From contig CBDCWP010000040.1 of the NCBI GenBank assembly GCA_965223505.1, positions 64,001 through 128,000 of the forward strand: a stretch of DNA of 64,000 bases. The letters are read 5' to 3'. The position numbers were made by a program, and so were the translations under genes. The notes under the pieces were generated by a model. The model had not been told where the DNA came from. It did no database searches and saw nothing but the letters and a program-made list of their open reading frames with translations. Origin of the DNA: Planctomycetota bacterium (GTDB taxonomy: Bacteria > Planctomycetota > PLA2 > JAEUHO01). Shown in pieces: positions 1-64,000 of the stretch; the stretch's first letter is position 1, and every line of letters begins with the position of its first letter.

Positions 1-163
1 GGGCCGCTTGCGCTTTCGGGGCGCGATCGACGACGACCTGTACGAGCCCACCGTCTCGTACGTGCACCGTGCGATCGACGGGATTCTGTCCGGCGCGACG
101 TTCGAGCCCACCGAGGCGAAACCGTACGGCTGCCTCTACCCGTACTCGCCACAGTAGCGCCTG

Positions 164-973
164 CTATTCGACGGCGATCAGCTCGACCACGAACGTCAGG
201 TCCGAATACGGCGGGATGTTCCCCTTGTCCTGCTCGCGATAGGCCAGATGCCACGGAATCCAGAGCTTGCGGGTGCCTCCGACCTTCATGCCGGGGATCC
301 CCAACACCCAGCCGTCGATGAGCCCGCCCTTCTTCAGCGTCGACGTGAACGGCGCGTCTCGCTTGTAGCTCGAGTCGAAGACCGTCCCGTCTGCGAGCTT
401 GCCGAGATAGTGAACGGTGATCTTGTCACCGACCTTCGCCACGTCACCGACACCGACGCGTATGTCTTCGCGTTCGAGCTGAACCCACTCGACGTCGATG
501 ATCATGTTGCCGCCCGGCGAATTCTTGTCGCGGCGAAGGTTGCCGCGGTTGAGCTCCGCGGGGATCAGCAGCCGGCGCAGCTCACGCAGGCGGGCCCCCT
601 CCATGCCCTCGCTCAGACCCTTGATCCAACGCGACCCGCCGGGCACGAAGTTCGCGACGGCGGCGCGGTCGACGCGCAGCCCGGTCACGAAGTAGGCCGC
701 GTAACGGATGTTCATGGCGCGGCCCTTCCCGATCGGTTCGCCCTTGCCCGGGGTCATGACGTGCACGTGCGCGCCGCTCGGCGTCACGAACTTGCGCAGC
801 GGCTCGCCCAGGTCGGGCACGTTGGCGAGATTCCAGGTGCCGGGATCGCTGCTCGCCGCCGGATCGATCGGCGCATCGGGAAGGCCGCTCGGTTCCGTCT
901 CGCTCTCCTCCGAGCAGGCAACGAGCAGAACCGCGAAGACGACGGGCAGGAGGATTCGCACGTGCGGGATCAT
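164..973 (-). CDS. FKBP-type peptidyl-prolyl cis-trans isomerase, two FKBP domains, probable lipoprotein
   Basis: Lipobox-like LLVAC; C-terminal FKBP motifs VHYLGKLADGTVFDSS, LIDGW, GMKVGGTRKLWIP, IPPYSDLTFVVEL; a degenerate FKBP copy upstream. Confidence 0.92.
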   Translation of the reverse strand: MIPHVRILLPVVFAVLLVACSEESETEPSGLPDAPIDPAASSDPGTWNLANVPDLGEPLRKFVTPSGAHVHVMTPGKGEPIGKGRAMNIRYAAYFVTGLRVDRAAVANFVPGGSRWIKGLSEGMEGARLRELRRLLIPAELNRGNLRRDKNSPGGNMIIDVEWVQLEREDIRVGVGDVAKVGDKITVHYLGKLADGTVFDSSYKRDAPFTSTLKKGGLIDGWVLGIPGMKVGGTRKLWIPWHLAYREQDKGNIPPYSDLTFVVELIAVE

Positions 974-2001
974 GCCGCCCCCTGCTCACCGAGGGAAGCG
1001 ACCACGGCGTCCTCCGCTTCGTAGTCGAACATGCCCTCGGGAATCGGATCCGGCGGGTTTTCGCGCTCCCATGCCACGGTGCGGCAAAACGCCTCTCGGC
1101 GATCGACGGGCTCGACGAATCCGAGCTCGGCGCGAATCCGATCGGTGGAGCAGACGAGGTGGTGGCGCACGTCGAACGACGCCTGCAGCGACTTCGGAAG
1201 CGCTTCCTTGGGGAGGCAGACGAGCTCGCCGCTCCAGTCCAGTTCGCGCTGTACGTAGCGAACGGCGTCCATCATGGTGATCGAGCCGTCGGCGACGTTG
1301 TAGATGCCGCCCGCCGCGCGCTCGTCCGTACACGCCAGCGCCATGGCCGCCGCGACGTTCTCGACGAAGCCGTAGGTGAAGTTCCATCGGGCGAAACCGG
1401 TCTGCATCACGATGTGCGGTCGGTTGTCGAGCATCGGCCGAATGAAGGGATACAGCCGGTGTTGGTAGTCGTTCGGACCGATGACCATCGGCAGCCGCAG
1501 GACCGTGCCGGAGAGATCGCCGCACTGCATCACCGCGCGCTCGGCCGGGATCTTGTCGTATTGATAGCGGGGGTCTTCGGGACCTTCCGCATCGTCGCGA
1601 TACGGGAACCAACGCTCGCGCAGCGGTCCGTCCTCGGCGACGACCTCGTCGCGCGGCTCGCCGCTCTCCAGGCCGAGAAGGCAGCCGAACGTGTGGTACA
1701 CATCCATGCTGCTGACCATGACGACGCGCTGAGCGACACCACGAAACGCGTCGAGCATCTGCAGCGCGTGATGCTCGGTGCTGATGACGTTGTGCAGGAC
1801 GACGTCGGGCGCGAGCTTCTCGAAGTCGGGTCGGTTTTCAGTCAGCCGGCCGCGATCGACGCGCAGGAAGTCGACGCCTTCGGGCGGGGTGCCGTTGCTC
1901 TGGCCGCGGTTCGCAATCGTCACGTCGTGGCCGAGGTCGACGAGTCGTCGCACGAGAGCCGTGCCGATGAACTTCGTCCCGCCGATGACGAGAATCTTCA
2001 T
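970..2001 (-). CDS. NAD-dependent epimerase/dehydratase (atypical SDR)
   Basis: N-terminal Rossmann motif ILVIGGTKFIG; SSMDVY; YDKIPAE; 4-bp overlap with the FKBP gene. Confidence 0.88.
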   Translation of the reverse strand: MKILVIGGTKFIGTALVRRLVDLGHDVTIANRGQSNGTPPEGVDFLRVDRGRLTENRPDFEKLAPDVVLHNVISTEHHALQMLDAFRGVAQRVVMVSSMDVYHTFGCLLGLESGEPRDEVVAEDGPLRERWFPYRDDAEGPEDPRYQYDKIPAERAVMQCGDLSGTVLRLPMVIGPNDYQHRLYPFIRPMLDNRPHIVMQTGFARWNFTYGFVENVAAAMALACTDERAAGGIYNVADGSITMMDAVRYVQRELDWSGELVCLPKEALPKSLQASFDVRHHLVCSTDRIRAELGFVEPVDRREAFCRTVAWERENPPDPIPEGMFDYEAEDAVVASLGEQGAA

Positions 2002-2103
2002 GCGCCGCTTCCGCCGTGTTCGCCGTGCCCGCTTCGATCGTACGACCGATTCGCGCGGTGAACAGGGCCGCGACCGGCGTAGAGGCGGTCGAGGCGCGCG
2101 AGC

Positions 2104-3612
2104 TCAGCGGCGGTGAAACTCGTCGACGCTGACGACTTCGCCGTTCACCTCGACGGCCTGCAAGCCGGTCTGCTCCCACTCGGGCGCGTCGGCTGCCTGG
2201 GCGAAGAGGACGTACTGGCGGCGCACCTCGTCCGGCGCGTCGCGCGCGGCGGCGCCCGTGCGCACGGTCTCGTACACGGCGCAGTCACGCCATCGAAGCC
2301 CCCGCTGGTCCATGAGCTGCTCGAGCCGCGACACCACGGGCGACGGCTCGGAGCGCGCCGCCTGCGGAACGCTGTACGCGGCGTTGGCCAGCAGGTTCCG
2401 GCCGGCCTCCACCAGGGTCGACCGGCGGTCTGAGCGGCCTTCCGCTGGATCCGCCTGCGTGTCGCCCCGCGTCGCGCCGGGCGCGAGCACGGCCACGGGA
2501 TGAATCGAGGGGTCCCCGAGCACGTTGAACTGCCCGATCGTGGTCAGGTCGAACGGCCCCATGTCGGGCCGCAGCTTCACGTAGTCGTGGCGGGCTTGGA
2601 GGAGCGCGCGTCCCTGCGAACAACCGTCGAGCAGGTACTTCAGGACGAGCTGGCAGATGAGATCGGCGCCTGCTGTGCCGTTGGGCGTCCCCCACGCGAC
2701 GGTCGTCGACCCCATGAAGCCGTAGGCGCCCGCCGCCAGGTAGGCGTTGGGCATCGGCAACGGACCGGAGCCCAACACCGGGTAGAGCTGCGTCCCGTGA
2801 CAGCACTCGGTGATCACCATCGTGCCGGGCTGCGCTTCGTCGATGACGAGCGTCGCGTCGTGGGCGATCGGCGGCGCCGGGGGCCGCTCCGCGGCCTCGC
2901 CGATGAACTTCGGCGACCCCTGTTGCCCGTGGCAGTTGATGTAGTGAAGCCGCTTCTTCCAGACCTTCTGCTCCCACTGCGGCCCGTCCGGTGGCGAAAG
3001 CCGGAAGTCGCCGACGCTCTGCGCCGTCTTCTCCAGACTGGCCTTCGTGGACGCCTTCCAGACGTCCGCGCTCACGGTGAACGCGTCGGAGTACACGTCA
3101 CGGTCGTCCGGTGACCACTCCGCACACGTGCCGAGCAGCTTCAAGATGTACTCGACGTCCTTCCTGGCGTTGACGTCCGGCAGACGGGTGACGACGCGCG
3201 TCGGGCCCAGGAAGTCGTGGATCTTCGTCGAGTACGGGGCGTTGCAGGCGTACGGCAGGTCGCTCAACACGATCTTGGATGCGGCCTTCTGGTCGAGAAG
3301 CACGTTCTCGAGCTCCTGGTACGGAACGACGTCCGGCGCACCCAGCAGCATGAGGTAGTCGGGCTCCATGGTGGCGGCGGCGGCGTCCACCGCGTTCTTG
3401 ACCTGCTTCGGCGACGAGCTGTCCGAGATCGGCTCCAGGGAGACGCCCGCCAGCGTCCTGGCATCGTCGAGCGCGATGAAGCGTGTTGTCAGGCCGCGCT
3501 CCTTGTCGGCCAGGACGAGGGCCTTTACAGCGCCGAGGACCCTCTCGTACCCTTCGTCCCCGTACTTCGTTCGCAGTGGACCTGCGTTGGTGATGATCAA
3601 CTTGATCGACAT
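2104..3612 (-). CDS. Peptidase C25 (gingipain-like, caspase-fold) cysteine protease
   Basis: Start reassigned to ATG 3612 (MSIKLIIT); YLMLLGAPDVVP, SDLPY, TRLP, catalytic-like YINCHG and TECCHG, FNVLGDPS; no signal peptide. Confidence 0.75.
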   Translation of the reverse strand: MSIKLIITNAGPLRTKYGDEGYERVLGAVKALVLADKERGLTTRFIALDDARTLAGVSLEPISDSSSPKQVKNAVDAAAATMEPDYLMLLGAPDVVPYQELENVLLDQKAASKIVLSDLPYACNAPYSTKIHDFLGPTRVVTRLPDVNARKDVEYILKLLGTCAEWSPDDRDVYSDAFTVSADVWKASTKASLEKTAQSVGDFRLSPPDGPQWEQKVWKKRLHYINCHGQQGSPKFIGEAAERPPAPPIAHDATLVIDEAQPGTMVITECCHGTQLYPVLGSGPLPMPNAYLAAGAYGFMGSTTVAWGTPNGTAGADLICQLVLKYLLDGCSQGRALLQARHDYVKLRPDMGPFDLTTIGQFNVLGDPSIHPVAVLAPGATRGDTQADPAEGRSDRRSTLVEAGRNLLANAAYSVPQAARSEPSPVVSRLEQLMDQRGLRWRDCAVYETVRTGAAARDAPDEVRRQYVLFAQAADAPEWEQTGLQAVEVNGEVVSVDEFHRR

Positions 3613-3795
3613 CGGGGAGCTCCAAGGAGTGCGAAGGTAGGGGAAACACCCATTGGAGAACAAGTCTCCTCGCTCCGACGCAGTCGGGTGAAATGCGGTA
3701 GATCGCATTCCGCCCGATGCACTGTCGGCACGAGGCCCGACTCGCGGTGCGAGCGCGTGACGCGTCCGTATCGCGCTCCACCTCTGGAGAATCGA

Positions 3796-4152
3796 ATGTC
3801 TGATTTCACACCCAAGGACGCGCCGAACTTCGGTGGGCTCGACTACGAAGATGCCGAAAGCCGGCCGGCCGACAGAGTGATCTTGAGGATCCCGCCCGAC
3901 AACATGGTGCCCGTCGGCCAGGACGTGCAGCCGGGACAGACGGCGAGCGCTCAGCCGAACCAAGAGAACGTCTTGGGGTTCGAGCTGTTCGTGGAGAAGC
4001 AGGGATCGTGGACGAAGTTCACCGCCCAGTCGCAGGCGCCGATCGAGTTCTCGAGCGTTCACGACATGGGCGAGCAGGCTCAGATCGTGATCAACGGCGG
4101 CCCGCCCCAGCCGGTGCCGGCCGAACCCACACCCCCGCCCCCGGGCATTTAA
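3796..4152 (+). CDS. Hypothetical acidic 118-aa protein with Pro-rich tail
   Basis: GGAGA RBS before ATG 3796; MSDFTPKDAPNFGG...PAEPTPPPPGI; coding-like codon usage. Confidence 0.65.
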   Translation: MSDFTPKDAPNFGGLDYEDAESRPADRVILRIPPDNMVPVGQDVQPGQTASAQPNQENVLGFELFVEKQGSWTKFTAQSQAPIEFSSVHDMGEQAQIVINGGPPQPVPAEPTPPPPGI

Positions 4153-4207
4153 TCGACCCGAGGCGCCCTCGCACCCGCGGGGGCGCCCGGATATCAGGTA
4201 CGGAAGC

Positions 4208-7198
4208 ATGCGCGCGAAACTCCTGTTGCTCTTGGCGTTCGCGCTGCTGATTCCGGCTGCTCCAAGCGCCTCGGCGGACGAGAAGTACGACACGATCGCG
4301 GACGCGATCCAGGGCTACCTCGCAGACGAGACGGACGGCGAGCGCAATTTCTCGACCCTGATGGAGCGCTTGCCCGTAACGGTCGACCCGTGGCTGGTGG
4401 CGTTCACGCTCGTCGGCCGGTCCGACATGGAGGCCGCTTCGGCCTACGCCGAGCGCGTATCAGGCGTTGAGGGTGACAAGCTGCGCGCCAGCGTTCGCGC
4501 CGCGACGCCGACGATGGCGAAGGATGCGAGGGACATCCTCGATGCCTACCTCAGCGGCCGGGCCAGTGTCGAGACGATCAAGCAGCTCGACTCGGCGAAC
4601 GCGCACGCCCACGCGTTCCTGGACGCGGCGCGCACGGTCTTCAAGGGATACGCCTTGGCTCACCTGCAACGATGGGACGAAGCGGAGCGCGCGCTCAAGA
4701 CCGGAGCGACGCTGGCGAAGACCGTGGGATGGTTCCGGGGGACCGTCGGCGCGCTTACGAGTGCTGCGCGTTGCGCGCGGCGACTGGGCAAGATGCGGGC
4801 GAACCTGCACCACTTGACGCGTCTTCACGAAGAGTACGTCAGGGCACGCTGGGATCGCGACGCAACGCGCACGCTCGGATTCGTCGCCAACGCTCACGCG
4901 GACGTGGGCCACTTCGCGGGCGCAATCGAGAAGATGGAAGCGGCACTCGCGCAGTTCGAGCACCTGGGTGGAGCCAACCATGCGGTCGCCTTGGCCAACT
5001 TCGGCGTCATACTCAATCGCGCCGGCAACTACGCGCGCGCGTTGACGGTGCTCGAGGAAGCGGAGGCGCTCGAAGACGACAAACTGCGAACCGCCTCGAT
5101 CATTCGTGAGATGGCCGCCGCGCGCAGCCGGCTCGCGCATCACGCCGAAGCAAAGCGACTCATCGGCGTGGCACTTCGACTAGCGACCGAGGAGGCGAAG
5201 AAGCAGACACCCGTCGGCCGCCGTCACCTCACCACAATGGCGCGCGCCCAGGGCGACCGCGGTTCGATCTACGCGCGAGCAGGCGAGCTCGACGAGGCCG
5301 AGGCGGCGGCGCTTGAAGCGGAAAAGCTCTACAAGGCCCTGGACGACCCGGGTGGCGCCGCGCTCGTGAAAGTCCTGCGGTCGTCCATCTTGCGCGAGGC
5401 GAACGAGCCGGCGGCCGCGTTGCGCGCCGCGGTCGAGGCGCGCGACGTACTCGAGGATCTGGAGAATCCGTACGGGGTGGCGTCGGCGCTCGATGAGATC
5501 AGCCAGAATCAGCTAGCTGTCGGCGCGCTGGACGAAGCCGACGCGACCATCGACGAAGTCTTGAAGCTCGCTGTCTCGCCGCTGCTGCGCGCGCAGGCCC
5601 TTTCGCGCAGGGCACGCATCGAGCTCGCGCGCGGACGTGACAAAGCGGCCGAGAAGCCGGCCCTCCAGGCCGTCGAGCTCCTGGCGCGCGCCTTCGTCGG
5701 CGTCGGCAATCTGTACGGCGCGATCGCCCGAGAAGAGCAGGCGACGATCTACGAAACCGCGATGGTGGTCTGCACCCGGCTCTCGAACACCGAGCAGGCG
5801 CTCCGCGTCCTCGAGCGTGCACGCGCCGGAGCGTTCTTCGAGAGTCTCGACGGCCGCGATCGGCTCCGGAACGCAACCGTCGATCGCACGATACGGGAAC
5901 TGCTCGACAAAGCGGCATTCGACGAAGCGATGGCTCGCGCGGCGCTTCAGGAGGCTCGGGCGGAGGGCCGACTGGCCTCCATCAGGCGAGCCCGCGAGGA
6001 GCTCGAGCAACGCAAGGCCGAGTTCGAGACGCTGGTGGAACGCGCGCAGCGAAGTGCCAAGGTCGCCGCGGGTCTGCTCTACCCTCCCAAGACGGCCACG
6101 CTGCGCAGCCTTCAGTCGCAGCTCGCACCGGGCGACGTGATGCTGCTCTACGCGTTCTTCGGCGAGCGCGCGTTCCTGCTCCCGCTCCGCCGGAAGGACG
6201 ACGCAACGACGGCGTTGACGGTGCTCTGGGAGAAGACGTCCTACATCCGGACGCTCTGTGAAGCGTTCAACGTGCGCGACGCCAATCACGATCCGGAACT
6301 GGTCGCGGAGCTACGCAAGGTGTTGGCCATCGACGTGCACGAAAAGACGAAGGGCACCAAACGGCTCATCGTTTCCGTGAACGGGCCGTTGACGGGCATG
6401 CCGTTCAGCCTGCTGACCGACCGCGAGGTCTGCTACGTACCCTCCGCAACGACGTACGACTTCCTCGCGCGCAATCGGACTCCGGCCGGCTCCCAGGTCC
6501 TGGCGCTCGGCGACCCGGTCTACGCGACGAGCGACACCGTCGACGAGTTCGTTCCCTCCAAGTACCGCGGGACGCAGCGTGATTCCCTGTTCGCCCCCCT
6601 ACCAAGAAGCAGAGAGGAGGCCGACAAGGTCGGCGACGTCAAGCTCTTCGGGAAGGACGCGACGGAAGAGAACCTCCGGAAGAAGCTCAAGCAACAGTGG
6701 CGCGCGGTTCACCTGGCTTGTCACGGCGTCATGGATCGCGAGCGGCCGATGTACTCGGCGCTGGCGCTCACCACGCAGGAGATCGAGAGCGGCTACGACG
6801 GCTTTCTGACATCGCACGAGATCTTCCAGCTCGACCTTCAGACGGACCTTGTCGTGCTGTCGGCGTGCGAGACGGCGTTGGGACGGGTCTACAAAGGAGA
6901 GGGACTTCACGGACTCCCTCGCGCGTTCATGTACGCCGGTGCTCCGCAAGTGTTGGTCAGCTTGTGGAAGGTGGACGACGCGGCGACCAGCGTTCTCATG
7001 ATCCGCTTCCACTCGCTCTGGAACCCCAGGGACAAGACGGCCAAGCGGATGTCGACGACGGCGGCACTCAAGGCGGCACAGCAGTATGTTCGCGAGTTCG
7101 AGATCGAGGTCGAGGAGGAAGGCGGCAAGAAGAAGACCAAGCCCTGGGCTCACCCCAAGTACTGGGCCGCGTGGCAGCTGTGGGGTTTGCCGGACTAG
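4208..7198 (+). CDS. Secreted TPR + CHAT-domain (caspase-like) protease
   Basis: Signal peptide (..APSASA); TPR-like helices; CHAT motifs VHLACHG, LVVLSACETALG, SLWKVDD, HPKYWAAW. Confidence 0.9.
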   Translation: MRAKLLLLLAFALLIPAAPSASADEKYDTIADAIQGYLADETDGERNFSTLMERLPVTVDPWLVAFTLVGRSDMEAASAYAERVSGVEGDKLRASVRAATPTMAKDARDILDAYLSGRASVETIKQLDSANAHAHAFLDAARTVFKGYALAHLQRWDEAERALKTGATLAKTVGWFRGTVGALTSAARCARRLGKMRANLHHLTRLHEEYVRARWDRDATRTLGFVANAHADVGHFAGAIEKMEAALAQFEHLGGANHAVALANFGVILNRAGNYARALTVLEEAEALEDDKLRTASIIREMAAARSRLAHHAEAKRLIGVALRLATEEAKKQTPVGRRHLTTMARAQGDRGSIYARAGELDEAEAAALEAEKLYKALDDPGGAALVKVLRSSILREANEPAAALRAAVEARDVLEDLENPYGVASALDEISQNQLAVGALDEADATIDEVLKLAVSPLLRAQALSRRARIELARGRDKAAEKPALQAVELLARAFVGVGNLYGAIAREEQATIYETAMVVCTRLSNTEQALRVLERARAGAFFESLDGRDRLRNATVDRTIRELLDKAAFDEAMARAALQEARAEGRLASIRRAREELEQRKAEFETLVERAQRSAKVAAGLLYPPKTATLRSLQSQLAPGDVMLLYAFFGERAFLLPLRRKDDATTALTVLWEKTSYIRTLCEAFNVRDANHDPELVAELRKVLAIDVHEKTKGTKRLIVSVNGPLTGMPFSLLTDREVCYVPSATTYDFLARNRTPAGSQVLALGDPVYATSDTVDEFVPSKYRGTQRDSLFAPLPRSREEADKVGDVKLFGKDATEENLRKKLKQQWRAVHLACHGVMDRERPMYSALALTTQEIESGYDGFLTSHEIFQLDLQTDLVVLSACETALGRVYKGEGLHGLPRAFMYAGAPQVLVSLWKVDDAATSVLMIRFHSLWNPRDKTAKRMSTTAALKAAQQYVREFEIEVEEEGGKKKTKPWAHPKYWAAWQLWGLPD

Positions 7199-7233
7199 GC
7201 GAGAGTGCCGCTGCTGCGCACGGCCCCTCGGCG

Positions 7234-9129
7234 CTACTTGCCCACGCGCACGACGTCGACGACGACGTCCTTCGTCTCCCCGGCAACGAGCTCGACCTTC
7301 AGGTCGTCGGGCTTCTCGAACTCGTCGGGATGCTTGAACTTCAACGTCCACGTGCCCGGCGGCAGTCCCTCGACGGGAATCTCGTCGCCTCGCGCGCCGA
7401 ACCCCTTCCCCATGCCGGGCGAGGACGCCCACACGCGGAAGCCCTGCGCGGACACGGGCCGGTCGTTCGATTGGAACCGGATCCGCGCCGCGGCGCCCTG
7501 CCGTAGCTCGACGACCGTCGTGCCGTCGCTTCCCGCACCGATGTCGATATCGTCGGTTCGCGGAACGAAGCCGGGCGCCTCGCAGCGCAACCGGACGGTG
7601 CCGGGCGCGACGCGGAACGAGAACGCGTCGGGGCTGTCACGCTGCGCCACCTCCCAGCGCCACGTGGCCGTGCCCTCCGCCATGCCGGCGAACTTGCACA
7701 CGGACCGCGGCACGGCGGCGCCGGTCTCGTCGACGATTCGCACCTTGTGGCCGACCGGCATGGGCACGACCAGGTGGATCTCCTCGCCGGGCCGGTGCTC
7801 GACGCGGACTCGCCACGCCGCGCCGCGCACCCAAGCCGCGTAGCTGCCGGCCGGCAACGGGTCCGTCTCGAACGCCCACGGCTTGCCGGCGTCCAAGACC
7901 TCGATGCGCGCCCTGCCGTAGTGCCCGGCGGTGACGCCGTCCTGCACGCCGGCGAATGAGAGAAACGACTCGATGGGGCCCCACTCGGCGGGAATCGTGA
8001 GCGTGCCGACCAGGGGGGCCTTTTCGACGCGCCTGCCGACCTCGAGCTCGATCGTCAACGGTACGACGCGACTACGCACGATCTCGGCGCGGCCGCTGCC
8101 GTAGACCTTGTCGATGAGGAATCCGCCCCGGCGTGCGACGAAGAAGGTCAGGCTCCCCTCCGGCAATCCCTCGATGCGAATCTGACCGCGGTCGCTGGCG
8201 GCCGGCGACGAGCCCGCCACGCCGTGTCGCTCCACATGCTCACGCACGTCCGCGAGGAGCACGGGTCGGTCGACGTCGTGCCAGCCGCGGATGAGCAGGT
8301 CCACACCCCCACCGGGTCCGAGGCCGACCTCGATCGGCGCCTCGGTGGTCGTGTCGTGCCGGATGACGAAGTGGCGCCACGCGTACCCCTCCGCGCGGAA
8401 GAACCACTGCGACACACCGACGCCCGGCGGAATCTCGATGAGACCGTCGACGTTCGGGTGAACGCGCTCACCCCTGAGGGTGTACTCGTCCGGCATGCGC
8501 AGTCCGGGACTGCCGCTGCCGCCGATCGGCCAGCCGCCCGACGCGGACTTCAACGCGTGCGCATCGGCGAGCACGGCGCGTGTCTCCGCATCGACGACGC
8601 GCACATGAATGGCGTTGCCGCGCCGCAGAACGATCTCATTGGATGCGCCGGCGCGCAGATCGAACACCGACTGCGTCGGCGCGAACTCGCCTTCGTCGGT
8701 CGTGACGCGTTCGATCTCGTGCGGTCCGGCACCGATCCGCGGCCCCGCGAACACACCGTCCTTTCCCTCGAAGCGATTCCCGCCCCGCCCCCCGCGTGCG
8801 ATGTGTCGATAGACCATGAAGCTCACGGTCTTCGGCTTCGTCCCGTCTTCGAATCGAATCGTCCCGAAGATGCCGTCCCTGGGTCGGTCGGGCGCCTGAG
8901 ACGTCGTCTTGGATTCGGCAGTGGCCGCGTCCGGCTGCGGGCGCTCGGCCGTTCGGGGCTCTGAGCCCTCGAGCGCGGTGCCATCGAGCGCGGGGCGTTC
9001 GTGCGGCGTCACGACGTCTTGCGTTCGCGTCGGATGAGGCTCGGGGCCGGCGCCGGCGCGCTGCCAAAGCCAGATGCAGACGCCGACGAGCACCAGGAGG
9101 GCCAACGCGAGGACGACGCTCTTCCGCAT
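7234..9129 (-). CDS. Membrane-anchored protein with carboxypeptidase-regulatory-like (CnaB-type) beta domains
   Basis: Start MRKSVVLAL at 9129; N-terminal TM, P/E/T linker, repeated 'V..VD..TG.' and 'EGLP.G' beta modules. Confidence 0.65.
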   Translation of the reverse strand: MRKSVVLALALLVLVGVCIWLWQRAGAGPEPHPTRTQDVVTPHERPALDGTALEGSEPRTAERPQPDAATAESKTTSQAPDRPRDGIFGTIRFEDGTKPKTVSFMVYRHIARGGRGGNRFEGKDGVFAGPRIGAGPHEIERVTTDEGEFAPTQSVFDLRAGASNEIVLRRGNAIHVRVVDAETRAVLADAHALKSASGGWPIGGSGSPGLRMPDEYTLRGERVHPNVDGLIEIPPGVGVSQWFFRAEGYAWRHFVIRHDTTTEAPIEVGLGPGGGVDLLIRGWHDVDRPVLLADVREHVERHGVAGSSPAASDRGQIRIEGLPEGSLTFFVARRGGFLIDKVYGSGRAEIVRSRVVPLTIELEVGRRVEKAPLVGTLTIPAEWGPIESFLSFAGVQDGVTAGHYGRARIEVLDAGKPWAFETDPLPAGSYAAWVRGAAWRVRVEHRPGEEIHLVVPMPVGHKVRIVDETGAAVPRSVCKFAGMAEGTATWRWEVAQRDSPDAFSFRVAPGTVRLRCEAPGFVPRTDDIDIGAGSDGTTVVELRQGAAARIRFQSNDRPVSAQGFRVWASSPGMGKGFGARGDEIPVEGLPPGTWTLKFKHPDEFEKPDDLKVELVAGETKDVVVDVVRVGK

Positions 9130-9173
9130 GAGAGGCGCAGGATACCGCGTTGCTTGACCTAGAATCGTGGCCG

Positions 9174-10097
9174 ATGACGAAGTCCTCCGACCAACCTGAC
9201 GCCGCATCCGAGGGCCTGTCCATCGGCGGCGTCGCCGCTGCGACGGGCCTGTCGACCGAGACGCTTCGCATCTGGGAGCGGCGCTACGGCAAGCCCGTCC
9301 CCGTTCGCCTTCCGAGCGGCCACCGGCGCTACACCGCCGAACAGGTTCGCTGGCTTCGACGTGTCGCCAGCGCTCTTGCGATGGGCAACCGGCCCCTTCA
9401 AATCATGAAGCTGGACGACGCGCAGCTCGACGCGCTTCTCGGGAAACGTACGGCGAGCAAGCCTCGCAGCGCCACGACCGCCTGGGTCAAGATGATCGCT
9501 TCGTTCAAGGGTGAAGCGCTGGTCGAAGCCCTGCGCGACGTGTGGGCCAACAACGACCCGCTCACGTTCCTCGAAGACCACGTCGCGCCGTTCATCGACT
9601 CGATCGGCCGCGCCTGGGCGGACGGCGACATCGAGGTTCGGCACGAGCACTTTGCGGCGGAGCTCGTGGAACACGTGATCCGCAGGTTTCGCAACGAGAT
9701 CGGCACGCCGGCCCGTCGGCCTGCCGTCGTGCTCACGACGCTGCCGGGAGAACGCCACGGCCTCGGCATTCAGATGGCCGCGCTCCTGTGTGCGGCGAAC
9801 CGGGTTCCCGTCAGCGTCCTGGGCGTCGACACGCCGCTCGACGACACGGCCCGGGCCGCCGGCGAGCTCGCGCCGAAGATTCTCGGGATCAGCGTGTCCC
9901 TTGCGACGGGCGGCGTCGAGACGGACCGGACGCTGGCGGCTCTACGCGGCACGATGCCGAGCGACGTCCGACTGGTCGTCGGCGGCGAGGGCGCGCGCGG
10001 TGTCCGCCGCGGCCCGCGCGGCGTCGAGTACATGACGCAGCTCGCCGTTTGGGACGAAGCCATGCGAGACCTGAAGACGAGGCGGCGGTCGGCCTAG
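9174..10097 (+). CDS. MerR-family B12-binding transcriptional regulator (CarH-like), paralog 1
   Basis: RIWERRYG and GHRRY MerR HTH; W-x9-EH (WADGDIEVRHEH); ExHxxG (ERHGLG); C-terminal VGG. Confidence 0.88.
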   Translation: MTKSSDQPDAASEGLSIGGVAAATGLSTETLRIWERRYGKPVPVRLPSGHRRYTAEQVRWLRRVASALAMGNRPLQIMKLDDAQLDALLGKRTASKPRSATTAWVKMIASFKGEALVEALRDVWANNDPLTFLEDHVAPFIDSIGRAWADGDIEVRHEHFAAELVEHVIRRFRNEIGTPARRPAVVLTTLPGERHGLGIQMAALLCAANRVPVSVLGVDTPLDDTARAAGELAPKILGISVSLATGGVETDRTLAALRGTMPSDVRLVVGGEGARGVRRGPRGVEYMTQLAVWDEAMRDLKTRRRSA

Positions 10098-11341
10098 CTC
10101 GTCGGAACGTTGATCTCGGACAGAACGGCATCCGCCGTCGCGCGTCCGCTGACCATGGCGCCCTGGATCGAGCCGTTCTCGCGGTGATCGCCGCAGACGA
10201 AGGAGCCTCCGCGGGCCCGCGCGATGGGTTTCGAACGCAGGGTCTCGCGTTCGGGCAGCGCGTAGGGAACGTGCACCGTTCGAAGATGCCGCCACGCGTC
10301 GACCTCGGCGCCGAACCACTCTCGCAGCTGCGTTCGCACCGCCTGCTCGAGATCGTCGTGCTTCGCGTTCGCGTCCAGCACCGTCGCGGAGACCAGCGCG
10401 GCGCCGGCCGGCGCGTACGTGGGCGCGACCGCGCTCGGCACGCAGAGGTTGTTGACCGGACCGGCGCCGGACCCGTCCAGATAGAGCACGGGCTCTTCGG
10501 TCGGCGCGCGGTCCGCGCCGAAGTACAGGCACCTGACGCCGTGAAACTTCGCCTGCAGCTCGCCCCCGACGATCTCGTTCGCCGCGCTCTCTTCCGTGGC
10601 GATCACGACCGCCTGCGCGCGGATCTCCTCGCCGGACACGAGCGTCACGCGATCGTTCCGTGCGCTGACGACGCGCTGACGGGTGCGCACCGTGCCCGGC
10701 TCCAGGCGCGCCGCGATCTGCTTGGGGATGGCGCCCATCCCTCCCGCCGGCAGCGCGCCGTCCCCCAGCGCGAACATGCGGTAGACGAACGCGAGCATGC
10801 GACTCGATGTCGTCAGGTTCGGCTCGAGGAAGATGCCGCCCAACCAGGGCCGGAAGAAGCACTCGATCATCTCCTTCGAGAAACCGAATGCGTGCAGCGC
10901 CTCGAGGGTCGTGATCTCGGGCCGCCGGAAGAGGTCGTCGAGAGATCCGCGGCACACGTCTTTCTTCAGCTTGAGCATGAGGCGCTTGTCGTTGAACGTG
11001 CCGATCGGAGCGAACGCCGACCGCAGGCCGTCCCAGAAGCGCCGCGTCGGGTCGACGAACCGGACGAACCGTTGTCCGTAGCGGATCATCGCACCCGGGT
11101 AGAAGGCGTGCAGGTCGAGCGCGTCGTAGTCGAGCACGCGCTGCGCCTCGGGATACGCCGTCAGCAGCACCTGGAATCCGCGGTCCAGGAGGAACCCGTC
11201 GACGACATCCGTGCGTACGCGCCCACCGACGTCGTCGCCCGCCTCCAAGATGGCGCACGCGACGCCGCGCTCCTGGAGCCGCAGCGCACAGCAAAGTCCG
11301 GCGAGCCCGGCGCCGACGATGACGACATCGGTGTCACGCAT
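10094..11341 (-). CDS. FAD-dependent oxidoreductase (amine oxidase/phytoene-desaturase-like)
   Basis: IVGAGLAGL, VGGRVRTD, LDRGFQV, CGDH..GSIQGAMVSG. Confidence 0.85.
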   Translation of the reverse strand: MRDTDVVIVGAGLAGLCCALRLQERGVACAILEAGDDVGGRVRTDVVDGFLLDRGFQVLLTAYPEAQRVLDYDALDLHAFYPGAMIRYGQRFVRFVDPTRRFWDGLRSAFAPIGTFNDKRLMLKLKKDVCRGSLDDLFRRPEITTLEALHAFGFSKEMIECFFRPWLGGIFLEPNLTTSSRMLAFVYRMFALGDGALPAGGMGAIPKQIAARLEPGTVRTRQRVVSARNDRVTLVSGEEIRAQAVVIATEESAANEIVGGELQAKFHGVRCLYFGADRAPTEEPVLYLDGSGAGPVNNLCVPSAVAPTYAPAGAALVSATVLDANAKHDDLEQAVRTQLREWFGAEVDAWRHLRTVHVPYALPERETLRSKPIARARGGSFVCGDHRENGSIQGAMVSGRATADAVLSEINVPTS

Positions 11342-11353
11342 TGCCTTCTCTCC

Positions 11354-12355
11354 TCAGACGACATTCCTGAGCATCAGGTCCGACGGATACGGATCCAGAT
11401 ACACCTGCTCGCGCGCCCACTCGTGCTCGCACTTCGTGCGCAGATGGTGGCGCACGAGCGTGAGCGGTACCACGAGCGGTAGTGTCCCGCGCGCGTACTC
11501 GGCGAGCGTCGACGCGAGCTCGCGTTTGTCCTCGGCCGTCGTCCGGTCCTTGAAGAACCCCGCGAAGTGCTGGAGCACGTTCACGTGCCGCCCGCGCGAG
11601 GCGTGCTCCTGAAGCGTGGTCATGAGCAGCGTCTCGTAGCGCGCGACCAGCTCGTCCCAGGGCAGGCTCCCGGCCTCCGCCACGAGGCGTCCCAGCTCGC
11701 GCTGAGCGACGGGCGAGTGCGCCATCACGATGAACTTGTGCTGGGCATGAAAGCGGACGACGCGCGCGGTCTGATCGCGATCCCGAATCGCGTGCCGCCA
11801 GCGCGCGTACGTGAAGATGCGCAGGATGAAGTTCTCCCGCAGGTGCGGGTCGTTCAGGCGCCCCTCCTCTTCCATGGGAAGGTACGGGAACCGCCTCGCG
11901 AGCTCGTCCGCCCAGACACCCCGTCCGGTCTTGGAGGGGCTGCCGTTGTGGTCGTAGACCCGCACGCGGAAGACGCCGCACGTCGGCGAGTCCTTCTTCA
12001 GCACGAACCCGTGAAGCGCGGCATCGGCGAGTCCGGGCAGCCGCTGTCGTGCCCACGAGCGCATCTGCGGCTCCACCGCTTCGCCGCTCTCGCTGTAGAC
12101 GAGGCGCGCAGGCGGTACGTCCTCACCCGGCTTGCGCTCGTCGCGCACGAGCCGCAGCGGCGGCCGTGGAATGCCCATGCCCATCTCCACCTCGGGACAG
12201 ACCGAGATGAAGTCGACGTGCTCCGCCAGTGCGTCGGTGAGGAAACGCGAACGGCAGTGACCACCGTTCACACGCACGTTCTCGCCGAGCAGGCAGGTGC
12301 TGACGCCGACGCGGACGATCGGCCCTTTCGCGGAGTCGGACAACGTCGCGTTCAT
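11354..12355 (-). CDS. ybgA: DUF523 + DUF1722 (YbgA-like / 2-thiouracil desulfurase family) protein
   Basis: VSTCLLGENVR..GGH, CPEVEMGMGIPRP, KKDSPTCG, EEEGRLND, C-terminal YLDPYP; start MNATL at 12355. Confidence 0.88.
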   Translation of the reverse strand: MNATLSDSAKGPIVRVGVSTCLLGENVRVNGGHCRSRFLTDALAEHVDFISVCPEVEMGMGIPRPPLRLVRDERKPGEDVPPARLVYSESGEAVEPQMRSWARQRLPGLADAALHGFVLKKDSPTCGVFRVRVYDHNGSPSKTGRGVWADELARRFPYLPMEEEGRLNDPHLRENFILRIFTYARWRHAIRDRDQTARVVRFHAQHKFIVMAHSPVAQRELGRLVAEAGSLPWDELVARYETLLMTTLQEHASRGRHVNVLQHFAGFFKDRTTAEDKRELASTLAEYARGTLPLVVPLTLVRHHLRTKCEHEWAREQVYLDPYPSDLMLRNVV

Positions 12356-12501
12356 CAAGCCGCCGCCGCAGCAGCAACCACGCGCGCGGGCACCGGACGT
12401 CCCCGCACCGCCCGCAAGGCCGACTCGACGTCCGCGCTCTCCAGGCGCTTCGTCGCCTTCGAGCCCAGAAATCCGCCTGCACCGCTGATCAGAATCCGCA
12501 T
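12355..12501 (-). pseudogene. 48-codon internally deleted remnant of a TIGR01777/YfcH-like epimerase
   Basis: Absent from the ORF track: MRILISGAGGFLGSKATKRLESADVESALRAVRGRPVPARVVAAAAAA*; GAGGTG RBS; TGATG coupling to the DUF523 gene. Confidence 0.6.
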
Positions 12502-12534
12502 CGGACACCTCTCGTTGATTTGTATTAATAAAAA

Positions 12535-12562
12535 ACTATACGATTTGCAAGATCTGTGTCAA
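12535..12562 (-). promoter_or_regulatory. Near-consensus sigma70 promoter for the leftward operon
   Basis: Minus strand TTGACA (12562-12557), 16-nt spacer, TATAGT (12540-12535) in a strongly AT-rich intergenic patch. Confidence 0.7.
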
Positions 12563-12621
12563 ACTTCGTACACATAAAAACCCGGACAAGCAGAGCGGTA
12601 GCCTCTAGACTGCGAGGAGCC

Positions 12622-13533
12622 ATGAAGAAGACGTCAGCCCCGAATGGATCGGCCAACAGCCTCCTCTCGATCGGCGACGTGGCCGCGGCAACCGCCATCT
12701 CGACGGAGACGCTCCGCATCTGGGAGCGGCGCTACGGCCGTCCCGTCCCCGTGCGACTGCCGAGCGGCCACCGCCGCTACACCCCGGCACACGTTCGCTG
12801 GCTGCGCCGCGTGGCCGAGGCGATTGCACTGGGCCATCGCCCCCACAAGGTCGTGCCGCTCAGCGAACGCGAGCTCGACGAGGTTCTCGGAACGCCGACA
12901 GCCGAGCGCGACAGTCCCGAGGCCCTGCGCTGGGTGCGCATGGTGAAGGAGTTCAAGGGCGAGCAGTTGGTCGCCGAGATGATGTCCGCGTGGAAGACCA
13001 ACGACGTCGTCCCGTTCCTCGACCTCTACATCGCGCCGTTCGTCAGCGCCGTCGGACGGGCGTGGGCGGACGGGAAGTTGGAGGTCCGCCATGAGCACTT
13101 CGCCTCCGAGTTGGTGCAGAACGTCATTCGCAACCTGCGCTCGGACCTCGACCTCCCCACCAACCGACCCGTCGTCCTCCTGACGACGCTGCCGGGCGAG
13201 TCCCACGGCATCGGACTGCAGATGGCGGCGCTCGTGTGTTCGGCAAACCGCGTCCCGGTCGGTGTCCTCGGCGTCGATACGCCGCTCTTGGAGATCGTAC
13301 GCGCCGTGAACGAGCTCGGCTCGCGCGTCGTCGGACTCAGTGTGTCGCTGGCAACCGGCGGCGTCGAGACCGACCGGGTGATTGCCGAGCTTCGTCAGGC
13401 GCTTCCCGCGGACGTGCGATTGGTCGTGGGCGGCGACGGCGCCCGCGGGATTCGCCGTGGACCCCGCGGTATCGAGTACGTCGAAAGCTTGGCCGGTTGG
13501 GACGAGATCGCGCGCTCGTTGCGCGCGATCTAG
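12622..13533 (+). CDS. MerR-family B12-binding transcriptional regulator (CarH-like), paralog 2
   Basis: AGGAG RBS; same motifs as paralog 1 (RIWERRYG, WADGKLEVRHEH, ESHGIG) with long identical stretches. Confidence 0.88.
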   Translation: MKKTSAPNGSANSLLSIGDVAAATAISTETLRIWERRYGRPVPVRLPSGHRRYTPAHVRWLRRVAEAIALGHRPHKVVPLSERELDEVLGTPTAERDSPEALRWVRMVKEFKGEQLVAEMMSAWKTNDVVPFLDLYIAPFVSAVGRAWADGKLEVRHEHFASELVQNVIRNLRSDLDLPTNRPVVLLTTLPGESHGIGLQMAALVCSANRVPVGVLGVDTPLLEIVRAVNELGSRVVGLSVSLATGGVETDRVIAELRQALPADVRLVVGGDGARGIRRGPRGIEYVESLAGWDEIARSLRAI

Positions 13534-14885
13534 CGCGCAAACGCCGACTCGAGCTCGTCGACGAGCTTCGCGTCGAGCGTGCCCGGTGAACCGCCGTAGC
13601 GTGCGGCGACCAGGCTCTCCATCGCGCCCGCCGCGCGATGCGCGACGTCGTGTCCGACGCCCTCGTGCTCGAGCCGCTCGGTCAGGCCGGGTGCGACGAC
13701 GGCGGCCGGCTCGCAGTGCAGATGCGCGGCCAGGAACGCCGCGAACGCATTACCGAGCTGCTCCGTCGGCGCTTCGAGCTGCGCGCGTAGCTCGGCGCGT
13801 GCGTCTCGAACGCGACTCGGATCGTCGTCGTCCGTCTCGGGCGGGGTGGAGCGCCGGCGCGCGTAGAGCGTCGCGAGGAGAACGAAGAACAGCGCCAACG
13901 CCCACACCCAGACCGGCGCGCCCTCCGGTTCGGGGGGCGCGGCCTCCTCCGGCCGGTCGAAGCGGGGCGTCTTTCGAACGGTGACAGGGATCGGTTCCGT
14001 GTGGACGACTTGGTATCGGCCCGCGTCGGGATCGAAGAAGGCGAAGGCGACGGGCGGCACGGCGAACACCTCGACACCCGTCGGTGCGATGTCGTAGGTG
14101 ATGCGGCGCCCGTTCTCCGTCGTCTCGTCGATGGCGCCGAGCTCGTGGAACCCCTCGATGCCCAGGCGCGGCCGGCCGAACGAGGCCTGGTTTCCGTCCC
14201 CCTCGATGGTGAGCGTCAGCCGGATCACGTCTCCGGGTGAGACGACGGTGCGATCGACCGTCGCCCGCACCGTGAAGCGCCCGACCGCGCCCTCGAAGTG
14301 CTCGGGCCGGCCCTGGTCGGGCAGTTGCCTGACGGAAACCGTCAGCGCGTCGCCAGTGACCACGACGTCGCGCCGGTCCAATGCCGTACGACCGCTGATG
14401 AAGTCGTCGCGAAACGTCGTCCCGTACGCGAAGCGAAGCGACGGCGCGGAAACGTCGATCTCACCGGGGCGCGCCGCCTCGAACGTCCGCGCATGCTCGA
14501 GGACCGTGAAGACACGTCCCTGCCGCTCGACGTCGTCGAGGCGTCGCAACCGCGTCACGCGTTCTTCCAGAGCGAGGCGCAGCCCCTCCTCGTCCTCGAC
14601 CGGCGTGGACGGAAGCGCGGTCGTGCCCTCGAGCGACGCGAGCCACGACGCGTGCGCCTGCAACGGGACGTCCATCGTCTGGCGAAACAACGGGATCGCG
14701 TTCGTCTCGAAGAACGCGGCTTCGAAGCCGACGCGCAACCGCAGCGTGATGATCTCTCCGACGTACCACGCGTCCTTGTCGGCAACGACCTCGACGAACA
14801 CCCGCTGCTCGGGCGCCGGTTCGTCCGCTCGCGCCGTCGCCGGCCAGGTCGACAGGAAGACGAGAAGCACGAGGGCGCGAATCAC
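13530..14885 (-). CDS. batD: BatD-like protein
   Basis: GTG start overlaps upstream stop; signal peptide; F.GAVGRF, FAFFDPDAGRY motifs; C-terminal TM; last gene of Bat operon. Confidence 0.75.
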   Translation of the reverse strand: MIRALVLLVFLSTWPATARADEPAPEQRVFVEVVADKDAWYVGEIITLRLRVGFEAAFFETNAIPLFRQTMDVPLQAHASWLASLEGTTALPSTPVEDEEGLRLALEERVTRLRRLDDVERQGRVFTVLEHARTFEAARPGEIDVSAPSLRFAYGTTFRDDFISGRTALDRRDVVVTGDALTVSVRQLPDQGRPEHFEGAVGRFTVRATVDRTVVSPGDVIRLTLTIEGDGNQASFGRPRLGIEGFHELGAIDETTENGRRITYDIAPTGVEVFAVPPVAFAFFDPDAGRYQVVHTEPIPVTVRKTPRFDRPEEAAPPEPEGAPVWVWALALFFVLLATLYARRRSTPPETDDDDPSRVRDARAELRAQLEAPTEQLGNAFAAFLAAHLHCEPAAVVAPGLTERLEHEGVGHDVAHRAAGAMESLVAARYGGSPGTLDAKLVDELESAFAR

Positions 14886-16561
14886 CAGTCCTTCTCCACC
14901 TCGGCGCTCCGTGCGCTTCGCTGCGCGCGGCGAAGCGCCAGCTTCTGCCGCTCCTTCTGCACGAGCAGCTCGAGAAGTCCCAGCACCTTCGCCGCGGGAA
15001 GCGCGTCCGAAGCGACGTCCGAGGGCGGCGGCTCGGGATCGTTGCCGTCGCCGTCGTTCTCCGGCGGCTTCGGCGGATCGGCGTCCGGCGGGTCGTCGGG
15101 CGGCGTGTCTCCGGGTTGCGGATCGCCCTTGCTGCCCTCCGAGCGGCGCTCGCGCAGCATCTCGAGCCGGATCAGCGCGCGCTCGACGTTGCGGCGCGCG
15201 GCCGGCCAGTCGGTTCGCGTCGAGGCCGCCGCTCGCCACGCCGCGAGCGCGTCCTCGGTGTGCGCGATGGGCGCCTGTCGGGCACGCGGATCGGCGTCTT
15301 CGCGCATGGCAGCCTCGGCCGCGACGGATCGCTCGAACGCCACGTTGCCGCGGAGGAAGTCGCGCAGCGCCTCGTAGTCGTGCCCGCCGCGCTCGGCTGC
15401 CGTTGCCGCGGAGGCGATGGCGGCGTCGAGCTCGCCGCGTTGCAGCGCGGCGATCGCGCTGTCGTAGTGCGGCCGGGCCGCGTCGCCGCCGCATCCGGCG
15501 ACGAGCACGGCGAACAGGACGAGCCAACGCGTGGCCGCAAACGCCGGCATCGCGCCGCGCCGGCGACGACGCGGCCGTCCGGCCCACGCAAGCTGGAGTA
15601 CGAACAGGAAGAGCGCCGCGGCGAGTGGCCACTGGAACCGGTTCTTCCTCTGCCCGCGCTCGCTCGATGCGTACGCGACGCGCGCCATCGGCAGGATGCG
15701 GCGCTCGTACACGTCGACGAGCGCATCCGTTTCGTCGGCGACGACGAACGCCCCGCCCGTCGTCTCGGCGATCTGCTCGAGCGACGACGCGTTCATGGCG
15801 GACACGACGTCCCGGCCCCCGCGGTCGCGCAGGAACGCCTCGCCGTCTCGCGTCGGCAACGCGATCTTGCTGCCGCGCTCCGACCCGAGTCCGACGCAGT
15901 GCACGGCGACGCCGCGCTCGCGACAGCGGTCCGCCGCGGTGTGACTGCGACCGCTCAAGTCCTCGCCGTCGGTCAACAACAACACGGCGCTTTGTTCGCC
16001 GCGGCTTGCCTCGAGCACCAGCAACGCCGTGTCGAGCGCCGCCGCGACGTCGGTGCCGCCGCGCAAGACGGACGCAGGCTCGGCCTGCTCCGCAAGGCCG
16101 GCGAACGACGCCGCGTCTTCCGTCAGCGGCGCGACCAGCCGCGCTTCACCCGCGAACAACACCAGGCCCAAGCGGTCGCCCGAAACGCGCTTTGCCAACG
16201 CGTCGATCTGGGCCTTGGCATGGGCCAACCGATGCGGCCGCAGGTCGCGCGCGAGCATCGAGCGCGAGACGTCCAGGCACACGACGACGTCGACGCCGCG
16301 CCATGCCGACGCGTCGTCGCGCTCGCCGAACGAGGGACCGAGCGCCGCCACCAGCAACAACAGGACGGCCAGGACGAACAAGCTGCGTCGAAGAACGCGA
16401 CGCTCCGCTCGGTCCTGTGAAAGCCAGGCGGCGCGGTCACCGAGCCAGGCCCTCGACTTTCGCACGCGGGCGCGCGCGCACAGGTGCAGGCCGAGCCACA
16501 CCAGCGGCGCGAGCATCAGTACGGGCAACCAGTCCGGCCGTTCGAACAAGGCGGTGATCAC
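14882..16561 (-). CDS. batB: BatB-like vWA protein fused to BatC-like TPR region
   Basis: MIDAS motif DVSRSM, GDRLGLVLFAG, PLT.D, LLTDGED; then TPR-like helices and terminal EKDW. Confidence 0.8.
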   Translation of the reverse strand: MITALFERPDWLPVLMLAPLVWLGLHLCARARVRKSRAWLGDRAAWLSQDRAERRVLRRSLFVLAVLLLLVAALGPSFGERDDASAWRGVDVVVCLDVSRSMLARDLRPHRLAHAKAQIDALAKRVSGDRLGLVLFAGEARLVAPLTEDAASFAGLAEQAEPASVLRGGTDVAAALDTALLVLEASRGEQSAVLLLTDGEDLSGRSHTAADRCRERGVAVHCVGLGSERGSKIALPTRDGEAFLRDRGGRDVVSAMNASSLEQIAETTGGAFVVADETDALVDVYERRILPMARVAYASSERGQRKNRFQWPLAAALFLFVLQLAWAGRPRRRRRGAMPAFAATRWLVLFAVLVAGCGGDAARPHYDSAIAALQRGELDAAIASAATAAERGGHDYEALRDFLRGNVAFERSVAAEAAMREDADPRARQAPIAHTEDALAAWRAAASTRTDWPAARRNVERALIRLEMLRERRSEGSKGDPQPGDTPPDDPPDADPPKPPENDGDGNDPEPPPSDVASDALPAAKVLGLLELLVQKERQKLALRRAQRSARSAEVEKDW

Positions 16562-17565
16562 GACAGCACCTCGAACACGGTCGCCGACAGGAACGCGCCG
16601 AGCAGCAGCAGGAACAGTCCCGCCAGCAGGAAGGGCAGGAACCGCAGCGCAATGCGGTAGCGCGGCTCTTCGACCGGCGCCTGCTCGAGCTGGTTGATGC
16701 GGTCGTACACGGCCGCCAGCGCGCCGGCATCCTGCACCCGGTGAAACGTCCCGCCCGTACGCTGCGCCATCTGCTCGACGGGACGCGTGTCGAGACGGAC
16801 GCGCTCTCCGCCCGGCCCCCTGCGCGCGACGCCCGCCACGATCGCGTAGACGCGAATCCCGAGCTGTTCGCAAAGCTGAGCGGCGTGCACGGGCGGAATC
16901 TCCGTCTCCATTCCGGTGAGGGCGACGTTCTCTTCGCCGTCGGTCAGCAGCACGATCACGCGCGAGCGCGCCGCGTCCGCGCCTTGCAGCACTTGGGCGG
17001 CCCGGGCGACGGCGGCGCCGATGCCCGTCGCGTCCTCGGGCCCCTCGCTCGTCACGGTCACGACGTCGTACAGGAAGTCCAGGAGCGCGCCGTGGTCGCG
17101 TGTCGGCGGGCAGACCAGGTCCGGGAACCGCGCGAAGCGGATCAACCCGATGCGATCGTCGGGTCGTCCACGAACGAAGTCGGCGGCGGCCCCGCGCGCG
17201 ACCTCGAGCCGCGTTCGCTCGCTGTCCAGGTCGTTCGCGGTCATCGACGACGACGTGTCGAGGCAAAGGAGGATGTCGATGCCTTCCGTCTCGTCGGGCA
17301 GCGGCACCTTCTCCGCCGGACGCGCGAGCGCGACGACCAGGCAGAGCAGGCCGAGCACCTGGAGGTCGCGCGGCAGCGGAAGGAGCACCGTTCGCCACGT
17401 GCGCGGCAACCTGCGCGAGCGCCACAACGCGGCCGGCGCGAACAACACCGACCCGCGGCCGCCGCGACGACGCCACCACAGCAACACCGGAATGAGCAGC
17501 GCCGACCACAGCCACCACGGGTCGAGCAGCGTGAGGCCGGTCAGACGCTGGAACACCGACGTCAT
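16558..17565 (-). CDS. batA: BatA-like vWA-domain protein
   Basis: DTSSSM, DRIGLIRF, PPT.DH, LLTDGEEN; TM segments at both ends. Confidence 0.85.
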   Translation of the reverse strand: MTSVFQRLTGLTLLDPWWLWSALLIPVLLWWRRRGGRGSVLFAPAALWRSRRLPRTWRTVLLPLPRDLQVLGLLCLVVALARPAEKVPLPDETEGIDILLCLDTSSSMTANDLDSERTRLEVARGAAADFVRGRPDDRIGLIRFARFPDLVCPPTRDHGALLDFLYDVVTVTSEGPEDATGIGAAVARAAQVLQGADAARSRVIVLLTDGEENVALTGMETEIPPVHAAQLCEQLGIRVYAIVAGVARRGPGGERVRLDTRPVEQMAQRTGGTFHRVQDAGALAAVYDRINQLEQAPVEEPRYRIALRFLPFLLAGLFLLLLGAFLSATVFEVLS

Positions 17566-18410
17566 CGAACCGCCTCACGCACATAGGCGCGCGCAGCGTC
17601 GAGCGCTACGTCGGTCCGAGCGGCCGAGGGCCTCAGGCCCGCGTACTTGACCTCGTCCGCGCTTCGCAACACGACGGCCAGGTCGTCGGATGCAACGGAA
17701 CCGATCGCCAGCAGCTCGTCGGTCGTTCGCCGCCGGGCCGGTATCCCGTGTCGCTCGGTCACGTAGTCGCGAACGACGTCCGCCGCCTCCACGAGGTCCT
17801 CGGCGCCCGCCAGCATGCCCAGCGCCTGCTCCTGCGGTGTCGGCGCCTCGGGCGGGAGCGCAAATCGTGACTTGTGACGCCGGTACGCGTGCAAGAGCCC
17901 GGCGCCGGCGCCCGCCAGCGCGGCCAGCCAGAGCAACCACGTCCACTCGCGCTGCCGCGTCGGCGGATCCCCCGGAAGCTCCGGTTCACCCGGCGCTGCA
18001 GGGTCCACCACCGGTTGCACGCGAACCTGGATGCGCGGCGCCGTCACGACGCGCGGCATGCCGCCGTCCTTCGGCCGTGCAGCGAAGACCGGCGCGGGAA
18101 TGTCGACGTCCTCCAGCGTGAACGCGTATGCCAGGTAGCGGTGCGTCTCTTCGATGCGGGTTTCGTCTTCGCGACGCGAGACGTTTTGGAGCCGCAAGAC
18201 CAGAGGCGACAACAACGCCTCGTCCCACCCCGCCGCGTGCATGTCCTTGCGCCACACCCTCACGACCGTGACGGCGAACCCCTGGCCGGGCGCCACCGAC
18301 TCCGAGCCGACGGTGATCCGCAGGAGAACGTCCGCGTTCGGGATGGGCGCGGGACCGCCGCAGGTGGCACAGAGCACGAGCACGACCACGAGCAGCGCGA
18401 CGCGTCTCAT
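17562..18410 (-). CDS. Bat-operon membrane protein (hypothetical)
   Basis: Signal peptide, Ig-like region, TM, C-terminal RTTDEL..ADEVKYA; coupled to both neighbours. Confidence 0.7.
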   Translation of the reverse strand: MRRVALLVVVLVLCATCGGPAPIPNADVLLRITVGSESVAPGQGFAVTVVRVWRKDMHAAGWDEALLSPLVLRLQNVSRREDETRIEETHRYLAYAFTLEDVDIPAPVFAARPKDGGMPRVVTAPRIQVRVQPVVDPAAPGEPELPGDPPTRQREWTWLLWLAALAGAGAGLLHAYRRHKSRFALPPEAPTPQEQALGMLAGAEDLVEAADVVRDYVTERHGIPARRRTTDELLAIGSVASDDLAVVLRSADEVKYAGLRPSAARTDVALDAARAYVREAVR

Positions 18411-19321
18411 CGCTTGACCCCGCGTTGCTCGCGCATCCGGAAGAACTTCAGGATCGGGCCGGCGACCAGGTCCTTGCCGCCCTCGCGCGGGACGGGCACG
18501 TCGAGGCGGTCGACGTTGGCGTGAAGCAGCGTGTGCTCCGTACGCGCCCGCCACGCCGCAACGCCGTCCGAATGGGCCGCGCGAACGCGGGGACTGCTCG
18601 TGTCGACGAGGGACTCGATGCCGGTCTCCGGATCCCGCACACGAGCCAGGCCGACGCTCGGAAGCGCAAGCTCGGGCAGCAGCAGCCGGGCGGCGATGAC
18701 GTCGTGGTGCTTGGCGCAGAGCGAGAGCGCGCGTTGGTAGCCGTCGGTCAGGAAGTCGGAGATGACGAAGACGATCGCGTGGCGGCGAACGGCACGGGAT
18801 GCGAGCTCGAGCGCCGGCACCAGGTCCGTGCGTTCGCCGGGGGTGGGCAGCGCGAGGCAGTCGCGCACGATGCGAAGCGCGTGGCGAACGCCCTTCTTCG
18901 GCGCGACGAACGACTCGACACGGTCGCTGAAGCCAATCATGCCGACACGGTCGCCGTTGCGGGTGGCCGCGATGCCCAGACAAGCGCAGATGCGCGCGGC
19001 CGTCTGGCGCGCGGACCACACGCCGAACCCGCCGGCCATCGACGCGGAGAGATCGACGAGGAACAGCATCGTGAGGTTGCGCTCGTCGACGTGCGTCTTG
19101 ACGTAGGGCGCGCCCATGCGCGCGGTGACGTTCCAGTCGATGGAGCGCCGCGGGTCGCCTTCGACGTATTCGCGCACGGTGTCGAACTCGATGCCGGCGC
19201 CGCGAAACACCGAGAGATAGCCGCCCGCCATGACGTTCGTGACGAGCCGGCGCGACTGCACCTCGATGCGGCGGACCTCGGTGAGGATCTCCGCCAGATC
19301 GGGATCGAGCTCGTGCAGCAT
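18407..19321 (-). CDS. DUF58 protein
   Basis: G.GIEF..VREY..GD.RRSIDWNVTAR, LVDLSASM, ISDF. Confidence 0.92.
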   Translation of the reverse strand: MLHELDPDLAEILTEVRRIEVQSRRLVTNVMAGGYLSVFRGAGIEFDTVREYVEGDPRRSIDWNVTARMGAPYVKTHVDERNLTMLFLVDLSASMAGGFGVWSARQTAARICACLGIAATRNGDRVGMIGFSDRVESFVAPKKGVRHALRIVRDCLALPTPGERTDLVPALELASRAVRRHAIVFVISDFLTDGYQRALSLCAKHHDVIAARLLLPELALPSVGLARVRDPETGIESLVDTSSPRVRAAHSDGVAAWRARTEHTLLHANVDRLDVPVPREGGKDLVAGPILKFFRMREQRGVKR

Positions 19322-19328
19322 CGCGTCC

Positions 19329-20318
19329 CTACGGTACCGGCACGGTGTCGAAGACGTTCTGGATCACGTCTTCCGACGAGATCCCCTCGGCCTCCGCCTC
19401 GTACGTCGTGATGACGCGATGCCGCAGCACCTCCATGCCGACGGACTTGATGTCGTGCGGCGACACGAACCCGCGTCCTTCGAGGAGCGCCCGGGCGCGC
19501 GCGGCGCGCACCAACGCGATCGACGCCCTCGGCGACGCGCCGTAGAGAATCAGCGGTTCCAGCTCGGGGAGCCTCGCGCGTTCGGGTTCGCGCGTGGCGA
19601 AGACGACATCGGAGACGTAGCCGAAGATCTTCTCGTCCACGTAGACCGCGTCGAGCAGCTCGCGTGCGGTCAGGATCGTCTCCGGCGACGCGACGGCCTT
19701 CGCAGTTGGACGCTTGGACGTGCTCACCATGCGCTCGATGATGAGCGGTTCTTCCTCCCGGCTCGGATACGGCACGACGACCTTCAACATGAACCGGTCG
19801 ATCTGCGCCTCGGGCAGCGGGTACGTCCCTTCGAGCTCCACCGGGTTCTGCGTCGCCAGCACGAGGAACGGCGCGGGCAACGGACGCGTCTCCCCGGCGA
19901 GGGTGACCTGGCGCTCCTCCATCGCTTCGAGCAGCGCGGACTGCACCTTCGCGGGCGCCCGGTTGATCTCGTCGGCGAGGACGAAGTTGCCGAAGATGGG
20001 CCCCTCGCGCACGGCCCACTCGCCGGTCTGCGGGTTGAAGACCTGCGTGCCGAGGAGATCGGAGGGCAGCAGGTCGGGCGTGAACTGGATTCGCCGGTAC
20101 GTCCCGGCGAACGCCGCCGCCATCGATTCGACGGCGAGCGACTTGGCGAGCCCGGGAAGGCCCTCGAGCAGCACGTGCCCGTCGGCGAGCAGACCGATCA
20201 GCATGCTGTCGATCAGCGGCTTCTGTCCGACGATGACCCGTTCGACCTCGTGGATCACGTCGCGCAAGAAAGTGCTCTCACGCTCGATGCGCTCGGTGAC
20301 GGCAGATACGTCGTTCAC
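19329..20318 (-). CDS. moxR: MoxR-family AAA+ ATPase
   Basis: HVLLEGLPGLAKS, RIQFTPDLLPSD, LADEINRAPAKVQSALLEAMEE, ATQNPVE.EGTYPLPEAQ.DRF. Confidence 0.96.
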   Translation of the reverse strand: MNDVSAVTERIERESTFLRDVIHEVERVIVGQKPLIDSMLIGLLADGHVLLEGLPGLAKSLAVESMAAAFAGTYRRIQFTPDLLPSDLLGTQVFNPQTGEWAVREGPIFGNFVLADEINRAPAKVQSALLEAMEERQVTLAGETRPLPAPFLVLATQNPVELEGTYPLPEAQIDRFMLKVVVPYPSREEEPLIIERMVSTSKRPTAKAVASPETILTARELLDAVYVDEKIFGYVSDVVFATREPERARLPELEPLILYGASPRASIALVRAARARALLEGRGFVSPHDIKSVGMEVLRHRVITTYEAEAEGISSEDVIQNVFDTVPVP

Positions 20319-20344
20319 AGGCCGCGGCCTCCCTCGTGGTTGGG

Positions 20345-22576
20345 CTAGCGACCGCCGGGCCCGAGGCCGATGTCCGGACGCAACAGTGCCGAGTCGAGCT
20401 CCGAGAGCGCGACCTCGACCTTCGCCGCGAGGTCCGCCTTCTCCGCCTTCTTCAGGCGCGCAAGGAGCATCTGCCCGGTCTCACCGGGCGTGAATCCCAT
20501 CGCGTCGCGCGTGCCCGCTGCGCTCGGGTCGCGCGCGAACGACTTCAGGATCTCCTTGGTGGCGAGCTCGTCGTCGTCGAGCTGGTACGCCATGCGCGCG
20601 ATCGCCGCGTGCGCCAGCGCGATGTGCCGGTCGCCGAATGCCTTGTGCGCCTCGTGGGCCTGAATCGCGTCCTCGTAGTGCATGATCGAGCGCTCGTAGC
20701 CCGCGATCGCCTTCTCGTATCGATTCGTGCGACGGTAGTACTCCGCGACCGTCAGCGACGCGAGGCTCGCGTAGGCCGACAGTCGGGCCGGATCCTCGAA
20801 CTCCTTGAGCAGCTCGGCGTAGTACGTCTCGAGCGCCTTCGCGCCGCGACGTCGCATCAAGCGTTCGCGCAGTGCCTTGTGCAGCTTCTCCGAGTCGCGG
20901 AAGCGCCCGATGCCCTCGTGCAGGATGCGCGTCGCGCGGTGATGCGCGCCGAGCCAGTCCATGAAGTCGTAGTGCCAGAACACCTGGTCGGCGGTGCCGA
21001 GCGGGTGGCGCTGCAGGATCGCGTACGCCGCGTGAAGGTCCGCCAGCCATCCCTGCGGCCAGTCCTCCTTCGCCTTCACCGCCTTCTTGATCGCCTTGAA
21101 GCGCGACTCCGCGAACACAGTGACGAGCGCCATCGAACGCCACGTGCTGTCGTCCGCCGGCAGGTCCTTCATGGCGACGTCGGCGCGCTTGTACGCTTCG
21201 GCCGCGTCGCCGGTGTAGTACGCCGCGAGCGCCAGAACGGAGTTGACGCGCCAGCCGGTGGCGCCGAGCTTCTCCGCCGCAAGCGCCTCGCGTTTCGCGT
21301 CGACGTACATCTGCCGCGTGATCTGGCGCGCGAGCCGCTGGTTGCTCACGTACTTGCGGGGCGCTTCGAACGCGAGCGCGAGACTGGACTCCGCCAGCTG
21401 CAATCGGGGTCCCGGGTCGTCGGGGTTCGACTCCGCGGCCTGCGCCTGGTACTCGGCCTGGGCGACGAGCTGCTCGTGCGTCGGCGTCGGGGCGACGCGC
21501 TTCGGCTTCTTCGACCACGCGGACGGATCGAGCTTGGACTTCTCGGCGAGGCCGGCGTGCAGGCCGGCGAGCCACTGGGCCAGCTCCGACTTGTCGCCGA
21601 GCCGCTTGAGCGCCGCGATGAGCGCGTCGCGCTCCGACGGCTCCATGGGCACCTGCATCGCCTCGGAAATGAGCTGTGTCGCGTGCGGCGTGTCGACCTT
21701 GGCGAGCGCCTGGCGGGCGGTCTTGCTCAGGTCGACGTCGAGACCGAAGATCGCGAGTCGCAGCAGATCGATCGGCGCGGCCTTCGGATTCTTGATCGCG
21801 GCTTCGAGCAGCTTGCGGCGGGTCTCGGCGTCGCCGCTCTGATACGCCGCCTCGACGGCCTGGCGGTCGGCCAGATGGCGGCTCGCGACGCGCTCCATGA
21901 TCGGACGGTCGCCGCGAACGATAAGCGGCTTGGCATCGGGGAACTTCGCGCGGCCGTCGATGATCGAGTCGAAGACGCCCGCCGTGTCGTTGATGTAGTA
22001 GACGTCGTACGCTTCGTTGCCTTCGACGTCGACCGCGATGTGCCGCGGCGCGACGCGCTGCCCGTCGCAGAACTTCTCGTAGATCGTCGGCTCGATGGCG
22101 ATGTGCTCGCCGCAGGTGACGCTGCCGAAGCGCGGGCAGAGGATGCGCTTGCCGTCGTCGTCGTAGTCGCGCGGCGTGTGCCGGTACACGGACGCGATGA
22201 CCGTCACGTACTGGCTGTAGAGCTCGGCGACCTCGGGCTGGCGGTAGCGCTTCCCCGCCCAGTGCTCGCTCGCGATCTCGCCGTCCATGTTGATGCAGAT
22301 GAGGATCGGCTTGCCGGTCTCCTTGGCGACGGCGATCGCGTCCTCCCAGGTGCGCTGGAAGGGGATCAGGCACGGGCTCGCCCAGTCTTCGGCTGTCGGC
22401 GCGGGCCACATGCCTTCGCGGCCGAGATTTTCGTCGACGCGGTTGCCGAGCTGCGGACGCGCCGGTTTCTTCCCGTCGTCCTTCTCGTCTTCTTCGGCGA
22501 CGAGCGGGGCAACGAACACCAGCGTCAAGACGGCGCACAGGGCGAACCGTGCGGCCCAGGCAAAGCGACGCGACAT
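20345..22576 (-). CDS. Secreted protein, thioredoxin-like N-terminal domain plus HEAT/TPR helices
   Basis: Start MSRRFAW at 22576; signal peptide; WEDAIAVAKETGKPILI thioredoxin-like start; helical repeats. Confidence 0.65.
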   Translation of the reverse strand: MSRRFAWAARFALCAVLTLVFVAPLVAEEDEKDDGKKPARPQLGNRVDENLGREGMWPAPTAEDWASPCLIPFQRTWEDAIAVAKETGKPILICINMDGEIASEHWAGKRYRQPEVAELYSQYVTVIASVYRHTPRDYDDDGKRILCPRFGSVTCGEHIAIEPTIYEKFCDGQRVAPRHIAVDVEGNEAYDVYYINDTAGVFDSIIDGRAKFPDAKPLIVRGDRPIMERVASRHLADRQAVEAAYQSGDAETRRKLLEAAIKNPKAAPIDLLRLAIFGLDVDLSKTARQALAKVDTPHATQLISEAMQVPMEPSERDALIAALKRLGDKSELAQWLAGLHAGLAEKSKLDPSAWSKKPKRVAPTPTHEQLVAQAEYQAQAAESNPDDPGPRLQLAESSLALAFEAPRKYVSNQRLARQITRQMYVDAKREALAAEKLGATGWRVNSVLALAAYYTGDAAEAYKRADVAMKDLPADDSTWRSMALVTVFAESRFKAIKKAVKAKEDWPQGWLADLHAAYAILQRHPLGTADQVFWHYDFMDWLGAHHRATRILHEGIGRFRDSEKLHKALRERLMRRRGAKALETYYAELLKEFEDPARLSAYASLASLTVAEYYRRTNRYEKAIAGYERSIMHYEDAIQAHEAHKAFGDRHIALAHAAIARMAYQLDDDELATKEILKSFARDPSAAGTRDAMGFTPGETGQMLLARLKKAEKADLAAKVEVALSELDSALLRPDIGLGPGGR

Positions 22577-22731
22577 GCAACCTCCGAGGCGCGGAACCAA
22601 CCGCCGCCAATGGTACCGCCCGGAGGGTGGCGCTGCCGGGGAAGTCGCGAGCCGGGCGGGATGAACGCCGATCTCACGCGCGGTGTATCGCGCAGGGGAC
22701 GGCGAGATCCGCGAATCCCCGGCGGCAGCGG

Positions 22732-25700
22732 TCAGTCGTCCTTCACGACGACCGCCGGAACGCCCTTCGCGGCCTCGTTGAACGCGGTCACCATCTTGGC
22801 CAGCACGGCGTCCAGCTCGTCGAGCTGCACCTTCACGCGTTCCTTCAGGCTCGCCAACACCGCCTTCGCGCTGTCGGTCGGCCGAAGGTCGCGATGGGTC
22901 TGACCGAGCAGCATCGTGAGCTTGTCGTTGAGCTTCACCGGGTAGTTGAGCGGATCCTGCGGCGACTTGCTCTTCGTCTGAATGAGCGCGTCTTCGATCG
23001 CCTGCAGCGCCTTCTTGAGCTCGTCGGCGGAGGGCTTGAGCTTCTTCGCGGCCTGGGCGTTGCGCGCACGCCGCATCGTCGCGCCGATCTGCCTGCGGAC
23101 GTCGCGGATGGTATTGATCGCCTTGTGAACGCGGTCGAGCGTCTCGTACACATCGTCGATGTACGCGGACGACGCCGCGATGTCCTCGTCGCTGATCTCC
23201 AGACGCGGGTCGCGGCGCACCTCGAGCGTGCCCTTGACGCTCGACCCCTCGCCGATCTTCAGCGTGACCGTGTACGTGCCGGGCAGCACCATCGGCCCGT
23301 TGCGAAGCCGCGGCCAACCGACGGCGCCGGGCACCTTGGTGGGCGCCTTGCGGCGCATGTTCCACATGTAGACGTTCATGCCGGACTTCGCCCGGATCTT
23401 CGACGAGGGAACGTCGTCGTCGTCCTCCTCCTCCGATGCGCCCGTCTTCTTGTCGTTCCGGCCGTCGTCGTCCTTCTCGGGCACGAGCTCGAACGCGTTC
23501 ATCGTCCGCCCGCGGGCGTCGACGAAGGACAGCGAGGCGCCGTCGAAGTCCGGCGGCAGGTTGAAGTGGATCCGCGCGCTGCCGCGAAGGGCCCGGTACG
23601 CCGGCGCCGGCTTGCACAGATACGCGCCCTTCGGCGCCACCGCCCCCACCTGGCGCAGGCGGCTCAGTCCGCTCAGGATCCAGAACGAGCGTCCTTGGGT
23701 CGAGACCACGAGGTCGTCGCCCTTGACGACGAGGTCGGTGATCGGCACGACCGGCAGATCGAGCTGCAGCGACTGCCAGTTCGCGCCCGCGTCGAACGAC
23801 ACGTACACGCCCGTCTCGGTGCCGGCGAAGAGCATGTCACGCCGCTCGGGGTCCTCGCGCACCGCGCGAACGAAGGCCTCCTTGCCGATGCCCTTCACGA
23901 CCGGCTCCCACGTCGCGCCGCGATCGCGCGTTCGAACCACGTACGGGCGGAAGTCGTCGCTCTTGTAGCGATTGACGGCGAGATACGCGACGTCGGCGTC
24001 GTGCGGCGACGCCTCGACGAGACTGATCAACGCGTTCTTCCCGAGGCCCTTCGGCGTGACCTTTTCCCAGTTCTTGCCTTCGTCGTCGGTGACGTGCACC
24101 AGGCCGTCGTCGGTGCCGACCCAGATGCGCCCCCTCTTCAGCGGCGACTCGGCGACGCTGAAGATCGTGCAGTAGTACTCGACGGTCGTGTTGTCCTGCG
24201 TGATCGGGCCGCCGCTCGACGCCTGCTTCTGCTTGTCGTTGGTCGTGAGGTCGGGGCTGATGACCTCGAAGCTCTGACCGCCGTTCGTCGTCTTGAAGAG
24301 CACCTCGCCGCCGACGTACACGACGTCGGGATCGTGCGGGGAGATGACGATCGGGAACGTCCACTGGAAGCGGTGCTTCAGCTCGGCGGCGCCGCCCCCG
24401 ATCGGATTTTCCGGCCACGGGCTGATCGGACGCGCAAGCCCCGTTTTGTGGTCGTAGCGCGTGAGCCAGCCGGCGTACGAGCCGGCGTAGATCACGTCGG
24501 GGTCGTCGGGTCGCGCCGCGATGTAGCCGCTCTCGCCGCCGCCGACGGCGTAGAAGTCCCGGCCGTTGAGCGCGTGGCTGGTGTGCGCGATCGACATCGT
24601 CGAGTTGTCCTGTTGCGCCCCGAGTACGCGATAGGGAAACCGGTTGTCGGTCGCGACGTGATAGAACTGCGCCGTGGGCTGGTTGTCCTGGCGCGACCAC
24701 GTCTGCCCGCCGTCGATCGAGACGTTCGCGCCGCCGTCGTTGCCCTCGATCATGCGTTGGTTGTCGTCGGGATCGATCCAAAGCGCGTGATTGTCGACGT
24801 GCGGCGTCGGGATCGCCTTGAAGCTCTTGCCCCCGTCGATCGACTTGTGGAATCGTACGTTGAGGACGTAGACGGTGTCCGCGGCCTGCGGATCGGCCTG
24901 GATGCGCGAGTAGTACCAGGCGCGCTGCCGCAGCTTGCGTTCCTGGTTCACGCGCGACCAGTTGTCGCCCCCGTCATCGGAACGAAACACGCCGCCGTCT
25001 TCGGCTTCGACGATCGCAAAGACGCGGTCCTGTCTTGCGGCGGAGGGCGAGACGCCGATCTTGCCCAGCACGCCCTTGGGCAGGCCCTTCTTCAGCTTCT
25101 CCCAGGTGTCGCCGCCGTCCTTGGAGCGCCAGAGCCCGCTGCCCTCGCCGCCGCTGTCGAGCCGCCAGGGTTTGCGGCGCACCTGCCAGAAGCCCGCGTA
25201 GACGATGCGCGGATTGAACGGATCCAGCGCGATGTCGACGGCGCCGGTGTCCTCGTTGACGAAGTGAACGCGCTTCCACGTCGCGCCGCCGTCCGTCGAG
25301 CGGAAGACGCCGCGCTGGATGTTGGGTCCGAAGACGTGTCCGAGCGCGGCCACGTAGACGACGTCCGGGTTCGTCGGGTGAATTGCGATGCGTCCGATCT
25401 GGCGCGAGTCGAACAGCCCCACGCGCTTCCACGTCTTGCCGGCGTCGGTCGACTTGTAGACCCCGTCGCCGTGGGAGAAGTTGCCGCGGATGTCGGGCTC
25501 GCCGGTGCCGGCGTAGACGACGTTCGGATCGCTCTGTGCCACGGCCACCCGCGCCGACGGACCCCGTCGTGAAGAACTTGTCGCTGACGTTCTTCCAGTG
25601 CGCGCCGGCGTCGGTCGTCTTCCACACGCCGCCGCCGCACGCGCCCATGTAGTAGGTGCGCCGGTCGCCGCGAACGCCGGCGACGCTGGACACGCGCCCG

Positions 25701-25834
25701 CCACGGGCCGGCCCGATGCAACGCCACGTCAGACCCGCGAACGCCGGCTCGGTCTTCTCCTCGGCCGCTTGGAGCGGAGCGTCGCCTAGGAGGAGGACGA
25801 AACCGACGAGGATGAGAACGTGAATGCGCGCCAT
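22732..25834 (-). CDS. BNR/Asp-box (VPS10-like) glycosyl-hydrolase-family protein, one frameshift near 25549
   Basis: WRCIGPARGGRV, many S.DGG.TW Asp-boxes; ORFs 24974..25834 and 22732..25704 join if one G is removed (..GSVGA|VAVAQSD). Confidence 0.85.
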
Positions 25835-25877
25835 GGGAACCGCCTTCCAGGGCGCGACAGGCTACCTCAATCGCGGC

Positions 25878-26354
25878 CTACGCGGGGCGATACGTCGCGT
25901 CCATGAGCGGCTGCCAGCTCTCGCCGTCCTGCGACATCGCCATCTCGAAGCGGGTCTCGGCGTCGCCGAACGTATAGCGGTAGCGATGGTGCCCCATCGG
26001 CGACGTGTTCGTGAACGTCAGCACGTCGTCTTCGAAGGTGCCCGTCGCGACGCCGCCCGCGCCTCCCATCGAGTCGAACCAGTACATGACGTACTGCTCG
26101 TTCGCGGGGTCCCAGCTATAAACGCCGTGCCCACGAAACGTGACGTCGTCACCGTCCTTCTGCTCGTAGTCCGACACCACGAAGAACCCCTCGAGAACGC
26201 GCGCGCTGATGCGACCGATGCGTTCCTTCGCCTCCGGACTCCACGGCGAGGGCAACATGCTTTCCTCGCCGACCCACTCGCCGGCGAGCTTCGACAGGTT
26301 CTCGTGCTGGACACCGGGGACGGGCATGTGCTGCGTGGTCATCTCTGCCTCCAT
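25878..26354 (-). CDS. DUF1579-like beta-barrel protein
   Basis: HENLSKLAGEWVGE, F.GHG..WD, YVMYWFDSMG, SQDGESW. Confidence 0.75.
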   Translation of the reverse strand: MEAEMTTQHMPVPGVQHENLSKLAGEWVGEESMLPSPWSPEAKERIGRISARVLEGFFVVSDYEQKDGDDVTFRGHGVYSWDPANEQYVMYWFDSMGGAGGVATGTFEDDVLTFTNTSPMGHHRYRYTFGDAETRFEMAMSQDGESWQPLMDATYRPA

Positions 26355-26410
26355 TCTTCAGGGGGCCCGATGTACCAAATTCGAAGCGTTCGTGGGGCGC
26401 CGGGCCGGGT

Positions 26411-28102
26411 CTACGGTCTCGGAAACGAGAATCGCACGGTCTGGCTGCTGCCGGTGAACCGGTGCAGCGGCCGACCCTGCCGGTCGACGAGGACAGCGCG
26501 CCCCGCGTCGCCGTGCGCCACGACGCGCAGGCGTGCCAGGTTCCAGTTGTCGCCGCCCATCCCGCCGCCGAGCGTCGTCCGGATCTCGATGGCCTGCAGG
26601 TCGGCGCGCGGAACACCGCCTGCGAGCGTGATCGTGATGTCGCGCGTCGTTCGGTCGGCGAGTCGCCGGCGGTTGTTGATCGAAGCGCGAACCGGGGCCC
26701 GGCCGCGGATGTGGACGTACGCGGTCGCGTTGTCGTTGCCGCCGCGCAGATCGTCGTTGCCGGTTCGCACCGACACCTCGAGGCGACGCACCAACGCCGT
26801 TCCCGCCGTCCCGCCCGTGCCCGTCGTTCCCGTGCTCGGCGTCGCCGCCGGGCCGACGATCTCCCACCACCTTCCGCGGCGCGGCGAGAAGTCCTGCATG
26901 CCGCGTCCGCCCTTCACGTACAGCAGTCGCGGCGCGCTCGAGCTGTGTGAAGTGACCTTGAGCCCGTCGAGATCCCACTGGTCCCTGCCCCCGCCCGCAT
27001 GGAACTCGATGCCGATCCGCCGAATGTCGCTTCGACGCGTCCCGCGCGGCATGTCGAGGTTGACCCGATGGCGCGAACGCGATGCGAGACCACCGCGCGG
27101 GTTCATGCTGCGCCGCACCGTCCCGCGCGAGGTCTCGACGATGGCGAGCGCGCGCGTGTCACCGCGCATGTCGTCGCTGCCGGTGAACAGCTCGAAGCGC
27201 ACCTGCCGGACCACCTCCGTCCCCGCGCGATTGTCGCGCTGCAGCCTGGCGTTGACGTTGTAGATTCCGCCGGACCCTTCGAAGGTGACCGTACGCGACT
27301 GGTTGCGCGGGTTCATGCGCAGGCTCTTGATCTTGATCGCGCCGCCGGGCAGACCGCTCTGCGTGCGTTCCGTAGGCCGCGCGACCTCGGAGAGCCCGGT
27401 CAGCGCGGGCACGATGAAGGCGTGCACCCCCACGATCTGGTCGGGATTGAAGGTCGAGCCCACCGTGAGCTGGAAGAGCAGCTTCAGCGCGTTGTCGGCG
27501 AGCAGCTCCCTGAGCATCGTCTCGATCTGCTGCTCGACCTCCGACGTATCGAAGGCCGTGCCTCCCAGCGCGCCGCGGACGATCCTGCCGGACTCGACGT
27601 GACGGACGAGGATCGTGCGGAACTTCGGAATCGCCTGATTGAGCAGGTCCTTGAAGACGTGCGGCGGCGTGTTGTTGTTGTCGATCGCGACGACGATCGC
27701 GCCGAGGACCTCGGAGGTCACGGCCGCGTTCCAGGTCGTGCGATCCGCCGCGTTGAAGCGCGCGATGTTCACGTTGCGCCACTCGATGCCGCCCATCCAG
27801 AACGGAATTTCCGCGGAGGCGCCTTGCTGCAGATGGCGGCTCGCGTGCACGCGGTGCCACGCCGGCTTCGAAACCCAGTCGTGCGGTTCGTTCTCGATGA
27901 CGCGCAGGCTCGTCGAGCCGCGGCGGTTGAGCGTGGAGCGGAAGGCGATGGTCGCGAAGTACGGCCGGTCGCCCGACGCTTCACGCTCCCGCACGACCTG
28001 GACCCGGTCGAGCAGGAGCCGGATGTCGTCGGCACCGGCATCGGACGCGATGGCGATCAGCGCGGCAGAGACGAGGACGAGAAGCAAGAGTGCGCGAGTC
28101 AT
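26411..28102 (-). CDS. Secreted hypothetical protein with two C-terminal PLAT-like repeats
   Basis: GGAGG RBS, signal peptide; repeats FTGSDDMRGD..GGRDQWDL and RTGNDDLRGG..GGDNWNL joined by a T/G linker. Confidence 0.7.
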   Translation of the reverse strand: MTRALLLLVLVSAALIAIASDAGADDIRLLLDRVQVVREREASGDRPYFATIAFRSTLNRRGSTSLRVIENEPHDWVSKPAWHRVHASRHLQQGASAEIPFWMGGIEWRNVNIARFNAADRTTWNAAVTSEVLGAIVVAIDNNNTPPHVFKDLLNQAIPKFRTILVRHVESGRIVRGALGGTAFDTSEVEQQIETMLRELLADNALKLLFQLTVGSTFNPDQIVGVHAFIVPALTGLSEVARPTERTQSGLPGGAIKIKSLRMNPRNQSRTVTFEGSGGIYNVNARLQRDNRAGTEVVRQVRFELFTGSDDMRGDTRALAIVETSRGTVRRSMNPRGGLASRSRHRVNLDMPRGTRRSDIRRIGIEFHAGGGRDQWDLDGLKVTSHSSSAPRLLYVKGGRGMQDFSPRRGRWWEIVGPAATPSTGTTGTGGTAGTALVRRLEVSVRTGNDDLRGGNDNATAYVHIRGRAPVRASINNRRRLADRTTRDITITLAGGVPRADLQAIEIRTTLGGGMGGDNWNLARLRVVAHGDAGRAVLVDRQGRPLHRFTGSSQTVRFSFPRP

Positions 28103-28229
28103 GGCGAGTACCTCCGTGGGCGGCCGGGACCACTCCGGAGGGGCGCCGAGCAGCGCGCTGCTGTAGACATCGAATCCGCATGTCTACGAACGGGGGCGGC
28201 CGGGCGCCCTCGAGGCGACGGAGGCGCCG

Positions 28230-28857
28230 CTAGCCGGTGAAGTCGTCCCCGACGAGCTCCCGCAGCCGCTTGAGAGCGCGAATGTAGCGCTTGCTGGCGG
28301 CGTGCTTGCCGAGCCCGAGCTCGTGCGCGACCTCCTCGTTGGACAGCTCTTCGAAATGCCGCATGCACAGCACCTCGCGATCCGTCTCACTGAGCTCACC
28401 GAGAAGAGCGACGATGCGTTCGCGAAGCTCCGTGCGCGCGGCGCCCCGCGTCGGCGTCGTGGTGTCCGCCGCGAGCATGTCCACCATCGCGACGACGCTG
28501 GCCTCCGGCATTCGCGCGTCGTCCGGCCGCTCCTGACGGCGCACGTCCCGGCGCTTGGCGTCGAGATGGAAGCGATGCGTCTTCATCAGGCGCTGTCCGG
28601 TGAGCCGCCGCAACCACACGAAGAAAGGTACGCGCGGATCGTCGACGTACTCGCCGATCCGGTTGGTCACTTCGACATAGGCGTCTTGGATGACATCCGA
28701 CGCGTCGACCCGCGCGCGCACCTGCGGGTGCATGCGCATGCGCACCATGCGAATCAACCGTCCGCGGTGACGCTGGGAGGAGGCCGTTGAGGACGGTCTC
28801 GCGGCCCGCCTCGCCGGCGGCAATCAGCCCTTCGTCGAACGTCACGTCTTCCGACAT
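28230..28857 (-). CDS. ECF RNA polymerase sigma factor (planctomycete type), frameshift at 28775-28777
   Basis: RARVDASDVIQDA, FFVWLR, DREVLCMRHFEELSNEEVA, ASKRYIRAL; N-terminus MSEDVTF is in another frame (one extra base in a 3-nt run). Confidence 0.85.
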
Positions 28858-28874
28858 GCGTGCAAGATACCCTG

Positions 28875-31800
28875 ATGGGGATGAGCCACGAGCCGAGACG
28901 GCCCAGGACGAGCTGGACCGCCTCGCAGAGGAGTTCGTCTCCCGTTCGCGCAAGGGAGAGTCGCCCTCGATCTCGGAGTACGCGCACCGTCATCCCGAGC
29001 ACGCCGACGAGATCCGCGACATCTTCCCGCTGCTCACGGCGATGGAGGGCATCAAGGCGGCCGAGCCCATGGCCGGTACGCACGTCGGTCCGTACGAGAT
29101 CGTCCGGGAGATCGGCCGAGGCGGCATGGGTGTGGTGTACGAGGCCGAGCAGAAGGAGCTCGACCGCCGCGTCGCGCTGAAGATCCTCCCGACGCAAGCG
29201 ACGCTCGATCCACGCTTTCTCGAACGCTTTCGGCTCGAAGCACAGGCGGCGGCCAAGCTCAACCATCCGAACATCGTTCCCGTCATCGGCTACGGCCAGG
29301 CCGACGACATTTCACTACTACTCGATGCAGTACATCGAGGGACGCGGACTGGACGAGCTCATCGCCGACGCCGACGCGTCGGTGGACGGAACCGACGGTG
29401 GCACCGCACGCGCGTACTTCGATCGCGTCGCGCGCATCGGGCTGCAGGCGGCGGAGGCGCTCGCGCATGCGCACGCGCAGGGCGTGCTGCATCGCGACGT
29501 CAAGCCGACCAACGTCATGCTCGACGAGAGCGGCCACTGCTGGATCACCGATTTCGGGCTGTGCCGCCAGGAGGGCTCGGACGGGCTCACGCGCACGGGT
29601 GACGTCCTGGGCACGTTCCGCTACATGCCGCCCGAACGGTTCGCGGGCGTCTCCGACGTGCGTGGCGACATCTATGGCGTCGGCATCACGCTCTACGAGC
29701 TGCTCACGCGACGCCGGGCGTACGAGGGCGACGACGCCGGCGGTTCTCGCGACGCGCATTCCCAACGAGGAGCCGAAGCGCCCCCGCGCGCTGGAGCCAC
29801 GCATTCCGCCGGATCTCGAGACGATCGTGCGCAAGGCGATGGCGCACGACGCCGCGCAGCGTTACGCGACCGCCGAAGCGCTGGCGACGGACCTGCGCGC
29901 GTATCTCGCCGGCCAGCCGATCGCGGCGCGCGCCCCCACCGCCGGCTATCTCCTTCGCAAGGCGATCGGCCGGCACAAGACGCTGACCGCGACGGTGCTC
30001 GTCGCGACGCTGCTGCTCGTGGCGAGCTCCGTGTGGTACGTGCTCGATCTGAAGAAGAAGGAGACGACGGGCGCGCCTGCGCCAGTACGCGGCGAGCATC
30101 GGCGCCGTCGAGGCGGCCATGCGGTCCGGCGACATGCATCGCGCGGCGCGAAACTCTGGACGAGGCGCCGCCCGAGTTCCGCAACTGGGAGTGGCGCCAC
30201 CTGCGAAGCCGCCTCGATCCGACGTTGCGTCGATTCGAGAGTCTTCCGGACGTCGCGAACGACGTGACCTACCACCCCGACGGCACGCACTTCGCCGTCG
30301 TCGTCGGCGACGAGGTCCGCGTCTACGCGGACGCGACCGGCGAGGTCGTATCGAAGCTCACAACGGACGGACGACCCCGATGGGTTCGTTGGCATCCGAG
30401 GGCGCATCAGATCGCGGTCGGAACGTCGAGCGCGCTGGAGCTCTGGACGTGGCCCGGTTGCGAGCGCACGTTCGTCGGCGAGGAGCTCGGCGACCACGCG
30501 AGTGTCGACTACGTGAACGCCGGCACGCAGATCGTCAGCGGCATCGATCCCGGCATCGTCGTCTGCTACGACGCCGAAACCGGCATGCCGATCTCGCGCG
30601 GCACGTTCCCGGCGCGCGTGCTCGCGACCGTCAGCTTTCCAGACGCCGACTTGACGGTCGTCGGGACGGCGGACGGGCGCGTCTGGTGCAAGCGCCGAAG
30701 CGACTGGGCGACGGTCTGGTCGCACGCGTTGAGCCGCTACGGCATCGACGGGCTCGCCGTGCTTCCCGGCGAGCGTGTCGCGGTCACGACGCGCGACGGC
30801 CTGCTGCGCGTGTTCGAAGCGCAGGGCGGCCGCGAGCTTCACACATTTCCCACGACCTCCGGCGCCGGCGGTTTCCTGCACGATCCGACGGGCCGGCGCA
30901 CCATGGTGTTCGACCACGGCAAGCTGCGGGTGCTGGACGACGGCGACGGCAAGGAGCTCTACACGCTCTCTGGTCACCCGTCGCCGCACCGGGGCGCCGT
31001 TCATCCCGAGGGCCGCCGAGCGATCGTGGCGTCGTCCTGGGGTGCGGTCGGCGAGTGGTACCTCGGTGAGACGCGTGATCCGTACGTCTTGACGGGACAC
31101 ATGGACGACGTCGGAACGGCGGACTGCGGCGCTCGCTTCGTCGCGTCCGGCGGCTTCGGCGGCGAGGTTCGTCTCTGGGAGGTCGCGACGGGCGAGCTCG
31201 CGCGCGTGTTCTACGGCACGGGCGGCGTCGTGAACGCGGTGCGGCTGTCGCCGGGCGAACGGCCGGCTCGCGGTAGCGGACAGCGATGGATACATCGCGA
31301 TCTGGAACCTCGAAACGGACGCCGTCGAGCGCCGATGGCGCGTCGACGACGAAGGCGTCGACGAGCTGCGCTGGCTCCCGGACGCACGACACGTCGTGAG
31401 CCTCTCGCGCGATGGGTATCTACGAATCTGGGACGTCGAAACGGGACGAGCCGTGCGCGAGTCGCTCGCCTTCGAACCACTCGAGCGACACGAAGCCGCC
31501 TGGGGACGCATGGCCGTGCGTCGCGACGGGCTTCGAATCGCCACCGGCGTTCGACGTCGGATTCGCGTTTGGGAGACGTCGTCGCTCTCGCAGGTGAGCT
31601 CGTTCGAAGCGCACGATCTCGCGATCACGGGGCTGACGTTCCATCCGAGCGAGGACCGGCTAGCGTCGGTCTCGAACGACCAGACCCTGCGCGTGTGGGT
31701 GCCGTCGACGCGACATCAGAGCGCGGATCCATCAGAGCGCCGACATCGATCGGTCGCTTCGCTGGAGCGCGGGACTGAGCGACGTCATCTACACGCCTGA

Positions 31801-32581
31801 CGGAAGTCGTCTGGTCGCGAGCACGTACAGCGGCGCGGTGCGTTTCTGGGACACCGGTGAGATGCACTCGATCGGGAGCATCAAGCATGCTCGGAGCTGG
31901 ATCACGGAGATCGCCTTCAGCCCCGACGGCGAGCGATTCTTGACGGCGCTCACGAACGGTACGGTGCAGATCTGGGACAGCCGGCTGGTCAAGGAGCGCG
32001 TCGGCGCCTGGGAACGCGCGGCAAAGCTGCGCGCGCGCGCCCGCCCCGTCGTCGAGGAGCTGAGCGAGAGCGCGCATGACCTGGACGCGTTGATCGGCGC
32101 ACTGAAGGCCCGAACGACTCTGGAACCGGACGTGGCGGAGGCCGCGCTACGGCTCCTGTACCACCGGGACGCCTCGCACGAGGGCATGGTTCGTCGCTTG
32201 TGGCGGGCGCTGACGCCCTCGAACGGCGATCCCCATCAGGTCGCGATCGCGCTTTCCCTCGCCCGCGGTCTCTGGCGTGCGACCCGGCATCGTGCGGAAC
32301 AGGATGCGCGCTGCGAGACGCTGCTGCTCGTGGCCTACCACCGTGCCGGCAAGCCGGAGCACGCACGCTGGGCTTTCGAGCAGATCGGCGAGCGCAACCG
32401 GCTTCGCGCGCCGCAGCTGCATGCCGTCGACCTCGCATTCGCATCGATGAGCAGCGCCGATCTGGACGACATGGCGCAAGCGCGAGCCCACCTGCGGGCG
32501 CTCGAGTCGCTGCTCGAGAAGCACCCCGAGCTTCGAACGAAGCGTGTTCTTCAATTCCTGAACGAGGCGCGCGCCAAGTAG
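28875..32581 (+). CDS. Ser/Thr protein kinase with TM and WD40 repeats, multiply frameshifted; start uncertain
   Basis: [47 protein letters not shown] and WD40 repeats spread over several frames. Confidence 0.85.
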
Positions 32582-32586
32582 CGATC

Positions 32587-33678
32587 CTAGATCGTCGCGC
32601 AGAGGATCGCGCCGGCGACGACGATGCTCCAACGCACGCCTTCCGCGGTCTTGCCCCAGGGTCTGTTCTCCATCAGGCCGGCCAGGCTGACGAGGGTCGC
32701 GATGAGGACGGCGCCCAACCAGATCCGTGTGATCGGCGTGAACAACTCGAACGCATACATGAACGCCAGCACGCCGGCGACGGCGAGCGCGACCTGCGCC
32801 GCGACATACGGCGAGACGCGACCCTCTGCGACGGATGACGGACGAGCACCACGCGATCCGATCTCGCGCGGTCGCCATCCCGGTCGCGCAACGAGTACGT
32901 AGAGCTTCTGCCATACCGTCGGGCACGCACGCGCGACGTCGATCATGTGTGCGTAATAGTGCACATTCGCCCAAAGCGGATTCGAGCTCTTCAACGGCAT
33001 CTCGATGCCGTATGCGGGACGCTCCTCCTCCACCTGAAACGTCCCGAACAGCCTGTCCCACACGATCAGGATCGCGCCGTAGTTCTTGCCGCAGTACTTT
33101 GCATCGCGCCCGTGATGCACCCGATGGTGCGAGGGTGTGTTGAACACCGCCTCATACCAGGCCGGCATTCTGCCGATCGCCTCGGTATGCAGGCACAGCG
33201 GATACAGCCGCATGAAGCCGATGATCGTCCAGAACACGACCGGCGTAAATCCGAGCATCGCGACGGGAAGGAAGAAGACGAATCCCGGCAGGTGGTGGAA
33301 CCACGGCTGGCGAAACCCGATCGCGATGTTCATCCGGTCACTGGAGTGGTGAACGATGTGTCCGCCCCAGAGGAAGTTCCACTCGTGACTGAACCTGTGT
33401 GCCCAGTAGTACACGAAGTCCAGCGCGAGGAAGCACCCGAGCACCGACAGCGGCGTGACGTCGAAGCGGGCGGGCGCGAGGTGCGCGAAGACCCACGCGT
33501 AGGCCCCGATGAACAGCGCGAGGTAGAACATCCCGAAGACCTGGCTGCCGGCGCCGATCGACAGGTTCGCGACGGTGTCCCGCGCTCCGTAGAAGCTGCG
33601 CCCGCGACGGCGCCCGTGCGCGTGTTCCAGCAGCGCCACGGCGAGGAAGACGGGGACGGCGTACAGGATGATCTTCAT
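32587..33678 (-). CDS. Sterol desaturase / fatty-acid hydroxylase family (alkylglycerol monooxygenase-like)
   Basis: His boxes YYWAHR, HIVHHSS, LHTE, TPSHHRVHH; KNYGAILIVWDRLFGTF. Confidence 0.9.
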   Translation of the reverse strand: MKIILYAVPVFLAVALLEHAHGRRRGRSFYGARDTVANLSIGAGSQVFGMFYLALFIGAYAWVFAHLAPARFDVTPLSVLGCFLALDFVYYWAHRFSHEWNFLWGGHIVHHSSDRMNIAIGFRQPWFHHLPGFVFFLPVAMLGFTPVVFWTIIGFMRLYPLCLHTEAIGRMPAWYEAVFNTPSHHRVHHGRDAKYCGKNYGAILIVWDRLFGTFQVEEERPAYGIEMPLKSSNPLWANVHYYAHMIDVARACPTVWQKLYVLVARPGWRPREIGSRGARPSSVAEGRVSPYVAAQVALAVAGVLAFMYAFELFTPITRIWLGAVLIATLVSLAGLMENRPWGKTAEGVRWSIVVAGAILCATI

Positions 33679-33737
33679 TGGTCTCCGTACCTACGTGCCC
33701 CCTTCCGCCGCCGGCGGATGGGTGATTTCGGAGGCCG

Positions 33738-34970
33738 ATGACGAAGAGAAGCGCTCCTCTCTGGTTCCGCGCCTTCAACCGCGCCGGCGCGCTCGCGGCC
33801 GGGATGGGCGTGCGGCTCGTCTCGCTGGAGCCCGAAGCGCTCATCCGTCGCGCGCGCCGCCGCACCGGTCTCGACGACCTCGGCGACACGTCGGACCGGG
33901 AAGGACTCGAGCGACTGTGCCTGTCGCTGGAAGACGACGCGCGGCTGAGCCTGGGCGGGCGCATCGTGATGCGCGACAACATCACGAATGCGCTCGTCAA
34001 CCGGTTGCGTCTCCTCGAGGCCCGAAAGCGGACTCCCGCGACGTTCGAGACGCCCCTCGTGGCGCCGCTGATGGTTGTCGGACTTCCGCGCTCCGGAACG
34101 ACGCTCCTGCATCGGCTGCTCGCGCTCGCCGCGGGTGCACGGCCGCTGCTTCTGTGGGAGCTGCTCGAGCCGATGCCCGGACCCGCACCGAACGTTCGAC
34201 GCGATCGCGTTCAGAAGCGTGTCGACATGCTGAAACGGCTGGCACCCGCGTACGCCGCGAAACACCACCTCGATGCCGACGAGCCGGACGAGTGTGCGCT
34301 GCTGCTCGACGGCTGCTTCACCAGCGCGGTGTGGTGCATGCTGGCGCCGGTGTTCGGGTACATCGAGTGGGTCACCGACCGTGATCCCACGCCCGCGTAT
34401 CGGATGTATCGCGCGTACCTGCAACATTTTCAAAGCGCGACGCCTCGTTTACGGCTCACGCTCAAAGCGCCGCTTCACACAGCGTACTTGGACGCCCTGT
34501 TCGCCAACATCCCAAACGTGATGGTCGTGCAGACGCATCGAGATCCGGTCGAAGTGATTCCGAGCCTGATCAGTCTCTTCGAGACGATGTACGGCGTGAT
34601 CAGCGGTGTGGAACGTTCCGCAATTGCGCCGTTTGTCGCAGACGTGCTGGAGATGATGGTCGACCGGAATCTCGATGCGCGCAGCCGCATCTCGTCGGAT
34701 CGGCTCATCGACGTCTCGTACGAAGAGCTCACGAGCGACGCCGTGGGCACGACGCGAAAGATCTACGACCATTTCGACCTCGGGTGGACCGACGGTCACC
34801 AAGCGCGCGTCGAGGCGTGGATGCGAGCCCGCCCACGGCACCGATCGGGCGTCCACACGTACGACCTGCACGGGTCCGGCCTCACCAAACCCGGTCTGGC
34901 GGCTCGATTCGCGACGTACCGCGCCCTCTTCGTCGAACACCCCCGTCGCGGCAGCGTCCGGGTCGGCTGA
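33738..34970 (+). CDS. Sulfotransferase family protein
   Basis: VVGLPRSGTTLLH PAPS loop, LKAPLH, THRDP, SYEEL. Confidence 0.9.
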   Translation: MTKRSAPLWFRAFNRAGALAAGMGVRLVSLEPEALIRRARRRTGLDDLGDTSDREGLERLCLSLEDDARLSLGGRIVMRDNITNALVNRLRLLEARKRTPATFETPLVAPLMVVGLPRSGTTLLHRLLALAAGARPLLLWELLEPMPGPAPNVRRDRVQKRVDMLKRLAPAYAAKHHLDADEPDECALLLDGCFTSAVWCMLAPVFGYIEWVTDRDPTPAYRMYRAYLQHFQSATPRLRLTLKAPLHTAYLDALFANIPNVMVVQTHRDPVEVIPSLISLFETMYGVISGVERSAIAPFVADVLEMMVDRNLDARSRISSDRLIDVSYEELTSDAVGTTRKIYDHFDLGWTDGHQARVEAWMRARPRHRSGVHTYDLHGSGLTKPGLAARFATYRALFVEHPRRGSVRVG

Positions 34971-35189
34971 CGATTCGGCGCCGGTCCCGCTCGCCGGGAG
35001 GGAGCCGCGGCCACGCCGCCTTCTCCGGTCCTTAACACCCGTCCAGATGGATCTAGGGGAGCGCCCAGCGACCGGTACACTTCCGCTTGGCGATGCGACC
35101 TGTGGCGGTTCGGACCGATGTGGTTCGAGTTCCGATAGCCGACTTCCCCGGAGCCCGAACTTGCGAACCCCGAACCCGGTGAGCGGCGT

Positions 35190-36308
35190 ATGCCGATGAC
35201 CCACGCCGACGCGCGGCCGGCGCAGGACCGCGTTCGATTCAAGGCAACGGATCCGTTCCAGCGCAGGCTGCGCGCCGTGGTCGAGCGCTACCTGCGCATG
35301 ACCGGGCGCAGGCCGCGCGACTGCGCATCCATGTACGTCAAGACGGCAATCATCTTCGTGTGGGCGATCGCGTCGTACATCTTGCTCGTCTTCTACGCCT
35401 TCGCGTGGTGGCAGGCCGTCCCCCTGGCCGTCTCCCTGGGACTGGCGACCGCGGCCATCGGCTTCAACGTCCAGCACGACGGCAGCCACAACGCCTACTC
35501 GAACCGCGGATGGGTCAACAAGCTCATGGCCCGGACGCTGGATCTGGTCGGCGCCAGCTCCTTCGTGTGGGCGCGGAAGCACAACACGATCCACCACACG
35601 TACACCAACATCGAAGGCTGGGACGACGACATCAATGTCGGCTTCTTCGGCCGGCTCTCCCCCGCACAGAAGCGCTACCGCTTCCACCGGCTGCAACACC
35701 TTTATCTTTGGGTACTGTACGCATTCCTTCCGATGAAGTGGCAGTGGTACGACGACTTCAAGGACGTCGCGAAGGGCCGGATCAACGCCTACCGGATCAG
35801 CCGGCCGAAGGGCTGGGATCTGGCGTTCCTGATCCTCGGCAAGGCGATCTTCTTCTCGTACGCGCTGGTCTTGCCGGCGCTCTTCCACCCGCTCTGGCTC
35901 GTCCTGTGTATCTACGCGGTGGCGTGCTTCTCGCAGGGTGTCGTATTGAGCGTCGTCTTCCAGATGGCCCACGTGGTGGAAGAGGCCGGTTTCCCGGAGC
36001 CGGACGCCGAGACCGGCCACATGCCGGACTCGTGGGCGGTGCACCAGATTCGAACGACCGTGGACTTCGCCAGGAACAACCGCTTGGTGTCCTGGTACGT
36101 CGGCGGGCTCAATTTCCAGGTCGAGCACCACCTGTTCCCGCGCATCTGTCACGTGCACTACCCGCGGATCTCACGCGTGGTCGAGCGCGCTTGCGCGAAG
36201 GCCGGCATCCCCTATCGCGCGAACGACAAGCTGTGGGGCGCGATCCGCTCCCACTACCGCTGGCTCAAGCGCATGGGCCGTCCGGAATCCGCGACCGCCG
36301 CGGCGTGA
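35190..36308 (+). CDS. Acyl-CoA/fatty acid desaturase (linoleoyl-CoA desaturase-like)
   Basis: His boxes QHDGSH, KHNTIHH.YTN, GGLNFQVEHHLFP. Confidence 0.92.
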   Translation: MPMTHADARPAQDRVRFKATDPFQRRLRAVVERYLRMTGRRPRDCASMYVKTAIIFVWAIASYILLVFYAFAWWQAVPLAVSLGLATAAIGFNVQHDGSHNAYSNRGWVNKLMARTLDLVGASSFVWARKHNTIHHTYTNIEGWDDDINVGFFGRLSPAQKRYRFHRLQHLYLWVLYAFLPMKWQWYDDFKDVAKGRINAYRISRPKGWDLAFLILGKAIFFSYALVLPALFHPLWLVLCIYAVACFSQGVVLSVVFQMAHVVEEAGFPEPDAETGHMPDSWAVHQIRTTVDFARNNRLVSWYVGGLNFQVEHHLFPRICHVHYPRISRVVERACAKAGIPYRANDKLWGAIRSHYRWLKRMGRPESATAAA

Positions 36309-36336
36309 CGATCCGACGAGCGGCGCGGACATGAAA

Positions 36337-36359
36337 TCGGCCGGGACGAGCCCGGCCGA
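36337..36359. terminator. Hairpin terminator between convergent desaturase and RRM genes
   Basis: TCGGCCGGG-ACGAG-CCCGGCCGA perfect 9-bp stem; short T tract on the minus strand. Confidence 0.55.
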
Positions 36360-36392
36360 AGAGATCTCTCGGAGATGTGTGGCGTGAGACGC

Positions 36393-36674
36393 CTACCAGC
36401 GACCGCCGCCGCCGCCACGCGGTTCACGCGGCTTGGCGAGGTTCACCTTGAGGTTGCGACCGCCGAGATCCTGCCCGTCGAGCGCCTGCATGGCGGTCTG
36501 GGCTTCCGCATCGCTGCTCATCTCGACGAAAGCGAAGCCTCGCGGCCTGCCGGTGTCGCGGTCCATGATGACGTTGACACTTGTCACGGTGCCGTGGGCC
36601 GAAAAGGCGTCTGTGATGTCGTCTTCGGTGCTGTCGAACGACAGGTTGCCCACATAGAGTTTGTTCTGAGCCAT
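36393..36674 (-). CDS. RRM RNA-binding protein
   Basis: RNP2 LYVGNL, RNP1 RGFAFVEM, Gly-rich tail. Confidence 0.95.
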   Translation of the reverse strand: MAQNKLYVGNLSFDSTEDDITDAFSAHGTVTSVNVIMDRDTGRPRGFAFVEMSSDAEAQTAMQALDGQDLGGRNLKVNLAKPREPRGGGGGRW

Positions 36675-37059
36675 TGTGATTTTCGAGTCCTTGATTCCTT
36701 GCCCCGGAACCGGAGTTCTCATCCGACGCCTTAGGGGCTCTTGCTTGTGATGACAAAGCCGCTAAGGCGACCGCGCTGAGTGGGTCGAGCCTGGCTCGTC
36801 CCCAGACGCATCGATGAGCGAAAGAAGATCTGTCGCGGCGATCGTACTCCGCTTCGGCCCGACCGGCCCGTTCCCCTTGCCGGCCCCCGAAAATCCGCGT
36901 CGGGCCAGGCGCGAGGCCGAGGTGACGTGTGCTCCCGCGGGGCCTCACGGCGGGCTACCGAGGGCTAACAGCACGCTTCCCGGAACAGAATCGGAAATTC
37001 CGGTTGGGTCGCCGGGGCCGGATTGACGACAGGGACTCCGCAATTGCCGTGTCGATTCC

Positions 37060-37752
37060 GTGCCCCCCGGGAAGCGACGCGCGGCCTTGTGGTGCCGGAA
37101 TGTCGGTCGGGCCTTAGGGAGACCCGCCCTGGAACTTCAAATCCCCCCCTGTCGCAGGCGCCGGAAATCCGCGGAGGGCGGATTCACCGTCCTCGAAGCG
37201 CTGATGGGCGCGATCGTCCTCGCCATCGCGCTCCTGGGTCACTTGGCCAGCACCGGTACCGAGCAGCGACTGTCCGAGCAGCAACGCGTTCGCAGCTCCG
37301 TGCTTCAGACCAGCCGCCAGTTCATGGAGCGACTACGCTCCGACGAGGACTGGGCCGGGCTCTACAGCCGTCTCCGCTCCATTCAGGTTGCGACCGCCCT
37401 CGACGGCAAGACGGGAACGGCGCTTCAGAGCGGAAAGCTGGCCTGGGCACCGGACGACTACTTCGACGGCATCGTCCTTCCGTCGTTCCTCGACGACCTC
37501 CGCGTGCGCGTCGAGGTGCCGATGACGCCGACGACGGTCGCCGCAGGCGGAACGGCCATGCGCCTGCGCGAAGACGCCAACCTGACGCGATTCGGCCTGC
37601 CGAAGGACCTGAACGGCGACGGCCTGATCGACGCGGACCCGCGCGACAACGACTACGTCGCGCTGCCCGTCGAGGTGACGTTCCGATGGGTGTTGCGCGG
37701 CCGCGGCCCGCGTGAGCTGCGCGTGAGCACGTGGCTGAGAGGAGACCGCTAA
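37060..37752 (+). CDS. Type IV pilin/pseudopilin-like protein; start uncertain
   Basis: Class III signal EGG/FTVLEALM plus hydrophobic helix; DLNGDGLID loop; TAATG coupling to next gene. Confidence 0.7.
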   Translation: MPPGKRRAALWCRNVGRALGRPALELQIPPCRRRRKSAEGGFTVLEALMGAIVLAIALLGHLASTGTEQRLSEQQRVRSSVLQTSRQFMERLRSDEDWAGLYSRLRSIQVATALDGKTGTALQSGKLAWAPDDYFDGIVLPSFLDDLRVRVEVPMTPTTVAAGGTAMRLREDANLTRFGLPKDLNGDGLIDADPRDNDYVALPVEVTFRWVLRGRGPRELRVSTWLRGDR

Positions 37753-38336
37753 TGCGCATCCCCACACATCGGTCGCAACGGGGCTTCACCGCCCTCGAGG
37801 TCATGATCGTGATCATCATCCTCGCGACGGGCATGCTCGGTCTCGGCAAGGCCATGCGAACGGCCTACGGTCTGGCGGGCGACTCGCAGCTCATGACCCA
37901 GGCACACGCCGAGCACCGCAAGAACTTCGAGATCATCGCCAACGTTCTGCGTCAGGCGGACGTCAACACGCTCGACGGCTTCGTCGAGTCGGGACCTCCC
38001 GGCGAGGAAGTCATGACGTGCGCCAACCCGCGCTTCGATCGGGTGGTCGGCTCGAACGCGGACGGCCGCGTTTGGGGCGACACCGAGGAGCTGCGTTGGG
38101 AGAACGCGCCGTCCGTGAACGGCGTTGCCCAGCCCGGCAAGTTGATGCTGTATCGCCTCGCGGCGGACGGGACCGAGCTCGCGAAGCGCAAGATCGGTCG
38201 CAACATTCCGTCCGGAGGCTTCCTGCTGCGCCAGGAAGGGCGAACACTCGTCATCAAGCTCACCACCTACTACGTGATGCCAGGACGCGAACCGCACTTC
38301 GTACACAGTGAGACCGCTGTGTCGCTGAGGAACTAG
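37752..38336 (+). CDS. Type IV pilin/pseudopilin (prepilin N-terminal methylation motif)
   Basis: QRG/FTALEVMIVIIIL; C-terminal VSLRN. Confidence 0.8.
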   Translation: MRIPTHRSQRGFTALEVMIVIIILATGMLGLGKAMRTAYGLAGDSQLMTQAHAEHRKNFEIIANVLRQADVNTLDGFVESGPPGEEVMTCANPRFDRVVGSNADGRVWGDTEELRWENAPSVNGVAQPGKLMLYRLAADGTELAKRKIGRNIPSGGFLLRQEGRTLVIKLTTYYVMPGREPHFVHSETAVSLRN

Positions 38337-38340
38337 CTGC

Positions 38341-39585
38341 ATGCAGTCCAAATTCGAATGCCGCCGCTCGTCCGGCGAAGCGGGAATGATGATCATCGTC
38401 GTTTCGTTCGTGGTGATCCTCGTTGCCGGGCTCTCTCTCGGATTTCTTACGAACGGCATGGCCGAGCGCACGTCCGTCATCCATCACGAGACGAGCATGC
38501 ATGCCCTCGAGATCGCCGAGATGGGTCTGGTCCACGCCGAGAGCCGGATCCGCGGCAAGCTCGCGGCCGACTCCGACACGCTGACCGACACGTACGCCAA
38601 CGGCGAGTACGAGGTCGGCATCGAGCGCGACCCCGTGCGCCGTCACCGCTGGACGCTCAAGGCCAGATCGGGCAAGGGGCTGAGCGAGCGGCGTATCGAG
38701 GTCGAGCTGCGCGTCTTCCAGCTCGGCGACTTCACGCACGGCCTGTTCGGCAAGCAGTCGCTCGACATCCGCTCCACCTCCACGACCGACTCGTTCGACA
38801 GCCGGCTCGGCCCCTACCTCACGCAGGCGGTCAACGTGGACGCCTACGGCCCGTATGCCGACGCCGACGCCCACGCCGGCAGCAACGGCCCGGTCGGGCT
38901 GGACGGCACCTCAAAGGTCCGCGGCGACGCGATTCCCGGCCCGCTGAGCACGACGACGATCGTCGGTGACTCGTCGGTTTTGGGCGACACCGTGCCGCTG
39001 GAGCAGGAGGTCCCGATCCCGGACACGCCGTACGACGAGTTCGCCGCGGCGCTCGCGTCCAACAACAACGGCGAGATCGGAAACGGCCAGGGCATCCAGT
39101 ACAACGCCGCGACCTACTCGTTGCGCGTCAACGCCGGCGGCAACGTGGTGTTGTCGGGCGGTACGTACTTCTTCACCGACCTGATCCTCCAGGGCGGCGG
39201 CATGCTCACGATCAACGGCCCCTCGACGTTCTACGTCACGGGACGGTTAAACGTCGGCGGCGGCCAATTGGTCAACCCGTCCGGGCTGGCGCAGAACCTG
39301 ATCGTGAATGCGCACCCGTACGCGCTCCCGCAGGGACACAACCCGAGCGACCTGCAGTTGGTCGTGAACGGCAGCGCTTCGACGGCGATGGCGGTCTACG
39401 CGCCGGAGCGCGACATCATGGTCGACGGCGGGAGTCCGTTCTTCGGTTCGATCGTCGGTCGTAGCGTCACGCTGCAGGGCGGAACCCAGTTCCACTACGA
39501 CCGCGCGCTGGGCGATCTCTCCTGGGATCGCAAGGCCCGGGTCGAGCGCGTGTACTGGCGCGAAGCCACACCCCCTCCGAGGTAG
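38341..39585 (+). CDS. PilX/GspK-like large minor pilin with beta-rich C-terminus
   Basis: EAG/MMIIV lacking Glu5; ALEIAEMGL; DSFDS, VYAP, FFGSIVG, FHYD. Confidence 0.7.
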   Translation: MQSKFECRRSSGEAGMMIIVVSFVVILVAGLSLGFLTNGMAERTSVIHHETSMHALEIAEMGLVHAESRIRGKLAADSDTLTDTYANGEYEVGIERDPVRRHRWTLKARSGKGLSERRIEVELRVFQLGDFTHGLFGKQSLDIRSTSTTDSFDSRLGPYLTQAVNVDAYGPYADADAHAGSNGPVGLDGTSKVRGDAIPGPLSTTTIVGDSSVLGDTVPLEQEVPIPDTPYDEFAAALASNNNGEIGNGQGIQYNAATYSLRVNAGGNVVLSGGTYFFTDLILQGGGMLTINGPSTFYVTGRLNVGGGQLVNPSGLAQNLIVNAHPYALPQGHNPSDLQLVVNGSASTAMAVYAPERDIMVDGGSPFFGSIVGRSVTLQGGTQFHYDRALGDLSWDRKARVERVYWREATPPPR

Positions 39586-39591
39586 ACGACC

Positions 39592-40470
39592 GTGCGCACC
39601 CTTCTTCTCTCTCTGTCCGTCTCGGTGTTGGTGACCGGTCCCGCCTGGGCCGCGCCGAACACAGACGAGACGAAGGTGCTGACCGCAGCCGACGTTCGCA
39701 AGGCCGTCAGAGCGGCGCAGGACGAGGGGGAGCCGGCGATGGTCGCGCTCGCCGCGGCGCTCGGACGGACGGGGGGCCGGCCGGCGCTCGAGGGGCTGAC
39801 GGACCTCTGCCTGCACAGCCCGCGACGCGATCACGAGCCCGTGCGCATCGCCGCGCTGAAGGCCCTTGCGCGCGTCAATCTTCGCGGCGGCGACGTCGTC
39901 AAGTGCATCAAGTGGTCTAGGCGCGGGTCGTTGGAGGAGCGCGAGGCGGGCATCCTGGCCATGGGCGCGCTGGGCACGGGCCGGGACATGCCGGCGCTCC
40001 TCGAGCTCGCCACGTCGGAGGAGCCGCGCATTCAGCGCGCCACCTATCGCGCGTTGCGCAGTCTGACCGGAGTGTCGATCCCGAACGTGCACGCGCGTTG
40101 GCTTCATTGGTGGCGTTCGACGGTCAAGCGCACGTCCGGACCGCTGCAACGCGCCCTCGCAGGCTTGGAAGAGGACCCGAAGGCCGAAGGCGCCAAGGAG
40201 CGCGTCGAGACGCTCGCGCAACAGGGCTGGGTCGACCCCGAACCGATCGAGGACGCGATCTCGGACTGGCTGCGGTCGTCGGACGCGCTCTTGCAAGCGA
40301 CGGCGTGCCGGCTCGCGAGCCGGCTGCGGCTGGCGGACTTCGGCCCGAGGATCGCCAAGATCCGCGTAAGCGGGTTCGACCCGCCCGAGCTCGAGAAGGC
40401 GATCCGCGCCGCGCTCGCCACCCTCGGCATGGCGGAAGAGCTCGCCGAGCGGGTCAGCCGCAAGCCCTGA
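39592..40470 (+). CDS. Secreted HEAT-repeat protein
   Basis: Signal peptide; HEAT-like units VRIAALKAL, ALRSLTG; W..WW. Confidence 0.65.
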   Translation: MRTLLLSLSVSVLVTGPAWAAPNTDETKVLTAADVRKAVRAAQDEGEPAMVALAAALGRTGGRPALEGLTDLCLHSPRRDHEPVRIAALKALARVNLRGGDVVKCIKWSRRGSLEEREAGILAMGALGTGRDMPALLELATSEEPRIQRATYRALRSLTGVSIPNVHARWLHWWRSTVKRTSGPLQRALAGLEEDPKAEGAKERVETLAQQGWVDPEPIEDAISDWLRSSDALLQATACRLASRLRLADFGPRIAKIRVSGFDPPELEKAIRAALATLGMAEELAERVSRKP

Positions 40471-40478
40471 CGCGAACG

Positions 40479-42521
40479 CTATTCGCCGTCACGCGGCCTG
40501 TCGTAACGCTCGAACCACGCGAGCACGTGCACGACCTTCGCGATGAGCTGGCTCGGCCGCCGCGCGATACCGTGTGAGGCGCCGGGGATGCGTACCAACG
40601 CGGCGTCCACCTTCCGAAGCTTGAGCGCCTGGTAGTACTGCTCCGACTCCGACATCGGTGTGCGGTAGTCGTTCTCGCCGGTCAGGAGCATGGAAGGCGT
40701 CTTGACGTTGCCCACCAGTGACAGCGGCGAGCGCTTGACGTACTCGTCGGGGTTCTCCCACGGGTACTGGGAGAACCAGTACTTGCAGAAGAAGTTCGAG
40801 TAGTCGGTCGTGAGCACGAAACTGTGCCAGTTGACCACCGGCTTCGCGATGACGGCGGCCTTGAACCGGTCGGTCTTGCCGACGATCCACGCGCTCAGCA
40901 CACCGCCCCCGCTGCCGCCGGTCACGAACAGCCGCTCGGGATCGACGTAGCCCTGCTCCAGAACGGCATCGACGCCCGACATGAGATCGTCGTAGTCGTT
41001 GCCGGGATACGCGTGATGGATGAGGTTGCCGAACGCGCCGCCGTACGACGTGGAGCCGCGCGGATTCGCATAGAAGACGACATAGCCGCTCGCGGCATAG
41101 AGCTGGATCTCGGCGGCGAAGCGATCGCCGTAGTTGGCGAACGGCCCGCCGTGGATCTCGAGGATCATCGGGTACTTCTTCTTCGGGTCGAACCCCGGCG
41201 GCTTGGCGATCCAACCGTGGATCCTGCGCTTGTCGAACGAAGACTCCCACCAGATCTCTTCGAGCGGCGCCAGCGACTTGTGCCCGAGCAGGTCCTCGTT
41301 CAGGCGCGTGATCACCTTGGGGCGATCCGGCCCACCCACGGCCAGATCCGCCGGATGGTCGGGCCGCGTCCGGGTGAATGCGAAACGACCGTTTCGAGCG
41401 ACACTGAACTGCCCGCTGCTGTAGGGCCGCCCGAGGGAGAGGCCGCCGACGTCGGCGGCGAGCTCCTGGACGGCGCCGTCGAGGGACGCGCGTCCGACCT
41501 TGCCGTTGCCTTCGTTCGCGTAGAGGAACAGCAGGCCCTTGCTGTCGGCGGTCCACGCCGGCGCGGAGACGCTGCGGTCGAGCTTCGCGGTCAAGGAACG
41601 CGGGTTCGACCCGTCGCGGTTCATGACGTAGAGCTCGACGACCTGGAAGCCCTGACAGCGGTCGTCGAACCCGACGTAGGCGACGTACTTGCCGTCCGGC
41701 GAGACGACGGGGTTCTCATCGGGCCCGTCGCGTGAGGTCAGCGCGCGGATCGTTCCGTCGTCGACGGTCACCTCGAAGATCTCGTTGCCGTTGGGCCGAT
41801 ACTCCCAATCTTCGTTGCGGTTGGCGGAGACGAGCAACGCCTTGCCGTCGGGGGTCCACGACGGCGCGGCCCCGTGATCGAAGTCACCGGAGGTCACTTG
41901 CCGCGGCGTTCCCCCTTCGGCGGGCACGACGAAGATGTGCCGGAACCCGTCCTTCAGGTAGCCGGTGCCGTCGCGGCGATAGTGCAGGCGATCGATCACG
42001 ACCGGCGGATCGGCCCACTCGGCGCCTTCGGGCTTGGGCGGCAGCTTCGCGAAGGGCTCCGTCCTTCGGCGCGCGAGCATCGAGAACGCAATCCACTTCC
42101 CGTCGGGCGACCACGCCAGCCCGGACGGTCCCTCGGTGAGGCTGGTGATCTTGGCGCTCTGGCCGGTGTCCATCCACATGAGGTGAAGCTGCGTCGTGTC
42201 GCCGTCGCTCGAGAGGTAGAGCAGCCGATCGCCCTCCGGCGACCAGCGCGGTGACGACGCGTCGTGATCGGCGACCAGCGCGCGGTGGTTGCCGCCGTCC
42301 GCGTCGATGATCCAGATGGTCGAGCGGCGCCGGTCCTTCATGATGTCCATGCCGTTGCGGACGTAGGCGATGCGGGACCCGTCGGGCGCGATGCGGGGAT
42401 CGGATGCCCACTCGAGCTCGAAGACGTCGCTCGGCTGAAACGTGGGGGCCGGCTCGGGATCGGCGCTCCCGACGCCGGCGGGCGCGACGAGCAGAACGGC
42501 GAGACAGGCGAGAACGCGCAT
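40479..42521 (-). CDS. S9 family (acylaminoacyl/prolyl oligo-) peptidase with WD40-like propeller
   Basis: Start MRVLACL; IHGGP, NPRGSTSYG, nucleophile GGSGGG, DYRTP, GASH. Confidence 0.92.
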   Translation of the reverse strand: MRVLACLAVLLVAPAGVGSADPEPAPTFQPSDVFELEWASDPRIAPDGSRIAYVRNGMDIMKDRRRSTIWIIDADGGNHRALVADHDASSPRWSPEGDRLLYLSSDGDTTQLHLMWMDTGQSAKITSLTEGPSGLAWSPDGKWIAFSMLARRRTEPFAKLPPKPEGAEWADPPVVIDRLHYRRDGTGYLKDGFRHIFVVPAEGGTPRQVTSGDFDHGAAPSWTPDGKALLVSANRNEDWEYRPNGNEIFEVTVDDGTIRALTSRDGPDENPVVSPDGKYVAYVGFDDRCQGFQVVELYVMNRDGSNPRSLTAKLDRSVSAPAWTADSKGLLFLYANEGNGKVGRASLDGAVQELAADVGGLSLGRPYSSGQFSVARNGRFAFTRTRPDHPADLAVGGPDRPKVITRLNEDLLGHKSLAPLEEIWWESSFDKRRIHGWIAKPPGFDPKKKYPMILEIHGGPFANYGDRFAAEIQLYAASGYVVFYANPRGSTSYGGAFGNLIHHAYPGNDYDDLMSGVDAVLEQGYVDPERLFVTGGSGGGVLSAWIVGKTDRFKAAVIAKPVVNWHSFVLTTDYSNFFCKYWFSQYPWENPDEYVKRSPLSLVGNVKTPSMLLTGENDYRTPMSESEQYYQALKLRKVDAALVRIPGASHGIARRPSQLIAKVVHVLAWFERYDRPRDGE

Positions 42522-42767
42522 GGGAATCCTCCGTGCGGGACCGCGCATCCTAGCGAGTTCGCAACGCCCGGGCGCGACCGGGTGACCGGGGCCGTCGGGC
42601 CCGCCTTCGCGCGCTTGTTGTCGTGGCTCGTCACCGGAGGGCGCAATGTCCATCGGTTTGGTCACTCTGCCGTGGATACGAACGTCCGTAAGCCGCCAGC
42701 AAGGGCGATTTGGGGCCGCCGTGAGGGTTGGAACGTCGTTCGCTTTCCCCCTGGCCAACACGTGTGT

Positions 42768-43466
42768 GTGTGGAAGGAGATCCGTCCTTTGTTCGGTTCG
42801 TTCCCGAGTGTCGGCCTCGCCTTGGCGGGGCTTCTGCTGCTGTCCTGGGTCGCCGCCCCGAGTGCGCACGCCGACAGCATCGGCATCGCCGACTCGAGCT
42901 CGTTCGCGAGCACGGGTGTGGTGTCGTTCTCGCTCGAGGCAGAGAGCGACGGCGCGTCGGCGGAACGACTCGCGCCCGCGGAAGCGATTGCGGCCGCTCT
43001 CATGAACGAGACGGCCATCGCCGCGGTGCTGCCTTCGATCGTGGAATCGCCGGAAACAGAGGACGGAGTTCAACTCGAGGTCGAGCTCGGGCTCGCGCCG
43101 GCGGGTCCCATGGTGTTCGGTGGCATGGGGTCGCTCGGCGGCGGCGGTGGCGGCGGCGGCATGCTCGGCGCGATCGGTGGCGCGAGCGGCGTGGCCGGCG
43201 GCGGCCCGGGCGGTGGCGGTGGCGGCAGCTGCGGCTGTCGGTGCTCGTGCTTCCAACCCGCGCTGCTTGCGGTGCCGGTTGCGCTCGCGATCCTGCTCTG
43301 GCAACCGTGGGACGACGACGATCCATTCGACCCGCCGCCGACGTTGACACGTCCGCCCGATGGCGACCCGCCCGACGGCGAGACGCCGCCCGTGCCCGAG
43401 CCGGGTTCGCTCGTGTTGGTGAGCGCGGCGCTGATCGGGATTCTCGCGCGACGCCGGCGTCTATAG
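42768..43466 (+). CDS. PEP-CTERM sorting-domain protein; start uncertain
   Basis: C-terminal VPEPGSLVLVSAALIGILARRRRL; signal peptide ending SAHA; Gly-rich linker. Confidence 0.8.
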   Translation: MWKEIRPLFGSFPSVGLALAGLLLLSWVAAPSAHADSIGIADSSSFASTGVVSFSLEAESDGASAERLAPAEAIAAALMNETAIAAVLPSIVESPETEDGVQLEVELGLAPAGPMVFGGMGSLGGGGGGGGMLGAIGGASGVAGGGPGGGGGGSCGCRCSCFQPALLAVPVALAILLWQPWDDDDPFDPPPTLTRPPDGDPPDGETPPVPEPGSLVLVSAALIGILARRRRL

Positions 43467-43495
43467 CAAGACGTACGACGCCGTGAGCTCGTCGG

Positions 43496-44680
43496 CTACG
43501 GCGTCGCGGCCGCCGGGCTACCGTCGATCTCGGCGGCCTCGCTGCGTTCGACGAGACGCACGACGAAGATCTCGGGCGGCACGCCCAGTCGCATCGGCGG
43601 GCCCCACCAGCCGTGGCCGCACGTGGTGAGCTGGTGTCCGTCGCCGACCTCGTAGAGGCCGTGGTGAAAGGGAAACGCGAGGCGCGTGAGATACGAGAAG
43701 GGCCACATCTGACCGCCGTGCGTGTGCCCGGAGAGCTGTAGGTCGGCGCCTGCCGCAGCGCCCGCCCTCACGTCGTCGGTTCCGGGCGTGTGGGCGAGCA
43801 GGATGACCGGTCGCGACGGGGCGTCCTGGCCGACGATCTCCTCGATCGGCGGAATCACCTCGCCGAACCGCGGGGCGGATGCGTCGGCGACACCTGCGAC
43901 AACGAGTCCGTTGGGCAGCTCGACGCGCTCGTTCACCAACACGGTCAGCCCGGCAGCGCGCAGGTACCTCACGGCCGCCTTCACCCCGACGATGTACTCG
44001 TGATTGCCTGTCGAGACGATGACCCCGTGGCGCGCCTGGAGCTTCGACAGCGCGTCGGCGACCTCGATCATGCGTTCCGGCGGGTGATCGATGATGTCGC
44101 CGGGCATGAGAACGAGGTCGGGCTTCAGGGCGTTGATCTCGTCGACGCGTTTGCGCGCTTCGGCGCCGTCGACGAGGACGCCGGCGTGCAGATCCGCCGC
44201 GACGACGATGCGCAGCTCTCGAAGCTCGGGCGTGATGCCGGTGACGGGAACGGTCACGTGGCGAACGCGGGCGGCCTCGCGCGCTTCGAACATCGCGACG
44301 ACGCAGAGGACGAGGGCGGCGGCGACACCGGCGAGGACCGTCCAGCGCTTGAGCGGACGAGGCGGGATGCGACAGGGCTTGAGCAGCAGACGGACGATGA
44401 GGAGTCCGAGGAGGATCCACAGCAGATGGAACATGAGTCCCATCCAGACGGATGCGGCCCAGTGGGCGGCGTGAACGACGCCTTCGGCAGCGAAGCCGTC
44501 GAGCCAGCGGGCCACGGGGTAGGAGACGGCGAGGACGACGAACAGGACGCGCAGCAGGTTGAGCGTTCGCCGGGACTGGATGCCGAGTGCACTGACGATC
44601 TGTTTGTAGAGGAACAGGTGGATGATCCCCAGGACGAGGAGCACGACCGACAGGAAGATGGCGAACGACCACGGGTCCAT
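43496..44680 (-). CDS. Membrane-bound metallophosphoesterase (YkuE-like)
   Basis: N-terminal TMs; ADLH, GDIID, GNHE, LAHTP, SGHTHGGQ. Confidence 0.92.
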   Translation of the reverse strand: MDPWSFAIFLSVVLLVLGIIHLFLYKQIVSALGIQSRRTLNLLRVLFVVLAVSYPVARWLDGFAAEGVVHAAHWAASVWMGLMFHLLWILLGLLIVRLLLKPCRIPPRPLKRWTVLAGVAAALVLCVVAMFEAREAARVRHVTVPVTGITPELRELRIVVAADLHAGVLVDGAEARKRVDEINALKPDLVLMPGDIIDHPPERMIEVADALSKLQARHGVIVSTGNHEYIVGVKAAVRYLRAAGLTVLVNERVELPNGLVVAGVADASAPRFGEVIPPIEEIVGQDAPSRPVILLAHTPGTDDVRAGAAAGADLQLSGHTHGGQMWPFSYLTRLAFPFHHGLYEVGDGHQLTTCGHGWWGPPMRLGVPPEIFVVRLVERSEAAEIDGSPAAATP

Positions 44681-45218
44681 GGATCGGGACGGTAGCAGCG
44701 CGGCGCAGCGGTTCGCGTTCTCGCACCGCCGTTCCTGGACATTCACGACCCCGAGGCTGGCTTCCTCCGTTCGTACTCAGCCGCAGAGCATCGTGGGTGG
44801 GACCCCGACTCCGTGCACTCTCCGGTCGACGAAACCGTCGGAAGAGACCCGGTACTGTATTTTGTGGGACGTTCTCGAGGTCGGCCTGCTTCGCATCGGT
44901 GGCGGTCTAACCGTGCAGGAGGTTTCCGAGCGCGCCTGCGTCTCCACAGCGACGGCGTACAAGCGTGTTCGCGCCCACGCTCAAGCGCTTGAGCAGGACG
45001 ACTACGAAGACGCTGCAGCGCAGCTGATGTGCGCGGCCATTGAAAGAGACCACACGGCCCGACAAGTGGTTCGAACTCTCGACTCCCGAAAGGCGACTAT
45101 CTGGGTCGGGTTCCGTATCCTCTTGCGGGCACGAAGAAAAGGGGGCGCGTGGCGCCCCCTTTCCCAGTTCGGACATGAACGACCGCCCGTCGGAACCGAC
45201 GGCAGCCGGTCCCGTTAG
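44622..45218 (+). CDS. Possible small HTH protein; start uncertain
   Basis: GLTVQEVSERACVSTATAYKRVR resembles a sigma4/HTH; otherwise unsupported. Confidence 0.3.
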   Translation: MIPRTRSTTDRKMANDHGSMDRDGSSAAQRFAFSHRRSWTFTTPRLASSVRTQPQSIVGGTPTPCTLRSTKPSEETRYCILWDVLEVGLLRIGGGLTVQEVSERACVSTATAYKRVRAHAQALEQDDYEDAAAQLMCAAIERDHTARQVVRTLDSRKATIWVGFRILLRARRKGGAWRPLSQFGHERPPVGTDGSRSR

Positions 45219-47056
45219 CGAATCTCGATGGCGCGCAGATCGTCGTCGTTCAGGCCAGGCGTCTCCTCGTTCCAGACGATCGCGCCGCGACCCTTCGCGT
45301 CCGTCGCAATCCAAATCGAGTTCACGACCGCGTTCGGGTCATGCTCCAACACGGGGTCGATGACGGGAACCAGGCCACGACGCACCCGATAGGCCTCCAT
45401 CCGGTAGTAGCCCTCGACCGGCAGGTTGTCTTCGATCGTGACCAGGACGAGCGCGCCGCCGCCAGGCTCGGAAATCGCGTCGAAGTGATCGCGACTCTCC
45501 AGCGGCCTGCCGACTCGCTGGGCCGGACCCCACACGGATCCGTCGAACTCCGAACCGTACATGTGCGTCGTGCCGGGGAGGATCGCCTGCCAGAACGCCA
45601 TGAGGCGCCCGTCCCCCGTGAGCAGAAGCTCGGCGCGGTTCGAGAGGCCGCCGGGGCTCGTGAAGAGCGGCGTCACGGCCCCCAGGTCGCCGGCGGGCGC
45701 GAGGCGACGAGCGTTTACCGTCTCGTCGTCGTCGAAGATCCAGAGGATCGTCGCCGTACCCGTTGCGTCGACCAGGACATCCGCGTAGGAGATCTCTCCA
45801 ATGCGCTCCTCGATCAGTCGCGCCGGCTGCCAACCGAGGCCCGGTGCGTACACGGCAGCTCGGAGGTCACCGGTGAGGCCGTTTCCGTGCGAACAGATGA
45901 CCGTGATCTGCCCCGTCGCGTCGATGGCGGTACGGCGACCGTGGTACTCGCCCAGTCCCGCCGTGACGTTGGTCGCGGCGCCGAAGCGCCCCACGGGGTC
46001 CCAACGCCGGACGAACACGGCGACTTCGTTCGTGAGCGTACGCTGGCTGGACGTGAAGTAGCCCTCACGAAGCTCGTTGATGCCGACGTCCGCGCTGAAG
46101 GGCAGGATGAGACCTTCGCCTGCACCGAGGTCGCGCACATCGGACCAACCGGATCCCGGAACGAAAGAGCGTCCGGCGAAGCGCCTCGTGCCGTTGTCGA
46201 CGTCGGATTCGGTCCAGACAGCCAGGATGTCCCCTTCGTTGCCGAAGGCAATCCGTAGACTCCCGGCATCCTGTTGCGGATCATTTTCCAGGACGTCGAT
46301 CGGAAGCCACATGCCTGTCGACCGCTGGTAGCGGCGCATGTAGACGTCGTCCTGGACGCCGTCGAACTCCAGCCACGCAACGACGAGGTCACCGCGGCCG
46401 TTCGTTTCGACCGCGCTCCCGAATTCTCGGATCGCGGGGCTCGTGTGGATCGTGAACACCCCACCGAATCCCTGATCGCTGTCGTAGTAGTGAGCCCGAA
46501 GGACGTTCGTCGCGCCCTTCTCGTGCCGTACGTAGGCCCCCTTGCCATCCGGTGAGACCCGGAACCCGACAAGTCGCATCTGTGCCGGAAGCGCCTCCTG
46601 CAGGAGTGCGTCGCCGAACACGGCGTCACGCGTCGCGAACTCGAAGACGTAGTCGTTCGTCGCCTCGTTGCCGTCCATGTCGCGCAGACCCGCCGGGATC
46701 GTCGCCCGCAGGGGCGTGCTCAGCGGAAGATCTTCACCAGGCGTGAAGACGAGGCGCTTCTGGGCGTCGTCATATGTGACGCTACCGGAAACGGGACCAT
46801 CGTCCGACTCGAGGACGATCGCCGCAGGGCTGATGCTGGCGGGATCCAGGTCGTTTTCGAACGCGACGAAGATCGTCGCGTCGGTGGGGACCTGGTTCTC
46901 GTTGTCAGCGGGCGACGTCGTCACGATGCGGAGCGGGCCGACACCCGGCTCGCTGAAGCCGGTGCCGCCTCCGCCCCCACCGCAAGCTGCGAGAAGGACG
47001 AGGGCACTGAGGAGTGAAAGAAGCGTAGAGAAGGTACGGTTTCGTCGAGCGAACAT
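45215..47056 (-). CDS. Lipoprotein with SbsA/Big_5 Ig-like domain and beta-propeller-like repeats
   Basis: Lipobox LLAAC-GGGG; TSPADNE..VP, LVFTP..L, LRDMDGN; repeated 'G....VW' blades. Confidence 0.72.
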   Translation of the reverse strand: MFARRNRTFSTLLSLLSALVLLAACGGGGGGTGFSEPGVGPLRIVTTSPADNENQVPTDATIFVAFENDLDPASISPAAIVLESDDGPVSGSVTYDDAQKRLVFTPGEDLPLSTPLRATIPAGLRDMDGNEATNDYVFEFATRDAVFGDALLQEALPAQMRLVGFRVSPDGKGAYVRHEKGATNVLRAHYYDSDQGFGGVFTIHTSPAIREFGSAVETNGRGDLVVAWLEFDGVQDDVYMRRYQRSTGMWLPIDVLENDPQQDAGSLRIAFGNEGDILAVWTESDVDNGTRRFAGRSFVPGSGWSDVRDLGAGEGLILPFSADVGINELREGYFTSSQRTLTNEVAVFVRRWDPVGRFGAATNVTAGLGEYHGRRTAIDATGQITVICSHGNGLTGDLRAAVYAPGLGWQPARLIEERIGEISYADVLVDATGTATILWIFDDDETVNARRLAPAGDLGAVTPLFTSPGGLSNRAELLLTGDGRLMAFWQAILPGTTHMYGSEFDGSVWGPAQRVGRPLESRDHFDAISEPGGGALVLVTIEDNLPVEGYYRMEAYRVRRGLVPVIDPVLEHDPNAVVNSIWIATDAKGRGAIVWNEETPGLNDDDLRAIEIR

Positions 47057-47345
47057 TGCGAGTCTCCCAAGCACCCGGAGCAGGCGCTGGACCCTGAACT
47101 CCGAAACGGGACGCGCGGGGACACAGAATCCGGGTACCGAGTCATCAGGCGACATCTGGTGTTGACGAGGACCGCTTCGCAAAGCGGCGCAGCACACGTT
47201 GGGTCCGCATCAAACGGGCGAATTCGAGCCCCATCTAACCTGGTGGGTGCATCCCCACGACGATCTTCGCTTCGCCGCAAGAGCAGCTAGCGAGCGCCAC
47301 GTGAGGCCGACAGCGCAAGCGCTACACAGCATCCACGGGCTCAGA

Positions 47346-47412
47346 TGGTGCCGAAGGTGGGACTCGAACCCACAAGCCCTAAACGGGCGGGGGATTTTGA
47401 ATCCCCTGCGTT
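47346..47412 (-). tRNA. 3' fragment of tRNA-Leu(CAA), probable att site; not a complete tRNA
   Basis: Minus strand: anticodon arm GGGGA-TTCAAAA-TCCCC, long variable arm GCCC-GTTTA-GGGC, T arm GTGGG-TTCGAGT-CCCAC, CTTCGGC-A-CCA; the 5' acceptor strand (GCCGAAG expected) and most of the D arm are absent. Confidence 0.85.
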
Positions 47413-47548
47413 TCGACAAGTGACCCGCAACAAATGGCCGTCTGCGGGATGCGGTTCGAGCGAGTTTGGGTAGGCGGATCGCAACTCCGGTAGGACAAAC
47501 CCGGATCAGGCATAATGCACCGAGTTGTGCTGTGGAAGGGACTATCCG

Positions 47549-48658
47549 ATGCGCACGACCGTCTGCTTGGTGATCTGCTGCGTCGCGTGGGGATTCAGCC
47601 CATCTTCCATCTTCGCGCGCGAGCCGCCGGAGCCGCCCTCAGACGGCCCCCGGTGGCACGCAGGCTACCCGCCCCAACCGAGCGACATCGCGAAGCGTCG
47701 GTTCATTGGCGCGGACCTACCCGAGGCACGCCACGTCGTACCGGACGACTCGGACTCCGATGATGTGCCGACATTCGTGATCGTCCTCGAATCGAACGGA
47801 AACCTGACCTTCGACGGCAACACGTGGCCATGGGCGAAGCCCGCGCAGACGGCGCTTCGCGAAGCCCTCGCGCGCTTCACCGTCGATCTGACTCAGCGCA
47901 ACGCTGACGGCGCGGGACGAGGCGCGTTTCAGCTCCTCGCCGATCGCCGGGCACAGTGGACCGGGTGCGCCCAACTGTGCCACGAGTGGCTACGGGACGG
48001 CGGTCGAACGAATCGACTGCGAATCGGCGTCACTCGATGGGACTGGCCCGAGAATCATGAACGCATGGACGCACGGGTCTTCGCGTGGTCCGGCGGCGGC
48101 GGCGAGAAGGCTACGCTTTCGGTTGCCCTCACCTTGCACGCCGGTGAGCCCGCCGACGCTGGGCCGGGTCCGCATGTCAAGATCGCCATCGGAAACGCGT
48201 CGTTCTCCCTGCACGCGTCTCCTTGGAGGGAACAGGCCCTCGTCGATGCCGCCAACGGCGTATGGAAGGACATCGAAGAGGCCGTCGCCGATCAGTCTGG
48301 AGATCTCGGCGCGGCAACGATCACGGCGCCCGGCGAGCATTCAGCCGTGCCGTGGGGCCACGTCGTCGCTGTCATGGACGTTCTGCTCGACTGGGGCATT
48401 CGCGACGTCCGATTCCCCGACCAGGAGCTGCGCATTCTCTTCGACGAGATGGCGGTAACGCCGCCGCCTCCCGCACGCGGCCCGGAGGACGAAGGAGCCT
48501 CCGTGCTCTGGATTGTGCTTGGCGCGTTGCTCGTCATCGCCATTCCGGTCGCCGTCGCGACGGCGCGTTCGCGACGGCGGACGCGCACCGTTCGTGGGCG
48601 AAGCGGCTCCAGGTCATCACGGGTGGGCCGCTCGACTCGTCGTCAGCGACGCAGGTAG
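47549..48658 (+). CDS. Secreted protein with two ExbD/TolR-like domains and a C-terminal TM anchor
   Basis: Signal peptide; QLLADRRAQW and VPWGHVVAVMDVLLDWGIRDVRF resemble ExbD periplasmic domains; TM followed by Arg tail. Confidence 0.5.
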   Translation: MRTTVCLVICCVAWGFSPSSIFAREPPEPPSDGPRWHAGYPPQPSDIAKRRFIGADLPEARHVVPDDSDSDDVPTFVIVLESNGNLTFDGNTWPWAKPAQTALREALARFTVDLTQRNADGAGRGAFQLLADRRAQWTGCAQLCHEWLRDGGRTNRLRIGVTRWDWPENHERMDARVFAWSGGGGEKATLSVALTLHAGEPADAGPGPHVKIAIGNASFSLHASPWREQALVDAANGVWKDIEEAVADQSGDLGAATITAPGEHSAVPWGHVVAVMDVLLDWGIRDVRFPDQELRILFDEMAVTPPPPARGPEDEGASVLWIVLGALLVIAIPVAVATARSRRRTRTVRGRSGSRSSRVGRSTRRQRRR

Positions 48659-48818
48659 ACAACGCGCGCGCACTTTGTGGCGGATTCACGTCCCCGGCGA
48701 CCCGCATTCAGCCATGCAGTTCACCTGCGCATGGCCCCTCGATGGAGCATTCGATCTACACTGGCGACACGTGCCCGGCGGTCGGTGCGGACTGAGGAGG
48801 TTGACTTTGAGATCCCGA

Positions 48819-50963
48819 GTGCGCCCTCACATCCCTGTCTTCCTCGCACTCCTCGCGCTGCTCTCGACGGGAAGAGTCGGCTCGGCGGACGAGGACGCCG
48901 ACCACCTCAAAGCGCGAGTCAACGCGTTTCGGCCGTTGGTCGATGAAGCGCCCTGGACGGTTCGAATCGATCCGCTACCGGCAAGCGTCGTCAGGGAGCA
49001 AGCGCAGCGCGCGCCAAAGTCCAAGCGCAAGAGTTATGGAAAGGGGTTTATCGCGGGTTACACGCTGAGTGCCGAGATCCCAGGTGAGGAGGCAAGCGTC
49101 GAGGGGCTCGCCATGCGCTTCGATACGCCGAAGAACGCGGCAGCGTTCGTAGAGCTCGAGCGGGAGATCTTCAGGGGCGAACGCAGCACCAAGGACGTCA
49201 AGATCACCACGCGGACCTTCACGCCGAAAGCCGGCGTGAACGGCACGATCCCTGGCTTCTTTCTCAACCGAGTCATGGACTTCGGCGGCGGACTGACGCT
49301 CGAGCTTCGCGCGCACTTCATCCACCGAGAGCACTACGTCGCGGCATTGATCGTCACGGACGCGCCTCAGGTCACGCTCGCTTCGCAGCACGACGCGATT
49401 GCTAGAGTCGATTCGCTCCTTGTTGATCCGACCAAGGTGCGAAAGCGCTCAGCGCCGGACACAGCCGCGGGCAAGGAGAATGACGTCCGGCGCGCGATCC
49501 GAGACCTCGCTCACACCGAGGCCTCCAAACGCGCCGACGCGGCGATCCTGCTCGGCGAACGTTTCCCAGAGGGCGCGATGGCCGTTCCGTTGCTCGAAGT
49601 GTGCCTTCGTGACGAGGACAAACGCGTCCGAGAGGCGGCCGCACAGGCCATCTCGGCGCTCGCAACTGCCGCAGCCCCGGTTCTCGCCGAGTTCCTGTCC
49701 GACACAGCGCATCAGCAGAATGTCGCGTTCCGCAAGGCGCTGGCCTTGCTGCGCGAGCTCGGAGCGCACATCACACCCTTTGATCTCGACAAGGTCGAAG
49801 GGCGGGCCGCGAGAGCTGCTCGGCTGTGTCTGGCGCCGCCCGAGCGGGACGCGACCCTCGCTCGCCACGTCCGACCGCTGACGCGAGAGATCCTGGCATC
49901 CGACGCGGGCCTTTTCGCACCTGACCATACGGTTGACGAGCAATCCAAGATCGCGTGCGCCGCGCTGGCGCTCTTCGGGCTGGACGCGCTGCCGCAACGA
50001 CCGGCGTTGCCGGAACCGGGCGGCCTCATGAAGCTGCTCGCACATGGTGATCCCGATGTGCGCTGGGCTGGCGTTCAGCTGGCCCGCATCGTTGGTAGTG
50101 AATCGTCCAAGGTGCGTGATGCTGTACAGAAGGCAACAGGCGCCGGCGGGCCCCCTACGTTGCGGCTTAGGAAGGGTCTGACGGAGTTGATCGAGAGTCT
50201 TCCGTCTGCGAATGACGATCCTGATGACTACAACCCGTACTCGCTGCCCGTGACCATCGAAGACTTGGCAGCCCTCGGCAAGAAGGCGGGGCCCGCGCTC
50301 CCGCGCCTGCGCCAGCTCTACGTGATTACGAGGAAGCATGAAGGCCACGTCGCATCGGGACTCGACCTGTCCATCGGTGGTGCCATCTGCCAGATCGCCG
50401 GCCCGAGCAAGGAGTATCTCGATCCTCTCATCGAAGCGCTCGCCGACGCCTCTGCCGACCGATACAGCAAGGAGGGTGCGCGGGGCGCGAACGCCGCGTG
50501 GTGGCTCATTAATATAAATTGGGACGCGGTACCTGAGGCAACTCGCAGGCGGGCTGGCAAGGCTGCTTCAGCGGCGCTCGAGACGGACGCCACTGGGCTG
50601 CAGGGGTGCATCCTCGCGCTGCTCGTCGCATTGGGAGACGCAGCCAAACCGGCGGCAAGTCGAGTCGGGACGGTATTAGGAGAGGCCGACGTCCGGTATC
50701 ACGAACTCGTTGATGAAGTACGGAAGGAGGGTCGATTCGTCGAAGGCCCCGGAGCGGTCAACGCGATCTTCGTTGCTCGGACACTCGCTTTCATCTCGGA
50801 AGTTGCGATTCGTCATCGCGCCATCCACGTCCTTGCGAACTGCGCGCCGCACCACGCCGCGACGCGTGCGTTGCTAGTGGGCTACACCGAGGGCAACGAT
50901 CCGCTGCTGGCGTGTGAGGCGGCGGCCGCGTTGCGTCTCGTGGGAAACGCCAACGAACGCTGA
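48819..50963 (+). CDS. Secreted HEAT-repeat protein
   Basis: GTG start then signal peptide; HEAT motifs DEDKRVREAAAQAI, GDPDVRWAG, ALGDAAKPA. Confidence 0.65.
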   Translation: MRPHIPVFLALLALLSTGRVGSADEDADHLKARVNAFRPLVDEAPWTVRIDPLPASVVREQAQRAPKSKRKSYGKGFIAGYTLSAEIPGEEASVEGLAMRFDTPKNAAAFVELEREIFRGERSTKDVKITTRTFTPKAGVNGTIPGFFLNRVMDFGGGLTLELRAHFIHREHYVAALIVTDAPQVTLASQHDAIARVDSLLVDPTKVRKRSAPDTAAGKENDVRRAIRDLAHTEASKRADAAILLGERFPEGAMAVPLLEVCLRDEDKRVREAAAQAISALATAAAPVLAEFLSDTAHQQNVAFRKALALLRELGAHITPFDLDKVEGRAARAARLCLAPPERDATLARHVRPLTREILASDAGLFAPDHTVDEQSKIACAALALFGLDALPQRPALPEPGGLMKLLAHGDPDVRWAGVQLARIVGSESSKVRDAVQKATGAGGPPTLRLRKGLTELIESLPSANDDPDDYNPYSLPVTIEDLAALGKKAGPALPRLRQLYVITRKHEGHVASGLDLSIGGAICQIAGPSKEYLDPLIEALADASADRYSKEGARGANAAWWLININWDAVPEATRRRAGKAASAALETDATGLQGCILALLVALGDAAKPAASRVGTVLGEADVRYHELVDEVRKEGRFVEGPGAVNAIFVARTLAFISEVAIRHRAIHVLANCAPHHAATRALLVGYTEGNDPLLACEAAAALRLVGNANER

Positions 50964-50970
50964 CGAGATG

Positions 50971-51345
50971 CTACAAACGCTCTTCTCTTGTATCTCGTAG
51001 TCGGTCCAGCTGTCGATGCGTTTTTCTTCTCGAGTTCCAACTCCCGAAAGCATCCACGATTGCAGGCCAGTTGTCCTGAACTACTGCGATTTGCTCATTG
51101 AACGAGAGGTAGTCATTACCCGGCCCAACGAGCAGGTCTCGCAGGAGAGCTGGGTCGTACCACTCCTTCGGCTTCTTCGCATCGGCGACAGCGACAAACC
51201 GCTCACCCATTTCGTCTCCAATTTGGACGGCGACGACCGGTCCGGCATAAACGTCGTCCTTATAGAGACCCTCGCGGGCCTGGCTCCTGTGACGGAGACC
51301 CATTCGCTTGAGGAACGCCACGAATTCGACTGGCTCGAAGTTCAC
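50971..51345 (-). CDS. Putative immunity protein
   Basis: 124 aa; AGGAGG RBS overlaps the stop of the upstream toxin-like gene; EWYDPALLRDLL core. Confidence 0.6.
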   Translation of the reverse strand: MNFEPVEFVAFLKRMGLRHRSQAREGLYKDDVYAGPVVAVQIGDEMGERFVAVADAKKPKEWYDPALLRDLLVGPGNDYLSFNEQIAVVQDNWPAIVDAFGSWNSRRKTHRQLDRLRDTREERL

Positions 51346-51355
51346 GATTGGCCTC

Positions 51356-54300
51356 CTAAGGTGGTGGGTTCATTCCGTTTCGCGTACGAACGTAGCCGAG
51401 TTCCTCGAGCCACTTCACCTCTTTTCTGACCCAGGCTGTCGGACGTGCTTTCTTCAACGGTTGTAGGAAGACAACTCGCTCGCGACGCGCAGCTGTTTCT
51501 CGGATGAAGTTCCGAAGCAGTGCCGTCCGCTGCTCACCTGTCAGTGCTCTCCACTTCGTCTGGGAGACTCGGAAGTGGCGGGCGCCAGTTGCGCGGGCCT
51601 CAACGGCCCAGTGCCGTCTCGCTGAACCGAGTACCGTAACGCCGGACTTCGTCGGCGGCGTCGGCGAAACTGGCCGCGGCCCACCAAGTTTGAAGTCCCA
51701 GGGATTCGCGGTTACTGGAGGCTTGGACGCATAGACATGACCGGCGGCTAGCCTGACGTCCAGGAACAACCCCCAAGCCTCGAGCCCCCCCAGCAGGATG
51801 CTGTAGGCCGAACTCACGAGCTCGTTGAGCTCCTTGGAGAAGGTGAGGGCTCGCTCGATGTCACCCAGCGACTTGGTGATCTCCTGCTGCACCAGACCAT
51901 TCGGATCAAGCGCGAGGTGCGCCGCTGGATCGTCATCGAGCAACGCGGCCTCGAAGCCTGGGTGCAGCATTCGATCCAGTTCCAGGCTGATTCTGTGCGC
52001 GTCAGCCGTCAGGTTGTCGTACATCGAGACGCCATGGCGTCCGTATGCACCTGACGGCCCGAAGATCCTGAGCGACTCCTGCGCCACGATCTCAAGCGAC
52101 GCGTGCACCGAGTAGAGCTGCGCGGCACGGGTCAGTAGAGCGGACTTGGTTCTCAGCGTCTCCAGGTCTTCGAGGAGGCGATCACAATCGCCGACGTTGC
52201 GCCCCCGCTCCAACGCCGATCGTGAGTCGAGCTCGATCCCCAGAAGAGACTGCCGGGCCGAGCCGATCCGCTGTGCAATCGGGGTTGCCCAACGCGCCTT
52301 GGCAGCACGCTGGACTGACTGAATCGGAAATCCGCCCTCGTTCGGATTGAAGAGCCCCTTGTGTTGCGCGGCGCCTCTAGGCCGCTGCCGTCTAACATGG
52401 CGGGCGTCGGCGGCTCTGCCCTTGAGCCTGTCCTCGAGTCTCGGTGCGGCCGCAGCAGCTTGCTCGAGCGCCGACGAGGCATCGCTGATCGCGGTCGCCG
52501 CTTCGTTCAAAGAAGCAAGCAGTTGACTCGCCTCCAGCCAGGCGCGCTCACATGGATCAGACGTTTCGTCGAGTCGCTGGAAGTCCGGAATCGGATCGCC
52601 ACCGCCTTCGGGCACTACTGTCGGCAGCCGCCGGGGCTCTTCCCGACGGTCTCTCTTCCGTTGCTCTGCGTACTCGATGCGCGCTTCGGCCCCTGCCCGC
52701 TCGGCGTCCGCAACGTCCGTCTCAAGCTCTCGGATCTCGGCATCGAGTTCCGCCCGGCGTGCTCCGGTTGTACCCAGATTCGCCTCCAACGTCCGGTCGA
52801 TGATGCCGAGCTTCGCCTCGTACTTCTTTTCGATCAGGGAGCGTTCCTTCCCGACGGGGCGACCCGTCCTCCGTCGCTCATCCCGAAGCTGCTGGAGCTC
52901 TCGCTCGAATGAACTGAGAGTCGCCTCTAGCGATGAGATTGCACGAATTCGAATCAAGATTTCGTTCTGCAAACGCTCCTTCTCGCGACGAAGCCGAGCG
53001 AGCTCAGCCTCATGCCCTGCGGTGAGTGTCCGGCGACCTTCAATCTGCGCGATTCGATGCATCGTCTCCTGGAGTTGAGCGCGAGCCTCGTCGAGGTTCG
53101 TCTCTTCCTCGGCGATCCGCTCTCGAAAGGCATCGCCAACTCGGCGCTCGGCCAGGAGCTGTCTCGCCAACCCGCCGAGCTCGCTCGGCACGCCAGGCGG
53201 CCCAGGCGTCCTCTGAGTGCCATCGGGAGCTCGCATCTGTCTGCTGGCGGGGGCGTAGCGACCAACGCCCATGAGACCCAGTCTTCTGTCAATCTCCGCG
53301 AGATCATCGACGAGTTGGTTGACTCGCGCCTTGTCAGATGTCTCTTGGATCGCTTCAATCACGCGGTTCCGCGCCCGCCCCAACTGCTGCGCATCCGGAG
53401 GCAGGACGGCTGCCTCCTCCAGCTTCAGCACCGGTTGTGCTAGCGGGATGGCTGCAGGAGCGATGGCCGGCGATCCGACCGCGGGAAGCGAGGGCAGCCT
53501 CGGCACGAGCGGCGGGAGCCCTTTGAACGCCGCCGCGCCACCTGGGTTCGGAAGCGCGTCGCTGACATTGGCCTCCACCCAGTGCTCGAGGACACCGAGG
53601 TGCCGCAGCTGCTGCTCGACAAGTCCGATCCGCCGGTCGACGCTCTGTATCTCCCCCTGAAGATCAGCGCGGCGCTTCTCGCCCCACGTCGTTCGGCGTT
53701 TGTACTCGAGCTTGGCCTTCTCACGACGCAACTCTGCAAGGGCCGCCCTCGAACTCCGAACGCGCTCCTGATCCCGCCGGGGCACTGCTTCGTCTCTGGA
53801 GCGCCAAAGTGCATGGGTAGCCTCGTCGATCTGCGCCAGCAGGTTCGCGTACTGGGCCCTGGCCGCAAGCACCGCGTCGACACTCGAGTCCGGATCATTG
53901 ATCGTAAGAAGAGCGAACTTCGCCAGCTCTTGAAGTTCGCGGAGTCCTTCCAGGTTCTCTCTGACGTCGGGGTCGTCATCCCCTTCGATGGCACGATCCC
54001 CCCGCCCTCCGTACAGCTCTTTGACCTGAGCGGATGTCAACTGCCCATACGATGCGATCTGCAGGTTCGACTGTGCTTGATCGATTCCGTTGTTGAGCTG
54101 GCCGATCTCAGCGTCAATCCTCGCCTTTCGGTCGGGATTCGCTGTGTGTCTCTTCTTGTTCTCGAGGCGCTTCCGCCTTCGCCTTAGATCAGCGACCTTT
54201 GCGCTGTTGTACCTTCGAGCTCCGGCAGCACGCGCGTTGTTGAGAGCCTTCATCGCAGCGTTGCGCTTCCGTTGCGCCTTCTGGGCGGCAGCGAGCGCCT

Positions 54301-55809
54301 TGTCGTATTTGGCTTTGCTTCCTTTGCCTTCGTTGAGCTTCTCGCGCTCCTCCGCTTCTCGCTGTATGGCGTCGTACAACTCGTTGTCGCGCTTGATAAG
54401 ATCGTCAACGGCCTTCTTGACCTTGGGGTCCTTTTCGAGAGCGCGCTCAGTCTCCTCGTCGTACCTGTCGTACTGGTCGTCGTACTTGTCTACGAGCTTA
54501 GGTGGCTCGATCTGTGCTAGGAACAGCGGCGGCGCCGTGGGCACGCCAGCCGCTTCTCGACGCGCGAAGACTTCTTCGATCATTCGCGCCGCACCCGGCC
54601 CCCGGGTCGTCTCGGTCGAGTCCCCGTCGCGCTCGCCTCTGCTTTCCCCTGGCGGCGGAGGAGGAGGTGGCGGGGCCGATGGTGCCTGGGGTGCGTACTC
54701 CCGCTCGGGCGGCGCGCCGCCGGGTGGCGTCGCCGGCCGGGACGGCTCCTCGCCGTGAGGCGGACGCATCGCCGGAACGACGACCTGAGGTGTGGGCGAA
54801 GCGGGAGGTCCAGGCGGTTTCGGCGATCCCTTGCCACGCCCCTCTCCAGGGAACCGCGGGACGCCACACTGCCATGGTGTCTCATTGAACGGGTACGGCA
54901 ACGGGTAGCTCGGAACGTAGTCCGCATCGAGCCATCGACCACTCTCATAGTCGGGCTGCGGCACCGGTAGCCACGGATACGGATACGGACATCCCCGCGG
55001 GAGGTCCCGCTGCGCAACCCAGGCGTAGTCCCCCAAGGGCCTCGGCTTCGTTGGAGGCCCGTAGAGCGACTCCATTGGAAGCTGCAAGAGCTCGTCCACC
55101 GAGCCCTCTCCAGTCAGGGCGCGCCCGAGAGACGTCTGTCGAAACGCTTCGTCGCGTTGCCGCTGAAACTCGGCCTCCCGCTCTTCGAGCTCTCGGTTCG
55201 ACGCGCCGATCGGTTGACTGTCGGTCCCGCCGATGACGGTGTAAGGCTGCCTGGCATCGGGCAGCGGCGTTGGCACTTGCACCCATCGATACTGCCAGCG
55301 GCCAGGATCCGCGTCGTCCATGTAGGCCTGCAGATGGCGGCCAGCCTTCGCGAGTTGCCGGATCTCATTGTGAGCCCGCTGTTGTGGACTTCCGAAGCGG
55401 GCGTGAACGCCCGGTGCGATGTCGTACACCTTGCGGCGCGCGTTCCACCGAAGCAGTCCGTCTTCGATGACCTGCGGCGGAGTAGCCACGGATCCCCAGC
55501 TCGGATCGAACTGAGTGATCTCATGCAGGCGCGAACGCTGCGGCGTGCTCGGCGCGTTTCCCCAGGGCTGGCGCAATCCGGGTGACACGCCGCCTCCAGG
55601 TCCCAAGAGTCTCCCGTTCCCCAGCTCGGATCGAACTGAGTGATCTCATGCAGGCGCGAACGCTGCGGCGTGCTCGGCGCGTTTCCCCAGGGCTGGCGCA
55701 ATCCGGGTGACACGCCGCCTCCAGGTCCCAAGAGTCTCCCGGCAGCGTACGGATCGAATTCCGGCCGACTCGCAACGTCTCGGACGTAAGGGTTGAAGAC
55801 ACTCGGCAT
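51356..55809 (-). CDS. Large Pro-rich/coiled-coil protein with polymorphic-toxin-like C-terminal domain; frame broken at a 125-bp duplication
   Basis: ATG 55809 coupled (TGATG) to the upstream gene; frames 55114..55809 and 51356..55606 join at the duplication; distinct basic C-terminal ~95-aa domain. Confidence 0.7.
55493..55741. repeat. Tandem duplication, two identical 124-bp copies, period 125 bp
   Basis: 55493-55616 equals 55618-55741; encodes GRLLGPGGG...HEITQFDPSWG twice. Confidence 0.92.
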
Positions 55810-56651
55810 CAGTAAGCCTTCGGGTCGATCGATTCCACGCTACTCAGCAGGCTTCTGACGCGCCGGTTGTACTCGGCCCAGGTTTCGTCAGGTCGCTTCT
55901 CCGGTCGCCTGAAGGTCGCCAGTTCAGAGGCCGGTGTCGGGGGCTGCAGCCCGTATGGCCGCACTTGCGTGCGAACGACACCCGGAGGCGAGAAGCTCGC
56001 TTGCTGCGCATGCACCATCCAGCGCTCGGCGTCGGAGAGGCCCTTCTCTCGATACATCTGCCGTTGATACGCGCCGCCGACCGGACCCGCGGTCGATGCG
56101 GAAGGGCTCGAGTAGCCGATAGGTGCTCCGGACGTCGCGTCGAAGGGCTGGCGGCGGGGCGTGACGGAACCGCCGTACGCCCCACCGACCGGATCGAACG
56201 ACGAAGGCCCTTTACTTACGGCATGCAGCGGTTCATACGCTGTCGAAGAGGGCCCGGGACTCGGCGCTGTGCGATGTTTCAAAGAGGCGACGCTGCGCCG
56301 CTCGCCATAGTAGGCGTCCTGAGGTCCGTACGAAGCCGCGATTGGGAGAGCTCTGTACGCATCCTCCATCGGCGTCGGCGGTGGAATGTACGGCTGCACG
56401 CTGCCTGGTCCCTGCGCGAGGTTCGCACGCGCTTGTTCGAGGAACCCAACGGCGCGAGCGGCTTCCTGAAGCTCACGGAGACTCTGCTCTCGGGACTGGA
56501 GGTACTCAGGCTCGGGAAGCGCTGCCTGCCCGCCTTCACCCTCGGGAAGCATCTCGGTCGTCTGAGCGTACCCAAGCGCGAGTTCGTCGCCCAGGCCGCC
56601 GAACGGGAGCGGAAGTCCGGCTTCCGTTGAGGAGACGTAGTTTCTCGGCAT
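55809..56651 (-). CDS. Low-complexity Pro/Ser/Tyr-rich hypothetical protein
   Basis: 280-aa ORF with GAAGGA RBS; FDPVGGAY/GPVGGAY repeats; C-terminal RPDETWAEYNRRV. Confidence 0.65.
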   Translation of the reverse strand: MPRNYVSSTEAGLPLPFGGLGDELALGYAQTTEMLPEGEGGQAALPEPEYLQSREQSLRELQEAARAVGFLEQARANLAQGPGSVQPYIPPPTPMEDAYRALPIAASYGPQDAYYGERRSVASLKHRTAPSPGPSSTAYEPLHAVSKGPSSFDPVGGAYGGSVTPRRQPFDATSGAPIGYSSPSASTAGPVGGAYQRQMYREKGLSDAERWMVHAQQASFSPPGVVRTQVRPYGLQPPTPASELATFRRPEKRPDETWAEYNRRVRSLLSSVESIDPKAY

Positions 56652-56696
56652 CGTCAGACCTCGATTCCTTCAAGGGACTCGTGTGAACGAGGTGTT

Positions 56697-57608
56697 CTAC
56701 GGCGTCACGTCGCTTAGCCGGATCAGCGAACCCGGCGACAGAGTCGCGAAGCCGATGTTGAGCTCCAGGTCCGCGTACAGCAGGTCCGCTTCCGCCGAAG
56801 TCCGGTGCGGACCGTCCACGCGGATGCCGGCACCGGTGTCTTCGTTGTAGAACCACACCAAGCCGCCGAACTGGGGCTCGTCGTCTCTGGGACCGAGGAT
56901 CGTCAGGTACACGGACGTCGTCGTTGCCGTCTCGGTGTCGGTGATGAAGTCCGACACGAGCACCGGCACGCCCATGTAGCACGCGACCGGCAAACCGAGG
57001 ATCGGGTCCGGCTTGACTTGCGGCGTGAAGCCGGAGGCGTGGCAAAGCGCGGTGAACGCGCTGTACTGGCCGCGGTTCATCACGAACGCGCGCGGCGTGC
57101 CGCCATCCCACGGGTAGAGCGCCTCGATCATCGAGTCCAGGTGCGCCAGCGTCAGCGCCCCGGCCGCACTGATCGTCTGCGCGGCCTCGACCAGCGTCTC
57201 GAGTCCCGCCGGCTCGTCCGTGACGTTGTCGCCATAGATGAGCTTCTCACCTACGGTGTTCCACATCGCGATCATCTTCTCTTGGATCTGCTGCTCGAAG
57301 ACGTCGTTGATCATGCTCACGTTCTGAGCGATGTCGCCGGTGACCTCGACCTTGGCGGCGATGCGGCGAAGCTCGAACTTGCGCGCCGTCGAGTCGTAGG
57401 TCGTCGCCGAAGCGTCCGCGTTACCGCCGGAGTCGATGAAGCTGGCCGTCGCCAGTGTGTCAACCTCGGTGCACTGCAGGCTGTCGCCGCGCACCATCAC
57501 TTTCGGAACCCTTGGCAGGAGCTGATCCGAGTTGTTGTTGACGAGGTACGCGCCGAGTACCTGCGGATGCGAAAGCAGTAGTGCTTGTGCCTTGGTGACG
57601 GAGGTCAT
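56697..57608 (-). CDS. HK97-fold major-capsid/encapsulin-like shell protein (shell A)
   Basis: AGGAG RBS; motif order LLPRVP, RKFELRRIAAKVEV, EKLIYGD..GL, LTLAHLDSMI, AFVMNR, YMGVPVLVSDFI, TSVY as in SrpI/family-2 encapsulin-related phage capsids. Confidence 0.78.
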   Translation of the reverse strand: MTSVTKAQALLLSHPQVLGAYLVNNNSDQLLPRVPKVMVRGDSLQCTEVDTLATASFIDSGGNADASATTYDSTARKFELRRIAAKVEVTGDIAQNVSMINDVFEQQIQEKMIAMWNTVGEKLIYGDNVTDEPAGLETLVEAAQTISAAGALTLAHLDSMIEALYPWDGGTPRAFVMNRGQYSAFTALCHASGFTPQVKPDPILGLPVACYMGVPVLVSDFITDTETATTTSVYLTILGPRDDEPQFGGLVWFYNEDTGAGIRVDGPHRTSAEADLLYADLELNIGFATLSPGSLIRLSDVTP

Positions 57609-57645
57609 TCTCTCTTCTCCTCAATGGGGACGTGTCGAAGGCACG

Positions 57646-58509
57646 TCAACAAACGACTTCTTGACGGCGTGGGATCCAGCGGAAGCTCCAGCCCGAGCCG
57701 TCATTCGGCTTGTAGGGCTGAAGCATCTGTCCCTGCTCGTACCGGGGCGCGACGCGATGGAACCACTCCATCAGCGCCGGCTCCTCCTGCGCGACGAACA
57801 CCGGGTGCATCGCCGCGGGCGAGAAACGGTAGGCGCCGAGCGTCGGATCGAACTGCATGACGACGCCCTGGTACGTAGCGGGCGGCTGCCCCCAACTCGG
57901 ATCGAAGCCGTTGACGATGCAAACGGCCTGCGAGGCGGGAAGCGGTGCCAGGTATTGACGTGTCGGCTGGATCGGCGTCGAAGGAAGGGCCGACGAGGGA
58001 TCGACCAGCCCTGCGTTGTCGAACGGGGCACCCTGAGATCCGTATACGGCCTGTTCGGTGAGCTGAAGCGGAAGCAGGCCGTAGGGCTCGCGATACGCCT
58101 CACCGGGCCTCGACACAGCGGCGAAGTTCGATCCGATGCGCGCGGGCACGGACGGACGCGCTCCGATGGGGTCAACCGTGGCACTCGGAGTCGGAATCTG
58201 TCCGTTGCCGCCCGACCCGATCGGGCCGGGGTGCGGCGATGACGTGAAGTCGTTGGCCCCTGCGCCCAACGGAACGTCGAAGTCGCTGGTCGGTCGTGAC
58301 GGCTGCGGGTGCCAAGAACGCGCAACGCCCGACCCGCCCTGATCGATCGCGAATCCGCGTTCGTCGAACTGGCGCTCTTGGCGTGAGGTCCCGAGCGAGC
58401 CGTCCAGGTCGAGTGGCGCGCCATCAAGCGAGGTGAACGCCCCCTGGCTGTTGATCACGAAGGGCCCGCAGGACCGACAAGCACAGGCAGCCTTGCTCTT
58501 GCACGCCAT
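57646..58509 (-). CDS. Pro-rich protein with Cys-rich N-terminus and C-terminal FDPSWG domain
   Basis: MACKSKAACACRSCG start; disordered middle; C-terminal domain resembles the N-terminal part of the large toxin-like protein. Confidence 0.7.
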   Translation of the reverse strand: MACKSKAACACRSCGPFVINSQGAFTSLDGAPLDLDGSLGTSRQERQFDERGFAIDQGGSGVARSWHPQPSRPTSDFDVPLGAGANDFTSSPHPGPIGSGGNGQIPTPSATVDPIGARPSVPARIGSNFAAVSRPGEAYREPYGLLPLQLTEQAVYGSQGAPFDNAGLVDPSSALPSTPIQPTRQYLAPLPASQAVCIVNGFDPSWGQPPATYQGVVMQFDPTLGAYRFSPAAMHPVFVAQEEPALMEWFHRVAPRYEQGQMLQPYKPNDGSGWSFRWIPRRQEVVC

Positions 58510-58520
58510 GGTTTCGGGTC

Positions 58521-59501
58521 CTATCCGATGTTCTCCATCCATCCGACGCAGTTCGTGCCGTGGATGAGACCGACGTTGAGTTGAAGCCCGATTTGCGACT
58601 GGTCGGTTCCGTCCTCGGGCTCGAAGTTGGAGATCACGACGCCGGGCGCATGCGTGCTCGCGATCAGGAAGCCGCGTCCGACCATCGCAGAGAGATTCTC
58701 TCGGAGCGACTCGGGCAGTCCGGCCATGTCGAACTTCATGATCAAGGCATTGCCGTCAGGCACGTAGCTCGACTCGATGACGCGCACGCGGTCGAAGAAC
58801 CACTGCTTCTTGCCCGTTACCGAATCGAGCTCGAGCGTCGAGATCCCGCTGCTGGCCATGAGCTGGACGAACTGAGCGTAGACGTCCTGCGCGAGGACCA
58901 TCGTGTATTGCTCGACGGCGCCCACCTGGACATTGAGCATCTGACGCAGGCACATCAGCCCCTTGAACGACAGCGGCATGCCGCTTCCCTCGGGCGGATC
59001 CTGGACGTTGCTCTCGGCCGTCGCGATGTCGTAGAGGCTTTCCGGCGCGTCAGCGACCGGCGTCGTCGCGAAGAACGACGTGTAGGCAGTGGTCAGCATC
59101 ATCTCTGCCAGAGCACGCAGCGCGACATCGACGACGTTGTAGTCGGACTCGCCGATCTCTACGGCGTCATCGATGGTGATCTTGCACGCGAGCTGGCTCA
59201 GTTCCACTGTGCTTGACTGCCACTGCGGCGGATCCGTGTTGATCGACGTGCCGTCGTTGTTGCTCCAAACGGCGTTCGTAACCCACGCATCGAGATTCGA
59301 CAGCGCCGATACGGACACCTTCGACGTCTCGAACTGTGCCCACGGCAACGGTGCGGCCAGCAGCTCGCGGTCGCTGATGACGAGCCCGGTCTCCTGCGGC
59401 GGCTCGACAACCTGCTCACGATTCCAGATGGCGTTCGGGCGGTAGCCTGGTGTCGAGTAGGAGAAGAGCGCCAGCGCTTCGGACTTGGTGGGACCGGCCA
59501 T
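58521..59501 (-). CDS. Second, divergent HK97-fold capsid/encapsulin-like protein (shell B)
   Basis: N-terminus TKSEALAL parallels shell A TKAQALLL; LLAAPLPW, VELSQLACKITID, FDRVRVIESSYVP, LQLNVGL align positionally with shell A. Confidence 0.6.
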   Translation of the reverse strand: MAGPTKSEALALFSYSTPGYRPNAIWNREQVVEPPQETGLVISDRELLAAPLPWAQFETSKVSVSALSNLDAWVTNAVWSNNDGTSINTDPPQWQSSTVELSQLACKITIDDAVEIGESDYNVVDVALRALAEMMLTTAYTSFFATTPVADAPESLYDIATAESNVQDPPEGSGMPLSFKGLMCLRQMLNVQVGAVEQYTMVLAQDVYAQFVQLMASSGISTLELDSVTGKKQWFFDRVRVIESSYVPDGNALIMKFDMAGLPESLRENLSAMVGRGFLIASTHAPGVVISNFEPEDGTDQSQIGLQLNVGLIHGTNCVGWMENIG

Positions 59502-59578
59502 TTCGAGCACCCGTACGACGACATCGCCTCACCCGTCGTACTCCCGAGGTCAGCCTTGGAAACCCACCTTCTCGACAA

Positions 59579-59677
59579 GCGGGCAACTGCCGGGCAACGT
59601 CCGGGCAACGTCCGGGCAACGACCGGGCAACGACCGGGCAACGTCCGGGCAACGACCGGGCAAGAGCCGGGCAAGCT
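59579..59677. repeat. Nine tandem 11-bp direct repeats, consensus CCGGGCAACG(T/A)
   Basis: Six exact-consensus units at 59590-59655 plus three degenerate flanking units, in a divergent intergenic region. Confidence 0.92.
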
Positions 59678-59738
59678 CCCACGGTCCCGCGGGTTGAGAC
59701 AGCGATATGATCGAGTGATTTCACACTCAGGAGGTCTC

Positions 59739-60227
59739 ATGACCACGAAGCCCATCCTCACGAGAGCTCCCGGCAATCCGTGGTTCGAGACCGAGGACCT
59801 GGCAGGCGACGTGAGCGCCGGAAGGGTCCGGGTCGCGACTATGGTCGGCTTCTCGCTGACCGGCACGGGCACGGCGACGGACGGTGTCTCGTGGGCCACG
59901 GAGCCGGCGCTGATCACGGACCTGGCCTTCTCGGTGACCCCGGCTGCGGCGGGCCTGAACGGCGGCAACCTGTTCATCGAGGTCAATGCCGCGGGGCAGT
60001 CCGCGTTCTCGAGCGCCGACGGCTGGGTCCAGGTGATGCCGACCTACCACTGGCCCGCGGGCGGTGTGCAGGCCTACGAGAGCAACGTGCTGGGCAAGAA
60101 CCACGTCCTGACAGTGTCCGGGACCGGCGTGGCGCGAATTCGCGTAACGGCAACGCACGTTGGCGGTTCCGACGTCGTCGAAGTCTTCGCCGGCGTGACC
60201 GTTCTGGCGGCCAAGCCCACCTGCTAG
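59739..60227 (+). CDS. Hypothetical beta-strand-rich protein (162 aa)
   Basis: CAGGAGG RBS; G/T/V/A-rich alternating pattern; no signal peptide. Confidence 0.7.
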   Translation: MTTKPILTRAPGNPWFETEDLAGDVSAGRVRVATMVGFSLTGTGTATDGVSWATEPALITDLAFSVTPAAAGLNGGNLFIEVNAAGQSAFSSADGWVQVMPTYHWPAGGVQAYESNVLGKNHVLTVSGTGVARIRVTATHVGGSDVVEVFAGVTVLAAKPTC

Positions 60228-60406
60228 ACGAACCCGGCGACCGGGCCCCAAGTGCGATGCGGCACGGCAGGGCCCAGCTGGCGCTCTCCGACTGTCTCGT
60301 TTTGCAACACGGGCACTCGCCCAAGCCGGACGTCCCGCCGCGAAACAGATCGGCCTCCCGCTCGGCTCGCATCGCCGTACGCTGGAGTTGGGAGAGGCGA
60401 AATGGA

Positions 60407-61138
60407 ATGCGTCGGGTTGTTGTCGTAGACGGCGGCGCCTCGATACGAGGCGTATTGGGCGATCTGTTTCGACGTCCGGCCTGGGCGCCGCTCGTCGAAG
60501 TCACTTCCGGCGAGCGCGGGATCCAGGCGCTGCGACTGGCACGCCCTGATCTCTCAATCGTAAACGTCGTACCCGCGATGGAGGCAAGCGCGCTCGATTT
60601 CATTGAGACCGTGCGGCACGATCAACTCCTCGATCGCTGCGCGATCGTCGCGCTGCTGCCTGTCGTCAGTACCGAGTGCGCGAGGCGGTTCCACGAGGGC
60701 GCCGATCTGTGCATGTCGCCTGAGTGGGTCGTCGAGTCGCCGGGGACGTTTCACTCGTTCGTCGAGTGCGTGCTCGAGCGTCGCGACGGTAGTACCACGC
60801 CGGTGTTGCATGTGGATTCGGGGCGGCAAACGGCCAGGTACGGCAACACAGAGCACGCGCTCTCGGAGTGTGAACTCCGCATCCTCTCGCGGATCATCGA
60901 GACGACCGAGAGGGTCGTGACGCATGCGGAGCTGGCGATGGCGATCTCGAGAAGCGACGACGAGAACGGGCGCAAGGCGGTGCGGCGAGCTGTCGCGGGG
61001 ATACGCTCCAAGCTCAAGTCCTGCCCCGGCCTCATCGAAACGGTGTCGGGGGTCGGGTATAGGGCAGGAACGAGGTTTCAGATCCAAGTCGCCCGGTCTT
61101 TCCGGCGACATTCGAGGGCGTTGCGCGGTGACGCGTAG
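60407..61138 (+). CDS. Atypical OmpR/PhoB-family response regulator (pseudo-receiver plus winged helix)
   Basis: VVVVDG, PDLSIVN (Asp replaced by Asn), GADLC without the Lys; wHTH LSECELRIL..VVTHAEL..IETVSGVGYR. Confidence 0.78.
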   Translation: MRRVVVVDGGASIRGVLGDLFRRPAWAPLVEVTSGERGIQALRLARPDLSIVNVVPAMEASALDFIETVRHDQLLDRCAIVALLPVVSTECARRFHEGADLCMSPEWVVESPGTFHSFVECVLERRDGSTTPVLHVDSGRQTARYGNTEHALSECELRILSRIIETTERVVTHAELAMAISRSDDENGRKAVRRAVAGIRSKLKSCPGLIETVSGVGYRAGTRFQIQVARSFRRHSRALRGDA

Positions 61139-61179
61139 GGCCGGACCATAGATGTGCGGTTGACCGGCAAGTGGCCAGA

Positions 61180-61545
61180 CTACGGTTGACCCCACTTCTC
61201 CTGTTCGCGCGTGTAGATCACCGTCATGCCAGTCCTCGAGCACGTGAGTACGTACTCTTGAGAGAAGTCAATATCGAGATCCTCGCCTCGTAGCGCCTGC
61301 CATTGCGCAAGGTAATTGAGCGTGCCGTATTTCCTCTTCTTGATCTTCTCCTCCACGCCTCCCTTCCAACCCAGGACGGGAAGTTCGCCGTTCGCCGCGC
61401 GTTCGGCAAGCTTCGGGTTTTCTAGGCGAAGCCGCCGCCCGACCTCCCAGCAGACGATCAAGCCTCTGTCCGGACCTCTCCAGCGTTCTGCAAGCGGACC
61501 CTCGATGTCAGGGGCGTTGCGGTGTCTTTGAACCCGTCGGCTCAT
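61180..61545 (-). CDS. Hypothetical protein
   Basis: GGAGA RBS before MSRRVQRH; globular-looking composition; lower GC. Confidence 0.55.
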   Translation of the reverse strand: MSRRVQRHRNAPDIEGPLAERWRGPDRGLIVCWEVGRRLRLENPKLAERAANGELPVLGWKGGVEEKIKKRKYGTLNYLAQWQALRGEDLDIDFSQEYVLTCSRTGMTVIYTREQEKWGQP

Positions 61546-61677
61546 GGGCGTCTCTCCAACAGCGATCGCACGGGACCACCTCCGGACAACATAGCGCGAA
61601 CGGCGCACCGCGCCGATACCACGCCTTGGCAAGTTGATGTACGCTGCGGGTGCTGGACTGTGTGAGGGCGCTACGAG

Positions 61678-61890
61678 TTGAATCAGGTTGGCGAGCCGCT
61701 CTTCGTTTCGATCGACTGCGAGACGGCGAACTGCGATCTGCGGAGCATCTGCCAGGTTGGTATCGTTGCTTTCGATTCAGACGGCCCTGTCAAGGAATGG
61801 TCGTCGCTCGTAGATCCCGACGACTGGTTCGACGAGGTGAACATCGAGATACACGGAATCGATGAGAACGCCGTCCGGGACGCGCCCAGC
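61678..61890 (+). pseudogene. N-terminal fragment of a DEDDh 3'-5' exonuclease (DnaQ-like)
   Basis: FVSIDCETAN..SICQVG..LVDP..IHGI..VRDAP, then similarity stops abruptly. Confidence 0.7.
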
Positions 61891-61929
61891 CCGGTCGAGA
61901 GGGCAAGACGCGCAAGCCACTACCTCCCG

Positions 61930-62162
61930 ATCAGGTCGATCGCACGATCCCGGTCATGCCGGAGCGGTGCGCCGGGTGTCGCTCGACACTTCGGCCCGAG
62001 GACGTGGCTGGTGATCCGTTCCGTCATCAGGTCATCGAGATCCCTCCCGTCGTTGCCGAGGTCGTCGAGTACCTCCTGCATGCCCTCAAGTGTAGGCGCT
62101 GCGGCGAGATCACCGCCGCGGACCTGCCCGAGGACGTGCCCAAGCACCCCGCCTCGACGTAG
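61930..62162 (+). pseudogene. IS66 transposase zinc-finger fragment
   Basis: PERCAGC..RHQVIEIPPV..VVEY.LH..CRRCG..A.LP.DVP. Confidence 0.7.
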
Positions 62163-62668
62163 AACGCGAAGCCGCGTGTGACGCACTTGAAGTCCGGCCC
62201 GCCGTTCTTCGGATGTTCGGCCGGCTCGATGTGATCGACGTAGCGCACGAGCCAGCGCCGGCATAGCGCCCCCCAGATCGCTCCCTCGATCATCCGGTCG
62301 TCAGCGAGCCGGCGCCGCCACTGCGTCAGGTAACGCGGCGTGAAGCCCGACAGCCAAGTAGCGTGTTCGTCGATTGTGGGCGCATGGACGCGCCGCAGCT
62401 CGTCCGGCGTGCGCCGACCGGGTCGATCCGTTTGAACCTCGAAGCCGGACTCGCTCCGGTATGGCGCCGTGATCTTGCGGAAGCTCCTCCGCGCGCATCG
62501 AGACCGATGCCGGGCAAGGCTCCGCTTCCTGCGAATGACGGCCGGCCGACGTGCGCACCGGGTCGAAGCCCTTCGGGAGATGCAATCCGTTCGCGCGGAC
62601 ATCGCCGCGGTGAAGGCGGGAGATGCGGAACGACTGCACAACCTTCTGGCTAAACGAGGGCGGTTTCG

Positions 62669-63379
62669 TCAGTAGTCGGTGCGGCAGGCACGGGCTGTAT
62701 TTTCGCGGCGACCCCCGACCATCCGCTTCACGACCTGGACGTGCCAGCACTTGGCGTCGCGGGGATTGCGAGCCTCCGCGATCAGCACGCGCCCGATCCG
62801 GCGCAGCGACAACCCCGCCGCCCGCAGCTCCCGTGCCCGCGCGACCGTGGCCTGCTCGTCGGCATCCTCGACGACCCTTCCGTCCTCGAGCCGGTAGCCA
62901 TAGGGAACGCCCCCGACACGCTCGCCATTCGCTTTCTTGACCGCCAGCGCGGCCTTCGTTCGAGACCGGATGATCGCGCGCTCGTACTGCGCGAACACGT
63001 CGATGACGCCTCTAAGCAGCTGCGCCTCGGGGCCGTCGCCGTTGCCGGTGCCGTCGGCGGACTGCACCCGCGCGCCGTGCCGCTCGCACAGCCGCTCGAC
63101 CAAGGCGGCGGTTAGTACGTCCCGGGCGAGGCGGTCACGCTTCGCCACAACCAGCAGACTGGCGCCTTCGCGCCTTACCGAATCGATCGCAGCGACGAGC
63201 TCGGGTCGCTTCTCGAACGCCGCGCCGCCGGACACGCCACTATCGAAGTGCCAGGCGACGACCACTACATCGTTTCGCTTTGCCCACGTACGGATCGCCT
63301 CGCGCTGTGCCTCGGGTGAGAGGTCCTGGCGGGACGTGGAGCAGCGTAGGTAGGCGATGGCGCAGGTCGGCTCGCTCAT
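62669..63379 (-). CDS. Serine recombinase (resolvase catalytic domain plus short recombinase-like C-terminus)
   Basis: AYLRCSTSRQ catalytic Ser, DSGVSG, RPEL, KRDRLAR, AQYER..IRSRT, GGVPYGY. Confidence 0.92.
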   Translation of the reverse strand: MSEPTCAIAYLRCSTSRQDLSPEAQREAIRTWAKRNDVVVVAWHFDSGVSGGAAFEKRPELVAAIDSVRREGASLLVVAKRDRLARDVLTAALVERLCERHGARVQSADGTGNGDGPEAQLLRGVIDVFAQYERAIIRSRTKAALAVKKANGERVGGVPYGYRLEDGRVVEDADEQATVARARELRAAGLSLRRIGRVLIAEARNPRDAKCWHVQVVKRMVGGRRENTARACRTDY

Positions 63380-63541
63380 GTGGGCCTCCAAGGGCGAGGC
63401 GCATGAGGGCGTTGAGGGCCCGGGAGATCAAGGGAACTCAGCCTGTGGGGCGGCAAGCGCGGGGCGGTTTGTCTGTTTCGCGTCGGATCTGCGCCCGTTC
63501 TCTGTCCGACTCCCGCTTCCGCCTCTACGACGCTTGTCAGC

Positions 63542-63790
63542 TCACTTTTCCCTGGAAGGCTTCACTGGCTCTCGTTTGTCCGCAACGGTGTATCGCTGAT
63601 AGCACTGGGCGCAAGTCAGCTCGATCTTGTTGCGCCGCTGGCTCTTCAGAATGCCAAGAACGTCGGACGGCACATCGGAATCTGTTACTTCAATGTCAAT
63701 CGGCGGTGCATCGAGACGGGGCGGAACTGACGCGTCGCGCACCCACTGAATCTGCCCATCACAACCGTCAAGTCTGCAAGAAAAGTCCAT
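63542..63790 (-). CDS. Small hypothetical Cys-motif (possible Zn-ribbon) protein
   Basis: GGAG RBS; CRLDGC and CAQC. Confidence 0.4.
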   Translation of the reverse strand: MDFSCRLDGCDGQIQWVRDASVPPRLDAPPIDIEVTDSDVPSDVLGILKSQRRNKIELTCAQCYQRYTVADKREPVKPSREK

Positions 63791-63832
63791 GGTGGACTCC
63801 CCGAGGAGCATCATCGCTCACTCGACTTATCT

Positions 63833-64000
63833 GTAAGCGTCCTGTGAACCGCGCCTTGCAGCGTTGTTTCGATCCGTCAGGATTCTCCGTTCTGAACGGA
63901 GATGGCCGATGGCAGCGAAGAAACGGTGGCGCGGCAGAGCGACGTACGAGCGGTTGCTCGAGCAGCGCGCGCGTGAGGGCCTGACGTTTTCTGAACTCGC
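63833..64000 (+). mobile_element. IS66-family element left end with start of tnpA, truncated by window end
   Basis: GTAAGCGTCC terminus typical of IS66; ORF from 63909 MAAKKRWRGRATYERLLEQRAREGLTFSEL resembles the IS66 TnpA HTH. Confidence 0.6.

Follow-up and report, generated by a model that had tools for sequence, protein, structure and literature searches.

The window, the whole stretch of 64,000 nt that was analysed, contains what we on balance take to be a self-contained chromosomal operon, in which the genes of a polymorphic toxin and of its immunity protein are linked to a capsid-derived module. The arrangement suggests a virus-derived protein shell that is used for carrying toxins, and we infer that such a shell would package or display the toxin. 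The operon lies on the minus strand and has six closely spaced genes, in the order shell B, g2, shell A, g4, big and small. The stop of g4 and the ATG of big overlap in TGATG, and the stop TAG of big falls within TAGGAGG, with the GTG start of small 7 nt further downstream. The original prediction had described six tightly packed co-directional genes and a ribosome binding site of small overlapping the big stop, and both can be read directly in the sequence; all eight genes that it named, counting two on the divergent side, were found where it had placed them. The order of the operon core is conserved across loci.

The capsid-type genes and their neighbourhood

Shell A (56697..57608, minus strand, 303 aa) is an HK97-type major capsid protein. 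It matched Phage_capsid (PF05065, E 5.1e-8) and SU10_MCP (PF17236, E 8.8e-7) in Pfam and phrog_212 in PHROGs (E 1.7e-22), and two NCBIfam families, both under the cut-off, MCP_gp7_epsi_15 (E 5.5e-16) and encap_f2a (E 1.6e-5). Its profile also found PDB chains named 'Major membrane protein I' (E 0.012), which we take to be family 2A encapsulins. The relatives of shell A form 54 clusters with 56–75 % identity over the full length, and the best identity to a sequenced phage among 50,697 phage records is 26–30 %. Orphan phrog_212-type capsid genes were also seen in other Planctomycetota, beside unrelated surface proteins.

Shell B (58521..59510, minus strand) is an ORF of 329 aa, or 326 aa from the likely start at 59501. 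Alone it matched nothing in Pfam or PHROGs, and as its AF2 model was unusable (pLDDT 40.4) the fold assignment rests on a profile-profile alignment with the shell A family (hhalign, 98.1 % probability, E 1.3e-13, 256 columns). By this alignment shell B is a distant, diverged HK97-type paralog of shell A. Its family has 11 clusters, its own included, with 45–61 % identity. The predicted HK97 fold thus holds for shell A through the capsid families and for shell B through the shell A profile.

The Pro/Gly-rich g2 (57646..58542, minus strand, with a conserved Met at 58509) has a shell gene on either side in L001, L002, L003, L004 and L007. It has an N-terminal CX5CXCX2C motif, invariant in the alignment, and a C-terminal domain of about 85 aa (NGFDPxWGxPP...MLQPYK...WxFRW) in common with the N-terminus of the toxin (FDPSWG...RWQYRW, 55268..55525, minus strand); the two were aligned by hhalign with 96.4 % probability and E 1.3e-9 over 79 columns. 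We propose that the toxin N-terminal domain is a shell-association module. It follows shell A in all six loci with 700 nt or more of sequence beyond this gene, so the linkage of the large gene to the shells is borne out. The order shell B, g2, shell A, (g4), toxin N-domain is kept in L001, L002 and L004 and takes a variant form in L003 and L023. The Pro-rich g4 (55809..56651, minus strand, 280 aa, two FDP/FDA motifs) is weakly conserved, being found in L001 and L002 and missing from L004 and L023, and it had no match in Pfam, PHROGs or NCBIfam. The downstream side is visible in few loci only, namely the window, L023, L047 and L049.

Across the divergent promoter region, an array of 8.6 copies of an 11-nt direct repeat, CGGGCAACGNC (59580..59674), separates shell B from the plus-strand genes. 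A pattern of two repeat units matched six times in the array and never in 100 shuffles; the array is missing from L001, L002 and L005. Beta (59739..60227, plus strand), a Gly-rich protein of 162 aa, is conserved in the closer subfamily, with 42–44 % identity by tblastn in these same three loci, where it is also divergent from shell B, and had no match in Pfam, PHROGs, NCBIfam or the PDB. Next to it lies an OmpR/PhoB-type response regulator with a winged-helix output domain (~60401..61138, plus strand; Trans_reg_C, PF00486, E 4e-10; PhoB, TIGR02154, over residues 4–221, E 1.5e-6). A divergent beta-rich gene and a wHTH regulator across a repeat array had been predicted, and both are there. The regulator had no tblastn match in the related loci and is local to this genome, outside the conserved core.

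The large gene, its tip and the candidate immunity gene

As assembled, the toxin gene big (51356..55809, minus strand) is split into two ORFs, 55114–55809 and 51356–55606, the latter of 1416 aa. It is frameshifted by a perfect tandem duplication of 125 nt (55493..55741; TRF period 125, 2.0 copies, 100 %). Independently assembled contigs from runs X1–X3, all of one sample, lack 55482–55615 and join 55481 to 55616, and once this stretch is taken out, frame arithmetic leaves a single reading frame that starts with the ATG at 55809 and codes for 1439 aa. The duplication probably arose in the assembly or represents a minor variant.

From N to C terminus, big consists of the shell-linked domain, Pro-rich linkers, two long charged helical segments, a conserved pre-tip helical region, a Pro linker and a toxin tip of about 95 aa. 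The pre-tip region (51794..52627, minus strand, about residues 994–1271 of the 1416-aa ORF) is conserved in the protein P0071 (phmmer E 2.5e-33; BLASTP 34 % identity over 295 aa, E 6e-39). This 295-aa homology stops before the tip, and the C-terminus of P0071 is unrelated.

The tip itself (51359..51646, minus strand) is assigned by sequence comparison to an unnamed C-terminal toxin domain family otherwise found at the ends of RHS/YD-repeat toxins. A search of 1.84 billion representatives gave 23 matches, 21 of them to the tip region only and each at its own C-terminus, in proteins of 114–1707 aa. Families recognised among the tip-bearing proteins were RHS_repeat (3 of 22), RHS (2 of 22) and TEN_YD-shell (1 of 22). 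A profile of the family built without the window's tip recovered that tip with E 7.3e-15, as the sole match among 43,791 ORFs of the genome. It is nevertheless an outlier: the near-invariant H-Y-P-E-Y, FLD, RGD and ATP positions are missing, and the only family positions retained are G11, W36, F51, E80, G88 and Y89. The window's tip may have no activity, or a different mode of action. Its AF2 model (pLDDT 79.4) has a flavodoxin-like alpha/beta fold and is structurally nearest to TIR and nucleoside 2-deoxyribosyltransferase (NDT) folds, the Thoeris ThsB TIR protein and the SARM1 TIR among them, at a weak Z of 5.5–4.3; Foldseek gave no match to the model at E 1e-3 or better.

Relatives share the toxin N-domain and end in different tips. 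In one (G409:C182) the C-terminus is a colicin D tRNase domain (1v74_A, E 1.3e-10, with KH..DFG aligned), with a 95-aa ORF 8 nt downstream, and in another (G408:C385) it is yet another domain. Two G409 contigs extend one and the same shell contig: they share an identical 77-nt overlap with it, beyond which they part. Conserved gene order together with variable tips is the pattern that the original prediction had looked to in related loci.

The last gene of the operon, small (50971..51345, minus strand), encodes a candidate immunity protein of 124 aa. It has no known relatives and matched nothing in Pfam, PHROGs, NCBIfam, PADLOC or the PDB, and its GC of 0.57–0.59 is the lowest in the locus. 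The modelled complex of tip and small reached an ipSAE of 0.75 (runs 0.80, 0.73 and 0.75) as compared to 0.20 for the best control; the mark of the complex was attained by 116 of the 157 solved pairs and by 2 of the 215 mismatched ones. The partner pLDDT was at least 90 and the contacts agreed to at least 78 %, with small folded without an alignment. In the model small binds the tip and covers its conserved loops. The homology of the tip to RHS toxin ends, the variable tips including colicin D and the modelled complex all uphold the reading of big and small as a toxin-immunity pair.

Chromosomal setting, proposed mechanism and alternatives

A close shell A and core occur in 4 of the 40 genomes of the class. 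The toxin N-domain was found in 5 of the 40, the four shell-bearing genomes and one with short remnants only, and in 3 of 401 genomes of the phylum sample; the intact domain is confined to shell-bearing genomes. The remnant is in G391, and L005 is a deletion variant.

With Pfam and PHROGs, the operon proteins gave no match to any terminase, portal or tail family. The original prediction had likewise recognised no terminase, portal or tail gene in the window; one large terminase subunit lies about 7 kb past the window's end, upstream of the operon and on the same strand. It belongs to a compact multi-copy module of ParB-methylase (ParBMT), TerL, u128 and resolvase, and TerL occurs in 12 of the 40 class genomes independently of the shells; we regard it as a separate element. 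A looser tie of the operon to it may exist, since the module is only about 7 kb upstream and a ParB-like fragment abuts beta in L005. The PF04860 portal is present on another contig of G000 and in G409 and in neither G184 nor G408; both it and the nearby type of terminase are missing from two of the four shell-bearing genomes, as far as known families detect them in genomes that are 82–92 % complete. In L003 and L004, with 8–10 kb of upstream sequence each, the flanks are chromosomal, one with UvrA, adenosine deaminase and an AraC-type regulator and the other with Tad/T2SS pilus genes and an esterase, and no phage family was found in them. Thus the homologs do not appear to sit in complete prophages, and these comparisons link no terminase or portal to the operon. 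A QatC defence gene and mobile elements were also seen nearby in this genome.

On our preferred reading, the two paralogs would together build a DNA-free shell without a portal, in which shell B may take a specialised position, e.g. the vertices. The common FDPxWG domain would tether g2 and the toxin to the shell, with the toxin placed inside as cargo or outside on its long helical stalk, and the immunity protein would shield the producer. Particles leaving the cell would then bring the toxin to competitors, in which case the N-domain would fill the role of the MuF, PAAR or LXG domains in other polymorphic toxins. No export or lysis route was identifiable.

Alternatively, these genes might belong to a temperate phage or satellite of Planctomycetota that is decaying or has gone unrecognised, and make up its head module. 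Big would then be a polymorphic toxin packaged in the virion, in analogy to MuF toxins or to internal virion proteins, and portal, terminase and tail would be too divergent to recognise, encoded elsewhere or supplied by a helper. We find this a less likely explanation, though a serious one. Shell A is nearer to phage capsids (phrog_212, epsilon15 gp7-type) than to encapsulins, the distribution is patchy (4/40), and the G391 remnant and the L005 deletion resemble an accessory element in decay. In this genome the locus borders on a terminase/ParB-methylase/integrase region, the ParB-like fragment of L005 can be read in the same way, and MuF toxins are a precedent (Jamet et al., 2017; Zhang et al., 2012). 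However, terminase, portal, protease and tail families were found neither in the operon proteins nor in the L003 and L004 flanks, and the occurrence of TerL and portal does not track the shells. No relative was found among 2.9 million IMG/VR contigs with the two patterns used, and identity to phage records is low. The shell genes have a host-like GC3 of 0.85–0.88 (shell B 0.85), and the full-length conservation of shell A over its 54 clusters points to selection, not decay.

A further reading, which we consider improbable, is that the capsid genes are a domesticated or relic pair with no functional tie to the neighbouring toxin-immunity cassette, and that big is a bacteriocin, colicin-like or secreted by another route. 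The layout of big (N-domain, helical stalk, C-terminal toxin, then an immunity gene) is colicin-like, the GC3 of big (0.71) and small (0.62) is below that of the shells, and the orphan capsid genes near surface proteins give such a relic a parallel. Against this, the N-domain keeps its place after shell A in the six informative loci across about 35 % sequence divergence, is homologous to the end of a protein encoded between the two shells, occurs intact in shell-bearing genomes only, and the TGATG overlap implies translational coupling. Least probable is an anti-phage abortive infection system, with capsid-like decoys or sensors and a TIR/NDT-like effector that is restrained by small and kills the infected cell: the ThsB and SARM1 neighbours of the tip, the nearby QatC gene and mobile elements and the patchy distribution would fit, but the structural similarity is weak (Z at most 5.5), PADLOC models match no operon protein apart from coiled-coil noise to LmuB, and a colicin D tRNase swapped in with its own small gene, like tips common to RHS proteins, is a mark of inter-bacterial polymorphic toxins.

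Comparison with known systems

The major capsid protein gp23 and the vertex protein gp24 of the tailed phage T4 are a paralogous capsid pair. Shell A and shell B are likewise two diverged HK97-fold paralogs encoded together, one of which could serve pentameric vertices, but their operon is without portal, scaffold, protease and packaging genes. Colicins have an N-terminal domain, a long helical middle, a C-terminal toxin and an immunity gene, a plan that big and small resemble. The G409 relative even ends in the colicin D tRNase domain followed by the 95-aa ORF, which had no detectable match to the solved ImmD; the colicin translocation and receptor domains were not detected here, and the window's tip is of a different family. 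With RHS/YD-repeat toxins the tip shares its C-terminal domain family and the immunity-type small gene directly after it. It differs in lacking several family-typical residues, and big has no RHS repeats, YD shell or PxxxxDPxGL-type cleavage motif, its delivery part being a shell-linked N-domain and a helical stalk.

Family 2B encapsulin operons (Andreas and Giessen, 2021) also have two distinct HK97-type shell genes in one non-phage operon, and partners with long disordered Pro/Gly-rich regions bearing conserved short motifs. The sequence link to family 2 encapsulins is faint, 24 bits against a cut-off of 380 for the encap_f2a match of shell A. The shell pair here has about 15 % identity in the profile alignment, as compared to ~60–75 % in family 2B, there is no cNMP-binding domain, and in place of an enzyme the partner gene encodes a polymorphic toxin of 1439 aa, accompanied by an immunity gene.

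Capsid-linked polymorphic toxins are not a wholly new idea, as Zhang et al. (2012) and Jamet et al. (2017) tie the polymorphic toxins of MuF systems to phage head genes in a phage-capsid-like secretion mode, proposed by the former. The likeness lies in the variable C-terminal tip, the genetic tie to phage head genes and the proposed capsid-like loading. Unlike MuF toxins, the operon proteins have no MuF domain (Pfam, E up to 0.1), and the conserved neighbourhood is without terminase or portal, with flanks that are chromosomal and not prophage. The present operon instead has two capsid paralogs and a new N-terminal domain common to a second operon protein, in a host of the phylum Planctomycetota.

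The two-shell operon

Six genes follow one another on the minus strand with intergenic gaps of 0-45 nt, in the order shell B (58521-59510), g2 (57646-58542), shell A (56697-57608), g4 (55809-56651), big (51356-55809) and small (50971-51345). The stop codon of g4 overlaps the ATG of big in TGATG, and the stop of big lies inside TAGGAGG, the RBS of small, 7 nt before its GTG. On the plus strand, beta (59739-60227), which encodes a Gly-rich protein of 162 aa, and the regulator gene (approximately 60401-61138) are divergent from the operon, and the spacer of about 230 bp between shell B and beta holds 8.6 copies of an 11-nt repeat (59580-59674, without strand). The original prediction described this gene order, the tight packing, the divergent pair and the repeat array, and it was right about the locus, since all of them are present as described. 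GC3 is host-like in both shell genes, 0.85-0.88, and 0.62-0.76 in g2, g4, big and small. Every operon protein is single-copy in the genome (5.15 Mb in 44 contigs, 92 % complete). No Rfam family was found across 50500-62500, a promoter scan gave 0 sites, and a terminator scan was at chance level.

Shell A is an HK97-type capsid protein. It matches Phage_capsid (PF05065, E 5.1e-8), SU10_MCP (PF17236, E 8.8e-7), phrog_212, 'major head protein' (E 1.7e-22), and the NCBIfam model of epsilon15 gp7-type MCP (E 5.5e-16). The match to encap_f2a, the NCBIfam model of family 2A encapsulins, is faint, and the phage capsid models score higher. The best PDB matches of the shell A profile were chains named Major membrane protein I (E 0.012), and PDB sequence searches with shell A, shell B, beta, small and P0071, a protein related to big, gave nothing meaningful. 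Among 50,697 phage records there were 34 matches to shell A, all below 60 % identity and with a best E of 2e-7; the best 12 of the 34 were 26-30 % identical. Shell A has 54 relatives of about 305 aa, which are 56-75 % identical to it.

Shell B has 10 relatives, 45-61 % identical. As a single query it gave no Pfam, PHROG or PDB match, nor did a single-protein scan of the genome contigs give one. The profile of its family matches the shell A profile in hhalign with 98.1 % probability (E 1.3e-13, 256 columns), and in two related loci, L003 and L009, the gene upstream of shell A was detected directly as a shell A relative at 25 % identity. Because of these two observations we regard shells A and B as old paralogs. 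The AF2 model of shell B, built on an alignment of 14 rows, had a pLDDT of 40.4 and was unusable. The proposal that both shells are of the HK97 type agrees with Pfam and PHROGs for shell A, and for shell B it is probably correct, judging from the profile match to shell A. Distant capsid genes of the phrog_212 type were also seen in other Planctomycetota (L027 10209-12002, L028 9479-10498 and L029 6452-7366), once as a tandem pair, with beta-helix, beta-propeller, FG-GAP, VWA or transposase genes as neighbours and no terminase or portal nearby.

The regulator consists of a receiver domain and a winged-helix Trans_reg_C domain (PF00486, E 4e-10), and the PhoB model covers its residues 4-221, which places it in the OmpR/PhoB family. 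By eye, Asn appears to occupy the position of the phospho-acceptor Asp in the receiver, and DG to replace the acidic pair; the protein may be an atypical, phosphorylation-independent response regulator. The 11-bp period of the direct repeats presumably fits binding of the OmpR/PhoB type. Among the related loci compared, regulator and array are confined to this genome, and the array was rejected as a conserved feature of the system, being absent from L001, L002 and L005.

The predicted toxin, its tip and the candidate immunity gene

In the assembly, big is frameshifted by a perfect tandem duplication of 125 nt at 55493-55741 (a 124-nt repeat with a 1-nt spacer), which leaves two ORFs, 55114-55809 and 51356-55606, the latter of 1416 aa. 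Independent assemblies of three sequencing runs, all from one sample, gave contigs (depths 2-7) in which 55481 is joined directly to 55616 and from which the duplication and 9 further nt (three codons) are missing. The sum of 194 and 4126 nt is 4320 nt, or 1440 codons, and this gives a single frame that starts with the ATG at 55809 and encodes 1439 aa. From this comparison of assembled contigs we consider the duplication either an artefact of assembly or a minor variant.

Composition and homology divide the protein, numbered on the 1416-aa ORF, into an N-domain (the FDPxWG domain, residues ~28-113), a Pro-rich linker (~200-360), two helical charged segments (~360-680 and ~730-1000), a conserved helical pre-tip region (~994-1271), a Pro linker and the C-terminal tip (~1321-1416). 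A search with the full-length protein returned itself alone, its 8000 scored candidates being perhaps filled by low-complexity matches. The last 434 aa gave 23 matches among 1.84 billion representatives. P0071 has the pre-tip region in common (E 2.5e-33; 34 % over 295 aa) and then an unrelated C-terminus. For 21 of the 23 matches the similarity is confined to the tip, which in each of these proteins (114-1707 aa) forms the extreme C-terminus. When these 21 and the window's tip were searched against Pfam, RHS_repeat was found in 3/22, RHS in 2/22 and TEN_YD-shell in 1/22, and in proteins of the tip family DPxGL-type and HINT-like junctions precede the domain. The alternative that big is a tape-measure protein was rejected, as it matched no tail family of PHROG or Pfam and no tail genes are present.

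The tip belongs to no Pfam family. Of the 43,791 ORFs in the six-frame translation of the genome, a profile of ten of the domains, made without the window's tip, matched the big ORF alone (E 7.3e-15), and no member of the family turned up in 400 other Planctomycetota genomes. The AF2 model of the tip, with a pLDDT of 79.4, is a small alpha/beta fold, for which Foldseek found nothing in the PDB at E 1e-3 or better. Its best structural neighbours are weak: ThsB TIR (Z 5.5), MilB (Z 5.0), nucleoside 2-deoxyribosyltransferases (Z 4.9-4.2), and SARM1 TIR and a CD38-like T6SS toxin (Z 4.0-3.9). The modelled fold hints, no more than tentatively, at an N-glycosidase or NADase-type activity. The window's tip retains the G, W, F, E, G and Y that are invariant in the family, and the HYPEY, FLD, RGD and ATP positions common to other members are missing from it.

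Relatives of the toxin carry other tips. In genome G409, contig C182 encodes the C-terminal 919 aa of a homologue of big, 63 % identical at the N-domain end and 30 % in the first helical segment. The C-terminus of this homologue is a colicin D tRNase domain (1v74_A, E 1.3e-10; residues 824-908 align with 9-94) in which the KH..DFG motif is retained in the alignment, and 8 nt past its stop begins an ORF of 95 aa with no match to ImmD. A shorter homologue on contig C385 of genome G408 has yet another C-terminal domain. Both C182 and another contig of G409, C338, begin with an identical stretch of 77 nt that is also the end of the shell contig C756 (loci L049, L048 and L002); C182 and C338 are 90.5 % identical over their first 116 nt, with no further similarity found beyond. 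The three contigs form an assembly fork exactly after the N-domain, from which the toxin gene has two different 3' continuations, and this means that either two population variants or two copies exist. The variable tips expected among relatives are therefore seen when the window is compared with P0071, the colicin D homologue and the G408 homologue. These four share a common N-terminal or central part and have unrelated C-termini, as is typical of polymorphic toxins, and the second mark of such toxins, a domain found on other delivery scaffolds, is seen in the 21 proteins with their RHS families.

Small, the gene after the toxin, has the lowest GC of the locus, and its product gave no family or PDB match. 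The modelled complex of tip and small had an ipSAE of 0.75 (runs 0.80, 0.73 and 0.75), and the best of three controls reached 0.20; the mark used was attained by 116 of 157 solved pairs and by 2 of 215 mismatched ones, counts that hold only roughly for the custom alignment used here. The pLDDT of the partner was at least 90, and contacts agreed to at least 78 %. The predicted interface comprises tip residues 12-16, 31-36, 44 and 68-78, adjoining the invariant Glu. The model supports binding of small to the tip, as would be expected of an immunity protein. A gene for an 816-aa HEAT-repeat protein (48513-50963) converges on small; Zhang et al. (2012) name HEAT-repeat proteins as the immunity proteins for some planctomycete toxins.

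The conserved core and its genomic surroundings

The window's proteins were compared by tblastn with the related loci that were fetched. L001 and L002 have beta divergent from shell B, g2, shell A, g4 and the toxin N-domain, L004 has a shell B-like gene, g2, shell A and the N-domain, and L003 and L023 have variant forms of the core. In all six loci with 700 nt or more of sequence beyond shell A, the N-domain follows shell A (L001, L002, L003, L004, L008 and L023); L005, L006 and L007, which are too short, and L009, which has no downstream sequence, were left out of this count. The conserved synteny looked for around the shells is thus found, with the core order kept in L001, L002 and L004.

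Several variants of the locus were observed. In L005 (1007-2136) a deletion has left the first ~47 codons of shell B, 70 nt and a full shell A, without g2. In L003 (10950-15404) shell A is followed by two inserted genes, one for a protein of 915 aa that has weak thioesterase/lipase matches and one with an FGE-sulfatase domain; beyond them the last ~64 codons of shell A occur a second time, and the N-domain comes next. In L023 the N-domain is a separate protein of 369 aa, followed by a protein of 1098 aa and an FGE-sulfatase-domain gene. L001 is titled as an Acidimicrobiaceae MAG and all other titled loci as Planctomycetota, which mis-binning or horizontal transfer could explain.

A close shell A was found in 4 of the 40 genomes of the window's class, meaning its order in the genome collection used (G000, the window's genome, G184, G408 and G409). 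In a phylum-wide sample it was found in 2 of 401 genomes, and five more had distant capsid matches (E 6e-24 to 8e-11). The N-domain is present in 5 of the 40, the four with shells and G391, and in 3 of the 401. G391 has only short fragments of it (L055 9117-9837, from the 942-kb contig C2), with no shells detected, and this looks like a decayed copy.

A large terminase (phrog_2, E 5.5e-36) lies beyond the end of the window, where an IS66 element, a QatC-like gene, the terminase and a ParB-methyltransferase are followed by excisionase-like, DUF2924, tyrosine integrase, ImmA/IrrE-type regulator and DUF4411 genes. The terminase was rejected as a part of the operon, as it belongs to a separate multi-copy module of ParB-methylase, TerL, a 128-aa gene (u128) and a serine resolvase, which was not found in the shell-bearing genomes G184 and G408. 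The module is compact in L032 and L036. Here it ends in the window with the resolvase (62669-63391), and in L019 (G000:C40:126001-146000) it is interrupted by a 325-aa gene, the QatC-like gene (PADLOC QatC, E 3.5e-50) and IS66. It occurs in 12 of the 40 class genomes, where often more than one copy is present (5 in G407, 2 in G000), and no portal or capsid gene adjoins it. The PF04860 portal is found in the window's genome on contig C32 only, three times in G409, and not in G184 or G408. No SPP1-type or P22-type portal was found in the four shell-bearing genomes; the search for T7-type portals (PF12236) had no match in any control genome and hence is uninformative.

The flanks of the operon in other genomes are also of interest for the prophage question. 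In L003 the genes upstream of the shells encode UvrA, adenosine deaminase, a DCC1-like oxidoreductase and an AraC-type regulator; in L004 they are Tad/T2SS genes and genes for a TPR protein and an esterase. No phage families were found in either flank. Downstream of the operon lie the convergent HEAT-repeat gene in the window, and an FGE-sulfatase-domain gene and an ECF sigma factor in L023. A scan of IMG/VR found no relative, and neither the window nor the next 20 kb contains a tRNA, so no attachment site can be assigned. In agreement with the original prediction, which recognised no phage packaging or tail genes, the capsid gene has no portal, large terminase, protease/scaffold or tail gene beside it, either in the operon or in the flanks of L003 and L004, an absence that applies to incomplete genomes and to known families, as unknown portals or tails would be invisible. 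What the analysis shows is a conserved operon in which two HK97-type paralogs occur together with a polymorphic toxin and its candidate immunity gene, and to which no packaging genes are linked.

A caveat to this separation from phage genes is a ParB-like fragment of 33 aa (82 % identity) that abuts beta in L005. In the window, an RNase T-type exonuclease ORF (61678-62181) matches its family over residues 10-82 only and looks frameshifted afterwards, its second half having a 79 %-identical match on contig C2 of G391.

A possible toxin-carrying shell and its precedents

The toxin N-domain matches the C-terminal domain of g2 in hhalign with 96.4 % probability (E 1.3e-9, 79 columns), and the two have the motifs FDPxWGxPP, LQxY and WxxRW in common; by their sequences they are homologous. 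The g2 protein begins with an invariant CX5CXCX2C and has a Pro/Gly-rich middle. A domain common to g2 and the toxin, combined with Pro-rich linkers, is suggestive of cargo targeting to the shell.

In the reading that we favour, the paralogs would build a closed, DNA-free shell, and the domain common to g2 and the toxin would dock both proteins to it, with the toxin either inside or displayed on its helical stalk. Such a particle could serve for toxin storage or delivery. It is conceivable, further, that a portal-less, DNA-free capsid of two diverged HK97 paralogs is the vehicle of a polymorphic toxin family, a reading that we put forward tentatively and consider somewhat more doubtful than probable. 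The FDPxWG domain would then be the signal for loading into or docking onto the shell, the tips would be swapped by recombination just past this domain, and the particle would amount to a 'toxin encapsulin' or a protein-only bacteriocin particle.

Polymorphic toxins are sorted by their N-terminal domains to different delivery machines, such as T5SS, T6SS, T7SS, PVC, MuF and others. In this locus the N-terminal domain is a new one, linked to a capsid gene pair outside any phage and without a packaging motor. Should the shell form and the toxin be carried by it, inter-bacterial toxins would have a new delivery route, or trafficking mode. To our knowledge, little is known of the competition systems of Planctomycetota, and the locus shows that these bacteria exchange toxin tips with RHS and colicin families. 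The locus also offers a candidate shell-loading domain and what may be a natural two-component shell of very diverged subunits. In the literature searched we found no paper that joins encapsulins and polymorphic toxins, and searches on orphan or domesticated HK97 capsids in Planctomycetota gave unrelated papers only.

Among ideas already described, the MuF 'phage-capsid-like' mode (Zhang et al., 2012) comes nearest. MuF systems have the MuF domain (PF04233) and a context of terminase and portal, whereas no operon protein here matches that Pfam model at E up to 0.1, and neither gene was detected within the operon or in the flanks of L003 and L004, TerL and portal being unlinked. For the shells, the nearest precedent is the two-shell operon of family 2B encapsulins (Andreas and Giessen, 2021), and the shells here fall outside its sequence family. 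Encapsulins have an HK97-fold shell protein, which is also predicted here, and no phage genes nearby, which is also the case for the flanks of L003 and L004; the terminase close to the window is a separate module. The locus differs in that shell A does not reach membership of a described family by sequence (encap_f2a, 24.2 bits against a cut-off of 380). If the proposed particle exists, it would be the first encapsulin-like shell with a toxin, and not an enzyme, as its partner, and it would join the encapsulin and polymorphic toxin fields.

Follow-up and report, generated by a model that had tools for sequence, protein, structure and literature searches.

The window, by which we mean the whole 64,000-nucleotide stretch that was analysed, contains a rare type of bacterial operon arranged around two virus-capsid-like shell genes. 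Its features, in coordinates of the window, are as follows.

51356..55809, minus strand: giant protein gene, start most likely ATG 55809
54857..55039, minus strand: Cys-bracketed, Pro/Tyr-rich CPYP module (‘CPYPYP...PWxC’), about residues 190–250 of the giant protein
55226..55534, minus strand: FDPxWG domain copy 2, residues 25–127 of a 1416-aa ORF, delimited by HMM
55493..55741, no strand: perfect tandem duplication of 125 bases in 2.0 copies (TRF, 100% matches)
55809..56651, minus strand: Pro-rich protein P0002, 280 aa, without a domain copy (domain HMM 0.9 bits)
56697..57608, minus strand: shell gene 2 (P0003, 303 aa), HK97-fold major-capsid-like by PF05065
57646..58509, minus strand: small Cys-rich protein (P0004), 287 aa from the database start, domain at its C-terminus
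57649..57954, minus strand: FDPxWG domain copy 1, residues 186–287 of the 287-aa protein, HMM envelope
58521..59510, minus strand: shell gene 1 (P0005/P0071, 326–329 aa), divergent HK97-type capsid-like by family profile
59739..60227, plus strand: 162-aa beta-rich gene, conserved, of no family, from its translation

The original prediction had treated the genes flanking the small protein as shell-type, and sequence profiles confirm both as HK97-type. P0003 matches the PF05065 Phage_capsid profile at 33.1 bits (gathering cut-off 24.2), SU10_MCP at 29.1 bits and the phrog_212 major head protein at E 1.7e-22, and its best NCBIfam match is an epsilon15-type phage capsid, below the cut-off (58.9 vs 75). 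The shell-2 family profile reaches solved Family 2A encapsulins full-length (8won, 9ksl and 8wol, E ~4e-7; SrpI 6x8m, E 7.5e-4; these four and 8t6r together, E 3.5e-7 to 8e-4). Membership of Family 2A itself (NF041162 encap_f2a) was considered and rejected, as P0003 scores 24.2 bits against a curated equivalog cut-off of 380; by its sequence, P0003 is a distant relative of these encapsulins and not a member. Shell 1 itself has no Pfam, PHROG or NCBIfam match, and eleven relatives were found. Its profile (A4) aligns with that of shell 2 (A5) at 97.9% probability and E 4e-13, the alignment spanning 287 columns, and plain HMM cross-matches score 23–38 bits; at this profile level, the pair are HK97-type paralogues that diverged anciently. 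Because P0003 falls under both NCBIfam cut-offs, for the epsilon15-type capsid and for Family 2A, the assembly of these proteins into a shell is something that we infer.

In this assembly, an extra, mostly duplicated segment of 134 bases (55482–55615) breaks the frame of the giant gene and leaves the 1416-aa ORF (51356..55606). The tandem duplication lies inside the 5′ end of the gene and is probably either an artefact of assembly or strain variation: in contigs from public runs (three runs of one sample) base 55481 is joined directly to 55616 and the segment is absent. With the segment removed, arithmetic gives an open frame of 1439 codons from 55809 to 51356, and the true start is most likely the ATG at 55809, which shares one base with the stop codon of P0002 (TGATG). 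The N-terminal 108 residues of P0002 are homologous to the gene in the same position in locus L001 (E 3e-9) and weakly match the domain-bearing protein P0068 (E 0.001). The 162-aa gene and the operon are divergently transcribed, and AGGAGG lies 6 nt ahead of the ATG of this gene; its product has no Pfam or PHROG match, and is 44% identical to an ORF in L001 (L001:3-404(-)) and 20% identical to an ORF that precedes shell 1 in G184.

The small and giant proteins had been predicted to share a collinear domain of ~80 residues, and this is borne out by BLASTP, HMM and shuffled sequences alike. The positions given for it were exact: in the 57646..58542 ORF, FDPSWG begins at residue 213 (base 57906), in the 51356..55606 ORF it begins at residue 33 (base 55510), and the R-W-I and R-W-V ends fall at ~57670 and ~55277, matching the predicted spans. 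BLASTP of the two whole proteins aligns 24 of 93 residues as identical and collinear (32.7 bits, E 3e-5). An HMM built only from the C-termini of seven small-class proteins, with large-class sequences excluded, matches residues 23–109 of the giant protein at 23.9 bits and P0014, its one detected relative, at 28.1 bits; the giant N-terminal segment alone scores 31.3 bits, which none of 2000 shuffles reaches (highest 8.4). In a mixed alignment of both classes (A2), F-D-P-x-W-G-x-P-P, a Y and a P are invariant, and an R, Q-x-Y and W-x-x-R-W nearly so. Judged on these sequence comparisons, the small protein's C-terminus (57649–57954, minus strand) is homologous to the N-terminal region of the giant one (~55226–55534).

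Among 1,835,955,588 representative proteins, a profile search recovers 61 family members at E<=1e-3 (41 at E<=1e-10) in recurring small, mid-size and large architectures: the domain is C-terminal in Cys-rich proteins of ~110–450 aa, and near the N-terminus in proteins of ~230–360 and 750–1700 aa. It is the most conserved part of every member, and short members are little more than the domain. AlphaFold2 models copy 1 at pLDDT 87–98 (10-residue blocks, residues 191–287) and copy 2 at 80–93, and the elements of both classes follow one order: two short strands, a helix or helices and a longer beta hairpin. On these models, a real and well-folded domain of ~100 residues is common to two different proteins of the operon. 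The domain matches no known family in Pfam, NCBIfam or PHROG and has no clear fold match in PDB or BFVD: neither P0004 nor the N-terminus of P0001 matches a curated family (Pfam-A, NCBIfam, PHROGs), nor does the domain region of 17 other members, and Foldseek returns no match at E<=1e-3 in the PDB for either model or in BFVD for the small-protein model. The best VIA-align Z is 3.4 for one model (rmsd 3.1, 60 residues) and 2.8 for the other, among 48,161 chains. No enzyme family is matched, and the invariant positions hold aromatic residues, Pro or Gly.

The distribution of the domain suggests a link to the shell genes. In the 5.15-Mb genome, the only two full copies among 61,851 six-frame segments are those in the operon. 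Gene order is the same in the window, L001/G401 and G184, three genomes in which the shells are 25–72% identical to those of the window, and at a partial locus (L004) the small gene comes just before the beginning of shell 2. At the three loci with both shell genes a domain-bearing gene follows each shell gene, either directly or after one intervening gene, shell 1 being followed by the small protein, and shell 2 by a mid-size or giant protein. For four of seven small-protein matches the longest contig is the same size as for a shell-1 match (238335, 6894, 4922 and 13412). When domain and shells were checked for co-occurrence, every locus with readable DNA context had adjoining shell genes, a result that covers three full loci, one partial locus and the contig-size matches, a minority of the 61 members. 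In a sample of 401 genomes from the phylum, the domain occurs solely in G000 and G184, the two genomes with a close shell pair; a third match (16 bits) lacks the hallmark motifs, and sixteen further genomes carry distant capsid-like genes and no domain. One could suppose that the domain is unrelated to the shell, being a general protein- or cell-envelope-binding module duplicated by chance in two genes of the island. Such a view could draw on an 11-kb Myxococcales locus (L002) that has no shell gene and bears, behind a stop codon, 33 residues from the N-terminal part of the domain (22.9 bits), but we consider it very improbable given the shared gene order across such diverged shells, the confinement of both genomic copies to the operon and the restriction of the domain, within the phylum sample, to genomes with the shell pair.

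We therefore favour, at a probability of roughly 45%, the reading that FDPxWG is a family-specific, independently folding module that fastens otherwise unrelated proteins to a two-paralogue HK97-type shell. The domain, probably with conserved Gly/Pro-rich linear motifs just upstream of it, would dock onto the shell, and the particle would thereby carry a small Cys-rich protein and a long coiled-coil protein. The pairing of each shell gene with a domain gene may stem from an old duplication of a module comprising a shell and an anchor protein. In phage T4, gp23 and gp24 are a hexamer/pentamer pair of capsid paralogues, and by analogy with this case of two diverged capsid paralogues in one module, the two shell paralogues could take hexamer and pentamer roles. 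The anchored proteins might be enclosed as cargo or sit on the exterior as decoration or fibre.

In the small protein, CxC..C lies towards the N-terminus, followed by a disordered Gly/Pro-rich stretch that contains P-I-G-x-R-P and then by the FDPxWG domain, itself bracketed by the nearly invariant Cys197 and Cys287. N-terminal CxC occurs in 22 of 40 small-class proteins, and those without it or without P[ILF]GxRP are mostly shorter than 175 aa. Short FDP/FNP motifs had been predicted to recur in all three non-shell Pro-rich proteins. This is only partly so: F[DN]P is over-represented relative to shuffles, but FNPY and FDPY both fall within the true N-terminus encoded by the giant gene, L001 and P0054 retain FDPY while the other large and mid-size proteins scanned do not, and FDPTLG is a piece of the FDPxWG domain itself. 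The likeness to encapsulin targeting peptides that the original prediction drew is a loose one: disordered Pro/Gly-rich regions are present, but the shared element is a folded domain, and the known Family 1 and Family 2 targeting signals are short motifs in disordered regions (PMC11550324; PMC8346489).

It is possible, if rather unlikely, that targeting resides in the Gly/Pro-rich linear motifs, as in Family 2 cargo-loading domains, and that FDPxWG is a shared oligomerization or ligand-binding core uniting small and giant proteins or binding a common partner. Directly upstream of the domain, both classes have low-pLDDT regions with conserved motifs, Pro/Gly-rich in the small class: P-I-G-x-R-P and G-x-G-S-G-G there (P[ILF]GxRP in 28 of 40 proteins), and G-P-G-G-x-V-x-P-G-L-R-x-P-F/W-G in the large class, where GPGG..RxP[FW]G or its RxP[FW]G core occurs in 9 of 22 large and mid-size proteins scanned. 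These motifs could be the real shell contacts in both classes. Yet the exact Family 2 motif (GPxGLGT/GPxGxGT) is found in none of 72 proteins scanned, the best-conserved part of every member is the domain, beside which short members retain little, and nothing points to a ligand or to catalysis. The domain and the linear motifs together are a candidate targeting element with strong genomic linkage to the shell genes.

In the large class, conservation is restricted to the first ~250 residues, which comprise the Gly/Pro linear motif, the FDPxWG domain and the Cys-bracketed CPYP module. This second conserved module (pLDDT 80–91 in the AlphaFold2 model) fits a strict pattern in 6 of the 22 large and mid-size proteins scanned, including the window's giant, occurs twice in P0014 and is visible in 8 of 11 alignment rows. 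Six of eight other large proteins are 35–44% identical to giant residues 1–260, the remaining two aligning over shorter N-terminal pieces; past ~260 P0054 and P0065 alone align, in the coiled coil. The variable remainder includes coiled coils and, in P0070, seven PASTA repeats. A constant N-terminal module with a variable remainder is as expected for an anchoring or targeting module, and because PASTA repeats are normally extracytoplasmic, enclosed cargo fits P0070 poorly.

These same features could suit the structural module of a virus-like or mobile-element particle released from the cell, in place of a housekeeping compartment. The domain would then hold two kinds of protein on the capsid's exterior: in the small class a cementing protein, and in the large class a long fibre with a coiled-coil stalk and a variable distal receptor-binding part. 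We regard this scheme as doubtful. Phage fibres, like the large class, have a conserved N-terminal anchor and a variable C-terminus, and the PASTA repeats, too, favour a released particle, while the Cys pairs around the small-class domain and the CPYP module suggest disulfide staples, suited to an oxidizing milieu. Shell 2 finds its best NCBIfam match in a phage capsid, GC3 over 47.5–62 kb is below that of host genes, and to the right of the operon lie a serine recombinase, IS66, a large terminase 11 kb away (phrog_2, E 5.5e-36) and a tyrosine integrase 18 kb away. Against this, no portal, protease, tail or lysis gene was recognized among ORFs scanned in or near the operon, and the operon and ~8 kb on its left side contain none of the portal, terminase, protease and tail genes. 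A second copy of the terminase, 76% identical, lies on another contig, whereas the operon is single-copy; the terminase appears to lie inside a separate multi-copy element, and this query does not find the terminase in G184 (92% complete). In G184, the 17 ORFs scanned (the operon and 13 kb upstream) lack a phage morphogenesis match, and IMG/VR contigs hold no relative when queried with P0003, A1 or A4.

Several known systems come close to this operon. As for Family 2 encapsulins, the shell-2 profile aligns full-length with solved Family 2A shells (SrpI, MMP-I type), no portal or protease is recognized, the sole nearby terminase sits in what looks like a separate element, and the proteins encoded nearby contain extended disordered stretches, rich in Pro/Gly, that bear short conserved motifs. 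In contrast, shell 2 is far under the curated 2A cut-off (24 vs 380 bits), and the operon lacks a cNMP-binding domain and any enzyme cargo (desulfurase, terpene cyclase, polyprenyl transferase or xylulose kinase). Unlike the disordered, Pro/Gly/Ala-rich Family 2 cargo-loading domain, FDPxWG is folded, only its flanking linkers being disordered, and GPxGxGT is absent. Two shell genes per operon are also found in many Family 2B operons, but those pairs are ~60–75% identical, whereas the paralogues here are alike only at profile level (PMC8346489). Family 3 ‘natural product’ encapsulins have shells annotated PF05065 within biosynthetic clusters (PMC8346489); compared by description, a PF05065 shell without adjoining phage morphogenesis genes is a likeness, but no biosynthetic genes lie near this operon. 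Phage HK97-fold capsids (epsilon15 gp7 type; phrog_212) give the best family-level matches of shell 2, but the operon lacks portal, protease, scaffold and tail genes, IMG/VR contigs give no match, and the score is under the NCBIfam cut-off. The constant anchor and variable distal part recall phage-fibre virion anchors and capsid decoration proteins, but the domain has no sequence or fold match in PDB or BFVD. Encapsulins are generally defined by an HK97-fold shell, self-assembly, dedicated cargo loading and the absence of virion genes; of these features, the HK97-fold shell protein is seen here at the level of sequence profiles.

More speculatively, and with a probability we would call low, the operon may encode an undescribed HK97-derived bacterial particle, with two ancient paralogues, each paired with an anchor-domain protein, displaying or enclosing exchangeable giants (coiled-coil stalks, PASTA arrays): a tail-less, domesticated virus-like particle whose fibres or payloads are polymorphic, concerned with binding cell-wall material or other cells and not with metabolism. 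Three unannotated families could be defined now, namely the FDPxWG domain, the CPYP module and the 162-aa beta-rich protein. To our knowledge, every encapsulin-type system examined to date takes up enzymes or ferritin-like proteins via short disordered peptides; a folded, portable shell-anchor domain carrying non-enzymatic giants would, if our reading is true, be a new principle of loading or decoration for HK97-type shells, and the domain a possible new tag for engineered nanocages. The operon is also a natural example of a system with two strongly diverged shell paralogues, a pairing that bears on how shells of two or more components evolved from phage capsids.

The FDPxWG domain, a module of ~100 residues, is carried by two different proteins of one operon, at the C-terminus of a small protein and near the N-terminus of a giant protein. 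The operon is a row of five genes spanning 51356 to 59510 on the minus strand of the window, with a divergently transcribed neighbour.

Genes of the operon and its divergent neighbour (window coordinates)
58521-59510, minus: shell gene 1 (329 aa), first of the five genes in the row
57646-58542, minus: small protein (287 aa with the database start)
56697-57608, minus: shell gene 2 (303 aa)
55809-56651, minus: Pro-rich protein P0002 (280 aa)
51356-55606, minus: giant protein ORF (1416 aa)
59739-60227, plus: beta-rich protein (162 aa), divergent from the operon, with a strong AGGAGG site

The original prediction, which placed a shared domain in the small and giant proteins, proved exact in its coordinates, and the proposed relationship is borne out by alignment. 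BLASTP aligns residues 202-290 of the small protein with residues 22-109 of the giant protein at 26% identity (E 3e-5). A profile whose only rows are the C-terminal parts of seven relatives of the small protein matches residues 23-109 of the giant protein at 23.9 bits, and the giant protein's sole detected relative (P0014) at 28.1 bits; against this profile the isolated giant N-terminal segment scores 31.3 bits, a value reached by 0 of 2000 shuffles (maximum 8.4). In the joint alignment F-D-P-x-W-G-x-P-P, a Y and a P are invariant, while an R, Q-x-Y and W-x-x-R-W are nearly so. These two are the only complete copies in the whole 5.15-Mb assembly, and the domain profile is unrelated to both shell profiles (hhalign probability 0.1-0.2%). 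The best supported reading, to which we assign a probability of roughly 45%, is that the domain would serve as an anchoring module by which unlike proteins are attached to the shell, with adjacent Gly/Pro-rich motifs probably contributing.

The Pro-rich protein P0002 was considered as a hidden third copy and ruled out (domain score 0.9 bits). Its N-terminus is weakly similar to that of a domain-bearing relative, P0068 (E 0.001), and its gene shares a single base with the giant gene; the two may descend from one split gene. The shared base is the A of ATG 55809, the likely start of the giant gene, with which the stop of P0002 ends (TGATG). Read from this ATG, the giant gene includes FNPY, FDPY, the GPGG motif and FDPSWG, after which the second copy of a perfect 125-base tandem duplication (55493-55741, TRF) shifts the frame. 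Three runs on a single sample, possibly the assembly's own and so not independent of it, gave Logan contigs (depths 2, 4.7 and 6.8) that join 55481 directly to 55616, omitting 134 bases (55482-55615) that are present in the assembly. Without these bases the gene stays open all the way from 55809 to 51356 (1439 codons, intact) and reads W-G-T-P-P after the motif, matching the family consensus, while the window version has a three-residue insertion seen in no other alignment row. These features make an assembly artefact, or else a minor variant, the probable origin of the extra segment.

In a word-indexed collection of 5.8 billion sequences, the small protein has just seven relatives and the N-terminus of the giant protein just two. 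A domain profile from a mixed alignment of 10 rows, searched against 1,835,955,588 representatives, recovered a family of 61 proteins at E<=1e-3, including 41 at E<=1e-10, in three architectures:

Architectures of proteins carrying the FDPxWG domain
small class: about 110-450 aa, domain C-terminal
mid-size class: about 230-360 aa, domain central
large class: 750-1700 aa, domain at about residues 65-235

The small-class alignment comprises 40 of the 61 matches, the other 21 being omitted as mid-size or large. In it, nearly every protein keeps two cysteines, one at each side of the domain (C197 and C287); 28 of the 40 have a P-[ILF]-G-x-R-P motif within the disordered middle, and 22 an N-terminal Cys cluster with CxC. 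Most sequences without these motifs are short, and they are possibly fragmentary. The flanking Cys pair is absent in the large class, whose common elements are a G-P-G-G-x-V-x-P-G-L-R-x-P-F/W-G motif upstream of the domain, a P-Y-x-V-L-G strand following it, and a second, Cys-bracketed module ('CPYPYP...PWxC'). This Pro/Tyr-rich CPYP module (CPYPYPxLPVP ... PWxC, window 54857-55039) is found in most large-class proteins and is duplicated in P0014; the domain itself is present twice in P0018 and one and a half times in P0014. Conservation in the large class is confined to the N-terminal ~250 residues (35-44% identity to the window protein in six of eight others), beyond which only P0054 and P0065 can be aligned, and there within a coiled coil. 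No Pfam domains beyond those of P0070 and P0047 were found in 17 further family members: P0070 (1688 aa, large class) has seven PASTA repeats C-terminal to the putative anchor domain, and P0047 has an ISL3 transposase match that probably stems from a chimeric gene call. PASTA domains usually act outside the cytoplasm, which makes P0070 odd; no signal peptide is recognizable in it by eye. The FDPxWG domain itself matches no family in Pfam, PHROGs or NCBIfam, and a search of the ESM Atlas gave no usable match.

AlphaFold2 predicts a confident fold for both classes. With the small-class alignment, residues 191-287 reach pLDDT 87-98 (10-residue blocks), and the middle of the small protein is mostly below 60; with an 11-row large-class alignment, residues 21-130 reach 80-93 and the CPYP module 80-91. 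The two models, compared by order of elements, each have a pair of short strands followed by one or two helices and a longer beta hairpin, the large-class model having one extra strand. In the small-class model, as read from the DSSP string, two-residue bridges lie beside C197 and C287, which would let the two cysteines meet. Foldseek returned 0 matches at E<=1e-3 in the PDB (both models) and in BFVD (small-protein model), and VIA-align over 48,161 chains gave nothing usable (top Z 3.4 and 2.8 for the two models); in the large-class searches alignment rows were concentrated at residues 40-168, with the CPYP module scarcely covered.

Shell 2 belongs with HK97-type capsid proteins, passing PF05065 (33.1 bits against a cut-off of 24.2) and matching phrog_212 'major head protein' (E 1.7e-22); it stays short of two NCBIfam cut-offs, that of the epsilon15-type capsid (58.9 against 75) and that of the Family 2A encapsulin (24.2 against 380). 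Encapsulins are classified into Families 1-4 (PMC8346489). A shell-2 family profile of seven rows, three close and four distant, drawn from 22 places in the phylum sample, aligns full-length with solved Family 2A members (MMP-I 8won, 9ksl and 8wol, E about 4e-7; SrpI 6x8m, E 7.5e-4); TALE rows among its matches were set aside as repeat noise, with no passing stretch. Shell 1 matched no family, and no PDB entry by sequence. The two shell profiles nevertheless align with each other over 287 columns (97.9% probability, E 4e-13) and cross-match as plain HMMs at 23-38 bits, while BLASTP finds no similarity; the shells are accordingly ancient paralogues. Family 2B operons have shell pairs that are much closer to each other, at 60-75% identity (PMC8346489). 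Another pair of diverged capsid paralogues, T4 gp23/gp24, may be comparable.

The main alternative to an anchoring module, which we consider doubtful, is that linear motifs bind the shell and the folded domain is a shared functional or oligomerization core. The parallel would be the cargo-loading domains of Family 2, disordered regions with a high content of Pro, Gly and Ala whose binding site is the three-fold axis on the shell interior (PMC11550324, a source on Family 2B and its cargo-loading domain); against this alternative, the exact Family 2 motif GPxGxGT was found in 0 of 72 proteins scanned. A complex prediction of shell 2, shell 1 and small-protein residues 110-287 gave ipSAE 0.00 twice, from shallow alignments and single protomers that offer no three-fold or five-fold sites, and so speaks neither for nor against binding. 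Among the papers listed by a literature search of limited coverage, no title or abstract concerns an operon of this type.

A second alternative, more doubtful again, is a virion-like released particle in which the small protein would be a cement and the large protein a fibre. The PASTA repeats, the Cys-bracketed modules and the design of a constant anchor with a variable tip would suit such a particle, as would the mobile elements that surround the operon; against it, packaging, tail and lysis genes are missing. The anchors of phage fibres may be comparable in design. Portal, protease, tail and lysis genes were absent among the flanking ORFs scanned (picked by size and GC3), and neither shell 2, the domain nor the shell-1 profile had relatives in IMG/VR. 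GC3 is high in both shell genes (0.84-0.87), ~0.70 in the three non-shell operon genes and the flanks (~47.5 to 62 kb), and 0.80-0.90 in host genes to the left.

Mobile-element cluster right of the operon (window 62669-63391 and G000:C40:128100-144200, covered by loci L003 and L027)
62669-63391: serine recombinase
IS66 element (TnpB and transposase)
QueC-like/DpnII-MboI-like (REase-like) protein of 617 aa
large terminase, 11 kb from the operon (phrog_2, E 5.5e-36)
ParB-methyltransferase fusion, helicase loader, tyrosine integrase and ImmA-like regulator

The terminase is disfavoured as part of the system: a copy 76% identical lies on another contig (C3) while the operon is single-copy, and with this terminase as query none was found in G184, whose genome falls in the window organism's family and also carries the operon. 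The terminase probably belongs to a neighbouring mobile element, with a link to the operon less likely. In G184, 17 ORFs scanned over the operon and 13 kb upstream gave no phage morphogenesis match.

The divergent beta-rich gene is again beside the operon in two other genomes (L001:3-404, minus; L017:12984-13517, plus). Its product (~160 aa) has a Cys at its end and no family in Pfam or PHROGs. This sixth conserved gene probably encodes a further part of the system. The 228-base gap separating it from shell gene 1 holds 8.6 tandem repeats of an 11-base unit, CGGGCAACGAC (59580-59674). At one helical turn per unit, the array may be a series of sites bound by a regulator. Just past the array, to the right of the operon and inside ORF 59780-61138, is a response-regulator-type gene with a Trans_reg_C domain.

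The original prediction named co-occurrence of the domain with the shell genes as a check. Among 401 genomes sampled evenly across the phylum, the domain occurs only in the window's genome and G184, both with close shell orthologues. A match in G342 (E 9e-4) was rejected: it scores 16 bits over profile positions 35-94 only, with neither FDPxWG nor W-x-x-R-W present. Of the 401 genomes, 18 have distant shell-2-like genes. Three such loci (L018, G213:C21, 9209-11002; L020, G034:C21, 9551-10483; L019, G083:C6, 9807-10745; two such genes in tandem in G213) show neither phage genes nor the FDPxWG domain nearby, and may be further orphan HK97-type systems.

Gene order in L001, a 4.9-kb MAG contig that may be mis-binned, is identical to that of the window: divergent beta-rich gene, shell 1, small protein, shell 2, Pro-rich protein and the beginning of a domain-bearing large protein. 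Across the class of its genome, G401, the domain occurs in 1 of 401 genomes, G401 itself. G184 has the beta-rich gene, shell 1, small protein, shell 2 and then a 267-aa domain protein of the mid-size class before the contig end, with a large-class fragment on a separate 1.8-kb contig. A third locus (L004, 1.2 kb) reads small gene, then shell 2 start, and four of seven small-protein matches could be paired with a shell-1 match by equal size of their longest contig. Searches with a domain alignment (A1) found a single 1.2-kb contig in metagenomes and two loci in genome contigs. One of the latter, L002 on a Myxococcales MAG contig, holds a 33-residue N-terminal fragment (NGFDPRWGTPP..., 1125-1376) that follows a stop codon, and the 11 kb of this locus contain no shell gene; the fragment is either a chance match or a decayed remnant.

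Wherever context is readable, then, the FDPxWG domain accompanies the shell pair, and its occurrence in the sampled genomes makes the system rare and patchy. At the readable loci each shell gene is followed, immediately or one gene later, by a domain-bearing gene, and this twofold pairing of shell gene and domain gene suggests that the operon arose by an old duplication of a two-gene module.
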